A DNA stretch of 61,420 nt, the filler included. It is 4 parts of 4 records of this genome, joined end to end, with 100 filler letters (N's around TTAATTAATTAA, not from the genome) between each part and the next. Parts side by side here need not be neighbours in the genome. Positions count along the whole stretch, not along the records: positions 28,875 to 39,838 come from DRR378314_2083; 3 more parts are not named here. The stretch is one strand, 5' to 3'. The position numbers were made by a program, and so were the translations under genes. The notes under the pieces are model-generated. The model did not search any database. It saw nothing but the letters and a program-made list of their open reading frames with translations, and was not told where the DNA came from. Positions 1 to 61,420 of the stretch are shown one piece after another (the stretch's first letter is position 1; each line of letters opens with the position of its first letter).

Positions 1-27
1 ACAACAACAACAACAACAACAACAACA
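1..27. repeat. (ACA)9 microsatellite at the contig start, inside a kinesin intron
   Basis: Nine perfect ACA units read directly from the sequence; likely cause of the contig break. Confidence 0.95.
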
Positions 28-172
28 TCGCTACAAAAGTTGGTGCTCATACGGGAACAAAGCCCGTGCGCTCGTTTCGTGCGCAAAGAGTCCACGCAGA
101 GAAGACAATCTAGTCTACCCCTATCCAAGAGGAGGAAATGAAAAACATAGACCACGCGCCTCTCGAGCGCTA

Positions 173-4049
<3,877 letters not shown>

Positions 4050-6256
4050 TGTAGTACCTGCGCGAAACAGGAACAAGTTGACGTCATCTCACAGTTAGCG
4101 AATACTGCAGAAGCTGCGCACTCGATGCCCATAGTACATAGACATGGGGGCGAGAATCGAAAAGTACTCTACAGCGCCTGCGCACGCCTGGGCGACTTCC
4201 CCAAGCGCAGCCGCAACCGCGTGCGCTCCGGTTCGCCGTGCCTCAGCGACAGAGTTACACGAAAGCGGGACCCAACCGGACAAGGCAAACCAAAATAAGA
4301 ACCCGAAACGCTTGCCGGCCGCAAACAGGACCGGTATACACCTCCCAACGGACAATATTATTCAACTCGACTCGCAGATGCATTCAGCGCAAACTGTACG
4401 CATTGCGACGTCGCGCGCTGACTCCGCAGCGGCCATGCGACGAGCGCGGGCGCGCGGCGCAAGGTCGGGTAGCTGGAGCAAAAGGCGCGGAGCGCGCCCA
4501 ACACGGTACCACCGCGAACGCGCAGTCGCGAACACCTTGCTGCGACACAGAACCGCAGCGCGAGCGTGCATGTGCGTCCAGGTATATTCTCACCACTACA
4601 CGTTTCCAGTGCGAGAAAGACTACCGGGCAACGCAGCCGCTACGTGCCGCGTGCAACGGCGCGAAGCGCACTCACGCGCGCGCAACCTGTCGCGCGGCGT
4701 CTATCCAGTTTGCCGGTCGGCCGCGCGCAGCGCATGCTCCACCACTCAACGTCGGTAAGCACAACTTGCAACCTTCACGCGCACCAGGTTGCTGAGCCGC
4801 ACGTATAAACCGCGCCATACACTAATCTTCAAACGCATATCCCCTCAGAGGTTCGTTCAAGTAAAGGAGTCGATTTGCTTAGCAAACATGCGCCTGAACA
4901 CGCGCGTACGCACCCACACTTGCCCCGCAGGAGGCCGGCAGAGCAAAGCGTGCCGTTCAAACGGCAAGCGGCCGCCTCGACCCCAGCGCCGCGACTCCCT
5001 CACAGCGGTTCGCTGACTAACAAAGGCACAGGTTGGCCAGGATCATCAAATCCGGGAGCAATACGCTATCCCGCGAGAATGGGAACAGAGACTGGTACTC
5101 AATTCCCGTTTTTACCAAAAGTACAAATGAAAGGCGTTTCCGGCGCGCACACTACAGCGGAAAGCCGCGGCGCAGCGCACCAAGAGCAGCGACGATACGT
5201 TTCTGTGCGCCAGCGCCGAGGTTCCGCCCGCTTGCAACGCGCGCACGGACAGGTACATCTACATACAGCCAGCTCTTCGCCGCCCTTCTACCCCTCGTGC
5301 GCGCCGCTCACATCTATCGCCCACAGCTCAAAATGTAAGATAACGGCACATTGAGCTACAGAGATTCGCAAAACCTGTGTCGCGTGCAGCAAGATGCACG
5401 CACTCGCCGAGAGCACAGCACACAACGGCTGCCACTGCTGCGGTTGAGCGGCGACCCTCAGCCACACCACGCCGGCGCAAGAGCATGGATTTACGCGCAC
5501 AGGCCAACAACTACTCGCATACATGGGCGATTAACAGCGCGGCCGTAGGCCCCTTCCCAAAGAGAACCCATGACAAGAACAAAATTACAGATACGCAAGC
5601 CAACAGCACCCGTTTCGCCCGTCCACAAGGCGGAACACCGCCACACGCTCTGACGTGCGGAAGCACTCTCTTCAGCACTGGAAGGAGCAAGCTCTGCTGG
5701 CGGACAGACCGAAGGAAGGAACGTACGTCAATGCCTGTCTGCACCTCACGAATGCAGGGAAACACTGCTTGTGCGAGGCACGTGACAGCGGCGCGCCCCA
5801 ACGCAACCCTGCCAAGCCTCAAGCGTGAGCAGGCTCGCCAAGGGCGCGCGGATAAGGGACAACTCGCTTCGCACTAGGGCTAGCGGATATGCCCGTTGCG
5901 GACTGACTGTGGATACAATACACGGCGCGCCCAGTACAGCGTGATGCGGAGCAGTTCCCCGCGCAGTGGCACACAAACGCAGTCCGCTTTCGTTAAAGGA
6001 TCTTTTCTTACGTTGGCGGCTGCGATTGCCACGCAACCGTTCTCGCAGTGCCGCGTTCCAAAGCTCGCTTGCGTGTACCGCGTGCATTCCATTTCCCAGC
6101 ATAGTAGAACAGCCCAGCGTACTCAGGTGCAATTTCGACACTGCGGCGCCCAGAATTGTGCCGATATCGCTGAGCAGCTGGAAGCTGACTCTTGCATCCT
6201 AACTCTGGGACTACGTAGCCTCGCGCACTCTATCTGCAACCTATTCGACCGGCGCC

Positions 6257-7975
6257 ATGGCGGGGGATGCGCATGCCGAAGTCAGCTCTGCGCGCATGCA
6301 CGTTGATGGCTACGCGGAAGGCGACGACGAGCGCCTGCGCATCATCCAAGAAGACATGGAAAACAAAGACGGACGCATGAAGCTTCTCAAGGTGCAAGAT
6401 GGAGTTGAAATTTTTTCGGGGCACATGAAAGGTTCGTTGCCCTGAAGCACATTTGTTGCAAGTGCTTTCGAGTTGGAAGCGTATTGGCACGGAAAATACT
6501 CCACACAACTGCGACGCCGCAGGACGACTGCACGCGACTGCCCAGATCCGTATGCATACCCCTGGATCCAGTGTGTATGCGCGTATTTCATGCAAGTGAA
6601 TGCACTTGTATATGCAAGATTAACATGCCACATAAGTACGCGGGGTACCCTGTCCTTGCAATGGAAAGAAACCGGAGGGACCGCATTCTGCTCAGGCGCG
6701 CCTGCATTGGTCGGTCACAGAGAGCCTGCCTCGTCTGCCGCCTTGCTATCGGCGGGTCGCAGATAGCAACCTGGTACTGATCATGGGCAAAGGAACGATC
6801 GAGGCACCGGTCGGTGAGGTAAATGAGCTGTTTGCCGACTTTGAGAGGCTGATGCAGGTTTCGGATGCAATGTACATTCACAACTCCGGTTTCGACAAGC
6901 CGATCGATAGCGAGCACTCGCTCAGCTACGGACGATACCGCATGCCAAAGCTGATTGCGAACCGCGACTTTCTGTGGCTCTCGCACGGGCCCATCACGCG
7001 CGACGGCAACATCCACTTCTGCATTGCCAGGTGCGAGCGCGCTTTTCGCAACCACATACATCCGTGCACATATAAAAGTGTGTAGGGACTAGAGTGCAAC
7101 CTGCGTCCACCAATCCCGCCGCTGCGATGCGTCCGATCGTGGTGCACGGTCGGCACTGTCCCACGGCGCGCACGGAATACTCCGCCAGGAGCCTCTGCGC
7201 TGTGCCCGTGGGCACCCATGTGTGCGAGCTCGCATTCGCCCAGTTCCTCCCAACAGCAGGTTCCCTTATCGCAGATATGCCCTTGTATGGCATTTTCTTA
7301 GCGCGAAACTTTTGGATGTATGGGATACACAAACTTCTGGCTTCAGGCGTAGCAAGGTCGCATGCTGGCACCCGCTCTGCTCTCCGTGCTCTTGACGTCG
7401 CATACGCTGACGGTGCGGAACTGGTCCCTTCTACAGGTCCACCGAGCACCCTCACTACCCTCCAGTCCCCGGCTTTGTGCGGGGATCGTTACTCAGTACG
7501 TTGCTGCACAAATCAGCCTAAGCCATAAGTGGGCGGCTGGAATGCCGGAAGTTCAACTCGCAGGAATTTCGCTTGTGAGGCTGCAGTACATTCTGGCGCC
7601 GTTTTTTCTTTGTGCATAGGCAGCCCGCCCTGCTCCCGCAATTCTGCTGTGTGCGATGATTGGATGCCGCCTCTCCTTGTCACGAACGGCAAGCCGTGCG
7701 ACTGTAGGGTACGCGGAACGCACGCAATGCAGAATTATGACCTTAATCGCACCACGGTGCCATCTGCTTCACCTGCGATACGCTTCTTGGTAGTTTCAGG
7801 ATATGTGTGGAAGCCAAACCAAGAAAATCCTGAGCACACAGACATGTGCATGCTCCTGCAGGTCGACCCAAAAGGATGGATTCCCACATTTGTTGTCAAC
7901 ATGACTGCCTCCGATAGTGCGATGAATCTCGCGCGCATTAACAAGTATCTCAAGGCGCAGCGAGCCAAGAAGTAA
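6257..7975 (+). CDS. START (StAR-related lipid transfer) domain protein, 4 exons
   Basis: Exons 6257-6431, 6763-7030, 7437-7495 and 7794-7975 join in frame. START-like motifs: MPKLIANRDFLW, RSTEHPHYPPVPGFVRG, SGYVWKP, LQVDPKGWIPTFVVN, followed by a C-terminal helix. Confidence 0.85.
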
Positions 7976-9347
7976 AGTTGTGGGGTAAGGTGCTTCGATG
8001 GGAGGGGGGTAGCGCCTCTCGATAAATTCGCCAACGCGATTGCCAGAACTTGCATGCACTCGAGATTCTCGAGCGTATGCGCTATCGCCCAAGCTCTGGT
8101 CTGGTTGACACACTGGATGGTAGTGGAATAAAAGGAACATTTCGGTTACCCGCTGCTACCGATTCTGCACAGCTCTCCCCCTCCATTTTCACCCAGGTGC
8201 CATCACGCTGAAGCGCGAACATGGCTCTTCGAATACGATAGCATTTTTCCATGCACACCCACCCATGGTGTTTAGGCACAACGCTGGCACAGAGGCTTGC
8301 GCGGCGCGCGCTTTCGCTTCTAACGCGCACCGGGAAAGAAAATCACGCTACGGGGAAGACGAGCACGTGGAGGAAAGCCCGCGTCCCCCACCGCTTCCAC
8401 GACCAAGCACTCCGCCTTCAGATATCGACCGTGCGCTGAAACCGAACAGCCGTTTTCTCTCTGAGGCGTTTAAGTTGCTATGAGCTCCTCAGAGAGGAAA
8501 TTGCAATCGTAGGCATTCCTCTGCCCTGCATTCGAATGCAAACGATCATGGATAGCTCTTCAATGAGTGAGCTTCGACGACGCTGTACCTTGGATTTCCT
8601 ACGATCTCGTTCATATTCTCTTCCGACATTGCACCGCAGCAGATTGAATGCAGACATGCCGAAAATTGACAATGCGGAAGCAGCCCAGATCCATATCCGT
8701 TGCAACCAACACGCGCCTCGCGTGGGTGCCCAGAAGTCCCACCACGGCACTGTGAACATCACGACTGCGCGAAAGAAGATACCCCGCCACTCGCTGCGAT
8801 TGGCGCAGCTCAGGACAAGCAAGTCCATCGTGTACTCCCAAATTCACTCCTCCGCTTGTTTATTCTTGCGTCATGGCGCAAGCACAGGTAGCACTTTTGG
8901 TGCAATTATTCTGATATTTCACACGATGGCAACCGAAAGTCAGGCGCAGTGCGTCCCAGAGCACCGCGCACAGCACACGGTGGTGGTGACTTGTGCCAAG
9001 CCACGCCGTAAGCCCTTGGAGAATTATTCCCATGCAATACTCTGCAAATACTCGCCATTCCTCGCGATCAGGAGCGGTATACACGAGGTGGATCCCCAAA
9101 GCTCCTGCGCGTGCAAATCCCGGCGAGGCACGCCGGGGAACGCGCGGCGCGGACCGCGCGCGAGGTTTCTCCATGCGTGATAGGGGTGCGCGGCCGTTCG
9201 CCCTTGCCAGCCGCCAGCGTCCAGTCCTCGCCGCCCCACAGCATTCCGCTTCCGGGCCACGACCGCAGCTGCACGCCGCAATCTCCCTTCTCCCAGGGCA
9301 GACAGTGTAGAGCACCCTCTGCGCGCAAGACGGTTTATGCCCTCGCC

Positions 9348-12300
9348 ATGTCGACTGGGTCTAGCGATGTCGTGCTCAATCTCATGTCTGCACTGGGTAC
9401 AGCATTCACTCCCATTGTAATTGGTACGCGCGTAGTGCGAAGCTAGCAATTCTACAAAACGAAAGGAAAAGATACAACGCCAAGGAGGCCACGGCGCGCC
9501 AGGGGAAAGGCTTTTCAAGGGATGCTGCGCCGCGCGCCCAGCAACGCAGGAAAGCCGAGGCGCCGCAAGCTTGGCAGTTGAAGGCGCCCGACTGCACTCG
9601 GTGTCGAGCAGACCGCCCGCGTGCGCCCACCATTTTCCATTGGTAGCGAAACCATAGCACATGCAGTAGATTTTACCGTTGCAAGGACGTGCAGAGAGCG
9701 CTGCGCCCCTTGTGAGGTGCACGGAGCCTCGCTGCCAGCGCTGGTCAGTTGCACACCAGCGCCTCCTGCCCCCGCTTTTGCAACCTGATCGTCGCTCCCA
9801 AAGACACGACAGCTAGGAGGATGGAAATGCGTCCGCCACCGTGAGCGCTTCCGTACCGTTCTGTCACTCGTATCGATACTCGTATACTTGGTAAGGAAAG
9901 GTGCTGTGAGTGGGCCGGTACCTTGCGCGTGCAGCCAACCAACCACGCTCGTTCCGCGCGCGCAAGCTTACAGCCTCGCTGCTGCTCGGTCTCGTGTTGG
10001 CGTTTGCGGCGCTCGCGACGCGCAGGCTACTCGTTCAGCCGAGCCCGCCTCGTGTCCTCCGAGGGCGTTGCCGGTATGGGAAAGTTGGTTGGCATGGTCG
10101 CCTTACCGGCCATTCTGTTTCGCTCCATGGCAACGTTGGACCTGGGAGAAATTGATGCGGCACTTCTCGCGTCCATCGCGTTTGGCAAAGGAACCGTCTG
10201 CGCGTTTGCAGCGCTGACCGCGTTCTTCTTCGTGAACAGAGAAAGCAGCTCCGACAAGCGGCTGCAAAAGGTGCGCCAACGTGCGCGTGCGTGCGCGGAA
10301 GGGGCAGATATCGCCGGCAGTGCTCTCTCTGCACAATCGTACAATTCTTCGTTGATCCCATACAGTCACAACAGTAGCATCGCTCGCACGGCCTTACCCA
10401 GGCGCGATGGACAAGACGATCCAGGAAGGCGCTCGCGCGCCGCTCCTGTACTTTTGTGCTCGCCCGCGCCTGCTTTCCCCGTTGAAGAGCTGTTCTTGTT
10501 CATGCACACGCGCGGACGCCGCAGCTGGACCGCTCACGCCGTCGCGATCACCCGTTCCACCCCCTTGCAGGCCGCAATGTACTCGCTGTTCGTGGCAAAT
10601 TCAAACGACTTGGCAATTGGTCTACCTGTCATCCAGGCCTTGTACCCAGAAAAGTAAGTTGGCCTTGCTCCCGCCTGCGGAGATGGCGGCAAGCGCCTGT
10701 GGCGCGCCCGAACGTGACCACTCTATGTAGACTTCCCCCACCTCCTTCACGCGGAAACCATATACTAGGAGAAACAATACCTCCGCTGCCGCCATATATC
10801 ATCACACTGACGTTTCATTTCTTCGCCATTCTTACTCGGCTGTCTCTCCATCCGCGTGTTCCGATTTTCCCGTGTACAGATTCGTAGGGTTCTTACTGCT
10901 TGCCGCTTCGTTTACGCTGCTAGTTCTGAATCCTATCGGACTGACCATGCTGGAGATCTCCAAGTCCAAAGCTGACCCGGTACGATTTTACACGCGGCAA
11001 AGGCACCCGCATTTTCAATCATTTTATCGTTTTCTCTCCTCGTGATGCGCCAGTATCTTTGCGAGCGTGCTAGAATGCGCGCCGGCGACGCTACGGGCAA
11101 CGGGAATATCCGTCTGGCTACGCGCAAATCGCCAGCGAACGGCGATTGGTTATCCCGTGCATCGCATACGTGCCCACTTACAGCGATATACATTGGCATT
11201 ACGCTTGCAAACGTTACTTTCTGCATGCAGAATGCGCGCGTCAGCTTCTCGAAAATCTTCCAGAGCGTTCTGACGAATCCCGTCGTGGCGCTTACTGTCG
11301 CGGGACTGATCTTCAACCTCTGCTTTGGTATGTGCTCCACCACCTGCAATGCCAAATCGCCGAGTTGCCCTCTGGCCGGTAAACACTGCACGAAATGCAA
11401 TCACGAGCCGGTCGCGCATTAAAACGAGGCAGTAGTTTCTTCGCAAACGTTGCAATGTCGTTGGCATCGACCAATCGCCACATCGTTTTCTGCAAGTCTC
11501 CACCTTGTAACCATGGCTTGATCGACACTGCTCTCCGCGCTGGCAAACGATACTGAATGACGTTCCCTCTTGCCGTTTCTTCGGCTGTCGCATGACGTGT
11601 GACAATGTCTGTTCCCTTTCGCTGATTTCAAGGACATCGAACTCTTACGGATCTCAAATTCATCAACAATACCCTGACGCTTCTCGGCAACGGGTTCCCA
11701 GTGATGGCCTTGTTTCTGCTAGGGTTTGGCGCGGAAGGCCGTATAAATCGGCTCAAAGGAACGCGGCTCTTCCAGCCGCTGTTCCTCATCACCCGTACGT
11801 TCCTTTGTTCGTCATTCTGCAAGGGAATATCGTGGCCCTGCATTCTATACAATATTAGATTCTCTGAATATGTAGCATACGTTTTGTCTGTCCAACGCCA
11901 CTGAAATGAAAGGGGTCGGCCCTAATTCACATTGTGCAGCGTGCTCGGCGACGTGGACAGATGCTGGCGGGCCCAAGACCTTTTCTGGCGCTTCGCCCTC
12001 ATCGCTGTGTGCCTCTTCTTCCGGTCCGCTCCTGTGCCACCTGCAGTCAAAGTCTTGATTCTTCCCATTCTAACGCGCTTCATCTCGGCGTGGCTGGTAT
12101 CGGGCTCGGACAAGGATTTGAAGAAAAATTTTGCCTACATCTACGGGTCCTTTCCAACAGCGCCCTCTGTGGCTGTGATCCTGGCACCGTACGTTCCAAG
12201 GCAATGTTGGGGGGGGGTGTTTCAGCTGTCGCGCGATATTGCACGTAGTGCATACATCATCTTCGACACACAAGCGCCGTTACCAGGACGATTATGAGAA

Positions 12301-15300
12301 GCGCACCCCTCGCATTATGTCGCTATGAGCAAACCGCGAGCATCGGCTGGCGCTGCTGTGCCTGTACACACTCCCGGATGGGCGAGGCTGGGCGAGGTTT
12401 TGATTTCTAGTCACTCGTCCCTCCGCCTTCCCTCAGAAGCCGCCTATACGGGTAATCGATTATACGGAGTATTCCGTTTCGTTGCTGTGCATGGTCGCAC
12501 ACTGTACTTGTGTAAAAGGGGCATACTTCCGTTTGCATCATGCACACCGTTCCCCGCTTCCGGCTTGGCTTGCTGCTCGCGTGCTGCGCTGTGTGGCCTG
12601 TGTCGCTACCACCGCGCCGAGACTCTGCGACAACACAACACTGCATCATTTCTGTTCTCGGATTTGGGTTTTTACATAAACAAAATATCTCCATTGTCGG
12701 TGTGAAGTCTGGACAAAAAGTAGTAAGCTCGGTGCATGCAACGTTCCGATGTTTCTGCGTTGCGTGCTTCGTCCTTTGCACAATTCATGATCGGAAACGA
12801 ACAGTCCCTCGCTGTCAACTCTTTGTTCGCACAGTTTCGTTTTCAAGATACACCACGCTTCCTAACCTGTACTTAACCGGCCTATCTCTGGAAAAGAGGC
12901 TCGATTTTCATAGCAAATTCACAAAGTTTACGCTCCGTGCTTGTCTTTTGCGCGGAACGGGGACGACACGACGCAGGTATGGTATTGGACGCGAGGCCAT
13001 TCCAGCAGCCTCAGTGCTGTGCTTGGTTGCCTCTGCACCCATCATGGTTTCAGCAACAGTACTCTTTGACACTCCGGATGACCAAACGCTCAACGATCTC
13101 ATACAAAGCACGGGTACGTATTGTGCGGTGTGCGCTGTCTGTTAGGGTACAGGCTGAGCGGCACCGCAGCTTGTTGAGAACGTCTGCAGACACGACAGCG
13201 TGTCGTTCCCGGGACAACAGCCAGTCCTTCCACCTGGCTCGCATCTTAGTCATATCAAACGGTTGATACTTCCATCACGTACGCATCTGTAAGGCTGTAA
13301 TTCGTTGGCGCTTTGTTTCGGAAAAAAAGTGTTCGCCGGAACTCACTGAGACTGCAAGCGATACCCTGAGGCAAACGCACAGCTGTGGCTGCTTCCCTCG
13401 CGGTACTCTGACTGCAACTTCCCGCCCGTCGTCCCAGGGACCCTGTGCTCGCGCAAAAATTGACTCTATGTATACGTACAAGGTTGAGATGGATGGACTC
13501 CAGTCCCGTTCGTCAAATGCCGTCCGCACCTACCAACGAGCTAACCTCAGTGCTTGCCGTTTGCATTGCGGCGCTTTCCATGCAGGTGATGCCGTGGACT
13601 ATGCAGCGATACTCAGCACGCTTTTCACTGTGCTCGCGTTCTACTTCGCCAGATCGGGGCGCAAGTTCCCGAACTATCTCATTTCCCTGCTCTCCGGGAT
13701 CCTCGGTCTCAGCGCCCTCTTCCATTCGATGTGCCTGAATGACGAGGCGTCTGGCACTATGTATATTTTCGACGTATTCCTGCGCATGTGGAGCAGGCTC
13801 ATCGTGGTGTTTCTCGTATACGTTTTACTTTCCATTGCTCGTGGCTCCCTGCCACGCGCCAAGGTCCTCACAAAACCATTCCTAATCGGCAGTGCAGCGT
13901 TCTCCTTTGTATGGACAATGATCATTGCGTTCGCTGGCGAGGCCGATATTGTCAGCCCGTTCCAAAAATGTGTGGTTCGAAACGGAGACACTGATCGCGT
14001 TATGACGCTGATCAGCTCGCTCTCGTTCTTTGTCATCATCGGTCTGTCGTTCCCGACAATCGAAAGGCTCCACAAGCGGTCCAAATTACCTGCCATGTTT
14101 GGCCTGGTCCTCTCTCCGCGCCCCTCCGAAGCCGCGCCCACAACGCAAATCAGCGAAGCGATACCGTCCATCGAGCACACATCGTCCGCATCGGCATTGG
14201 CAGGTCCAGGATCGCCAGACCCAGCAGTTGACGACGAAGAAGACGAGGAAAAGCGGCGGCTGGGAGATAAATTCCGGTACCAGATTGTTTTTACAGTCGT
14301 CCTTGTCGATGTGCTGCTGCTAACTTTCATCGCTCTCTCCCTGCTCTCCGGCGACTCGCTCGAAGGCTCTGTGCTGCAAATCGTGTTCCTGTCACAGGTG
14401 CGCCGGTGCGATCCCGCAGAATCGCATGTGCAATGCCACCTTTCGCGGAGAGCAGGCCGCATGCACTGCAATACAACCAGCGTACAGTAGCAAGTGCAAC
14501 AATGGTTCCCCGACGCGCCTGCTTGCTCGAGGATTTCGTTGCTATCTAAAGGAATTCGGCAGCGTGCGTGTGACGAGGCGCCGCTGCCAGATAAGAACAT
14601 TTTTGTTTGCACTTGCTGTAGATCCTTCTTGCTGACCCGTTCGCTCTTTCCTGTCTCGCGCTGACAAGTTGCTCTTCATGCTCGTTGTGCTCTGCTTGCC
14701 TGCGGTGGGCTCTTGAATATTATTGCATTGGCGGAGGATAGCTCTACGGATACGGGCAGCCAGTGTTTATCCTTGCGGCATTTGCACTTCAGCGCGAATA
14801 CGTGCATGTAAGTTTTATTGAATCACCCAGAAAGCAGCGACAGTCGGTCGCACACAGGACAAGCACGTGAATTATGTGTTTGTCTGATCATATCCCGTTC
14901 ATTTCCAGCGTTGCGGTATCATGAGTGTTTCCGGAGCGAAATGGTTTGGTCAGGAGAAGCACGTGAGGGTGCAAGCTCGTGCGCAGAGTTCGGAATTGCA
15001 ATCCTGCAGCTCTACGTCACGGTGCTCTCACGACGCACGCAAACCAACACTCGCACTGTTTTTTTAATTGCCCTCACATGTGTGCCTGCTTTACGCTCAA
15101 GGCTGTCCGCGAGCGCTTGGACGTCATACGGAAAGCCTACCGGAAATTCGTGTTCGGCGCCGAGGATATAGCCCGGCTTGTTACAGGTACGGCTTGCCGC
15201 TCTCGCCCTTGAGACTAGCGCAGGTTGCAAGGGCCGCAGAGCACTGCCATCATGTGCGCGTTTGTTTTGCGTGCCACGAAGCGAGACGAAGGTCCTCGAT

Positions 15301-16500
15301 GGATATCCGATACAGAGGTCTTCGGCACTTTCGATGGGCGTAGCTGTGTGTGGATGCAACGGTATTCGCGTGCTACACGCAGTGCGATAGTGCTGCGACA
15401 GACGCGAGCAGAGCGGCTCATCAGAGATCGTTCCGGAGTGTAAGGCCTTGTTGCGATACATATCATGCGCAGCGGTGCCACGCGGTCGAGCCCCCGCATT
15501 GCGAAAGTCCCAGACACTGTGCCGAGCGCTGCTGCGGCCTCTTCGACCCCGCCTGGAGTAGCCGCTGGCAGAAGGCAGGCGTGGAATATTCCTTTGCGCA
15601 AACCTCAACCGACGTACGTTTGTCTTTCTTGGTTGGTCTCTCACTCGACAGGCGATTGTCAAGCAGATGAGCGCCTGAAGGAAATTGCGCGCTCGCTCAT
15701 TGCGCCCGAGGCAGGTTTGGCTCGCAAACGCCGCCACCTGCTCAAGACGTACAACCATTGTCTCGTAGGTACGGCCAAGCACCGTGCAGCTGGTTTGCTG
15801 CGCTACCATCTTCACCGGTTCCTGTACAAGGTTGCGCAACCAGCCACTTTAACGAAAGTGCGACTGGTGGTTTCTCGAAAGCTTCACAGAAGAAACCCGA
15901 GTGATCATACCGTGGAGAGAATGAGTTTGGCGCCGGCGGAATGTCTTTTCCATGTGCGCACGTTGCCTGTTTGTCTAACCGTACGCGATCATTCGTTCTG
16001 TGACGGACCTTGCCCCTGCCGGATTCACTTGCGATGCCCCTCGATTCGCCACGGGACTGCGTGAATGCATCTGTCTTTCCTCGTAGGATCGGATGTCGTT
16101 TCTTTCCTAATATCGGTATGTTGCAAACGGGAAAATTGTTGTCCGTGTTCGACGTAGACGCTGTGTTGTAGCAGGATTTGCACGCTCTCTTTCTTCGCGT
16201 CACTGCTGTGGCCCTCGACATCCGCTCGCGATACTCCAAACCGGCGCTCACCGCTGCGCAGTGCTTTTTCAAGGCCTCTCTATGTTTGCACTGTATTGAT
16301 GTAGCCTACGAGTCTACTTTGGTTTCTGATTGTGGGTGCGATTTTTCTCGTGGTTTTTTTTCCAGACCAACGTGGCAGTGAACCGCGACGAAGCCGTGAG
16401 GGTCGGCCGTCGCCTTGTCGAGAGCGGGCTTCTGCGACACGTAACTGACGAGCATCATTTCGAAGACAAGTACTATTTCTACGTGATCGAGGTACGGTAA
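9348..16500 (+). CDS. GPR155: GPR155/LYCHOS-like protein: PIN/AEC-type transporter domain + GPCR-like TM domain + C-terminal DEP domain
   Basis: In-frame exons: 9348-9423, 10026-10270, 10571-10653, 10880-10979, 11231-11327, 11633-11794, 12047-12188, 12977-13113, 13586-14397, 14742-14807, 15102-15186, 15652-15768, 16087-16115, 16366-16491/16500. GPR155-like motifs: VALPAILFRSM, NSNDLAIGLPVIQALY, LNPIG, LTNPVV, LGNGFPVMALFLLG, YGSFPTAPSV, SAPIM, GYGQPVF. DEP motifs: RRHLLKTYNHCLVGSDVVSFL and RDEAVRVGRRLVESGLLRHVTDEHHFEDKYYFY. The exact end is uncertain (stop at 16500, or a donor at 16492). Confidence 0.88.
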
Positions 16501-17451
16501 TGTTCACCATTGCTCCATAACGCGCACATCGCTTAGGACAGCGATTTCACCAAGGTACCCGCTCGTGCGCGCTCTACTTACGTCGTTGTACGTTGCAACC
16601 GCGTTTGAACTCACACGATTCCTTCTTTCTGTGCTCCGCAACCTACCGAACATACACGCGCAACGTGCAGCGGAATCTGCTGTAAATACGTCGGCGCTAT
16701 GTACACAGTGCCTTTCAATGATCTCTGTTAGACTCGGTGTATTAAAATGTACATGATTTCCTCCGGCATGTGAGCCTCTGGATTCGCGACAGTGTGCAAC
16801 TATAAATGGCCGCCACCTTTCGCGCGCCGCCTCCGTTCTTGATTCGCTACGCACTGACAGCGCTACTCCGCGTCGGTGACCGCTATCTGCGAAAAGAGGT
16901 CTGGAGCAGCCAGCGCGGCCTCACACCGACATGCACAACGATCAAATCATTGTAGAAAACAAACCTTGCACACCGCGACGCACGGAAATGCTTGCGTCAA
17001 AGGAGAACGGAATTCGCAAGCGAGCGAGCGCCTGTGTTGCACAGCGGCGCTGAGAGTGGACTAGGCGAACTGTACTGCCTGAGCACAGAGGGGGCGCAAT
17101 GGCGCGCGCACCCAACGCATACCCTTCGCAAAAGTCGCAAAATAGAAGTGCCGTGCAGCAGGGTGGATCCCGCGCACGCTCTTCGGTGCATTGCCGCGTC
17201 TTCCTCAGGCGTACAAGAAAATGCGAATTGGTGTGCTCCACGAGCGGAGGAAACCCCAGACATGTTTTGTGTATCCAAGGCCTATTACCTCAACCGTACC
17301 GGGTTGGGATGCGCGACAGGACCCCGCCCTCTGCTCTCCGCGCGCGCGTGTGCCGGTGCGAAACGCGCTGGAGAACGAAGCCAAGGCATCCAATCCGTTC
17401 CTCCCGATTATTGCCGATCCTGTCATTTCTAAATTTTTTATACCATAGAGA

Positions 17452-20381
17452 ATGGATGCGCTCCGTTCGTTGGTGACGAGCGCGCGCGAATACCTGCCGG
17501 TTTCGCAGGTACGGGAGTACCACTGGGAGCTCACCGGGCTGCAGCGCATCGTCGAGGCGGTATCGCGACACGGGCGCATGCGTGCTCAGCGTGCGCTCCT
17601 CGTGCACCCTCGCCTTTCCGCATTGTGCCGTGTGTCGGGTTCTTTTGCAGACCTCAAATGCTGCCGAAGATGTAGAATTGGCCAATCTTCCCCCAGCAGA
17701 GCGCCGCAAGGCACTGGCGCGCAGGTTCGTTCCCTTGAAGTGCTACGCATCGCGCGCTTGTTTCGGCTGCTCTGGCCGCACGCGGCGCGGCGCGGCGCGT
17801 GCGGCCTCGCACGCCGGACCAGCTGGATGCAAGACGGGAACAAAGACAAACGTAGCGTTTGTGCTCAGAATGTAGGCGCACATTCCCTGTTGCACCTGCA
17901 AATATGAAATGTGGTAATTCGTCGGGCAAGAAAAAACTTGCGACCTTGCCGAGCCATGCCGTGCTGCCGCACTGCTCCGAGGGTGCAGCGACCTCCTTGC
18001 GCAGCTGTGCCTGCGCAGAAGCACGTTGTCGCCAACGTCGCTGCAAGTGCGCTTTTCTCACCGTACGCTCGCCGCCTCCGCCCTACCGCGTTGTACTTCC
18101 GCTCTGCATTCTTTTCTTCCAGAAAAATTGCGCAACGTCGCTCAGCCGCAAGGGAAAGTGAATCGAGCGCATCCCCGACGGTGCTGACCGTTGCAAGGCG
18201 GACGTTTCTGGCGCTTCCGCTCTGGCAACGGGTTACCGCGGTGGCGCTCGTAGTTCTGCTGGTCGTCCTCTTGTACTGGGCTGCTGCCTGTCCAGTGCAT
18301 TCCGGTCTCTACAACGACACAATCGAGCTCGCCGCTCGTGTAATGGATATTCTGGATGAAAATGATATTCGGTACTATGCAGATGCGGGCACGCTCCTCG
18401 GCGTCCTGCGCAACGGAAAGCATATACCTTACGACAGGTACAGAGTTCGCACGTGCCGCCGTTTCCCTCATCCTCGCTCTCGTTCTCGTTCGGGCTGGAA
18501 CCGACTGTGTAGTATTCATGTGGCAGTCTGCTTTTGATATCCTGCGTTGCAGCATATGCTCGGGGCGTGTAATGCAACTGAAATAAGAATGGGATGACAG
18601 TTACGGGAGAATGGACGTAGTGGATTGGTGACAGAAATGACATTTCGAAATTGTGTCCACTGTTACACAGCTGTGCCTACAACACTCCCTGTGTGAAGCT
18701 GTGTTCCAAGCGATCTCACAACGGTTGGTTTAGCTGCCAAGAGCAACCTCCGCTCTTTTGTCACAGTCTCTGCCTTACCGATACTGCGAAAGAAAGTTTT
18801 CTTTCTGCAAATTCAATGTTCAAGGGGTTTATTCCGTTGTGATCCGGAAAGATGTGCTTCGGGTGGAGTCCCCGTGCGTTTGTGCGAGAAGAGAATGCGT
18901 AGTGCAGAAGACGTAGCCGTCGCGGCGCGTGCGCAGCGACGGCGATTTTCCTCCGAGCGCGGCGTTGGCAGCTTGCAGGCGCCATGATATGTACCTTGGC
19001 TCGCCAGATCTTCCCTGGCGAGCCCAGTTTCGCACGTATGGCGATGTCTCTGTGCCAAAAAGCGTTTCGCGCTTCCTCCGCTTGGAACCTTTCCGGCTTG
19101 CTTCGCAGTGACGTCGATTTGATTGTGGACATAGATGCCAAGGATTTTGATGTGCAGCGCTTCAAGGAAATGTTTTCATTTGCGGATACGGTATGTCCGG
19201 TGTGCCATCGGGAAGCGGGTGCAGCGATACCGACGCATTCAGCGCTGCATAAGCCAATGCAGACGCTTCTCTACTTGCTTCTACTATGCTGAAAATCATC
19301 CCGTATCGCCGAAGCCTGTCGAAGCATGTTCGACGTCGCATCGTGGCGAGCAGATTCCAAATCGGAAGGTTGCTGTTCTTTTTTCTTTTTCTTTTTTTCT
19401 GGTGCCGCTGCGACTGTCGCTGAAGAGAATTCCTCTTGCCACGTACCCCTGTACTGCGTGCACATGTGCAGACCAAGTATTGGCCGACTCGACAGCTCTT
19501 CCAAATCTATCACGGCCAGGCTCACACAGACTTGTTCTACTGGAAAGCCGTCAATGCGTACGTTGTCGAACATCATGTGTGCGCGGGAGGGGGAAGCTGG
19601 ATCGGTGTATGGTTTCCAACGATTTTTCGAGCACAGCCGCGGAAAGCGAGTGTTCGTCTGATGCGGCAAGTGGACATAGCACGAACGGTTCTCTGCCATC
19701 AGTAGCAGGACGAAACCGGCGTACCTTCCCTTCTATACGGCTCGCGATTCACGTAACGTGATTACATACACTACCAAAACCGCTGACGTCTGCGCGGCAT
19801 TGTGCCGCGTGGCGGCTCTTGCGGTGCTATGGCTATGATGCAGTACGCACATGTACGGGCATGCGCAGAACTTTGTGATGACGCACCGCCTTGTGGCAGA
19901 CGTGTACCCGCTCAAGGAGGGTTACTCCTGGGAGGGCCGTCCCATGCTTGTCCCTCAAAACGCTCTCAAGGTGCGCTAACGTGTCGTGTGATTGATCGCA
20001 TTTCTTTGTCTCTTCCAGCAGCGAATAGCAAGCTGACGCATGCTGCTCCGATTCCAAAGAATTAGGACGCGTTCCTTCTGTTACAGCGGCAGCCCCCATC
20101 TTCTTGCACCGCAGCCTTCCTGGCGCGACTTTTCCCTCTTTTACAATCATTCACCCTATTCTTTGTATCATTTGTACTTTTTTCACCTTGTTTTTGACTA
20201 TGGGTTTGCTGTACTTGCGTCTCACCGGGCCGTTTGCATTTGCCTTTGCCGCTCGCAGTTGATCTCGCTTCCCCCCGAGGATGGGTACGGGAGAGACTGG
20301 ATTACGCCAAGGAAAACTTGGTACGTCTGCGGGCAGCATGGCATCAGGTATCTGGGATATAGTCCGCAAATGCAAGACTAG
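17452..20381 (+). CDS. LicD/fukutin-related nucleotidyltransferase-fold type II membrane protein
   Basis: Exons: 17452-17508, 17651-17724, 18123-18437, 19109-19190, 19472-19557, 19709-19752, 19900-19970, 20259-(20381). One TM segment (VTAVALVVLLVVLLYW), then the LicD signature YYADAGTLLGVLRNGKHIPYDSDVDL, HTDLF, VYPLKEGYSWEGRPMLVPQN and YGRDWITP. The 3' end is uncertain. Confidence 0.8.
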
Positions 20382-23093
20382 GACTTCTGGACAAACGGGG
20401 AGCGGCCGGCATGGTTCTCGAGCGCCTGAAGCGGCACGGTAATGCTGAGCGATTTTCCATAGCTGCGTCAGGGTTCGTGCCGCGCCCATGCCAGAGAGAG
20501 CATCTTTGGCTACCGATGATTGCGAAACTTTCCCCCTAGTCTTTTTTTCACAGGGAAATACGTTTTGCAATGCTCAAGGAATCTGGTTTTAATGATATAT
20601 TGCGGACATGACCGCGTTGATAATACATACTCTGCTGGATTTGAGCAGCGCGGCATTGGTGCGCTTTGTAGAGGGTCGCGAACGAACGCGAACGCGCGTC
20701 GTTTCCCATCCCGCGCACCGAGCCGTTCAAAGCAGTGATTCGTTCGCGTTGTTCAACTGATGAAGCATCTCGCCGCAGAGAACGAAGCGAGGTGGTGCCA
20801 ATTGCACAACTGTATGTGGTAATACGCTACGGCACATCGCAGTACGACCTCCGCTCTATGGCGCGTGCGCCCCCACACGCGTGCTCCAACTGCGTGAAAG
20901 GGCGCAGTAGCACCTCCGCGTGCAGGACAGTAGGGGAGCGAGATCAGGGAAGGACAAGCGACGCTGCAGTATATGAGTTTGAAAATTCTACCACAAACAG
21001 ACGGGAAGAGTCAAAGACGATCTTATTCGACAGGTTAGAACTAGGGTTATTCAATATACACCCTACTAGCACGTGATTGTTACATTATTCAAGTGATAGG
21101 GGCTCTGTGAACAATCGGGCACGAGCGCGCCAGCAGCAGCATTGTGCGCGGTCCGCCTTTGCCGCTGCTGCGCTCGCCTGTTTCTTGTCACTGCAAGCTG
21201 GCTGTCGACGCGTTCAGCGTAGGGGCGAGGCAGCTCAGCGTGAATAGTCCAGCTACGCGACCAAGACGCACACGCTCACGAGAGTGCGATTCGGGCGGCC
21301 CGGTGGATGGGCGTTCCGACCGTTGCGCACAGCAACGTCATGGTGGCAGCAAAGAACAGCGCCTCTTCCAAAAATAACACTCCGGTGAAAAAAGAGACCA
21401 TGTGCGTTAACGGCGATGGAGAGAAAAGCACAGAACGCTACCGCCTGGCGCGGCCGGCGGCTCCTGCCTGAACACGTCGCCCTGCGTACTGTACTGGGAA
21501 CGGCGTTCTTCTCTTTGCTCGATGCGAAGTTCGGTGGCGCCTGCTGTTTCCTTGCGCGTCTCGTTGTCCGTTTTCCGATGCTATTCTGTCTTCTTTGAGG
21601 GATATTTGTGACTGATAATTTCCATATAGCAAAAGATATCATACCTGTCGAATTTGACGCCCGTGGAGGCTGCTACGAGGGAGGCTGCCGCGCCTGGCGT
21701 TGGGCTACGTGCGCTCTGCTTCAAAGTTGGGCGCACCTGAACATTTGCGGTCGTGCGCGACCAGGAAAAACTGTGCGCACGGCCGAGCAGTCTGCCGACG
21801 TGGGCGAGCCCCGCTCTGTGCAGCTTACGGGCGCTCGCACGTCGTTCGTCAAAGGGCTCCTCGTTCCTCCCCGTTTTGCACCACCCGCCGCCTCGAGCCG
21901 CAGCACAATGTGTATGGAGAAGCTATCTATGTCATTGATAGGCCATAATAATGTTGTGTCATAGATACGCCCCGTACGTGGCGGGCGTAGGCGAGGAGCT
22001 TCGTCTTGCGGCAACGCCACCGGATAGAACTTGGGGCAGCGGGTTTCCGCCGCGCGGCCGCTTTCCCCCAGATCAATTTCTGTGCTTTGCTCCGGGCTAC
22101 TTGAACCAGCCCTCGTACTCCGACCAGCTCGCCCAGAGCGCAAGCCCGTCCCCAGTGGCCTCACTGCTCGCATTACACGCGTAATATTGCTGGTCAAGAA
22201 TAGAATCGGTTCGCCAATAGCAAGATATGGGGGCGAAGTGTGTGTGCAGTGTTTTTCAAGGCGCACGCGCCGGAGCACGAACGAGGCAGCGCCGCGCAGC
22301 CGCCACCCACGCGGTGCCTATGCTCCGCCTGGACGGCTCCTGATGCTTTTTGACACCCCTGCCACGGAGGGCCGCCGTAGCCCGGCCTTTTGTAGCGACG
22401 AGCGCCTGCCCGAATTCCCTTTGGGGCCTGAAAACCGCTTCCGCCATATCATTTTCATCGAGACTTAATGTTGATTTGATAGACAAGAATTTCGCGGAGA
22501 AATAGCTGCTTTGTGCGCGCGGGAGCCGCGCTTGTACGGCGCTTCGCGTACGTGTGGCAAAGGGGACGCTTGTGCGCTATGCAGCGGCGCTGCGAACGGT
22601 ACTTCTGTGTCAGTGTGCGCTCCCCGTGTGCTTCCGGCGCGCGTTTTGCACCAACGGACTCGGCCGTAATGCACACGGCGTTGCTCCTTAGAAGCATGTT
22701 ATGTGGTTTCCGTACGTGTATGCGATGAAGCTTTCCCACGGCTCGACGGAGCGCTACCGTCGTCGCGCTGTTCTTGCTGCCTCTGCCTGCCACACTGCTG
22801 AGACCGCTGTGTTTTGTGCACTGCTCGCGCTGCGTCGCTGTGCTGGGCCTGCTGGGCCACTACGGCAGCGGCGACGCCTTGCAAACGTGGCGCGCGCTTC
22901 TTCGCTTCACGCGTTAGGCGTTTGCTGACACCCACCCACGTGCATAGCACAGGAAAATTGATGGTTTTCTTTCTCGAATAGCATCGAATATGTGGCTGCT
23001 TAACATGAGCGGTACTGCATGTACTCCGCTCTCCCATTCACACGGGTAGATATTGCTGGCCGCTGGCTGCAGGGTGCCTGTGGTGGGGCTCTC

Positions 23094-23193
23094 NNNNNNN
23101 NNNNNNNNNNNNNNNNNNNNNNNNNNNNNNNNNNNNNTTAATTAATTAANNNNNNNNNNNNNNNNNNNNNNNNNNNNNNNNNNNNNNNNNNNN
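23094..23193. other. Artificial contig spacer (44 N + TTAATTAATTAA + 44 N)
   Basis: Six-frame stop linker flanked by N runs; identical to the other two spacers. Confidence 0.99.
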
Positions 23194-23197
23194 CCAG

Positions 23198-25605
23198 ATG
23201 CTCTTGCTGCTGTGAAGGCCGACTGCAAGCCGGGTGCTCGCGTGGTCGACCTCTGCAACAAGGGTGACAAGATCATCGTGGATCGCACTGCAAAAGTGTA
23301 CAACAAGGGCAAGATCGAGAAAGGAATTGCATTCCCCACATGCGTCTCTGTGAACAATGTTGCCGGACACTTCTCGCCCCTGAGCGACGACGCGACCGAA
23401 CTGAAGGCCGGCGACCTCGTCAAGATGTATGTTGCGGAGCCGTAGCACTGATTTTTTTTGTATCCAGTATCCTGCCAACGATGCAGCGCACGACACTGAT
23501 TGTTGCGGTCTGCTGGAAACATTGGCAGAGGCTGGCGATACCGCTCACGCGTAGTGGTGCGGTGGCGTGCACGAAAGAGCGATTGCCTCGCCACCCTATT
23601 CCGCATCAGATAGCTGCTCGACTTGGCTTTGGTGCGCTATAAAGTGGTCGAGGGCAAGCGTCTACCAAATGTAGTACGCAAGAACACAAGCGCGCGTTGT
23701 CGTCGCGTTTTCCCACCGAGCACCAGATGAAAGTAGGTATGCTCGCTGCAGCTGGTGCGTTGTGTGCGCGCTGATTGCGTTCGCGTGTACTTTGTTCTCT
23801 CGTGCTGTTCTGTGCTGTATAATCAGCGACCTCGGAGCTCACATCGATGGCTATCCCGCGCAGGCGGCCGAGACGTTTGTCGTGCGTGAGGACTCGAGCG
23901 CGCCGGTCACTGGACGCGCTGCCGATCTCATCATGGCAGCTCACACTGCCGGCGAAGCCGTGCATCGCATGCTCCGCCCAGGAACGAAGGTACGATGCAT
24001 TGCCTTTTTGCAAAAGGTCTACGAGACCCCGCGCAAGTGCACACTGCGCGAGAGTGTACCAGCTCGAACGCGATTGCTACAACGATCCGATGTAAATCGT
24101 GCCTGATCGTCGTGGCCAGGGCCCAGTTTGTGTCGTTTCGTTCTCCCCTAAACATGGACTCGCCCGCTCTGTTTCTCCCTGGTGCCTTTGGCGGCGTTGC
24201 AGAACGAGGACATCACGGATATGATTGCTCGCGTATGCAGCGCGTACGGCGTCAACCCGGTTGAAGGCGTTCTTTCTCACAGCATCAAGCGGTACGCGAA
24301 CGGTGGTTTGTGTGCCACCGTGCAGTGTCCGCCCCGCGTTTCCCGTTGGAAGTCGGGCTTTCATTTGCACAGCTTCTGTTGATCAGATAGCGCACGGTGT
24401 ATGCCGGCGGCGTGGCGAGATATGCGCGTGGGGCAGTGCGACGTCCGCGCAGATGTTGCCATCACTGACTTGGTCGTGGTTGCCTCTGTGCGTGTTCTGA
24501 ATTGGGCTGTTTCGCGTCCACAGGTACATCATTGCAGGCAATGAAGTGATTATGAACAAAAGCACCGTTGAGCAGCGCGCTGACGAGCACGCGCTCGAGG
24601 AGCATGAGGTGTACACCATCGATATCGTCATTTCGACGGGAGAGGGCAAGGTGCGTGCATATGACGTGCTCTTCGTTGTCAGCGCCAGTTTTTCTCCGCA
24701 GTTGCGCTGCGTTGGTCGCTGCCAGAGCACGTGTGCAGAGGCAGCGCGTGCTTGCACGCGGGAGACGAGGACGCGCGCAGGATCCACCTACCTGGTACTC
24801 TTTCTTGTGATCCTTTCCGCCGTACCTGTTGTTTCCATTACAAACCTTGGCATGGTATTGGTATTTCCGACTGTACATGGAATGCCATTGGGGCAAGAAA
24901 ATGGCGTTCACAAGATATTAGCGGCAATCACGCCGCGCCGCCTTCCTTTAAATTGTTGACCGTGCGTGGCGCCGGGTGTTGTTGGTGGTCCGCTATTTTG
25001 TCTGTGCAGGTCATCCAAAAGGAGGAGCGCACCACCGTGTACAAGCGCATGGCCGAGGTCCAGTACGCCCTCAAGATGAAGGCTGCGCGCGCGGCGCTGA
25101 GCGAGATCACGACGAAGTTCCAGTCGTTCCCGTTCACCGTTCGCGCCCTGGAAGACGAGAAGAAGGCCCGCCTTGGCGTGACCGAATGCGAGAAGCACGA
25201 TCTGCTCGTGCCGTACCCGGTTCTCTTTGAAAAGGACGGCGAGCTCGTTGCGCAGGTGAAGTTCACCGCGCTCATCTTGCCGACGAGCACGATTCGCATG
25301 TCAAACTTCTCCCCTGAAAATGTGCAATCGGATAAGAAAGTCGAGGACGAAGAGGTTCTGAAAGTTTTGTCGACGTCCACGAAGAAGAAGAAGAAGAAGA
25401 ACGTGCGTTTCCCCGCTCCCAAAAGCCCGTGGTTTGCCATCTCTCTGCACTGCCTCCTGTCGCCGCGAACGTGTGCTTCGAGTGCTGTGTGCGCCGCGTA
25501 CGTTATCGCTGAGGCGGCTCCTTACGCTGTACATAATCTCCCTATTTCGTATTGGCGGTGCAGAAGAAGAGCAAGGGCGATGCGAGCGGAGCGGCAGCGC
25601 AGTAG
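23198..25605 (+). CDS. PA2G4: Proliferation-associated 2G4 / EBP1 (non-catalytic M24 fold), 5' truncated
   Basis: Exons: 23198-23426, 23827-23989, 24203-24291, 24524-24650, 25010-25402, 25564-25605. Motifs: KGIAFPTCVSVNN, GHFSPL, GDLVKIDLGAHIDG, PVTGRAAD, EGVLSH, EVYTIDIVISTGEGK, RTTVYKR, YALKMKAAR, PYPVLFEKDGELVAQVKFT, and a lysine-rich C-terminus. Confidence 0.93.
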
Positions 25606-25879
25606 ATGGGCTAGTTGCGTGCTGGGAGTGGCACATGCTGCGTCTCGTATGTACTTCGCATCTGCGCACCAGCGCCCTCCCCCGTTCTGAATACAAGATG
25701 GTTGCGGCTACTGATGCCGGCACCTGTCGTCCATGCATTCACGAACACGCGTCATTTATGAAGACTAACAGAAGTATCCTCGTATCAAACACCCATGCAT
25801 AGCATTAGAATCCGGCACGTCGGCCGCAGAGCGCCAAAGCGCAACCAGGCCACGTCCAGAGCGCGATTCGACGCGCAGG

Positions 25880-28732
25880 TTAGTCCGACTTGATGGCCCG
25901 GTATATGTACCGGACGAACGTGAGGGATGAGTAGAATCCAACAGTGCCAAGCATGATAAAAAGCCCGTAGCACATGACCAACATGTAGCCAAAAAACCAC
26001 GATGTCTGCATCAGGCCACTCATCCCCGTTCTTCAAGGGAGCAGCATGGCGAGAGAAAAAAAAAAAAGAAAAAAAGAGCGGATGAGAAAAAAGGGAAGAG
26101 GTGAGGTGCAGATCGGTTGGTATCATACTGGACATAAAGTACCGTTTCCCATGGTAAGGCCCACGAAACAAAGGGAAATGCCAAACCAAAAGCTATTGAC
26201 AAAGGTTCCCGAGTTGCAAAACGGCGAAATAGCTCTCGTGCCGCACACGCAGCGAGGAACGGCAAGAATTAGGTGCGAACACGTGTCTCGCCCCGCCGGA
26301 CGCCCCTCGATACCCGAGAGTCGGACCGCAGCGACACAACGCTAACTGAGGACCCTCGAGCCTTAACGTCATCGATATGATGAATGCGCCAGTAAGCATG
26401 GTTGATGAAAAGAAAAGCAGACGGTGCTTCTGGCTTGCAGTGCGGACGCCATTCGCTCCGGCTGCAACCGTCGTGCACGAAGCTACGGCATAGACGACCC
26501 AATCGATACTAAAGAAGGCGCTTCGCTTTCTTCGACGCAACCTCAAGCGCGCACGCGCAAAGACAGCGTCGTGCATACGCGGATGACAGAGCATGTGTGC
26601 AGCAGCGTACCGGAAAGTGAAGTAGTAGAAGCAGTACGCGTAGACGAAAAGTGCAACGGAGCCACCGAAGCAGAACGAGCGCCACCACCACTGATGATCT
26701 TCCGCATTGAGTTGGAAGTACGTGAGCGCAACTGTGACAAATGCGGTCACAAGAAGAAGGAGCAGGAATACTAGGAGAAGGACACCGTAAAGTTGGTAGA
26801 TCTTGTGGCCCCACACCGAAGAAAACACGTAGTAAAGCTCGATGTAAATTGCGCTGCATGTACACGGAGCAGCGAGCACAACGCAGAAGCGCAACCGGTG
26901 CCGCGGATCACCATGAGTAAACAATGCAGCGCGTGCCATCGTGGTTCCACATTCGTGGAGCAGACACGAGTGGCAAGCGTTGGGAGGAATTCCTGAAAAA
27001 TCCCTTCAATAGCTACGCACTCACGGGGAGGGGGAAGCCGCTTCGTTTCGCGATCCATTGGTGTAACGTGTGTTGTCGTATTTTTTTTTTCTCTCTCTCC
27101 CCTTTCCGTCCGCGCGCGGCCAACAGACTCCCGACTGGGTTTCCATACGCACCTAAAGGGCAAAACGCCCGCAAGGAGCGTTTGCGTGGCAGGACGGCGA
27201 TACCAATCGACTTCGGGAATCTCGCGCGGAATGCGGCGCGTAACCCGGCACGGGGCGTAAAACTCGCCGGCACGATTCTTGCCCACCACTCCGCCCGCAA
27301 TCGTCAGCGGAAAAGACACTGCACGAAACGCAGACGAAGCGCGCAAGCAAGCAGCAAACAATAGAGAGAGCCCCGACCGCGCATTGCTCAGCTGGCACCG
27401 TCGTATCGGAGCATGTGTCCGCCCGTATTCCACGCGCTCGGCCTCTGCGGATTATTGGCGGCAGGATAGCGAGGTCACAGTGCTTTGCAGCGGACGAGCA
27501 GCAGCAGGAGGAGCCCAACTCGCGCGCGCTCCGTACCGAGGAGTAAAATGGCGAGGATCGCAACGACCGTGCCAAAAGGAAGCGCCGAAGTCGACTCGTA
27601 GTACCACGCTATGCTATTATTCACCGCAAATGCCAAGATGATGGGTCCGAGGAACAAGAGCGTCGTTAGAAGAAGGTTGGGAATCCACGTCGTTCCCCCG
27701 AATTGCCGATACAGCTTCGCGGACACGTATCCCGACACACCTGCGCGGCGAGCACAACGACAGAGACAAGGATACACCGCGGACAGAGAGACGGCGCTCA
27801 GAATCTCGGACTGCACGCCAGACCACAGCGCAGGTTCCGCGGCGCAGAGTACTAACGACGAGAGAGCGCACAGTCGAGAGCGCGCAGCGGACTCCGCGTG
27901 TGTTGCACTTGCACGATGAAATGGGCAGATCATCGCGCGTCACTGCGTGGGGCAAAGCGCGATCCCTCATTCTCGTCCACGCCTTGTTCTGAAAAATGCT
28001 GCGTTCGCGTACGATCCTCTTTTATACTGTCTACGGGCTTCACGGGTTTTTGGGAGCGAGCACTGAGCGGCGATGAAATCCTGCGTGGCAGCGATCGGCC
28101 GCGGGAGGTACGCACATGATGTGAGTGCAAACAGCACTACGGCAGCGGTGTAGATCGCTCCACGATTGTACGGATAGTAGACACCGAGCGTTGCCATACT
28201 CACGATTCCCGCAACGAGAATGAGCAGCTGCGCTCCGTTTCCGAGAAACGCGGCCATTAAACCGGGCATGGGCGGGAAACGAAACACGTCGCCCGTAAGC
28301 GTCTTCCACCCTTCGTCCTGGGAATCTGCAGCATGAGCAACAAGTCGCCGCGCGCGGAAACGCGGCGGAAGACCCACGGCGATCGGCAGCAGCAGCGATC
28401 AGGACAGCAGCAGAGCCATACGGCATGCCAGAAGGGCGTTTACGCTCTCTAACGAAATTTATTCCCGCGCTAGGCAGCAATAGGACCAAGCGTGAAATGG
28501 GGACAAGTGCGAAGCGCGCACAACGTACCTTCGAAGTCATCTCCATCTTCCAGCGCGCGCGTGTACTTGTAAAAGTCTTTCCGCAGCACACGCATCAACA
28601 CCGTGGCGAGGAAGGCGACGAGCAAGATCACTGTGACAAAAGAGTTCAAGATCGAGAACCAGCGAATCTCCCAGTTCTTCGGGAGGAACGACGTCTGCGC
28701 CAGTCGCTCCATGCGGCGATCCCAAGGCAGAT
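25880..28732 (-). CDS. TM9SF1: Transmembrane 9 superfamily (nonaspanin), TM9SF1-like, 5' truncated
   Basis: Exons: 28732-28529, 28325-28116, 27740-27537, 27318-27153, 26853-26611, 26030-25880. Motifs: EIRWFSILNS, GWKTLTGDVFRFPP, SGYVSAKLY, STSALPFGT, IPREIP, AGVLPFSAIYIELYY, EDHQWWWRSF, MSGLMQTSWFFGY, and a C-terminal KxD (IKSD*) Golgi-retention motif. Confidence 0.92.
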
Positions 28733-28774
28733 CTACGCGATACAATTCAAAGAAACCCAGCACAGAGAAAGCGC

Positions 28775-28874
28775 NNNNNNNNNNNNNNNNNNNNNNNNNN
28801 NNNNNNNNNNNNNNNNNNTTAATTAATTAANNNNNNNNNNNNNNNNNNNNNNNNNNNNNNNNNNNNNNNNNNNN
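28775..28874. other. Artificial contig spacer
   Basis: 44 N + TTAATTAATTAA + 44 N. Confidence 0.99.
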
Positions 28875-29769
28875 GGGTTTATTTTTTCTTCTCGCGCATA
28901 CCAAAGCGTGCGCAACTGATTCGTGCTGTCGCTCGCTTCTCGCTCGCATTTCTCTTCGCTGCGTACTTTGCGCAGCATTTATATCGTGCTCTCATGGGAC
29001 CCTTCTACTTTGTGATCGAGATCATTCCATCCGCGTGCATTTTGTTCATGATGAGGTCAAACAGGCAAACGGTACGTGCGCACTGGCAGCGAATGCGTTT
29101 GTGACAGTCGGTTGTTGGTTTGCGCTCACGGAGCGAGTTGGCACGCGACGCGCGGCCGATTGTCGTGCGTGCCAAGGGGCTTTCCTTGGCCTTTCTTCCC
29201 GTAATTTTGACGCGGATTCTCCCCTGTGCGCTGCAACCGCAGCAAAGCAACAACTCGCCGCTGATCGAGAGCGGTACAGCTTCGTCGATCGGATATTCGG
29301 ACTACGAGTACGAGGGAACGATGCAATGATAGCGGCCTGTATTCGCTTGTGCTTTTTTATCGCGAAATCAGCGTCACGTAGTGCTCGCATTATGAAACGA
29401 TCTGGCGACGTGCGCATTGAGCGTTGCGCTTGTATCGGCAGAAATTCACAGGCACTGGTCCCCAGTCTGCGATCTGCGTCGGCGTGCGCAGGCGCCATAG
29501 AATAGCAACTCGAAAGGGGAAAATGAATGCCATATTCACACACGCACACGTACTTCGAATGCTTAAGGATGCGAAGGGGAGTGTCGTGTACGTAGCACGA
29601 TATGCACCGCACCTACAGGCGCGCTCGATTCTTCCCCAGCGCTCTGTCACTACGAAAAGCCACGCTGTTGCCCCTGCTGGGAAACAAAGACGGGACGAAC
29701 AGGCACACCGCAGGTGCTGTCCATGGAACGCTTGCTGCGTGCACACGATATCGATGACGCTCTTCTGTT

Positions 29770-30327
29770 TCACCGCCCGAAGAGGCGGAAAATGCCGTCC
29801 AGTGAGGCGAGGAGCGGTACAATCACAAGCATAATCACAAGGAGCCAGCGGAAGCATTGTCCACGCGATGACGCTTCCTCATCTGCGAGACAACCGACGC
29901 GGAGAGCACGTACGTTGTTCAAGTAAGCACACGGTACGTCCACAATCTCCCACACCAGTGGAGCATAACTAATGTACAAATGAAAGAGGAAAGAGAGGTA
30001 ACTCTACGCTGTGCGTAGCCCAGAGAACGAAGCTCTACGCGAGGTCCGAGCTCTGTCCACAAACACACTATGCATCAATGACGCAAGGAAGAAACCAGTG
30101 CGAAGATGACAAAAGACAGTCGTGAAATGGAGGGGAGAAGAGAAGGACAAAATGCCAAGTTCGTCTGTAGCTCTGGCGAAGCGCGGAACGAGCGAGAGGG
30201 AGCGCACAGCTCGGGTCGAAATCGGCGAACATCACGTGAAAAATCTGCCTTGCACGAACATACCTTCCCGCGCTCGCTGCTTGCGTCGCCGCTTAACCTC
30301 GGCGATCCTGCTTGCAACCTCCTCCAT
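29770..30327 (-). CDS. Hypothetical small membrane protein (or the N-terminal part of a longer gene)
   Basis: Exon 30327-30264 (ATG...G|GTATG) and exon 29882-29770 (CAG|AT...) join in phase 1 to give MEEVASRIAEVKRRRKQRAREDEEASSRGQCFRWLLVIMLVIVPLLASLDGIFRLFGR*: a basic helix followed by one hydrophobic segment. No family recognised. Confidence 0.35.
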
Positions 30328-30720
30328 CGTCTGTCCCGTGCACACGCGCAAGCACAAGACGAATCCCCCGAAAGCAAGCACGCCGGAGGCTGTGTAAGAC
30401 GCAAAGATGCACTGTTTCATTTTTTGGCATGTGGAGTCGAGATCGTCGTCCACATCGACTACGTGATCGTGCACTACCAAAACCCCTCGCACGCGCCTCA
30501 TATACACAACAATACAGGGCAGTTAGCATCAGTCATGTGTTGTATATTCATCTCAATGTCTCTCTATTTCTGCCACAGCGCGACAGAGTTGCGCGGCGAT
30601 AATACATGGATACGAGCAGGCAGCAATATCGCAGCGGTGGACGGCGGAGCAACGCGTCACAGGACCATGTCATGAGAGCTCCGCACGCTGCTTCTCCATC
30701 CTTGCGTTACAATGAGATAA

Positions 30721-33645
30721 TCACACATTCTGAAAGAAAAACGGCGTTATATTGAACAACACGCGGAGAGGGCTTACAGTCTCCGACATTTGCGATTGAT
30801 CCGTACCTGAGGCCGCGTGCCCGCGCATGAATCGTCCGCCGCGGCGCCTTTGCCGGCCGGCCGCGCGCCGGATCGCCGTTTGCCCTCCTCCTCACTGTCG
30901 CTCAACGCAGAGCTCGCGTCGGAGTCTTCATCCGTCTCGTCTTCCTCGATTGGATCCGATAAAAACCAGTACATTGCATACGGTACCACTGATGTACGAA
31001 TAGCTGAGAGCAGACCAAAGGTAACGGGAGACGGCGGGCGCTCGAGCGCGGAGAACAGCGAGGTGTCTCCATGAGCGCCTGCCAGCTCCTGCTCTCCCTG
31101 CGCCTTCCACTGGAACTTATCCGCCTCGCCCTGGATCCCTCCATCAGAGAGCTGTGCAACGCGAATATGCGCCGTGTGCTCCTCCATAAATGGACCGTCA
31201 ATAAATTCGATTGTTAGCACGAGCGACGCGGGCGAAGTGGCGTCGTCTGCCACAGTAACTCGCACATCGGATACATATTCGAGAACAGCGGCATCGGCGG
31301 GCGACACCATCGGGCCAACGTTTGGGTGACGCGAGAAAACCTCGCACCAGAATGAAGAACCTGCGCGTTTGTTGAATACCCCGGAAAACCACACGGCCAC
31401 AACGCAAACACATGTCATCCGGACATTCGTTTCACATAGCGTACACGCAAACCCATTTCGCGTCTGCGTCCATACGCGAGCCCATGGCGTCGCACAGAAG
31501 TACACCGCACGGAAACCGCACATGCTGCAAACCTTCTCCCCTAACCATCGCAGGCAACACGCTGCGCAGTCGCAGCTGACGGATCACTTGCGCACGCGAT
31601 CTCATAGCCCTGTCGTCCGCCAAAACATTGCGCACTTACGCTTCAATCTCCACGCGCTGAACGAAATCGATCGCGATGTATAGTCTTGCATTCGCGAGGG
31701 CTCTGTCCTCAAGCGTGCAGCCGCGCAAACAGGCAGCGTGCGGGATAAACATTCATAGCGAAAGCACACCGCCACACGACACAAAAAAAAAAAGAGGTGC
31801 GCACACTCGCGGGCACAGGACCAACTATGCCCACTTTTGCACCCTTCACTCGCACAACGCACCATGGCCGCATAACGGAAGTATCTGTTCCTTTCTTTCG
31901 TCGTAGAGGGCGCGCAACGCATTGTCGTTAGTGCGCGAGGCTTGTGTGAGTTGGCTCTCGATCGCAGAGCGCAGCTGGGCGGCTTCCTCTGCAATCGCTC
32001 CGAGCGCCTCCAGCGTGCGCAGCTGCTCCGACGTGAGGCCCTCTGTGTTCTCGGTGAGACTACTGAACAGCGCCACCGCATCAGGAACGATATCGTCGCG
32101 AATTGCCGTCATAAGTTCTAGCTCTTCCATGAGAGACTCGACGGCGTCGCCGTCGTGCTTTTTCTCGAAAAACTGGAAGAACGACCGCTGTCGCTTGACT
32201 TTCTCGCCGCGCTTTCCCTTCCCCAAGCGCTTAATCGTGAGCTCCTTGCCTGCCCGCCATTGTGGAGCAGCGCCGTCGATTCTGTCGACCTCGCCGGCGG
32301 CATTGAGGAAATACGTTCGCGACAAAACTGATCCCGACGGCTCCAGGAACGGACAGTTGCGAGAAAAGACGAATTTCACGACAATGGCCTGTGCGTACGG
32401 AACGCGTACATATCGAAGAGGACGAGAACGTCCGACAACACGTCAGAGCCATCCCACGGCGCCCGATAGGAGCAAGCCTCTTCTCTTTTCCATTTCCCGG
32501 TACAAACGAGAATCGCCAAGAACACCGCGCACGCGGCAAAAAAAATTGCTCGCAATTACGCGTGCGCGCAGCTGTCGCAAACAAGACGTGGATATGCACC
32601 GCACCGAGAGGGTGTCTGGCCAGATTGGCAGCTGCAGCTTTCGCGCGACAGCACTCCATTTCCCAGCGGAGGCTTCCAGGATTCGGCCTCACTCTCGCTA
32701 CAACGAGGTTCAAGCGCAGTTCATAGAAGTAGGAGCGCATGTACACAGCAAATAATCATCACAAGAACATGAGCGTACGTCTTTCGTCGTTACACATTGG
32801 ATATCCTCGAGATACTGCAGCGCAGCGCTGTCGGCACTTGTTACGCGATCTGCAAAGTCCTGGTGGCTGCAGAGAACGGAGCACCAAAACCCGGGAATAC
32901 CCTGCATGGAGGCAAATCGGTCCACCGCACGCCATACAGGAGCAAATGACACATTAACAAAAGAAATGGAGACCGAGCTGGCGGCCAGGACGCAAGGTAA
33001 GTAGTGCGGTGGTGCTTTCCCCCCCAAACACCGTCGTCAGCACACCGTGCAACCGCAGCACGAAGACGCCGCAACGCCAACCGGCGCAGCACGCAAGCGA
33101 TGGCCCCAACGAATAAAGCGAGTCCAATGACATTTGCACATCTTGCGCACCTTTTCCTCTTTCGTGGTTTCGTGCGCAGAATCTCCCGTCGCCTCCGCGC
33201 CGACCCCTTGCTGAATGAGCTTCCTCCGCTTCGCGTACACGCCAGCCAGCCGCTCGCTGGACTTGACAGCGATGCGCCGCACTTCGGACCGCCCGGCGGC
33301 GACAGCAGCGTCAATGCGGCTCTGCACAGCGTGCGATTTCAGGCAAATCCGCCGCATGCAACGCAAAAACAACGACAACAAAAACAATTTCAATCAAGTA
33401 AAAAAATTTGCATCTGCAAAAATAATACCGGAGGTGGCGAGGTTGCAAACATATCCTCTGCCATCTCACCGGCCTTGTACGGTACAGCAGAGCGCTCCAC
33501 GCGATCAGGCGCAGCGCGGCGCACGACGACGAGCGTCGCCGCCGCCTTGCCGCACCTGCACGCCTTCCAGCACGGCCTGTGCCTGCTCTCGTGCAGCGTC
33601 GCCCAGGTCATCGAGACGCTCCCGCGAAATAGTCGGCGCCGACAT
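30721..33645 (-). CDS. Nucleosome assembly protein (NAP/SET family) with two tandem NAP domains and an acidic tail
   Basis: Exons: 33645-33556, 33321-33151, 32901-32779, 32388-31863, (optional 31684-31640), 31360-30807, possible 30729-30721. Domain 1: long helix ending VYAKRRKLIQ, GIPGFW..., DSAALQYLEDI, FVFSRNCPF, PQWRAGKELT, SFFQFF, IRDDIVPDAVALF. Domain 2: helix ending LYDERKEQI, SSFWCEVFSRHP, DAAVLEYVSDV, FQWK, SLFSAL, IRTSVVPYAMYWF, then EEDETDEDSD. Confidence 0.85.
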
Positions 33646-34430
33646 GGTCAGCGTACACAGAAACGGTCACTACAAGTAACAAAAAGAAAGGGGAGGCAAA
33701 TTCGGCGACGATCGTCGCACGTTCACGAACGCGGCTTTCTACGCACTGTGCGTTCTCCGCTTTGCGGTTCGCTTCGAGCTGCAAGAGTGACTGTACGCAC
33801 GCAAGCACACGCTATGTGAGCACGTTCACAAAGAAAATTACACAGGCGATTGCGTCGGAGGAGCAAAGGCCGCCCGCTCGGCCCTGTCGCTCGATGGAAC
33901 GTGGCGACCAGCTGCGCACGCAAGCCAGTCGACGAGAGAAGATACCCGAGAGTGCCAAGGCAAACGCCAGCGCACGCTCGCCGCACGGCTGCTGGCCAGG
34001 GGAGAGAGTGGCCCGGCGGGTCTGCAGAAGCCCGACGCCGCACATCTCCTCTCAGTAGGGTGGCATCTTGCATCCTCGGCCCAGCGCGCTACCGAAACCC
34101 GGTGATATCCTCTCTTTCGGACACGTCAACCCAGCCGGCCGGCGTTGTCTGTCGCGGCTTTCGCAGAAAGGAAAACAAAAGAAGGAGTTGTTCGCACCTG
34201 CTGCTCAGGTGTTTCTTCCTTTTCGTCTTCGTTCGCTGTTCCTCTCGCAAAACCCTGCGCGCCTACTCCCCTGCCTCTTACATCGAGAGAGCTTCCGTAC
34301 AATATTTTCGTGTATTTAGCGATTGTTCTCGCGCGCTCTAGCTGCCACTGCTTTTCGCGTGACGTACCTTGTCGGAGCGCGCCCGTGAGCAACTTGTGCA
34401 CATATCGCTCCGGCGTGCCTGGTTGCTGCG

Positions 34431-37400
34431 ATGACAGGGCGGGCAAAAATCAGTGTGGCTCACGCAAATGCTGCAGCTGCTTCACCCGTTTATCTAGGTA
34501 AGCTCAAGATTGAGCTGCCCGGCGATGTTGCGGAGGAGCTGCGTCTTGCTGAACGGCGCTGCTGGGCGCGCACACCGACCCACTTCCCGCACTGCGTTGC
34601 CGCGGCGCTTGCTGTGTGGGCGCCTGCTGCCCCGACGCAGCCGGACACGCCGTGGTTGAAGCGCCGGCCTACGCTCCTCTTTGACTCGTTCGTTTCGGGA
34701 TGTTGTCCAGTGACACCATTCATGCTCATGAAATTGTATGTGCTGTCGACATATTTCTGTGAGGGGAGATAGGTGGAGATGTGCGGTTGGCAGCAGGTGC
34801 GACTGCGCAGAGGTATGCCCGCACCCTCTAACCTGCGTCGACGCTGTGCGCTGCTGCAGCTTCGTTTCGTACAGGCCCGCCCCCACAGGGAAGCGTCGAC
34901 GCAGATTCCGCCAACAAAGACGCTCTCCGGTTCCGCGCTTTTCAGACAGGTATAACGATGAGCTCACGTTCTAAAAGCATGCTATAGGAATTGTGTACTG
35001 GCGTACTGGAGCGTATGCGCTTGCGTTGGAGAATCGGTGCTACTCCGCTACACCGTGTGTGCTGCTCCTGACATTCGCGGGCTTTTGTCGGCAACTTTCG
35101 TTCGCGTCCAACAGGAAAGCGGCGTCTTGTCGTGGGCGAGTCGCACCTGCTCAGCTATGTTGACGTGTCGCCCGCAGAAACAACAGGTGCGATATATTTC
35201 GTTGCTTTCCACATGGCAAGACGTGCGCCATTTTCGCTTGAGTCGATTGCTGCAGGAACGAGCTGGTTTTTGCTTTTGTTTGTTTGTTTGTTTCCCGCAG
35301 CAGTCGACTTTGCGCTACACCCTGTACTGACATTGCTCTTTGGTGTTCCCTTTCGACGGCGCGGCCTCTTGAAGACCCCTCTCCGATATCGTACGCAGTG
35401 GGAGTGTGGAAGCCATCCGCAAAGTCTCTCAGTATATTACCATGTGACCGGGTACGCTGCAAGCGAGGACCGCTATGCCTCGCCCCCTGCACGAACAGTG
35501 TTATTGCTCCACGGTGCGGCTGCTGCGTCGCCGTCGTTTCCGTCACCGACGACGCTGCCAGCGCTGGCACTCCCTGGAGCGCCTCGAGCCAATGCGCGCT
35601 CTCAAAATAGGTCGCGCGCGCGGTCCATTTGCTTTGTTATATACGCAGGTATTTTCACTGACGCAGCAATTCAAGAAATCTCGCTCCTCTGTGGCGCAGA
35701 ATGCGACGAGTGAGATGTCGCGCAGTGAACAGCGGTACGCTTCGTTGGTCTCGCACGCGGCGGCACAATGTCATTTTCTGTCTATGCAAATCCGAATTTC
35801 CCTTTGCTTACACCAAACGTTCACCTTATCTGAATGCATGTGAGCATGCTCCAATGACCTTGTCTTAGTCTCAAAGAGGCTTCAAATCTTACCGTGCGTC
35901 ACGATCAGCACATCGGGCACTGTCACACCCCTTCCCACAAGTGCATGGCTCTGCGGCAACCTGATCGCATCATGGGCCGCCCTTGCCGCGACCCCTTCCG
36001 ACGTTTAGCGCCATGCTTGTACAGGCATTTGCATCTCGAAAGGTGAAGAATGCAGAAAAACGTATTGCAGCCGGAAAGGCCGACGCTAACGCGGTGAAGA
36101 ATGTTGACGATGTCGCAGAGTACGTGTTTGCTCCTGGGAAATGTATCTCACCCCACTGTTGCGCTTTCTCCTTGTGCTGGAGAGAGGCGATTGAGGAGGA
36201 GCTTTCGCACTGGACCAGACAACGCGCCCATCCTGGGAGCATTGCCACGTACTCATATGGCTCTTTTACTCATATCTGGTATGTCTGACAAACCGGTGAT
36301 CGTGGCGATTTTATTCTCTGTACGCGTGTGTTCAGAACGATTCAGAAATCTGCGGAGCTGGGCATGACAATGGACGACATGCAGAAAGCAACGCTCGAAG
36401 CCTTTGCAAAGCTGCTTCCTCCGCATAACACGGAAGCTGAGGAAGCCGACCAAGTCTGTACGTTTCCGAACCCCTCCTCCTCTCGTATGGCAGTCGCCGG
36501 GGGACCGCATGTTGACCGCGTGGGCTCTGATTACTCCGTTTGTGGTTCGAAGTGGACCGAGGTGGTTCAGGTCCGTACCTGACGAGAAATGCTCTCGAAC
36601 TGTGTCCTGCCAAACCACTTGGTGTTTCAGACCCGCTCGACGGCATATTGCCTGGCAAGGCTTGGCCTTCGCTCAATGAACCCATGAAGGAGCTCGAAAA
36701 GGCGCTCAAGAAGGATTCGTTGCGAGCAAAAATGCGGTGCGTGCATGCTTTCGGGGCACCATTTACCGTGGCGGGAAATGTAAGAGCGTTCGAATTTCCT
36801 TCCTTTTCATGTAGAGGAGTACTTATTGCATACTTCAGCTTCGGCATTCTCGTGCACAACCTGTGCTATTGTTCATGTCGTTATCTCAAAGGTATTGGGA
36901 CACAAACATGTTCCTGATCCTGGATCTCGCGTGGTATTCTTGTCACGTGGAACACGTAAGCGAAGTAGGGTTATGTACACTGTACGCAGGGATCTGTTGT
37001 GGCGAAGCTCGCTATGTTTTGCGTGTACAAGGCGTGTTCCCTGCTCTTAGTTTCCTCCCCTTGGTTCCGAATAGCAAACGATTGGTCTAAGTACAAATTC
37101 AAATGCTGGTGTGTGCGGACCAATTTCTACTACGGTACATCAAGGGCATCTCTCGCTGCGTAGAATGCGATTGGCAGTTGCCCTATTTTTCCGCTGTGCG
37201 TGGGCGTTATTTTATCAAGGCGAGGCCGGCTTGATCTCCGCCAAGAGGTGCTCGTTCTATGCGCTGTATACGTACCATCGCAGTACCGTATTCGTGTTCT
37301 GTAAAGGTCGAAAATTATGGCCTTGTTTCCATCTTACGATTTTGGTTCCTGTTCTGCATCCATCGCACAGAGAGTCGAAGCGCTGGAGCGCGGTGGTGCT

Positions 37401-38877
37401 GGAGCGGCTTGAGAGGCTCGCGGTGCGTTGCACAGCAGCTGGCAGCACAGCAATTCACACGGAACGAGCCAATTGAGTACATTCCTTTTGCCAATTCCGA
37501 ACAGATGATGCAGTTTTCATTCGCGGTTGGCACATGGTCTATGCATGCGAAATGATATGACGCTGCAAGAAACCCGATGCGCATCGCCGGGCCTGCAAAC
37601 AATGTGCTTTCCCATGCGCGCAGCGACGCGCTCGGATCCTTACCAGCGGCTCCCTTTTCCTTGCCTGCCACTCGTGATGGCGGCGATCCTCGGCGGTATA
37701 CACAGAACGAGGGAGGACTCGATAAATCTCGTATCCGAAATGTTCTTCGCCCGTGCCTAGTGTACGAGTATGCTCTGCGAGTGATGAAAATGAAAGCGAC
37801 TGTGTTCGAGTCAGTATTCTCAGACGACAAGGTTTGTTGGGCGCCGCAAGCCGACGCTGCGCGTTCGACCTTGCCGTGACTTTTTTTCGCCGTTCACTAT
37901 CCCTTCTCATCCAGGTCGACGCAGCCACACACTTGATGGGTTATTAAAAATGGCATGACACTGGTTTGAATTTCTCGCTTGTGTTTACCGCTGCTGCCGC
38001 TGCGATGCAGCATGAAATCCCAGATGCGGCTCTGGAGCACTTTCTTTCGGTTATGTACAAGTCTGAATCGTCGCCCAAAGGGGCTGTCTATCGTCGCGGA
38101 CCGGTACGTTGCTCTTCAAATAGATGTGTTTGTTTCATATGAACAATGCTTATTTTCGCGGTTTTTGAATTATTCCTCGTTGTATAGAAGTACGATCCGG
38201 GTGCGGTGGCGGTTCTTGTTGCCGCCGCGTTCCCTCTTGGCCGACGCGCGGCGGCAAATGGTGTGCCTCCCGCACAGGAGAAGCGGCATGAGTAGATTTG
38301 CGAGCAATGCGTCGCTGTACGTGCATTCTTTGTTCTTTTGTTAATGCTCATCAAGGACTTCTCTACATGTGCGTGCCCCTAATACCGGTGGCACGGGTGC
38401 AGAATGATCGCCGCACAGCGATGTACTACGTGCTGGCTGCTGCGGTCCATGCCGGGGGGCAACAGATTCCCGTTGCGACGGTCGCCAAAGATATAAGCCT
38501 CGCAGAAAAGACCGTCACGTCCAAGTTCAGGTACGAATCCTGCGCGCCGCATTTCCTCTTCAAAATGTAACAAGAAAGAAACGTCGGTGTGATAGTGCGA
38601 GCTGGGTAGGGATCTTCCTTCCAGCACTCGCAACTTCCGACTTGCCCACGAGCGGACACCGCTACGCTACCGCTGGGTGCTTCTCGCTCTACTATTCATT
38701 GATATGCATACTTTTGGATGTATAAATGCGACGGTCGTGGTATTCTGCAGAGAAATGGGATGCAATGTCACAAAGGTATCGATTGCTGCTGCAGACGGGG
38801 AGAGCGCTGCGGAAACCAACGTTGCCAAGTTCAAGGCTCCGCTCGTCCTTCCGCCTGTCCGGAAACGGCGTGCTTAG
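34431..38877 (+). CDS. POLR1E: RNA polymerase I subunit RPA49/PAF53 (A49-like)
   Basis: In-frame exons: 34431-34497, 34875-34949, 35115-35186, 35375-35451, 35649-35734, 36009-36119, 36336-36457, 36631-36736, 37371-37422, 37706-37831, 38011-38103, 38403-38530, 38751-38877. A49 motifs: YAVGVW, LVQAFASRK, LPPHNTEAEEADQVYPLD, YVLAAAVH, VAKDISL, FREMGC, AKFKAPLVLP. The first two exons are less certain. Confidence 0.85.
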
Positions 38878-38946
38878 GGTCATGTGTTTCTGTCATATCT
38901 GTTTCGGTTCCGGTTCATTTACTACAATACAATGAAATTGTCACCG

Positions 38947-39348
38947 TTATTCCTCGTGAAAAGCTTTGGGCGACGCGACGAAGCTGTAGTCGGACAGTAG
39001 CTCCTCGTCGCAAATATCACGAACAGCAACTAGAGCGACAGTCGGTGGAGGACGGAGAACGTCACTGTTGGTTTCCATGTCGCGACGCGCCCAGATATTC
39101 GGAACCTGGGCACGAACGGAAAGTGGAAGTGTGTCCGGCAAGTGGCACTCTGTATACATCACATTATTCACCCGATCGGTGGCGCCATTGATAATATTTC
39201 CGAAAGCAAAGTAGGCTTTCCCGCCGGAGCTGTTCCACCCCTGATGGTCGAGCCATGTATCATCCGCAAGGAACAGTGGGCCAGTTTCCGTTTCTACACG
39301 ATCGCGTAGTCTACACGCCCGAAATATACGCGCAGATAGCCCACTGTC
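38947..39348 (-). CDS. SETD9: SETD9-like SET domain protein, terminal exon (5' part not resolved or truncated)
   Basis: CAG acceptor at 39349-39351, then DSGLSARIFRACRLRDR..GPLFLADDTWL..FAFGNIINGATDRVNNVMYTECHLPDTLPLSVRAQVPNI..VALVAVRDICDEELLSDY. This parallels the SETD9 C-terminal motif series recalled from memory (DKGISK..RDRLGP..DSTWL..LAVGQYVNN..ANVCYQE..LPNI..VVLVALRDI..EELFSNY). Confidence 0.72.
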   Translation of the reverse strand, partial: DSGLSARIFRACRLRDRVETETGPLFLADDTWLDHQGWNSSGGKAYFAFGNIINGATDRVNNVMYTECHLPDTLPLSVRAQVPNIWARRDMETNSDVLRPPPTVALVAVRDICDEELLSDYSFVASPKAFHEE

Positions 39349-39811
39349 CTGCAAGCGTTGTCGGGGGCGCGGAAAACACAAACCGAAAGGAACGAATGCC
39401 AATCACACAAACAGCGCAAGCGCACGGCCTCGATGTCTGCAAAGATATCGCTAGTCGCAAGCATGGTCTCTCTCCCCCATGTGCGCCTTGTCCCGCTCAC
39501 TTTCTCCCCAGTGCAAATGTGCACTCGCTGTGGCAATTAAGGGTGCATAGATGACAAATTCAGAGAGAATCGCCAATAGCAACACCGTGTCTCTGCGACT
39601 CGCACGCATTGTGTCGCCAGCGGGGCTAGCGGCGCCCCAGGAGCAGCAACGTCTGCCAAGCCTCCGCCACGCGCGCAGACGACCACCGGCGGACCTGCGA
39701 ACTAGCTACGCCATGCCATGCATCCCCTCCACGTATTCAACCGCTCAGTGTCGCACGCAGTAACTGCGATCCCGCAAATATCGCATAGCGTAGGCGATAG
39801 AGACGTTAACA

Positions 39812-39838
39812 CGCGCGCGCGCACACACACACACACAC
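39812..39838. repeat. (CG)n(CA)n microsatellite at the contig end
   Basis: cgcgcgcgcg followed by cacacaca... running into the spacer. Confidence 0.9.
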
Positions 39839-39938
39839 NNNNNNNNNNNNNNNNNNNNNNNNNNNNNNNNNNNNNNNNNNNNTTAATTAATTAANNNNNN
39901 NNNNNNNNNNNNNNNNNNNNNNNNNNNNNNNNNNNNNN
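39839..39938. other. Artificial contig spacer; boundary between eukaryotic and bacterial DNA
   Basis: 44 N + TTAATTAATTAA + 44 N; base composition and gene structure change abruptly across it. Confidence 0.99.
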
Positions 39939-39968
39939 GAGTAGTGAGTAGTGAGTAGTGAGTAGTGA
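39939..39968 (+). repeat. Heptamer tandem repeat (GAGTAGT)x4, truncated by the contig start
   Basis: Copies start at 39939, 39946, 39953 and 39960, followed by GA. Confidence 0.95.
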
Positions 39969-40014
39969 AGAAAAAAAATCATAATCCTGAGGACAAATTT
40001 TTAAGCATATAGAC

Positions 40015-40980
40015 ATGAGTTATTTAGAAGCAACAAATGAATTATATAAGAATGCGGCATTGACCCCAGATGTTGGACTGTGCTGTACCACCAATCCAAT
40101 TTGGCAATTCCCAGGATTGTCCATCCCAAAAATTATGCAGGAGATGAACTACGGTTGTGGAAGTACGGTTTCTGCCCAGGATCTGGTCAACAATCCAAAG
40201 GTGCTATATGTAGGAGTCGGAGGTGGAATGGAGTTGTTACAATTTTCATATTTTTCCAGACAAACCGGCGGGGTAACCGGGGTAGATGTTGTGGATGAGA
40301 TGCTGGAAGCTTCCAAAGAAAACTTCAAAATTGCGGAACAGGAAAACCCATGGTTCAAGAGCGAGTTTGTAAACTTGGTAAAAGGAGATGCCCTACACCT
40401 GCCTATTGAGGACGAAAGTATTGATGTTGCGGCTCAGAACTGTCTGTTTAACATCTTTAAGACGGAAGAGTTGAAGAAAGCGGTTGCGGAAATGTATCGC
40501 GTATTAAAACCTCATGGAAGATTGGTTATGAGCGACCCCATATGTGAACAGCCTATGAACGAAACCCTGCGTAACGATGACCGACTAAGGGCTCTGTGTT
40601 TAAGCGGTAGTATCCCTTTGAAAGAGTACATAAAGGTATTGACGGATGCCGGTTTTGGAACCATTGAAATTAGGGCGCGAAAATCTTACCGCGTTCTCTC
40701 TCCCAATCACTATCCTACGGAGGATTTAATCTTTATTGAGTCTATTGAAATTGCCGCGATAAAAGACCCCATGCCCCAAGATGGCCCCTGCGTTTTTACA
40801 GGCAAAACAGCCATTTATTACGGTAATGAAGAATATTTTGATGATGAAAACGGCCATGTTCTAATGCAAAACCAGCCTCTGGCGGTATGTGACAAAACTG
40901 CAGCTGCCTTAGAAAAAAGCAATGCCGAAATTCATATAAGTAACAGTACTTGGCATTATAATGGTGGAGGCTGCTGTTAA
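40015..40980 (+). CDS. arsM: Arsenite S-adenosylmethionine methyltransferase, arsenosugar-biosynthesis type
   Basis: 321 aa. SAM motif VLYVGVGGG; ArsM cysteines in LCC, NYGCG, QNCLFN and ALCLSG; C-terminal extension DGPCVFTG..PLAVCDKTA..YNGGGCC. Neighbours are DUF547 and a TIGR04283-type glycosyltransferase. Confidence 0.9.
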   Translation: MSYLEATNELYKNAALTPDVGLCCTTNPIWQFPGLSIPKIMQEMNYGCGSTVSAQDLVNNPKVLYVGVGGGMELLQFSYFSRQTGGVTGVDVVDEMLEASKENFKIAEQENPWFKSEFVNLVKGDALHLPIEDESIDVAAQNCLFNIFKTEELKKAVAEMYRVLKPHGRLVMSDPICEQPMNETLRNDDRLRALCLSGSIPLKEYIKVLTDAGFGTIEIRARKSYRVLSPNHYPTEDLIFIESIEIAAIKDPMPQDGPCVFTGKTAIYYGNEEYFDDENGHVLMQNQPLAVCDKTAAALEKSNAEIHISNSTWHYNGGGCC

Positions 40981-41042
40981 TCATGATATTGATGTAAGGT
41001 TTAATGGGCCTGGCACACTAATTAGAGGTAAATAATATTTCC

Positions 41043-41801
41043 ATGCATCTTAAATTATCGATACTTCTGATCCTTCTACTAACGAATAGTAGTGTTGTTA
41101 GTTTTGTGCCTTTACCAAGGTCTATTGAAAATTTTCCCATGGATATGGTTTGGCAATTAGACCATTCCCAATGGGATATTTTACTTAAAAAGCATGTAGA
41201 CAATACAGGAAATGTGGACTATAAAGGCTTTGCCCAGGATATAAATGCGTTACAGGATTATTTGGATTATTTGGCCAAGAACCAGCCAACGGATAAGGCA
41301 CACAAACGCGAAAAACTTGCTTATTACATTAACCTTTACAATGCCGCTACCGTAAAACTTATTTTGGACAATTATCCTACCAAAAGTATTAAGGACATCA
41401 AAAATCCATGGGGGAAAGATGTAGTGCAAATGGGTACTGAGAAGATTTCTTTGGGCAATCTGGAACACAAAATACTACGCAAAATGGATGAACCGCGAAT
41501 TCATTTTGCCATTAACTGCGCCTCTTTTTCCTGTCCAAAATTATTGAACACGGCTTTTACTGCTACCAATCTTGAAAAACTTCTGGAACAAACGGCCATA
41601 GATTTTATAAACGACCCCAAAAGAAATGTGCTCACAAAGGAAAAAGCCTCCCTGTCCGAAATTTTTAACTGGTACAAAAAAGATTTCACCAAAAATGGCT
41701 CCTTAATAGATTACCTTAATAAGTATGCCTCCCAAAAATTGACTTCGGATACCAAAATAAGTTATTTGAACTATAATTGGGGACTAAATGAAATTGAGTA
41801 A
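41043..41801 (+). CDS. DUF547 domain protein, probably exported
   Basis: Hydrophobic N-terminus; motifs WDILLKKHV, VDYKGF, LAYYINLYNA, LEHKILR, EPRIHFAINCASFSCP, IFNWYKKDF, YNWGLN. Confidence 0.9.
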   Translation: MHLKLSILLILLLTNSSVVSFVPLPRSIENFPMDMVWQLDHSQWDILLKKHVDNTGNVDYKGFAQDINALQDYLDYLAKNQPTDKAHKREKLAYYINLYNAATVKLILDNYPTKSIKDIKNPWGKDVVQMGTEKISLGNLEHKILRKMDEPRIHFAINCASFSCPKLLNTAFTATNLEKLLEQTAIDFINDPKRNVLTKEKASLSEIFNWYKKDFTKNGSLIDYLNKYASQKLTSDTKISYLNYNWGLNEIE

Positions 41802-42495
41802 TTCCATAAGCCTGAGCATCATAATCCCAACCCTAAATGAGGCTGCCCATATTGGCCATTTGTTGGAGCATTTAAAAACGAACAGCAGTCCCAAGAACAT
41901 CAAGGAAATAATTGTGGTTGATGGCGGCAGTACGGATGGTACCCCAAGCTTGGCAAAAACTTTGGGGGCAAAGACCATAACCTCAGAAATGGGGCGTGCA
42001 AAACAAATGAACAAGGGCGCGGAATTGGCCACAGGCCATGTCCTTTACTTTTTGCATGCCGACACCTATCCGCCAAAAAATTTTGACCTTTATATTCTAA
42101 ATGCAATTCATAACAATATGTCTTCGGGTTGCTTTAGGATGAAGTTTGATACCTCCAAAAAGTTTTTACGATTCTTCGCCTGGTTTAGCAGAATAAACAA
42201 CCAACTATGTAGGGGCGGTGACCAATCTCTATTTGTTCTCAAGGACCATTTCCAAAAAACAGGAGGCTTTAATGAGAAGTATATTATCTACGAGGATACG
42301 GAATTTATTGGCCGCCTTTACAAAACCTCAAAATTCAAGGTATTGCCGCAACATGTAGTAACCTCGGCCAGAAAATATGAACAGATTGGAACCCTTAAAT
42401 TACAATATCATTTTGGGATAATCCACCTGAAGAATTTGCTGGGTGTTGGCCCCGACCAATTGTACCGCTATTACAAGAAAAATATTGCCTCTTAA
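41788..42495 (+). CDS. GT2 glycosyltransferase, TIGR04283 (arsenosugar/rSAM-associated) type
   Basis: Motifs SIIIPTLNEA, IIVVDGGSTD, GRAKQMNKGA, FLHADT, GGDQSLF, GGF..EDTEF, TSARKY. Start overlaps the DUF547 stop. Confidence 0.88.
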   Translation: MKLSNSISLSIIIPTLNEAAHIGHLLEHLKTNSSPKNIKEIIVVDGGSTDGTPSLAKTLGAKTITSEMGRAKQMNKGAELATGHVLYFLHADTYPPKNFDLYILNAIHNNMSSGCFRMKFDTSKKFLRFFAWFSRINNQLCRGGDQSLFVLKDHFQKTGGFNEKYIIYEDTEFIGRLYKTSKFKVLPQHVVTSARKYEQIGTLKLQYHFGIIHLKNLLGVGPDQLYRYYKKNIAS

Positions 42496-42501
42496 ATTTC
42501 C

Positions 42502-43548
42502 TTAATTTTTAGTGTCAAAATCCAATAAGACCCCTTCTGAAATCCATTTGGCAAGGGCTTGTCTATTGTCAGGGTCCAAGATTCGCTTTTGGTCCTTTTT
42601 GTTTTTAATATTCCCAATTTCTATATAGGCCATAGCCGGCAAGGTGTTCTTGACCAAATATAATCCACTTCGGTCTGCAAAGGTACCTTCATAATTCCTA
42701 TTGGGTTGATATTGTCTGTATTTATTTAAAAAAGTCTCATGGATACTTTCCGCCAATCGCTTGCCGTTCTTACTGTTCTCGTGATGATAGAAAAATACGT
42801 CTATATTCTGTCCCCTGCTACGACTATCTACATGGGTCACTATTAACCTTTGATATTTACCAGCATTTTCCTTATAGAGTTTGTTCACTATATCAACACG
42901 CTGCTTTAACCGCAATAATTGGTTTAAAGGTATTTCCTCATTGGGATAGGCCACCTCATCCCTATCTATTTCCAGAACGCGCTGATCCCTTATGCCATCA
43001 TTGGAATCCCTGATAATAATGTAGGTCTTGGCCCCATGGGATATAAGCTCCTTGGCCAAACGCAGCGTAATATCATAGGCATACTCGTCCTCGGCTATAA
43101 TTTTGCCCTCATATTTTTCAATGGCACCAGGGTCCGGTCCGCCGTGACCCGATATTAAATAATAGATGGCACCCTCTAATTTATTACTTTTTATTTCCGT
43201 GGAAGCGTAATCTTTACCAAAAATATCATCGTTGAGGATATTGGATACCGTTTTAATTTCGGTGGCCTTTTTTACAACGGATTCTTCTATGGGAACTGTA
43301 TCTACAGTTACGGGAGGTATAATGTATTCCCGTCCCTCATAAAGATGCATACTATCCCGTAAATTATCTTGATTAAGGTCTACAAAATGTCCGTAATGCC
43401 TAACCGGATTCATCCCTTGTTTCCTGAGAATGGAATAAATACCATCTCCCCTTTCCGCAATTACGGTTTTAACCGAAGTTTGGGAAATTAAAGGGAGCCA
43501 TATTAAAGCCCCGATCCACGATAAAATAAAAGTTCTTTTGGCAGACAC
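42502..43548 (-). CDS. N-acetylmuramoyl-L-alanine amidase (Amidase_3) with an N-terminal LysM-like segment
   Basis: Zn motifs SGHGGPDPGA, EDEYAYD, THVDS, YIEIGN. Probable GTG start at 43548 downstream of a TATTTTTG element (the ORF track starts at 43566). Confidence 0.88.
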   Translation of the reverse strand: MSAKRTFILSWIGALIWLPLISQTSVKTVIAERGDGIYSILRKQGMNPVRHYGHFVDLNQDNLRDSMHLYEGREYIIPPVTVDTVPIEESVVKKATEIKTVSNILNDDIFGKDYASTEIKSNKLEGAIYYLISGHGGPDPGAIEKYEGKIIAEDEYAYDITLRLAKELISHGAKTYIIIRDSNDGIRDQRVLEIDRDEVAYPNEEIPLNQLLRLKQRVDIVNKLYKENAGKYQRLIVTHVDSRSRGQNIDVFFYHHENSKNGKRLAESIHETFLNKYRQYQPNRNYEGTFADRSGLYLVKNTLPAMAYIEIGNIKNKKDQKRILDPDNRQALAKWISEGVLLDFDTKN

Positions 43549-43706
43549 GATGTATATTTTGTACAAATATTATCAAAAATACTGCCCAATTCCAAAAACA
43601 ATCCAAAATGAAGGAATTCTTGGGCTGTTTCTGCCCAGAATTTAGCTTTAGCTTCTTATAGCAAAGCAATTATTAATCAAAGACCCGATAAATTTGGAAT
43701 AGGGCT

Positions 43707-44708
43707 TCAATAAATCTTGTAAAAACTCTTTATTACCTCTTGTGCCGGTTTATTTTGGGGGGTAAATCGATTGTCATTAATACCGCCGGCCTTTTTATGA
43801 TCAATAAACCATTTCCAAACAAATCCGCCTGCAAACCAATCTTCGCTCCAAAATTCTTCAAAAATAGCCTTGGTTGCGTTGGTTTGGGCCTCAAGATTTA
43901 CATCGTCCTGGCTATGGTCTACCAACCAAGGTTTCTTGGCAGCATAATTATTGCTCCTATAGCCGTATTCCGTAAATATAATCGGTTTATTTTTCGCCAT
44001 GGATAAGGATTTTATTTTCTCCTTGTGCGGTTGCCATCCCCTTCTCAATTGTTCCACGGTGGGAGTTTTCTCATCACTCAGTGGAAAGTAGGCATCTATC
44101 CCAATAAAATCCAAATCCTCCCAAAAAGGGGTTCTTCCATATTCGTCCCAATTGGCAGCATAGGTAAGTTTTCCTTTATAAACACTTTTGATCTTTTTGA
44201 TCAGTTCCGTCCAGTATTCCGGCCTGTGACTAACAAACTGCTCCAACTCGGTCCCAATACAAAATGCGTCCGCATTTGTTTCCTGGGCCAAAGTAGCATA
44301 AGCAAGTATAAATTTATCATAAGACGCTTCCAAGGCCCTCCAGTTTTCTTCTGAATCCATTTTTAAATTACCGGTAAATGCTCCCCTGGAGATCCAAATC
44401 TGTGGTTTCAACATTACTCTTAAACCATTCTGGTGTAATATATCTATGTATTGCCTGGCTCCGGTCCTTGTTTCCCCGAACCATTGTCTGGAGGTGTCGA
44501 ATATTATTTCTGGCGAGCCTGTATCCCTAATAAATCCAAAGGGCATTACCGCTGCACATTTGGCGTTTACATTCCTAACGGCATCCACGTGTTCTTGGGC
44601 TACCTTTTCCCGAGAAGCAACAAAGCTAACACCATTGAATTTCTCCATTGCTTGGCCACTACAACCAAGTTGTAATAACAATAAGAAAAGAAGTCCTAAT
44701 TTTTTCAT
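43707..44708 (-). CDS. Glycoside hydrolase family 113-like TIM-barrel lipoprotein
   Basis: Lipobox-like LGC; motifs VMLKPQIW, IGTEL, LTYAANWDEY, IGIDAYFPL, FTEYGY, GGFVWKW. Confidence 0.82.
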   Translation of the reverse strand: MKKLGLLFLLLLQLGCSGQAMEKFNGVSFVASREKVAQEHVDAVRNVNAKCAAVMPFGFIRDTGSPEIIFDTSRQWFGETRTGARQYIDILHQNGLRVMLKPQIWISRGAFTGNLKMDSEENWRALEASYDKFILAYATLAQETNADAFCIGTELEQFVSHRPEYWTELIKKIKSVYKGKLTYAANWDEYGRTPFWEDLDFIGIDAYFPLSDEKTPTVEQLRRGWQPHKEKIKSLSMAKNKPIIFTEYGYRSNNYAAKKPWLVDHSQDDVNLEAQTNATKAIFEEFWSEDWFAGGFVWKWFIDHKKAGGINDNRFTPQNKPAQEVIKSFYKIY

Positions 44709-44878
44709 TTAAATAGTTTATAGCCCTAATTTACTCCTTTTCTAATTCATTATAAAAATTAACTGGTTAAGCTTTATTAAATGTTGGCTGCAACTTTAAA
44801 AATTTATGCTTCCACATTAATTACGGATAACATTGAATAACGAACCACTACTTCCTAAGAAACAAACTTAGATTTCCT

Positions 44879-44886
44879 TAGCTTTG
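44879..44886 (+). promoter_or_regulatory. Bacteroidota -7 promoter element (TAnnTTTG) for trmB
   Basis: TAGCTTTG, 25 nt upstream of the GTG start. Confidence 0.65.
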
Positions 44887-44911
44887 CCAAATATTTAAAC
44901 TAATAATACGA

Positions 44912-45583
44912 GTGGGAAGTAAGAATAAGCTGAAGCGATTCAAGGAGAATGAAACTTTTAGGAATGTAATTCAACCCACTAGGGAAGAAATTACCAATGG
45001 TTCTTTTTCACTAAAGGGGCAATGGAATGAATTTTTTGGCAATAACAATCCCTTGGTTTTGGAATTGGGCTGTGGAAAAGGCGAATATACCATTGGGATG
45101 GCCAAGCAAAACAAAAATAAAAACTTCATTGGTATAGATATCAAGGGAGCCCGCTTTTGGAGAGGTGCCAAAACGGCTATTGAAGATAATGTATCCAATG
45201 CTGCTTTTTTAAGAACCCAAATAGAATTAATTGACGGTCTTTTTGCTTCCGATGAAGTTTCTGAAATCTGGATTACCTTTCCAGATCCCCAAATCAAATA
45301 TAAACGTACCAAACATAGACTTACCAATGAGGTCTTTTTGGATAAATATAAATTGATTCTTAAGGAAGATGGTACCGTTAACCTAAAAACCGATAGCGAA
45401 TTTATGCATGGCTATACCTTGGGCCTTTTACACGGTAAAGGTCATGAAGTGCTCTATGCCAATCACGACATCTATAAAAACGAAGGTAGCCCCAAGGAAG
45501 TATTGGAAATACAGACTTTCTATGAAAAACAGTATCTTGATAAAGGAAAGCCAATCACCTATATCAAATTTAGAATAAGGTAA
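44912..45583 (+). CDS. trmB: tRNA (guanine-N7)-methyltransferase
   Basis: Motifs LELGCGKGEY, GIDIKGAR, IWITFPDPQ, KHRL, LKTDS, IQTFYE. Confidence 0.96.
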   Translation: MGSKNKLKRFKENETFRNVIQPTREEITNGSFSLKGQWNEFFGNNNPLVLELGCGKGEYTIGMAKQNKNKNFIGIDIKGARFWRGAKTAIEDNVSNAAFLRTQIELIDGLFASDEVSEIWITFPDPQIKYKRTKHRLTNEVFLDKYKLILKEDGTVNLKTDSEFMHGYTLGLLHGKGHEVLYANHDIYKNEGSPKEVLEIQTFYEKQYLDKGKPITYIKFRIR

Positions 45584-45586
45584 ACC

Positions 45587-46216
45587 ATGGAGCATTTGCT
45601 TACCCTTTTTTTTGCTACTTTCTCTGCGGCCTTCATGGCCACGGTACCACCTGGTCTATTGAATATGAACGCTGCCAAGATAAGTGTGGAAAAGGGTAAG
45701 ACCAACGGTATTATTTTTAGCTTGGGGGTGTCTACCATGATCATTATTCAGGCCTATATTTCTGTTCTGATTTCCAAGTTTCTATTCAAAAACCCGGAGA
45801 TCATAGACCTCCTCTTAAAAATTGCCCTTATTGTCTTCGCTTTTTTTGCCATCTACTTCTTTGTAAAAGCCAAGAAAAAAAAGCTGAATCGACCTAAAAT
45901 TGTAAAGGTTAGCAAGAAAAATAGTTTCTTTAAAGGAATATTATTGGCAGCCCTAAATTTATTGACCATACCTTATTACAGTGGCCTAAACGCCATGTGG
46001 AACGCCTCAGGATGGATACAATTCCAATTTCGTGATATAGCCACATTTATCCTCGCTGCTGGTTGTGGTACTTTTACGGTACTCTATCTCTACACGGTCT
46101 ACTTCACCAAATTAGAGACCAAAAACAATGGGTTTTCAAAAAATTCAAATTATATATTAAGCGCCTTAATGATGCTTTTATTGGTAATTACCTTAATCCG
46201 TATTTTTTATACCTGA
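45587..46216 (+). CDS. LysE-family transporter-like membrane protein
   Basis: About 6 TM segments; PPGLLNM and FFKGILLAALNLL motifs. Confidence 0.75.
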   Translation: MEHLLTLFFATFSAAFMATVPPGLLNMNAAKISVEKGKTNGIIFSLGVSTMIIIQAYISVLISKFLFKNPEIIDLLLKIALIVFAFFAIYFFVKAKKKKLNRPKIVKVSKKNSFFKGILLAALNLLTIPYYSGLNAMWNASGWIQFQFRDIATFILAAGCGTFTVLYLYTVYFTKLETKNNGFSKNSNYILSALMMLLLVITLIRIFYT

Positions 46217-46551
46217 TGAAACCCGAAAATGAGAACTTCTTTGAAAAAGTATATGCAGTGGCCAGGCAAATACCATTTGGGCGGGTTACCTCTTATGGAG
46301 CCATCGCCAAATATCTAGGAACCGCCAGAAGTGCCAGAATGGTAGGCTGGGCCATGAACGGCTCCCATAAAATTGAAGATATCCCGGCGCATAGGGTAGT
46401 TAACAGAAAAGGGCTATTAACAGGGAAACATCATTTTGAAGGCACCAATTTAATGCAGCAGCTATTGGAAAATGAGGGAATTAAAGTGGTGGATAATCAA
46501 ATCGAGGATTTTGAAAATCTCTTTTGGGATCCCTGGCAGGAATTGAAGTAA
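46216..46551 (+). CDS. MGMT-family alkyltransferase-like (ATL) DNA-binding protein
   Basis: Probable ATG at 46216 overlapping the previous TGA. Motifs IPFGRVTSYGAIA, ARMVGWAM and PAHRVV, with Ala in place of the catalytic Cys of PCHR. Confidence 0.88.
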   Translation: MKPENENFFEKVYAVARQIPFGRVTSYGAIAKYLGTARSARMVGWAMNGSHKIEDIPAHRVVNRKGLLTGKHHFEGTNLMQQLLENEGIKVVDNQIEDFENLFWDPWQELK

Positions 46552-46663
46552 TTTTCTTGATTACAATTACCGATAATATTGGATAAATCGCAACATATAA
46601 AGCTTACTTATTGCCTTATTTTACTTTTCAATTACCTTCCTTCCTAATCTCGCTCCTAAGCCC

Positions 46664-46692
46664 TATCTTTGTAATTTAGAATCAGTTTTAAT
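46664..46692 (+). promoter_or_regulatory. -7 promoter element plus an imperfect palindrome upstream of mrp
   Basis: TATCTTTG at 46664-46671, followed by ATTTAGA-ATCAG-TTTTAAT at 46674-46692. Confidence 0.5.
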
Positions 46693-46717
46693 AATGACTG
46701 AATAAGAATGGTTTAGG

Positions 46718-47860
46718 ATGAAAATAGATAAGAAAGACATACTTAAAGCCCTTGAAAACATCACTGTGCCTGGAGAAGGACAAAATATGGTGGAGAGTGG
46801 CGCTGTTAAAAATATTATGGTTTTTGGGGACGAGGTAGTTGTTGATATTACCATTTCCAACCCTAGTTTGCAGGCGCGAAAGAAAACCGAAGTTGAAATT
46901 TTGAAAGTGATACACGAGAAGGTATACAACAAGGCCAAGATTACCGTTAACGTAAAAGTTAATGCCCCTGCTGCCAAGCCTAAGGTGAATGAGATAAAAG
47001 GAAAACCCATCCCAGGGATCAAAAATATTATTGCGGTCGCTTCCGGAAAAGGAGGCGTAGGGAAATCCACGGTCACGGCAAATTTGGCCGTCACATTGGC
47101 TAAAATGGGGTTTAAAGTGGGACTATTGGACGCGGACATTTATGGTCCTTCCATGCCCATCATGTTCGATGTTGCCCAAGAAAAACCTTTGGCCGTAAAT
47201 ATTGAAGGAAAATCCAAAATGAAGCCCATAGAAAACTATGGCGTAAAACTCTTGTCCATTGGCTTTTTTACCCAGCCCAATCAGGCTGTAATCTGGAGAG
47301 GCCCTATGGCCGCCAAAGCGCTGAATCAAATGATTTTCGATGCCCATTGGGGAGAGTTGGATTTTATGTTGCTGGATCTTCCTCCCGGAACAGGGGATAT
47401 ACATTTAAGCATTATGCAATCCTTACCAATAACGGGTGCCGTGGTAGTAAGTACCCCGCAGGAAGTAGCCCTGGCAGATGCCCGTAAAGGTGTGGCCATG
47501 TTCCAACAAGATTCCATAAATGTACCAGTGTTGGGAATAGTAGAAAATATGGCGTATTTTACACCAGAGGAATTGCCCAACAACAAATACTATATTTTTG
47601 GAAAAGAAGGTGCCAAGCACCTGTCCGAGGATTTAAATGTTCCTTTTTTAGGCGAGATACCTTTGGTACAAAGTATTAGGGAGGCCGGAGATGTAGGAAG
47701 GCCAGCGGCACTGCAAACGGCAACAGCAATTGAAACCGCTTTTGAGGAACTTACAAAAAATGTGGTACAGGAAGTGGTAGATAGAAACAAAAGTTTACCT
47801 CCAACAGAGGCTATTAAAATAACTACAATGGCAGGTTGTTCGGCTGTTAAAAAGAAGTAA
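46718..47860 (+). CDS. mrp: Mrp/NBP35 (ApbC) Fe-S cluster carrier ATPase
   Basis: N-terminal FeS-assembly-type domain; motifs ASGKGGVGKST, DADIYGPS, WRGPM, DLPPGTGD, VVSTPQ, GIVENM. Confidence 0.95.
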   Translation: MKIDKKDILKALENITVPGEGQNMVESGAVKNIMVFGDEVVVDITISNPSLQARKKTEVEILKVIHEKVYNKAKITVNVKVNAPAAKPKVNEIKGKPIPGIKNIIAVASGKGGVGKSTVTANLAVTLAKMGFKVGLLDADIYGPSMPIMFDVAQEKPLAVNIEGKSKMKPIENYGVKLLSIGFFTQPNQAVIWRGPMAAKALNQMIFDAHWGELDFMLLDLPPGTGDIHLSIMQSLPITGAVVVSTPQEVALADARKGVAMFQQDSINVPVLGIVENMAYFTPEELPNNKYYIFGKEGAKHLSEDLNVPFLGEIPLVQSIREAGDVGRPAALQTATAIETAFEELTKNVVQEVVDRNKSLPPTEAIKITTMAGCSAVKKK

Positions 47861-47862
47861 TT

Positions 47863-48105
47863 ATGACATCAATAGAACTTAAAAACAACGTTGAAAAGGC
47901 TTTGGAGGAAATCCGTCCTTTTTTGCAAAGTGATGGAGGGGATATTTCCCTAATTTCCATAGACAATGATAATTCGGTTAAGGTAAAATTGGAAGGAGCC
48001 TGTGTAGGCTGTTCGGTAAACCAAATGACCCTAAAAAGTGGGGTGGAAATGACCATAAAAAAGTATGCCCCTCAAATACAAGAAGTCATAAATGTGGTGC
48101 AATAA
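47863..48105 (+). CDS. NifU/Nfu C-terminal domain protein
   Basis: IRPFLQSDGGD and the CxxC motif GACVGC; 80 aa. Confidence 0.93.
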   Translation: MTSIELKNNVEKALEEIRPFLQSDGGDISLISIDNDNSVKVKLEGACVGCSVNQMTLKSGVEMTIKKYAPQIQEVINVVQ

Positions 48106-48142
48106 GCTGACTTTTATCATAATCCAATCCTAATCCCTTTTT

Positions 48143-48150
48143 TAGCTTTG
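48143..48150 (+). promoter_or_regulatory. Bacteroidota -7 promoter element for the FNR gene
   Basis: TAGCTTTG, 24 nt before the ATG. Confidence 0.6.
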
Positions 48151-48174
48151 TAGCTATTTTAAGTTCCTTTTTCC

Positions 48175-49233
48175 ATGATTAAAACAGATATTCTGATTAT
48201 AGGTGCAGGCCCAACCGGTCTTTTTGCTGTTTTTGAAGCAGGCCTGTTGCAGCTTAAATGTCATCTAATAGACGCATTACCACAAGCAGGTGGACAGTGT
48301 TCCGAAATATATCCAAAAAAGCCTATTTACGATATCCCGGGATTCCCAGAAGTTTTGGCTGGAGATCTGGTAAATAATCTTATGGAACAGATAAAAGCGT
48401 TCCAGCCCGGATTTACTTTAGGAGAGCGGGCAAATACTATTGAAAAATTGGAAGATGGCACCTTTTTGGTAACTACCAATAAAGGCACCAAGCACAATGC
48501 CCCAATCGTGGCAATTGCCGGGGGCCTTGGTAGTTTTGAACCTAGAAAACCCTTGATAGACAGAATAAAGGATTATGAAGACAAGGGTGTTTCCTATTTT
48601 ATAAAAGATCCCGAAGTATATCGCAATAAAAAAGTATTGATTGCCGGTGGTGGTGATTCTGCCTTGGACTGGAGTATCTTTTTGGCCGATGTTGCTTCGG
48701 AAGTAACTTTGGTACATAGAAGAAATGAATTTAGAGGTGCTTTGGATTCTGTAGAGAAGGTACAGTCCTTAAAAAATCTTGGAAAAATAAATCTTATTAC
48801 CCCTGCAGAAGTGGTGGGCCTAAAAGGCTCAGGGAAATTAGAAGCCGTAGTAATCAATAAATCCGGTGATCAGGACGAAGAAATTATCAAGGAAGTAGAC
48901 CACTTTATCCCCTTGTTCGGGCTATCTCCCAAGCTGGGACCCATTGCGGATTGGGGATTGGAAATTGAAAAGAATGCCATAAAAGTGGACACTTTCGATT
49001 ATCAGACCAATGTTCCAGGAATTTATGCCATTGGGGACGTAAATACCTATCCCGGAAAACTAAAATTGATCCTTTGCGGTTTTCACGAGGCAACCCTAAT
49101 GTGCCAAAGTGCCTACCAGCGTATTTTCCCGGACAAAAAATATGTTATGAAATATACCACCGTAGGCGGTGTATCCGGTTTTGATGGTAGCAAAAAAGAA
49201 GCCCCCAAGGCAGTAGTAAAGGCCATTGATTAA
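48175..49233 (+). CDS. Thioredoxin-reductase-like ferredoxin--NADP+ reductase
   Basis: Motifs GAGPTG, GGQCSEIYPKKPIYDIPG, GGGDSA, VHRR, YAIGD, KLILCGF; lacks the TrxB CxxC. Confidence 0.9.
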   Translation: MIKTDILIIGAGPTGLFAVFEAGLLQLKCHLIDALPQAGGQCSEIYPKKPIYDIPGFPEVLAGDLVNNLMEQIKAFQPGFTLGERANTIEKLEDGTFLVTTNKGTKHNAPIVAIAGGLGSFEPRKPLIDRIKDYEDKGVSYFIKDPEVYRNKKVLIAGGGDSALDWSIFLADVASEVTLVHRRNEFRGALDSVEKVQSLKNLGKINLITPAEVVGLKGSGKLEAVVINKSGDQDEEIIKEVDHFIPLFGLSPKLGPIADWGLEIEKNAIKVDTFDYQTNVPGIYAIGDVNTYPGKLKLILCGFHEATLMCQSAYQRIFPDKKYVMKYTTVGGVSGFDGSKKEAPKAVVKAID

Positions 49234-49264
49234 AAAAAACAACCAAATCCTAAAGTAAATCCCT

Positions 49265-49272
49265 TAAATTTG
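49265..49272 (+). promoter_or_regulatory. Bacteroidota -7 promoter element for the ferredoxin gene
   Basis: TAAATTTG, 31 nt before the ATG. Confidence 0.5.
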
Positions 49273-49303
49273 CTGGCTATTAGCAAAAAAGAATATTTCT
49301 GGC

Positions 49304-49633
49304 ATGAGCGATGTTAAAATAAAAATTAAGGACAGGGATGGGGTTGTACACGAGGTAGACGCACCCACAGACATGAATATGAATCTTATGGAAATAGTTC
49401 GTTCCTACGAACTAGCTCCCGAGGGAACCATTGGAATATGTGGTGGTATGGCCATGTGTGCCTCCTGCCAATGTTATGTGGAATCTGACCACCAATTGCC
49501 CGAAATGTCAGATGATGAGGACGCCATGCTTGCCGAAGCTTTCAATGTAAAGGACAACAGCCGCCTAGGTTGCCAAATTCATATAACAGAGGATTTGGAA
49601 GGCCTGGAAGTGGAGTTGGCCCCTGAGAGTTAA
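49304..49633 (+). CDS. Adrenodoxin-type [2Fe-2S] ferredoxin
   Basis: CGGMAMCASC and SRLGCQ. Confidence 0.94.
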   Translation: MSDVKIKIKDRDGVVHEVDAPTDMNMNLMEIVRSYELAPEGTIGICGGMAMCASCQCYVESDHQLPEMSDDEDAMLAEAFNVKDNSRLGCQIHITEDLEGLEVELAPES

Positions 49634-49774
49634 TTGTTAAAATGTATGCGCATCTCCGGGAATGTAATGTTCTCTTCTCGGATCCTACAATCCAAAATGT
49701 TTTCTGCAAGGCGTTTGGGTGCTAAATATTAGCATCCTAATATTAACTTGGGAACCTAATACTGCCCATAGCAA

Positions 49775-51511
49775 TTAAATCCTGGCCTGGTAGGTAAATA
49801 AGTTAAAGTACCTTCCTTCTTTTGCAATAAGCTCATCATGAGTCCCTTTTTCTGCAATACGACCATCTTCTATAACCAATATTTGGTTGGCTTTTCTAAT
49901 GGTGCTCAATCTGTGGGCGATGACAAAAGTAGTCCTACCCTCGGTAAGGGTGGCCAAACTTTTCTGAATCAGGGCCTCACTTTCCGTATCCAGATTGGAA
50001 GTAGCTTCGTCCAAAATCAAAATTTTTGGATTGGCCAAGACTGCCCTGGCTATAGCGATACGTTGCCGCTGTCCGCCAGAAAGTTTAACTCCGCGTTCCC
50101 CAATTAGCGTATCCAACCCTTTTTCAAACCTATCAGTGAATTCATCCACATATGCGGCCTTAACGGCCTTTATCAATTCATCCTCCGTTGCATTGGGCCT
50201 AGGGAACATTATATTTTCCCTAATGGTACCCTCAAACAAAAATTCGTCCTGCAGAACAACTCCCAAGTTTCGGCGAAAGCTGCTCAAATCAACTTTAGAA
50301 AGATCCTGACCGTCCACGGTTATGGTCCCTGAAAGGGGATTTAAAAAGGTTGCCGCCAAACCGGCAATGGTAGATTTTCCTGAACCGGAGCTACCCACTA
50401 GAGCTACCACATTGCCCGATTTCACTTCGAAACTAACGTTGTGTAATACATCCTTATCCTCCTCGTAGGCGAAAGAAACATCATTGAATGCTATATCCCC
50501 TTTCATTTTTTCAAGAACAATCGTTCTTTCCTCTTCATTGGCTTCCGGCACCATATTCATTAGTTCTTCCGTACGGTCCAGACCTGCAAGTGCCTCAGTA
50601 AGCTGGCTCCCTATGTTGCTCATTTGCACAATAGGTGCTATCATAATTCCCAAGACAAAGGTGAAGGACAAAAAATCTCCTAGACTCAAGCCTTCATACA
50701 TTATTTTATATCCACCGATCCCCATAATCCCAGTAGTGGCAATTCCTATAAGAAAAGTGGATGAACTGGTCATAAAAGCAGTTGCCGTTAGACTCTTTTT
50801 TACATTTTGAAACAACAGCTCCACCCCGCTCTCAAAAACCTTGGTCTCCTGCTCCTCCGCATTAAAGCCTTTAATAACCCTGATTCCGCTCAAGGTTTCT
50901 GTAAGCCTCCCTGTAACCTCGGCGTTTATTTTACCCCTATTTCTAAAAATTGGTCTTATAATCTTAAAGGCTTTTAAGGCTATAAAGGCAAAAATGGCCA
51001 ATGGAATAAAGGTAAAGAAGGTCATGGACGGACTAATCCACAACATGTAAACCAGGGCGCCTATGGCCGTAATACTTCCCCCTACCAATTGTACCAATCC
51101 TGTTCCAATAAGATTACGGACTCCTTCCACGTCCGACATTATTCGAGAGACCAAAGCCCCAGATTTTGCATTATCAAAAAAACGGATCGGGAGCGAAAGA
51201 ACTTTCTTTTGTACCTGCGCCCTTAATTCCGAGATAAGGTATTGTGCCTGTACACTCAATATTTTTGTCAACAAAAATGATGTTACGGCCCGCACCAGAA
51301 TAGACAGTATTACCAAACCGACCAATATTTTGAGCATGGTCATATCCTTGTTCGGAATAACATCATCCATAAAATATTTTAGGGAGATAGGGCCAACAAA
51401 ATTTGCGGCGTTGCTTATGACGATCAAGAACAGACCTATAAAAACTAAATTGCGTCGAGGCCAAATTATTGTTTTAAAGGCGGTAAGAATACTAACTTTT
51501 TTATTGGACAT
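49775..51511 (-). CDS. ABC exporter, fused TMD+NBD (MsbA/MdlB-like)
   Basis: 6-TM domain, Walker A GSSGSGKST, signature LSGGQRQR, ILDEATS, IAHRLST. Confidence 0.95.
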   Translation of the reverse strand: MSNKKVSILTAFKTIIWPRRNLVFIGLFLIVISNAANFVGPISLKYFMDDVIPNKDMTMLKILVGLVILSILVRAVTSFLLTKILSVQAQYLISELRAQVQKKVLSLPIRFFDNAKSGALVSRIMSDVEGVRNLIGTGLVQLVGGSITAIGALVYMLWISPSMTFFTFIPLAIFAFIALKAFKIIRPIFRNRGKINAEVTGRLTETLSGIRVIKGFNAEEQETKVFESGVELLFQNVKKSLTATAFMTSSSTFLIGIATTGIMGIGGYKIMYEGLSLGDFLSFTFVLGIMIAPIVQMSNIGSQLTEALAGLDRTEELMNMVPEANEEERTIVLEKMKGDIAFNDVSFAYEEDKDVLHNVSFEVKSGNVVALVGSSGSGKSTIAGLAATFLNPLSGTITVDGQDLSKVDLSSFRRNLGVVLQDEFLFEGTIRENIMFPRPNATEDELIKAVKAAYVDEFTDRFEKGLDTLIGERGVKLSGGQRQRIAIARAVLANPKILILDEATSNLDTESEALIQKSLATLTEGRTTFVIAHRLSTIRKANQILVIEDGRIAEKGTHDELIAKEGRYFNLFTYQARI

Positions 51512-51686
51512 TATGAATTATATTTTGATTGCGGGGATTTGTAAGGTATAAATGTAATTAAAGTTATTGGTAGGCGAACCATGAAAACTATCACTGTTAC
51601 CAACTTAATTATGGCCAACAGTTAACATTAAAAAAGTAAAAATAACCTAAGATTTGATCTTGAATAAGAATAGAAGGAAATTATCA

Positions 51687-52451
51687 TCAATCAAAAACAG
51701 CAAGTACTACCGGATAAATTACATCTACAAATCTCTTATAGGCCTCCCCGGAAGGATGCAGGCCATCCCCTGCCACTAAATCGGGATTGGACAATCCATT
51801 TCGTGTAATGTCCGTAATATTTACAAAAGGCACACCCTTCTGAAGGGCAGTAGCTTCCGCAAAGCCATTATATTCATCAATTTCTTTGGAAATTTTATCG
51901 GTATTTCTGCCTTCTCCAAAAGGGGTATACGAATAATCTGGAATGGAAACAACAACAACATTTTTTGGATTGCCATAAGCCAGGGCAATGGCCCGTTCCA
52001 ACAGTTGGGGAAACTCCTTTTTATATATTCTGAAAGGTTTACCTTGGTATTGGTTATTGACCCCAATCAAAAGGGTTACCAAATCATAGGAAGGCAATGC
52101 GGTCCCCCTGTTTATAGCATCCAATAAGTTGTCTGTTCGCCAACCTGTAACGGCTATTATTTCGGTATTGACCGTTACTTTTAGACCCTGCTCCAATCTA
52201 TGCTTCAACTGTATTGGAAAGCTTTCTGCAGTAGTAACGCTGGCACCAATGGTATAACTATCGCCCAAGGCCAAATAATTATATGTCCCCGATTCGTTTA
52301 AATGTGGTCCATTCGAATCATTGGAAATGGTCGAAGGCAGCTCTGTATCCAAAATATTGTCCGTGGAAGGTTCAAAAGCGGACAACTCCCTTTCTTGGGA
52401 ACATCCAAAGAAAACAATAGCAATGACAAATAACAATGATAACCGCATCAA
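51687..52451 (-). CDS. SGNH/GDSL hydrolase lipoprotein
   Basis: FGC lipobox; motifs LGDSYT, GVNN, DGLHP. Confidence 0.92.
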   Translation of the reverse strand: MMRLSLLFVIAIVFFGCSQERELSAFEPSTDNILDTELPSTISNDSNGPHLNESGTYNYLALGDSYTIGASVTTAESFPIQLKHRLEQGLKVTVNTEIIAVTGWRTDNLLDAINRGTALPSYDLVTLLIGVNNQYQGKPFRIYKKEFPQLLERAIALAYGNPKNVVVVSIPDYSYTPFGEGRNTDKISKEIDEYNGFAEATALQKGVPFVNITDITRNGLSNPDLVAGDGLHPSGEAYKRFVDVIYPVVLAVFD

Positions 52452-52757
52452 AAGTGTTTTACATTATTTACGAAAGACAGGCTTAAGAGGTTTGTTCTAA
52501 ATTAGAAAAGATGAAATCTTATTTTAATACCTTAAAGACGAACTCAAAAAAGAAATGCTCAATTAAAAAAACCAACCATTTGGGATGATGACTAAAATCC
52601 GGTAACTTGTTGTATAAGTGCTTTTTAATTAATCCTTATTTCTTTTAGAATTCCTAAGCAATCTTAAGGAATATGGGATTAGGATAAGCAGTAGGTTAAT
52701 AATCAACAAATAGTAATATCCTTTCATATTGGTCAGTGTTTGTGTTTACTTATTGCC

Positions 52758-53399
52758 TTATTCCTTTATAATAATAATGGTGGCTTTAGACCCTGTGGAT
52801 AAATTCCACATATTGGAATGAATCATTTTACCTTCATCATCATAAACATTAACTTGGGCCGTATTGGGACCTGAGGTACCTTGGTTAAGTGCCTCGAAAT
52901 CAATTCTATTAAAACCCTTCTGCAAATCTAGGTTAATTCCTTTAAAGGAACCTGTTAAAAAAATATTGGGTTCCACCACCTTATCGTTGAGCAATATTCT
53001 TACCCTGTCACCATCAACATATTCATGGTCGCGGCAAACAATACCTACAAATTTCCCATTGCTTTTAATATCTCCCAAATACATGTTCCCAAAAAACGTT
53101 GAAGAACCTTCCTTTTCCTTTTCACCAACTTTTGGATCTATTTTTAAACCATAGCCAGCCTGTACCAATTCCCTGTCCGGAAGCATCTTGACATTTCTGG
53201 CGGTAAGGGAATCCCTAAGATTGGTAGTAGGTTTTAAGGTAATAATGGATGGCATTTTCAAAGCTGTACCCTGATTGGGATTTTCCCTAACCCCTCTATC
53301 CCCTTCTATTTTTAGAGGATTGGTGGTAGGAAGATCGGTTTGGGACATACCCAAGTGCGAAAATAGAAATAGAACGCAAAATAAAAATACTATTCTCAT
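52758..53399 (-). CDS. Conserved hypothetical secreted protein
   Basis: Signal-peptide-like MRIVFLFCVLF (start placed at 53399, downstream of TATTTTTG at 53427-53434). Beta-rich C-terminus with CRDHEYVDGDRV and ALNQGTSGPNTA. Confidence 0.8.
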   Translation of the reverse strand: MRIVFLFCVLFLFSHLGMSQTDLPTTNPLKIEGDRGVRENPNQGTALKMPSIITLKPTTNLRDSLTARNVKMLPDRELVQAGYGLKIDPKVGEKEKEGSSTFFGNMYLGDIKSNGKFVGIVCRDHEYVDGDRVRILLNDKVVEPNIFLTGSFKGINLDLQKGFNRIDFEALNQGTSGPNTAQVNVYDDEGKMIHSNMWNLSTGSKATIIIIKE

Positions 53400-53480
53400 A
53401 TGGCCATTTAATGTACCTATCAATTACAAAAATATCAAATACCTTGCCATGTGTCACTAAAATGCTGTTAAATTCACTGC

Positions 53481-53517
53481 AAAACAAAAAACCGGTTTAA
53501 GGACAAGCTTAAACCGG
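53481..53517 (-). terminator. Rho-independent terminator of the aldB-DUF779 operon
   Basis: Perfect 10-bp inverted repeat CCGGTTTAAG (53492-53501) / CTTAAACCGG (53508-53517) with a 6-nt loop. The A-run at 53481-53491 forms the U-tail on the minus strand. Confidence 0.85.
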
Positions 53518-53542
53518 CATTAACAATCCAGGGGGAAATTCC

Positions 53543-53917
53543 CTAAGTTTTGACCGTATCTACAGGACCCAATTGGGCATGTTCGACCTCTGTAAACAAA
53601 CGGGACTTTATAACAAAGCGCAATCCCAACGGTATTTCCAAGGAAAAACTAGAGCCGCGGCCTTTGGTTACATCTATGGTCAATTGGGTATGTTTCCAAT
53701 ATTCAAATTGATCCTTCGACATATAGAAAGGACAATCTGCAATATCGCCCAGATAAACATCGGTTTCGTTAAGCATTAATTCCCCTTTCGGAAAACACAT
53801 GGGCGATGACCCATCGCAACAACCTCCACTCTGATGGAACATTAGCTCCCCATGCTTGGACTTTAGCTCCTCCAATACCTGCCTTGCATCTTCTGAAATC
53901 AATACCCTTTTGACCAT
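53543..53917 (-). CDS. DUF779 family protein
   Basis: Motifs FHQSGGCCDGSSPMCF, QFEYWKHTQL, GRGSSFSLE; lies directly downstream of aldB. Confidence 0.93.
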   Translation of the reverse strand: MVKRVLISEDARQVLEELKSKHGELMFHQSGGCCDGSSPMCFPKGELMLNETDVYLGDIADCPFYMSKDQFEYWKHTQLTIDVTKGRGSSFSLEIPLGLRFVIKSRLFTEVEHAQLGPVDTVKT

Positions 53918-53936
53918 AATTATTTTACTCTATTTC

Positions 53937-55460
53937 TTAAAAGAATCCCAGTGCTTTTTTGTCGTAGGAAATAAGCATATTTTTAGTTTGCCTGTAGTGG
54001 TTCAACATCATTTTATGGGTTTCCCTACCAATTCCTGATTTCTTATATCCCCCAAAGGGAGCATGTGCCGGATAGGTATGATAGCTATTTACCCAAACGC
54101 GACCGGCTTTAATTGCCCTGGCCACCTTGTAGGCCTGATGGGTATCCCTTGTCCATACGCCAGCGCCCAGACCATATAATGTATCATTGGCAATTTCAAT
54201 AGCCTCTGCCTCATCCTTAAAGGTTGTTAGGCACACAACAGGACCAAAGATCTCTTCCTGAAAGACCCTCATTTTATTGTTTCCTTTTAGAATAGTGGGC
54301 TGAATATAATAACCCCCTTCCAAACCTTCATTATAGGCTGCATCACCACCGGTTAGTACTTCACAGCCCTCCTCCTTTCCAATTTTGATATAGTTCAGGA
54401 TTTTTTCATATTGATCATTGGAAGCCTGTGCACCCATCATAGTTTCAGGATCCAGTGGATGTCCCAGCCTTATTTTGTTGGTACGGGCCACAACTCGCTC
54501 AATAAATTTTTCGTAAATACTTTCCTGTACCAAAATACGGGATGGGGAGGTACATACTTCGCCCTGATTAAAGGCAAACATTGCCGCTCCCTCCAAACAT
54601 TTGTCGAAGAATTCATCATCTGCTTCCATAATGCTTTCAAAAAACACGTTGGGCGATTTACCCCCCAATTCCAAAGTAACCGGAATAATGTTTTTGGAGG
54701 CGTACTGCATAATCAACTGCCCAGTAGTTGTCTCGCCAGTAAATGCAATCTTGTTTATTCTGGGATTGGAAGCCAATGGTTTACCTGCCTCAATACCAAA
54801 TCCGTTCACCACATTAAGTACCCCTGCCGGCAATACATTTTCTATAAGTTCCATTAGCACCAGGATTCCCACCGGAGTTTGTTCCGCCGGCTTTAGGACT
54901 ACGCAGTTTCCGGCTGCCAGTGCAGGTGCTACCTTCCAAGCTGCCATAAGAAGTGGAAAGTTCCAAGGAATAATTTGTCCAACAACCCCTAAAGGTTCAG
55001 GAATGTTCAAAGATACCGTATTGGCATCCAATTCACTTGCCGTGCCCTCCTCTGCCCTTATGACCCCGGCAAAATAGCGAAAATGGTCTATGGCCAAAGG
55101 TAAATCTGCAGCCATGGTCTCTCTGATGGGTTTTCCGTTATCCCAGGTTTCGGCCCGTGCCAAAACCTCTAGGTTTTGCTCCATTATATCCGCAATCTTC
55201 AACAATAAATTACTTCTTGATGCTGCGGAGGAATTATTCCATTCCGGGGCTGCAGCCCATGCGGCATCCAACGCCAGTTCAATATCCTCAGCGGTAGATC
55301 TAGCTATCTTGGTAAAACTATTGCCATCTACAGGTGAAATATTATCAAAATACTCCCCTTTGATGGGCGACACCCATTTACCGCCTATAAAATTTTCATA
55401 CTGACTTTTAAATACTGGTCTTTCGACCCTATTCTGTGTTGTGGTCTTTACATCTCCCAT
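53937..55460 (-). CDS. aldB: Aldehyde (acetaldehyde) dehydrogenase, AldB/AcoD type
   Basis: Motifs [57 protein letters not shown]. Probable start MGDVK at 55460. Confidence 0.93.
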
Positions 55461-55545
55461 GATCGTATATTTTAAATTAATATTAAATTTCATTTTGCCA
55501 ATCGTTATTGGCCGAGCCATATTGTAAGTGTAAGTGGCTTGTTTT

Positions 55546-55553
55546 CAAATGTA
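55546..55553 (-). promoter_or_regulatory. Bacteroidota -7 promoter element for aldB
   Basis: Minus-strand TACATTTG matches TAnnTTTG. Confidence 0.65.
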
Positions 55554-55584
55554 TGAAGCGTTTTTGTTAAAATTCTGACCCATT

Positions 55585-55615
55585 CTATCAATAACATGAA
55601 CTATCCTATCAATAA
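55585..55615. promoter_or_regulatory. Putative AraC-type tandem operator
   Basis: Exact direct repeat CTATCAATAA at 55585 and 55606 (21-bp period), between the divergent aldB and araC genes. Confidence 0.6.
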
Positions 55616-55708
55616 TTGTTTATATCCCAATTTGAGGTGATTAATTTTGTATTTTTAACAAAATAAGCTCATTGAATAATAATTAATGACAATTTAAATA
55701 TCTCTGGG

Positions 55709-56626
55709 ATGCAGCTATCCAACGCCTACTTTAACCATAGAAGATTGGAAACTTTGGTCGAGAATCAAACGACCTATACGTTGAACAATGCTGCCATGCA
55801 CGTTTTTGAAACCCATCAACAGGCGGAACAGATATTGCTCCAATTTGATCAGCCAGTCCTGGCAAGTATGCTAAGTGGCAAGAAAATTATGCACCTTAGG
55901 GACCATGAGTCATTTAACTTTTTACCTGGTGAATCTCTTATACTGCCATCCAAAGAAATAATGTGTATAGATTTTCCCGAAGCAAAGGCTACCAACCCTA
56001 CCCGTTGCTTGGCCATGGCCATTTCTGAGGATAAAATAAAACAGATGTTGAGGGTAATGAACGAAACCATGCCCAAATTGGATGGGAAGGAATGGGCATT
56101 GATGGATTATAATTTTCATTTTACAAATGATATTGGCCTTTATCAAATTTTACAACGATTGCTCTTTCTATTCACAGAAAACCATCCGTCCAAAGATCTC
56201 TTTGTAGACAATATGCTAAGCGAACTAATTGTTCGGATTTTACAGAGCAATGAGCGCAAAATTTACACGGAACAAACCTTGGAGGTCAGCAGCAACAGTA
56301 GGTTGGGGTTTATAGTCTCCTTTATTCGCGAAAACATATACAAGCCCTTAAGTATTGAAACATTGAGCAAAAAGGCCCATATGAGCGAGTCCCATTTTTA
56401 CAGGGTTTTTAAAAATGAACTTGGCATTTCTCCTGTAGAATTCATCAATAATGAACGAATTAAACTAGCTGTCAGTCTTTTACAAGATCCAAAACGCACA
56501 ATAAAAGAAGTATTCATGGAATGCGGTTTTGAAAGCAGGTCGTATTTTAACCGTGTGTTTAAGAGAAAGAAAAATGTTTCCCCTGGCGAATATCAAGCCA
56601 ATGTGGTTAGGGAAAAGAGATATTGA
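55709..56626 (+). CDS. AraC-family transcriptional regulator
   Basis: C-terminal double HTH (AHMSESHFYRVFKNELGISP..ERIKLA..CGFESRSYFNRVFK); divergent from aldB. Confidence 0.93.
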   Translation: MQLSNAYFNHRRLETLVENQTTYTLNNAAMHVFETHQQAEQILLQFDQPVLASMLSGKKIMHLRDHESFNFLPGESLILPSKEIMCIDFPEAKATNPTRCLAMAISEDKIKQMLRVMNETMPKLDGKEWALMDYNFHFTNDIGLYQILQRLLFLFTENHPSKDLFVDNMLSELIVRILQSNERKIYTEQTLEVSSNSRLGFIVSFIRENIYKPLSIETLSKKAHMSESHFYRVFKNELGISPVEFINNERIKLAVSLLQDPKRTIKEVFMECGFESRSYFNRVFKRKKNVSPGEYQANVVREKRY

Positions 56627-56648
56627 AATTGGCGGATCGGCCTGTTGA

Positions 56649-57713
56649 TTACCCCCACACCTTTCTTAGAAACCGAATAAAATTTTTACTCATTATATTT
56701 TCTATATCCATTTCCGAATAACCTTTTCTTAATAGTAATCCAGGTATCTTCTGTAGATCTGCTATCGTATTTATGTCTCTAGGACATTGCTCTTTTCCAA
56801 AGCCTCCATCCAGATCGGTCCCTATACCAACGTGCAGGGAATTTCCTGCCAGCTGGCAAATATGGTCTATGTTGTTGATCATTTGGTCCAAGGAAACATC
56901 CATTCCCTTTGGGGTTGAAGTACCCCTCACCCAATTGGGAACCATCATCCAAGCGTCCAGGGCTATACCTATTACACCGTCCCTGCCAATAAGTTCCAAT
57001 ATTTGCCCATCAGAAAACTGTCTGTTATGATCCACAAATTTTCGACAATTGTTGTGGCTTGCCCAAACGGGACCATTGTATACCTTCATGGTTTCCCAAA
57101 AGCTAAGATCGCATAAATGGGTAGCATCTAGAATTAGGTTTAACCGCTCTATTTCTTTTAATAGCTCCTTGCCTTTATGGCCAATGCCTCCAACCGAATC
57201 CGTACCATGCGCGTAGGTGCCGGGACCATAATGGGCCGGTCCAATAGCCCTCAGGCCTTGCTCATAGGAACGCTCCAAATGACTTGGGGTAATTATGGAA
57301 TCTGCCCCTTCCAAACTAAGGATATAGCCGATCGGCTTTTTGTCCATCCCATTTTCCCATAGCTCCAAATGTGCATTCAATTCTTCCGTATTCCTAATTT
57401 GGACCATTTCCCCAATTTCTTCCATGGCCCTGTACCAAGCCAACTGCCCCTGGGTCTGGGCCCAGGCCTGGTAGGGAGAGCTCCACCCGGGCAAGGGGTT
57501 TTCCTTCTTTACATACCTAGCTATTTGGGTACCCACACATAGGCCAATATTTCCCTTTCGCATAGCATCAAAAGACACCGTATTATTGGCCCTATCCGGT
57601 TTATCGGTCATACCCAGTTCACTTTCCCTAATATCGGCCACGGTCCTTGTTAGGTCCCTGTTCCATTCCATGGCATTCATGGCCAGATCCAAATGGGCAT
57701 CAAATACGAACAT
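56649..57713 (-). CDS. Membrane dipeptidase-like (M19) amidohydrolase
   Basis: Motifs DAHLD, SLEGAD, LDATH, WASHNN, GIGTDLDGG; probable start MFVFD at 57713; no signal peptide. Confidence 0.9.
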   Translation of the reverse strand: MFVFDAHLDLAMNAMEWNRDLTRTVADIRESELGMTDKPDRANNTVSFDAMRKGNIGLCVGTQIARYVKKENPLPGWSSPYQAWAQTQGQLAWYRAMEEIGEMVQIRNTEELNAHLELWENGMDKKPIGYILSLEGADSIITPSHLERSYEQGLRAIGPAHYGPGTYAHGTDSVGGIGHKGKELLKEIERLNLILDATHLCDLSFWETMKVYNGPVWASHNNCRKFVDHNRQFSDGQILELIGRDGVIGIALDAWMMVPNWVRGTSTPKGMDVSLDQMINNIDHICQLAGNSLHVGIGTDLDGGFGKEQCPRDINTIADLQKIPGLLLRKGYSEMDIENIMSKNFIRFLRKVWG

Positions 57714-57776
57714 ATTATAAAAATTATCCCAACTTAAGGCCAATCCGATAATTATTGGTCCATTTACAAGAGAGGT

Positions 57777-58886
57777 TTATATATTTATTTTAAGGTTTCT
57801 TGCAGCTACCTGCCAGGCACCGATTATCCTCCTATCAACTACCGTTAGGACTTCCTTATATTTGGCAACAGTTGGGCAAATATGTACAGGAATGGCATAG
57901 GCGGCGTCCCCTACTGTAAACATTTCATCATTGGGGCATTGCACAATTAAATGTTCTTCGCTTTGCCCTATTTGGGTGCAACCATCCCCTTCCAAAAACA
58001 TTACCCTAGGAAAATCCATTTCTGAAGCCAAATGCTTATGTCCCAAATCGAAACAGACCAAATTGGAGCTTGGCTTACTGATTACCCTGGTCAACAAAAC
58101 AGCGGCTGGCAGGAAATCCATATCCTTATAGGAGCCAGCATACCCTGCATCCCATAAAAGTGTAGTTCCTGGGCTAGTTTCCACACCTTCGCGCTTTAAA
58201 TGGATTGGGAAAGTTGGAGAACCGCCGGCCACAATGCTGGGAATAGGGAAACCCAATTCCTCCAAAGATTTTTTCAAATCCAAAACCGCTTCAAAATCCT
58301 CATTGCATTTCTGCTCTCTTTCAAACAGAACTTTGTTGTGGATATGTCCGTCGTACACATGCAATCCTGCAGCCTGCAAATTAGGGTCCTTATATATTTT
58401 TTTATACAATTCCACAGCATCGGCATTGGGCAGAATACCGGATCTATTCATCCCATTGTTAATATCTAACCAAAGCGACACAGAAATGCCTTTGTCCCTA
58501 GCAATTTTAGCGATTTTTTCAACAATCCGGGTATCATCAACAATTGCCGAAAAAGTACTATTGGGGAATTCCGAAATCAGTCTAAAAAATCGGTTTATAT
58601 TGGGACCTACCGGTTGCAACGCCAGTAGTATGTCTGCTGCACCGCAATGTCCCAAAAGTTCGGCCTCGGCAATGGTGGCACACTTAAATTTTTGAATACC
58701 GTGCTTTAACTGTAGCTGAACAATCTCTGCGGTTTTATGTGTTTTTATATGGGGCCTAAGGTGGCGGGTACCACCGGCCATGGCAATCATGGTCTTAATG
58801 TTTTGTTCTATCCGCTCCGGATAAACCAAAAGGGCAGGGGTAACTATATTCTCCGTGTCCTTAATTCTATACCATTCTTTGTTCAT
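57777..58886 (-). CDS. Fold-type III PLP enzyme, D-threonine aldolase/D-serine dehydratase (DSD1) family
   Basis: Motifs TPALLV, RPHIKTHK (PLP Lys), KCATIAEAE, RSG, HVYDGH, GGSPT, DLGHK, and metal ligands in QSEEH and PVHIC. Probable start at 58886. Confidence 0.9.
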   Translation of the reverse strand: MNKEWYRIKDTENIVTPALLVYPERIEQNIKTMIAMAGGTRHLRPHIKTHKTAEIVQLQLKHGIQKFKCATIAEAELLGHCGAADILLALQPVGPNINRFFRLISEFPNSTFSAIVDDTRIVEKIAKIARDKGISVSLWLDINNGMNRSGILPNADAVELYKKIYKDPNLQAAGLHVYDGHIHNKVLFEREQKCNEDFEAVLDLKKSLEELGFPIPSIVAGGSPTFPIHLKREGVETSPGTTLLWDAGYAGSYKDMDFLPAAVLLTRVISKPSSNLVCFDLGHKHLASEMDFPRVMFLEGDGCTQIGQSEEHLIVQCPNDEMFTVGDAAYAIPVHICPTVAKYKEVLTVVDRRIIGAWQVAARNLKINI

Positions 58887-58905
58887 TACAACATTGGGTT
58901 TATCA

Positions 58906-59370
58906 TCAATGAAGCTCAAACATTGCCTCTACCTCTACAGGAATATTATCGGGTAACATCATCCCAACAGCACTGCGTACGCCAATACCATTTTCTTGTC
59001 CAAAAACATCGGCCATCAATTCACTAAACCCATTTATAACAAAGGGTTGTTTTCCAAAATCCGGAGTAGAATTTACCATCCCAAGGACCTTTACAACCCG
59101 TTTTATTTTGTCCAAGCTTCCAAAATGTGTCATAATCGTGGAAAGCATAGTAAGGCCCACCTGTCTCGCTGCCAGTTTGGCTTCATCGGCATTCATATCA
59201 AAACCTGCTATCCCGATTATTAAAGATCCGTCGTTTTGAATTGGCCCCTGGCCCGAGACATATAAAAACTTGTCTACTACCAAAATAGGCCTGTAAACAC
59301 CCGCCGGTTTCGGTGCCGGGGGAAAAACCAATCCTAATTCCTTAATCTTTTCTGTGGGTGAACTACTCAT
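58906..59370 (-). CDS. RidA/YjgF family (Rid1/2-like) imine deaminase
   Basis: Motifs LYVSGQGP, VVKVLGMVNS, VINGFSEL, GVRSAVG (conserved Arg), PVEVE. Confidence 0.92.
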   Translation of the reverse strand: MSSSPTEKIKELGLVFPPAPKPAGVYRPILVVDKFLYVSGQGPIQNDGSLIIGIAGFDMNADEAKLAARQVGLTMLSTIMTHFGSLDKIKRVVKVLGMVNSTPDFGKQPFVINGFSELMADVFGQENGIGVRSAVGMMLPDNIPVEVEAMFELH

Positions 59371-59384
59371 AACTGATACTTTAA

Positions 59385-60701
59385 TTAAACAAACAAACTC
59401 AAAATCATTACTCCGATCAATCCCATTACACCCACGGTGGTTTCCATAACTGTCCAGGTTTTTAAAGTATCCTTGATGGAAAGGTTAAAATATTCCTTGA
59501 ACAACCAGAATCCTCCATCGTTTACATGGGAAAGCATTAGACTCCCGGATCCTATGGCGAGGACCATTAATTCCGGACTTACCCCGGTAGCGCCAATAAG
59601 TGGCATTACTATACCTGCAGTCGTTAAACCGGCCACCGTTGCCGAACCCACACACACCCTAATAACCGTGGCCACAAACCAGGCCAACAAAAGCGGTGAA
59701 ACACTGGAATCCTTTAAACTGTCTGCAATATACAAACTTACCCCACTATCTATTAAAACCTCTTTTAGCGCCCCTGCTCCTGCAATAATAAGAAGAACCA
59801 TGGTAATCCCCGAAATAGAGCTGGACATAGACCCCATAATATCGGTCATACGTTTGCCCCGGGCCAAGCCCAAGGTATAAATGGCCACCAATACGGAAAT
59901 CAACATTGCTATTACTGGATTTCCCAAAAAGTTGACAAAAGGCATAAATCCATAATCCTTGGGAAATAATAGATCGGCTATGGTGGAAAACATTATTAGA
60001 ATAATGGGAAGAAGGGCCGTAAAAATACTGATGTTTATCCCGGGCATTTCTTCTTCAGTAAGAACAGTAGGGTTTACAAAATCCTTTAAAGGAGTAGCCT
60101 TGACATTTTTAATGGTACGCGAAAACCATGGTCCGGCAACCGTAATAGCCGGAATGGCAATGATAATGCCATACAAAAGTGTCTTCCCCATATCTGCCTC
60201 AAACATGGCGGTAATGGCCGTTGGGGCTGGATGTGGCGGAAGATAGCCATGTGTCACGGACAAGGCGGCTATCATTGGAAGGCCCACATATAAAAGTGGC
60301 AATCCCGTTGAGGCGGTAATAGTGAATATCAAGGGGATCAATATCACAAATCCAACCTCATAGAACAGAGGAATACCCACAATAAATCCGGTCAACACCA
60401 AAGCCCATTGAATATTTTTAACACCAAATTTGGCCACCAACTTGGTGGTTATCTGCTGGGCAGCGCCGCTATCTGCCACCAGCTTGCCCAACATGGCTCC
60501 CAATCCTAAAATCATCACCAAGAAACCAAGGGTATTACCTATTCCGTGTTCTATGGATTTTACCACCTGGTCCAGATCCATTCCTTCCGCGATCCCTACG
60601 GCAAGCGATACGATTATAAATGCTATAAAGGCGTTAAGTTTAAATTTTGCAATGAGTAAAAAGAGTAGAAATAACCCAAGAATAACAATAAGTAATGGCA
60701 T
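59385..60701 (-). CDS. GntP/DsdX-family gluconate:H+ symporter
   Basis: Motifs GAMLGKLVADSGAA, GIPLFYEVGFV, THGYLPPHP, IRVCVGSATVA, SHVNDGGFW. Probable start MPLL at 60701. Confidence 0.93.
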   Translation of the reverse strand: MPLLIVILGLFLLFLLIAKFKLNAFIAFIIVSLAVGIAEGMDLDQVVKSIEHGIGNTLGFLVMILGLGAMLGKLVADSGAAQQITTKLVAKFGVKNIQWALVLTGFIVGIPLFYEVGFVILIPLIFTITASTGLPLLYVGLPMIAALSVTHGYLPPHPAPTAITAMFEADMGKTLLYGIIIAIPAITVAGPWFSRTIKNVKATPLKDFVNPTVLTEEEMPGINISIFTALLPIILIMFSTIADLLFPKDYGFMPFVNFLGNPVIAMLISVLVAIYTLGLARGKRMTDIMGSMSSSISGITMVLLIIAGAGALKEVLIDSGVSLYIADSLKDSSVSPLLLAWFVATVIRVCVGSATVAGLTTAGIVMPLIGATGVSPELMVLAIGSGSLMLSHVNDGGFWLFKEYFNLSIKDTLKTWTVMETTVGVMGLIGVMILSLFV

Positions 60702-60783
60702 AGTATTGGTTTGGTATTTAATTGAATACAATTCTTAAATATACTATATCAACCAAAAAATTAATATCCTTTTTAATAATAAA

Positions 60784-61359
60784 TTAAAATTTATACAAAA
60801 AACTTAAGGAATAGGTATCCCGATAATTGGAAAAACCAAGAGACATTTGTTCCTTTTTATGTGGTTTTGTAAAAATATAAGTGCTGCCAATGCCAATGGC
60901 AGCACCGGCAAATACATCCCAAAAATCATGGTAACCGTCTGGGCCTTCCGTTCTACTTACAGCAACGATACTTGCCAGTAGATAGGCCGGGATACCATAG
61001 TTCCAACCATACCTGCGCTGTATAAATGATGCTCCGGAAAAAGCGGATGAAGTATGACCGGAAGGAAAGGAATCATATAGTTTTCTACCTTCAGGCCTTT
61101 CTTTTTTAGTGAAATGTTTTAAGGAATACGTCAAGGCCATAGTAGTACCGTACGAGAAAGCCAATTTTTTGGTGCCCTTGTAATCCTTATTTATCAAAGT
61201 CATGACGCCCGCGGTTAAAGGCAGTGCCAATTGAAGTACGTCGCCGGTATCTTCCAAAACATATTCCCATTTCTCATGTCCACCCTCTGTATCCTGGGAA
61301 TAACAGGCAATGGTTATAAAAAAATATGCACATACAAAGATTAAGGACAATTTTTCCAT
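60784..61359 (-). CDS. PAP2 (phosphatase/haloperoxidase) family membrane protein
   Basis: Motifs KxxxxxxRP (LKHFTKKERP), SFPSGH, SR..H..DV. Confidence 0.9.
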   Translation of the reverse strand: MEKLSLIFVCAYFFITIACYSQDTEGGHEKWEYVLEDTGDVLQLALPLTAGVMTLINKDYKGTKKLAFSYGTTMALTYSLKHFTKKERPEGRKLYDSFPSGHTSSAFSGASFIQRRYGWNYGIPAYLLASIVAVSRTEGPDGYHDFWDVFAGAAIGIGSTYIFTKPHKKEQMSLGFSNYRDTYSLSFLYKF

Positions 61360-61420
61360 CGATCTCTATTATTGTAACAGCTTCAAGATAAATAAAAGTT
61401 ATTAAACCTCAGGGCAAGCC

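Follow-up and report, generated by a model that had tools for sequence, protein, structure and literature searches.

The locus described here raised the question of whether a single polypeptide can carry two unlike NAP histone-chaperone domains and, if so, whether these two halves could act as a built-in pair. To our knowledge, all NAP-family chaperones that have been studied are symmetric homodimers, and how two identical NAP halves share one histone cargo is debated. A protein with fused, differing halves would lend itself directly to separating the roles of the halves, since either could be mutated while the other is left intact, and natural fused halves that are unlike would show that symmetry is dispensable.

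The locus is on the minus strand of the window, the whole 61,420-nucleotide stretch of DNA that was analyzed. An earlier note on this DNA had proposed a polypeptide with two tandem, strongly diverged NAP domains, encoded at positions 30721-33645. The reading that we consider reasonably likely is that this GC-rich eukaryote has an expressed six-exon gene for a 520-residue chaperone of the NAP superfamily, a predicted histone chaperone with two head-to-tail NAP units. This is a joint judgment, which covers the gene, the fused units, the pairing of their helices, and an internal duplication in the gene's own lineage.

Results

Gene structure and spliced contig

The gene is real, and its features are listed in Table 1. 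Public run X1 yielded one 2548-nt intron-free contig that matched the window in five pieces with 0 differing letters; the run is RNA by guess, and a processed DNA copy would give the same picture. The contig contained four exact intron joints and implied a fifth (30807 to 30330), with the next 30 letters past 30807 corresponding to window positions 30330-30301 on the minus strand. All five introns had GT..AG borders, and the open frame was 520 codons long. In the case of exon 2, the contig joints were 33556|33321 and 33151|32901, with AG/GT flanks. An in-frame stop was located directly upstream of the ATG, and the stop-to-stop frame began at 33666.

The intron borders given or implied in the earlier note were accurate up to position 30807, as all of them were GT..AG and every one was used by the X1 contig. 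The terminal mini-exon that the note had placed at 30729-30721, and hence its boundary at 30721, was rejected because the contig jumps from 30807 and resumes at 30330; exon 6 replaced it. With exon 6 in use, the predicted product is 520 amino acids long, and its C terminus is a basic patch, not the acidic tail. A possible extra donor site was noted within exon 6, at about 30265.

Exon 4 was stop-free and carried the reading frame out of the last conserved helix of domain 1, across the 11-residue connector, and into a second long helix, as the note had claimed; it was one open frame and one contig piece. The spliced X1 contig (RNA by guess) crossed 31863/31360 and spanned both domains.

Table 1. 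Positions of the gene's exons and of features in the predicted protein
Feature	Position in window	Strand	Content or basis
5' untranslated part	33646..33926	-	contig piece 33926-33556
Exon 1 coding part, 30 codons, ATG 33645-33643	33556..33645	-	domain 1 helix 1, N-terminal part
Exon 2, 57 codons	33151..33321	-	remainder of domain 1 long helix and loop
Exon 3, 41 codons	32779..32901	-	start of domain 1 earmuff, FW motif at residue 92
Exon 4, 526 nt, one open frame	31863..32388	-	rest of domain 1 earmuff, connector, domain 2 long helix
Domain 1 basic hairpin, residues 170-200	32173..32265	-	alignment A1, charge count
Connector, residues 237-247 (11 residues)	32032..32064	-	exon 4 model, alignment A2
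Domain 2 long helix, residues 248-301	31870..32031	-	exon 4 model, alignment to double-NAP proteins
Exon 5, first part (residues 304-441)	30948..31360	-	domain 2 earmuff
Exon 5, second part (residues 442-488)	30807..30947	-	acidic tail
Exon 6, 32 codons and TGA 30234-30232	30232..30330	-	acceptor AG, frame stays open, 3' end predicted
Basic patch, 9 residues	30294-30268	-	exon 6, candidate nuclear localization signal

Two NAP domains in one chain

Five minus-strand frames were scanned with the Pfam NAP profile (PF00956; curated cut-off, 28.6 bits), and three of the five contained matches, all above the cut-off. Specifically, profile positions 79-121 matched in frame 32710-33036 (34.5 bits), positions 126-263 matched in frame 31846-32442 (48.3 bits, E 1e-12), and positions 85-144 matched in frame 30774-31583 (35.4 bits, E 8.8e-9). 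Judged from the profile positions, the first two matches are parts of one domain (domain 1), split over two frames, and the third opens a second domain. With these matches in order, in one reading frame, and with a contig across both domains, the claim of two tandem NAP domains in one polypeptide was upheld. When 107 long frames from the eukaryotic pieces of the window were scanned with Pfam, kinesin and EMP70 exons were the only ones identified.

In domain 1, a local NAP profile spanned residues 12-238 (iE 1.4e-30), and the profile alignment placed the putative long helix from residue 12 onward. The structural model of domain 1, which covers its second half only, contained strands. In the model of exon 4, helices were predicted at 82-112 and 120-173 with seven coil residues between them. 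The long helix of domain 2 was modeled with 54 residues (pLDDT 80-89 over most of its length), which is within the range of 41-77 residues given for solved NAP dimerization helices in the accessible part of PMC6630525. It occupies the position of the NAP dimerization helix, is matched in alignment A2 by the second N-terminal helix in other double-NAP proteins, and shows a weak second stretch of similarity to NRP2 residues 5-62.

Domain 2 is complete yet fast evolving, more acidic, and without the basic hairpin. The two copies were indeed strongly diverged, with 24.7% identity over 154 aa (E 8e-11) and the whole earmuff aligned; the best match of domain 2 to the other NAP proteins compared was far weaker (6.7e-5) than its match to domain 1. 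The landmarks of domain 2 include FW at residue 307 and the conserved last helix from residue 424 on, and its FW, W, S.F, and last helix aligned with those of other NAP proteins (alignment A1). The local profile recovered two domain 2 fragments only, with the C-terminal helix at residues 419-462 (iE 1.8e-7).

A NAP earmuff is built from an antiparallel sheet of four strands with short helices on its flanks. The model of the domain 2 earmuff (pLDDT 73.9) consisted of two helices, four strands, and four helices. Because the input alignment consisted of NAP proteins, this model leans toward the NAP fold. A Foldseek search with it returned 88 PDB matches at E <= 0.001; SET, Vps75, NRP1, NAP1, PfNapL, and PfNapS were at the top with a probability of 1.00, and TMq values were 0.5-0.6 for SET, Vps75, NRP1, and NAP1.

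Asymmetry of the two halves

The earlier note had also described the halves as asymmetric, with a basic hairpin in domain 1 only, and the alignment and charge counts agreed. The domain 1 hairpin contained 11 K/R (net charge of +9 over 31 residues), and domain 2 was missing about 20 hairpin residues that domain 1 and other NAP proteins carry (alignment A1). The net charge of the domain 2 earmuff was -11. There was one acidic tail per chain, at residues 442-488, with 14 D/E and a net charge of -8; it had no secondary structure and a low pLDDT in the model, and domain 1 was without a tail.

The note's premise that NAP proteins normally carry one domain and dimerize through the long helix agrees with the accessible parts of two papers, one describing dimers formed via antiparallel long helices (PMC6630525) and the other a NAP domain in all of the Arabidopsis and rice members (PMC4357127). 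A complex prediction was also run with part of helix 1 (exon 2 residues 1-45) and the connector plus helix 2 (exon 4 residues 108-175); its score of 0.02 against a mark of 0.34 was obtained without controls and counts neither for nor against helix pairing.

Relatives and origin of the fusion

Exon 4 was used in word-based protein searches, at longer and near lengths, and there was no match at E <= 0.001. The searches of metagenome_contigs and genome_contigs returned 588 and 501 pattern matches, respectively, with 0 relatives among them, and the nearest genome (G001) contained nothing matching 30721-33645. No orthologue was found in the protein, HMMER, metagenome_contigs, or genome_contigs searches, which weighs against the favored reading, given that the fusion cannot be shown to be conserved. 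In the ESM Atlas, exon 4 matched NAP clusters at 0.81, and matches under 0.9 are leads only; for the Rosa sericea protein introduced below (P0003), the matches to NAP clusters were at 0.94-0.96, and one of these was a plant cluster of 524 aa.

The note had regarded the architecture as undescribed. This stood with regard to the literature, in which we found no paper on double-NAP chains: no two-NAP chain is described in the accessible portions of PMC13565876 and PMC8546589, and the NAP proteins described in those of PMC4357127 and PMC6630525 are single-domain. It did not stand with regard to public protein sets, which already contain double-NAP proteins, mainly from plants. Thus, the architecture is not unique and is apparently unstudied.

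Two of the seven HMMER matches were double-NAP proteins, and all 19 members of a chosen set of long plant relatives had two or three NAP stretches. Plant examples came from Rosa sericea (P0003), Fragaria vesca (P0008 and P0009), Buddleja (P0012), and Citrus (P0027); the Fragaria records are named 'nucleosome assembly protein 1;2-like'. Like the protein in the window, these plant proteins have two (or three) PF00956 stretches and a short connector that leads straight into a second N-terminal helix. Unlike it, they are of the NAP1 type, their halves are far more alike, and the stretch that connects the last helix with the following long helix has roughly double the length. Some of the plant records may be merged gene models. 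A 662-aa double-NAP protein (P0002) from a library of 50%-identity representatives resembled the window protein in that it is GC-rich-looking and has two diverged NAP units, the second of them long-branched, but it grouped apart from the window's domains and had 24-28% identity to domain 1.

In a tree that contained no SET/NRP sequences, the plant units fell within a starred plant clade (97/98) inside plant NAP1, and the two domains of the window joined each other outside the plant clade with support of 97/83. Common descent of the fusion would have placed domain 1 with the first plant units and domain 2 with the second; this grouping was not seen, a result that is to be read with the long branches in mind; the joining of the window's two domains may be a false, long-branch meeting. 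The plant fusions appear to be separate in origin because the plant units group inside plant NAP1.

Discussion

We propose that helix 1 and helix 2 pair in an antiparallel fashion inside the chain, which would make the protein a covalent, built-in heterodimer. Intrachain pairing of the two halves as a pseudo-dimer is plausible, and in every solved NAP dimer known to us the long helices of the subunits are antiparallel. The fused form should be viable because double-NAP chains with short connectors also occur elsewhere in nature. The pair would form one asymmetric cradle for H2A-H2B or H3-H4, in which the hairpin, the acidic tail, and the patch for nuclear targeting would each be present once and not twice, and the fusion may have arisen by internal duplication in the gene's own lineage, separately from the plant double-NAP proteins. 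More tentatively, and with the balance of our judgment somewhat against it, the protein could be a natural single-chain NAP heterodimer, derived by duplication and convergent with those of plants, in which labor is split between the halves in a fixed 1:1 asymmetric cradle. Half 1 would retain the basic hairpin, and half 2 would supply the acidic face together with the sole tail and the patch for nuclear targeting.

The same fused gene could also yield chains whose helices pair with those of other chains, so that at least four earmuffs come together in swapped dimers or open-ended oligomers. We regard this as unlikely, although the connector is just 7-11 residues long, about half that of the aligned plant double-NAP proteins, and higher oligomers of NAP dimers are known, with tetramers of AtNRP2 by crystal symmetry in the accessible part of PMC6630525. 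Against interchain pairing, the antiparallel geometry of the family would set the start of one helix beside the end of its partner helix and the partner's earmuff, so a short connector between earmuff 1 and helix 2 would be permitted. A fixed 1:1 partnership would also be in keeping with how strongly the halves have diverged and with their complementary losses. Considerably less probable is that domain 1 does the work, dimerizing with another chain, and that unit 2 is a remnant, either decaying or co-opted, that serves as a spacer or a non-histone module. Domain 2 could be decaying or otherwise employed because it has a very long end branch (4.9 changes per column versus 1.5 for domain 1) and the Pfam match is confined to its first third (profile 85-144); the fragmentary local profile and the loss of the hairpin point the same way. 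However, the frame contains no stop or frameshift over 280 codons, the GC3 of domain 2 (0.63) exceeds the GC content of the introns (0.51-0.58), its landmarks are in order, and its model folds as an earmuff. Moreover, domain 2 is no dispensable appendix, because both the acidic tail and the C-terminal basic patch sit behind it.

An artefact, in which two adjacent NAP genes were misread as one or the assembly is chimeric, would have to be reconciled with a junction that lies within one stop-free exon, well inside contig piece 28875-39838, and that recurs identically in the intron-free contig of a separate run (X1). Domain 1 also lacks its own tail and stop, and domain 2 lacks its own start. The window consists of separate contigs joined in a chain, from an assembly that mixes a eukaryote and a bacterium, and the plant double-NAP records are possibly in part merged gene models, but we consider an artefact very improbable.

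If the proposed convergent single-chain heterodimer is correct, covalent pseudo-dimerization would be a recurrent solution in the NAP family. Taken with the plant double-NAP records, the window gene would suggest an architecture that recurs and has so far gone undescribed. In practical terms the finding carries limited weight, as the searches gave no orthologue and the family and fold are ordinary.

Comparison with known systems

Among solved structures, the best sequence matches for both halves were SET/TAF-Ibeta and NRP1/NRP2 (PDB 7mto, 2e50, 5day, and 6jqv), members of the short NAP subfamily. These sequence matches were weak (E 5e-5 to 1e-4), with exon 4 matching NRP2 (E 4.8e-5) and exon 5 matching NRP1 (E 1e-4). 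The best fold match of domain 2 was SET 7mto (E 1.4e-7). The SET/NRP proteins and the window protein appear to have in common a long helix first in the unit, then an alpha/beta earmuff, and an acidic tail. According to the accessible part of PMC6630525, each SET/NRP chain has a single unit, and the chains assemble into symmetric homodimers. In contrast, the window protein has two unlike units per chain, one tail, and one hairpin, and sequence identity is only about 15-30%.

Yeast Nap1 and metazoan NAP1L share the superfamily and the earmuff fold with the window protein, and in alignment A1 the domain 1 basic hairpin lines up with the NAP1 hairpin region. The extra helices that flank the long helix of ScNAP1, as described in the accessible part of PMC6630525, are absent from both window units. 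In contrast to yeast Nap1 and NAP1L, the window protein combines two units in one chain.

Gene model, transcript evidence, and genomic setting

The six-exon model of the double-NAP gene had AG acceptors and GT donors at every border and a frame of 1563 nt (520 codons plus TGA), with an in-frame stop shortly upstream of the ATG at 33645. X1, a public sequencing run marked "RNA?" by guess, contained 46% of the sampled words from 30600-33800, which was close to the exonic share of that interval as counted from the exon lengths. A single 2548-nt X1 contig matched 33926-33556 and the whole of exons 2 to 5 with zero differing letters and omitted exactly the four introns between these five pieces. 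The contig therefore joined exons 4 and 5 across 31863/31360, the junction that the earlier note had singled out for a cDNA check. The 3' end was a different matter. The earlier note had ended the gene in a mini-exon at 30729-30721, with 30721 as the start coordinate, but the contig's 30 letters past 30807 did not match there and instead matched 30330-30301 on the minus strand, with an AG just before. Thus, the mini-exon was ruled out and the 3' end was corrected. Exon 6 added 32 residues, including a nine-residue basic patch (30294-30268), and the stop would be at 30234-30232, assuming no further intron. We concluded that the gene for a single-chain double-NAP protein is real and apparently expressed, and that the earlier note's observation held except for its final exon.

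The 61,420-base window consisted of four pieces rather than a single molecule. Spacers at 23094-23193, 28775-28874, and 39839-39938, each composed of 44 N, TTAATTAATTAA, and 44 N, indicated four separate contigs, and features are not to be read across them. The first three pieces carried intron-split eukaryotic genes, with kinesin motor and EMP70 exons identified by Pfam; the kinesin motor gene was split by introns in the first piece, and the EMP70/TM9SF gene on the second piece was a further intron-split gene. The double-NAP gene was wholly within the third piece (28875-39838; about 55% G+C), on eukaryote-like DNA and far from any piece junction. This piece ended in an (AC)n run (39825-39838), which was likely the reason for the assembly break there. 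The last piece (39939-61420) was about 40% G+C; its searched 10-kb interval (42000-52000) was 99% identical to G001, a 5.6-Mb bacterial genome, in which a search with the double-NAP region found no similar sequence. The eukaryotic pieces and the match to G001 indicated that the assembly was a mix of eukaryote and bacterium; the bacterial part may be prey, a symbiont, or a contaminant.

Features of the window and the counterpart of its last piece
Feature	Position	Strand	Evidence
Exon 1, coding part	33645-33556	minus	GT donor; spliced contig
Exon 2	33321-33151	minus	AG/GT borders; spliced contig
Exon 3	32901-32779	minus	AG/GT borders; spliced contig
Exon 4	32388-31863	minus	AG/GT borders; spliced contig
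Exon 5	31360-30807	minus	AG/GT borders; spliced contig
Exon 6	30330-30232	minus	AG acceptor; contig's 30 letters = 30330-30301
NAP domain 1, first part	32710-33036	minus	PF00956 profile positions 79-121, 34.5 bits
NAP domain 1, second part	31846-32442	minus	PF00956 profile positions 126-263, 48.3 bits, E 1e-12
NAP domain 2	30774-31583	minus	PF00956 profile positions 85-144, 35.4 bits, E 8.8e-9
Kinesin motor exons, PF00225	173-619 and 2864-3430	minus	profile 273-324, E 1.3e-21; profile 61-133, E 3.6e-20
EMP70/TM9SF endomembrane protein, PF02990	26196-28398	minus	four frames, consecutive parts of profile 240-512
Counterpart of last piece (L001)	G001:C3:2282824-2295819

Two NAP domains in one chain

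Five minus-strand stop-to-stop frames were scanned with Pfam, and three of the five matched NAP (PF00956), each scoring higher than the curated 28.6-bit cut-off. Because the first two matches covered consecutive parts of the profile, they represented one domain, and because the third restarted the profile, it represented a second. The two domains for which the earlier note had proposed a Pfam scan were thus both matched, domain 1 in two parts and domain 2 once. The frame containing exon 4 was stop-free; in it, the conserved last helix of domain 1 was followed by a short connector and then by a further helical segment, as the earlier note had described.

The strong divergence between the two copies claimed in the earlier note was also borne out. 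BLASTP aligned domains 1 and 2 over 154 residues, the entire earmuff, at 24.7% identity (E 8e-11), and the best match of domain 2 among the other NAPs compared was 6.7e-5. A profile from 95 single-domain NAPs matched the spliced protein from residue 12 to residue 238 (iE 1.4e-30), but in domain 2 it picked up only two segments: the earmuff start (306-344) and, at 419-462 (iE 1.8e-7), the last helix plus tail. In NAP alignment A1, the FW, the next conserved D and L, the sheet W, the S.F motif, and the last helix of domain 2 aligned with those of other NAPs.

AlphaFold2 modeling of exon 5 with A1 (pLDDT 73.9, pTM 0.63) gave two helices, four strands, four helices, and an unstructured tail. Foldseek returned 88 PDB matches at E <= 0.001 for this model, led by SET (7mto, E 1.4e-7), Vps75, NRP1, NAP1, PfNapL, and PfNapS, each with a probability of 1.00; because the input alignment was made of NAPs, the fold match is support rather than independent proof. 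The exon 4 model, made with NAP alignment A2 (pLDDT 72.3), had strands, a helix (82-112), a seven-residue coil, and a helix (120-173) that corresponded to protein residues 248-301. At 54 residues, this long helix of domain 2 was inside the range of 41 to 77 residues given for dimerization helices of solved NAPs in PMC6630525. Against PDB sequences, exon 4 gave two NRP2 matches, with its first part matching the NRP2 end (residues 112-212) and its last part weakly matching the very start (residues 5-62; 4.6 bits). This end-then-start order is what a head-to-tail junction would be expected to give.

Asymmetry and a possible pseudo-dimer

The two halves differed as the earlier note had proposed. 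The basic hairpin of domain 1 had 11 K/R per 31 residues (net +9), and about 20 hairpin residues were missing from domain 2 in A1. The domain 2 earmuff had a net charge of -11, and the one acidic tail (residues 442-488, net -8) came after it, followed by the basic C-terminal exon (net +5). In the domain tree, the end branch of domain 2 was 4.9 changes per column long, versus 1.5 for domain 1.

PMC6630525 describes all solved NAP-family proteins as dimerizing via antiparallel "tram-track" packing of long helices and the dimers as very stable. With antiparallel pairing, one helix would begin beside the earmuff of the other unit, so a short connector between earmuff 1 and helix 2 would be the geometry expected for intrachain pairing, and helices 1 and 2 paired inside one chain would form a covalent pseudo-dimer. 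The complementary losses, in which half 1 alone keeps the hairpin and half 2 alone is followed by the tail and basic patch, fit a fixed 1:1 pairing of specialized halves.

By analogy with the solved dimers, we lean toward a covalent pseudo-dimer of two specialized halves with helices paired within the chain, an interpretation from the earlier note that is plausible but unproven. We regard swapped dimers or oligomers, in which the long helices would pair between chains, as a distinctly less likely outcome. It is improbable that domain 2 is decaying or co-opted; its conserved positions aligned with those of other NAPs. With a spliced contig free of differing letters and a position far from any junction, an artefactual gene is very hard to credit.

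Relatives and origin of the fusion

Two word-based protein searches for close relatives gave no match, and no related DNA was found in two DNA collections. HMMER over 1.84 billion representatives gave only seven matches at E <= 0.001 (best, 2.9e-6), namely, six NAP proteins and one LRR protein. Two of the seven, P0002 (662 aa) and P0003 (596 aa; Rosa sericea), had two PF00956 stretches each. When P0003 was the query, 8000 candidates were scored, of which 1092 proteins reached E <= 1e-10, and all 19 long proteins (466-618 aa) picked from the best 120 of these had two or three NAP stretches. Their sources were Fragaria, Rosa, Rubus, Buddleja, Fraxinus, Citrus, Oldenlandia, Salix, and Morella, and two had no source name. 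Since these 19 proteins, P0002, and P0003 all had at least two NAP stretches, the architecture, which the earlier note did not know as a described family, is already in public protein sets. Flowering-plant records with two or three NAP domains included P0008, P0009, P0012, P0015, P0022, P0026, P0027, and others; several multi-NAP records were RefSeq entries with isoform names, and some double-NAP records may be merged models of neighboring tandem genes. Within the collection of papers searched, none reported a chain carrying two NAP domains, and none dealt with the plant records. This double-NAP arrangement is rare and seems not to have been described in print.

Each NAP unit had an intron 3 to 4 residues ahead of the earmuff-opening FW (exon starts 32901 and 31360), in phases 0 and 1, respectively, and the domain 1 intron 32778-32389 had no counterpart in domain 2. 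This pattern is compatible with genomic duplication, including an intron, followed by drift.

NRP and SET proteins were the first PDB sequence matches for both halves. A maximum-likelihood tree was built from 20 domain rows, and in it the window's two units joined together (97/83), a grouping flagged as a meeting of long branches. With moderate confidence, the tree suggests that the fusion was independent of the plant double-NAP proteins and probably an internal duplication. The units of the plant proteins were inside a supported plant clade (97/98), whereas those of the window were outside it.
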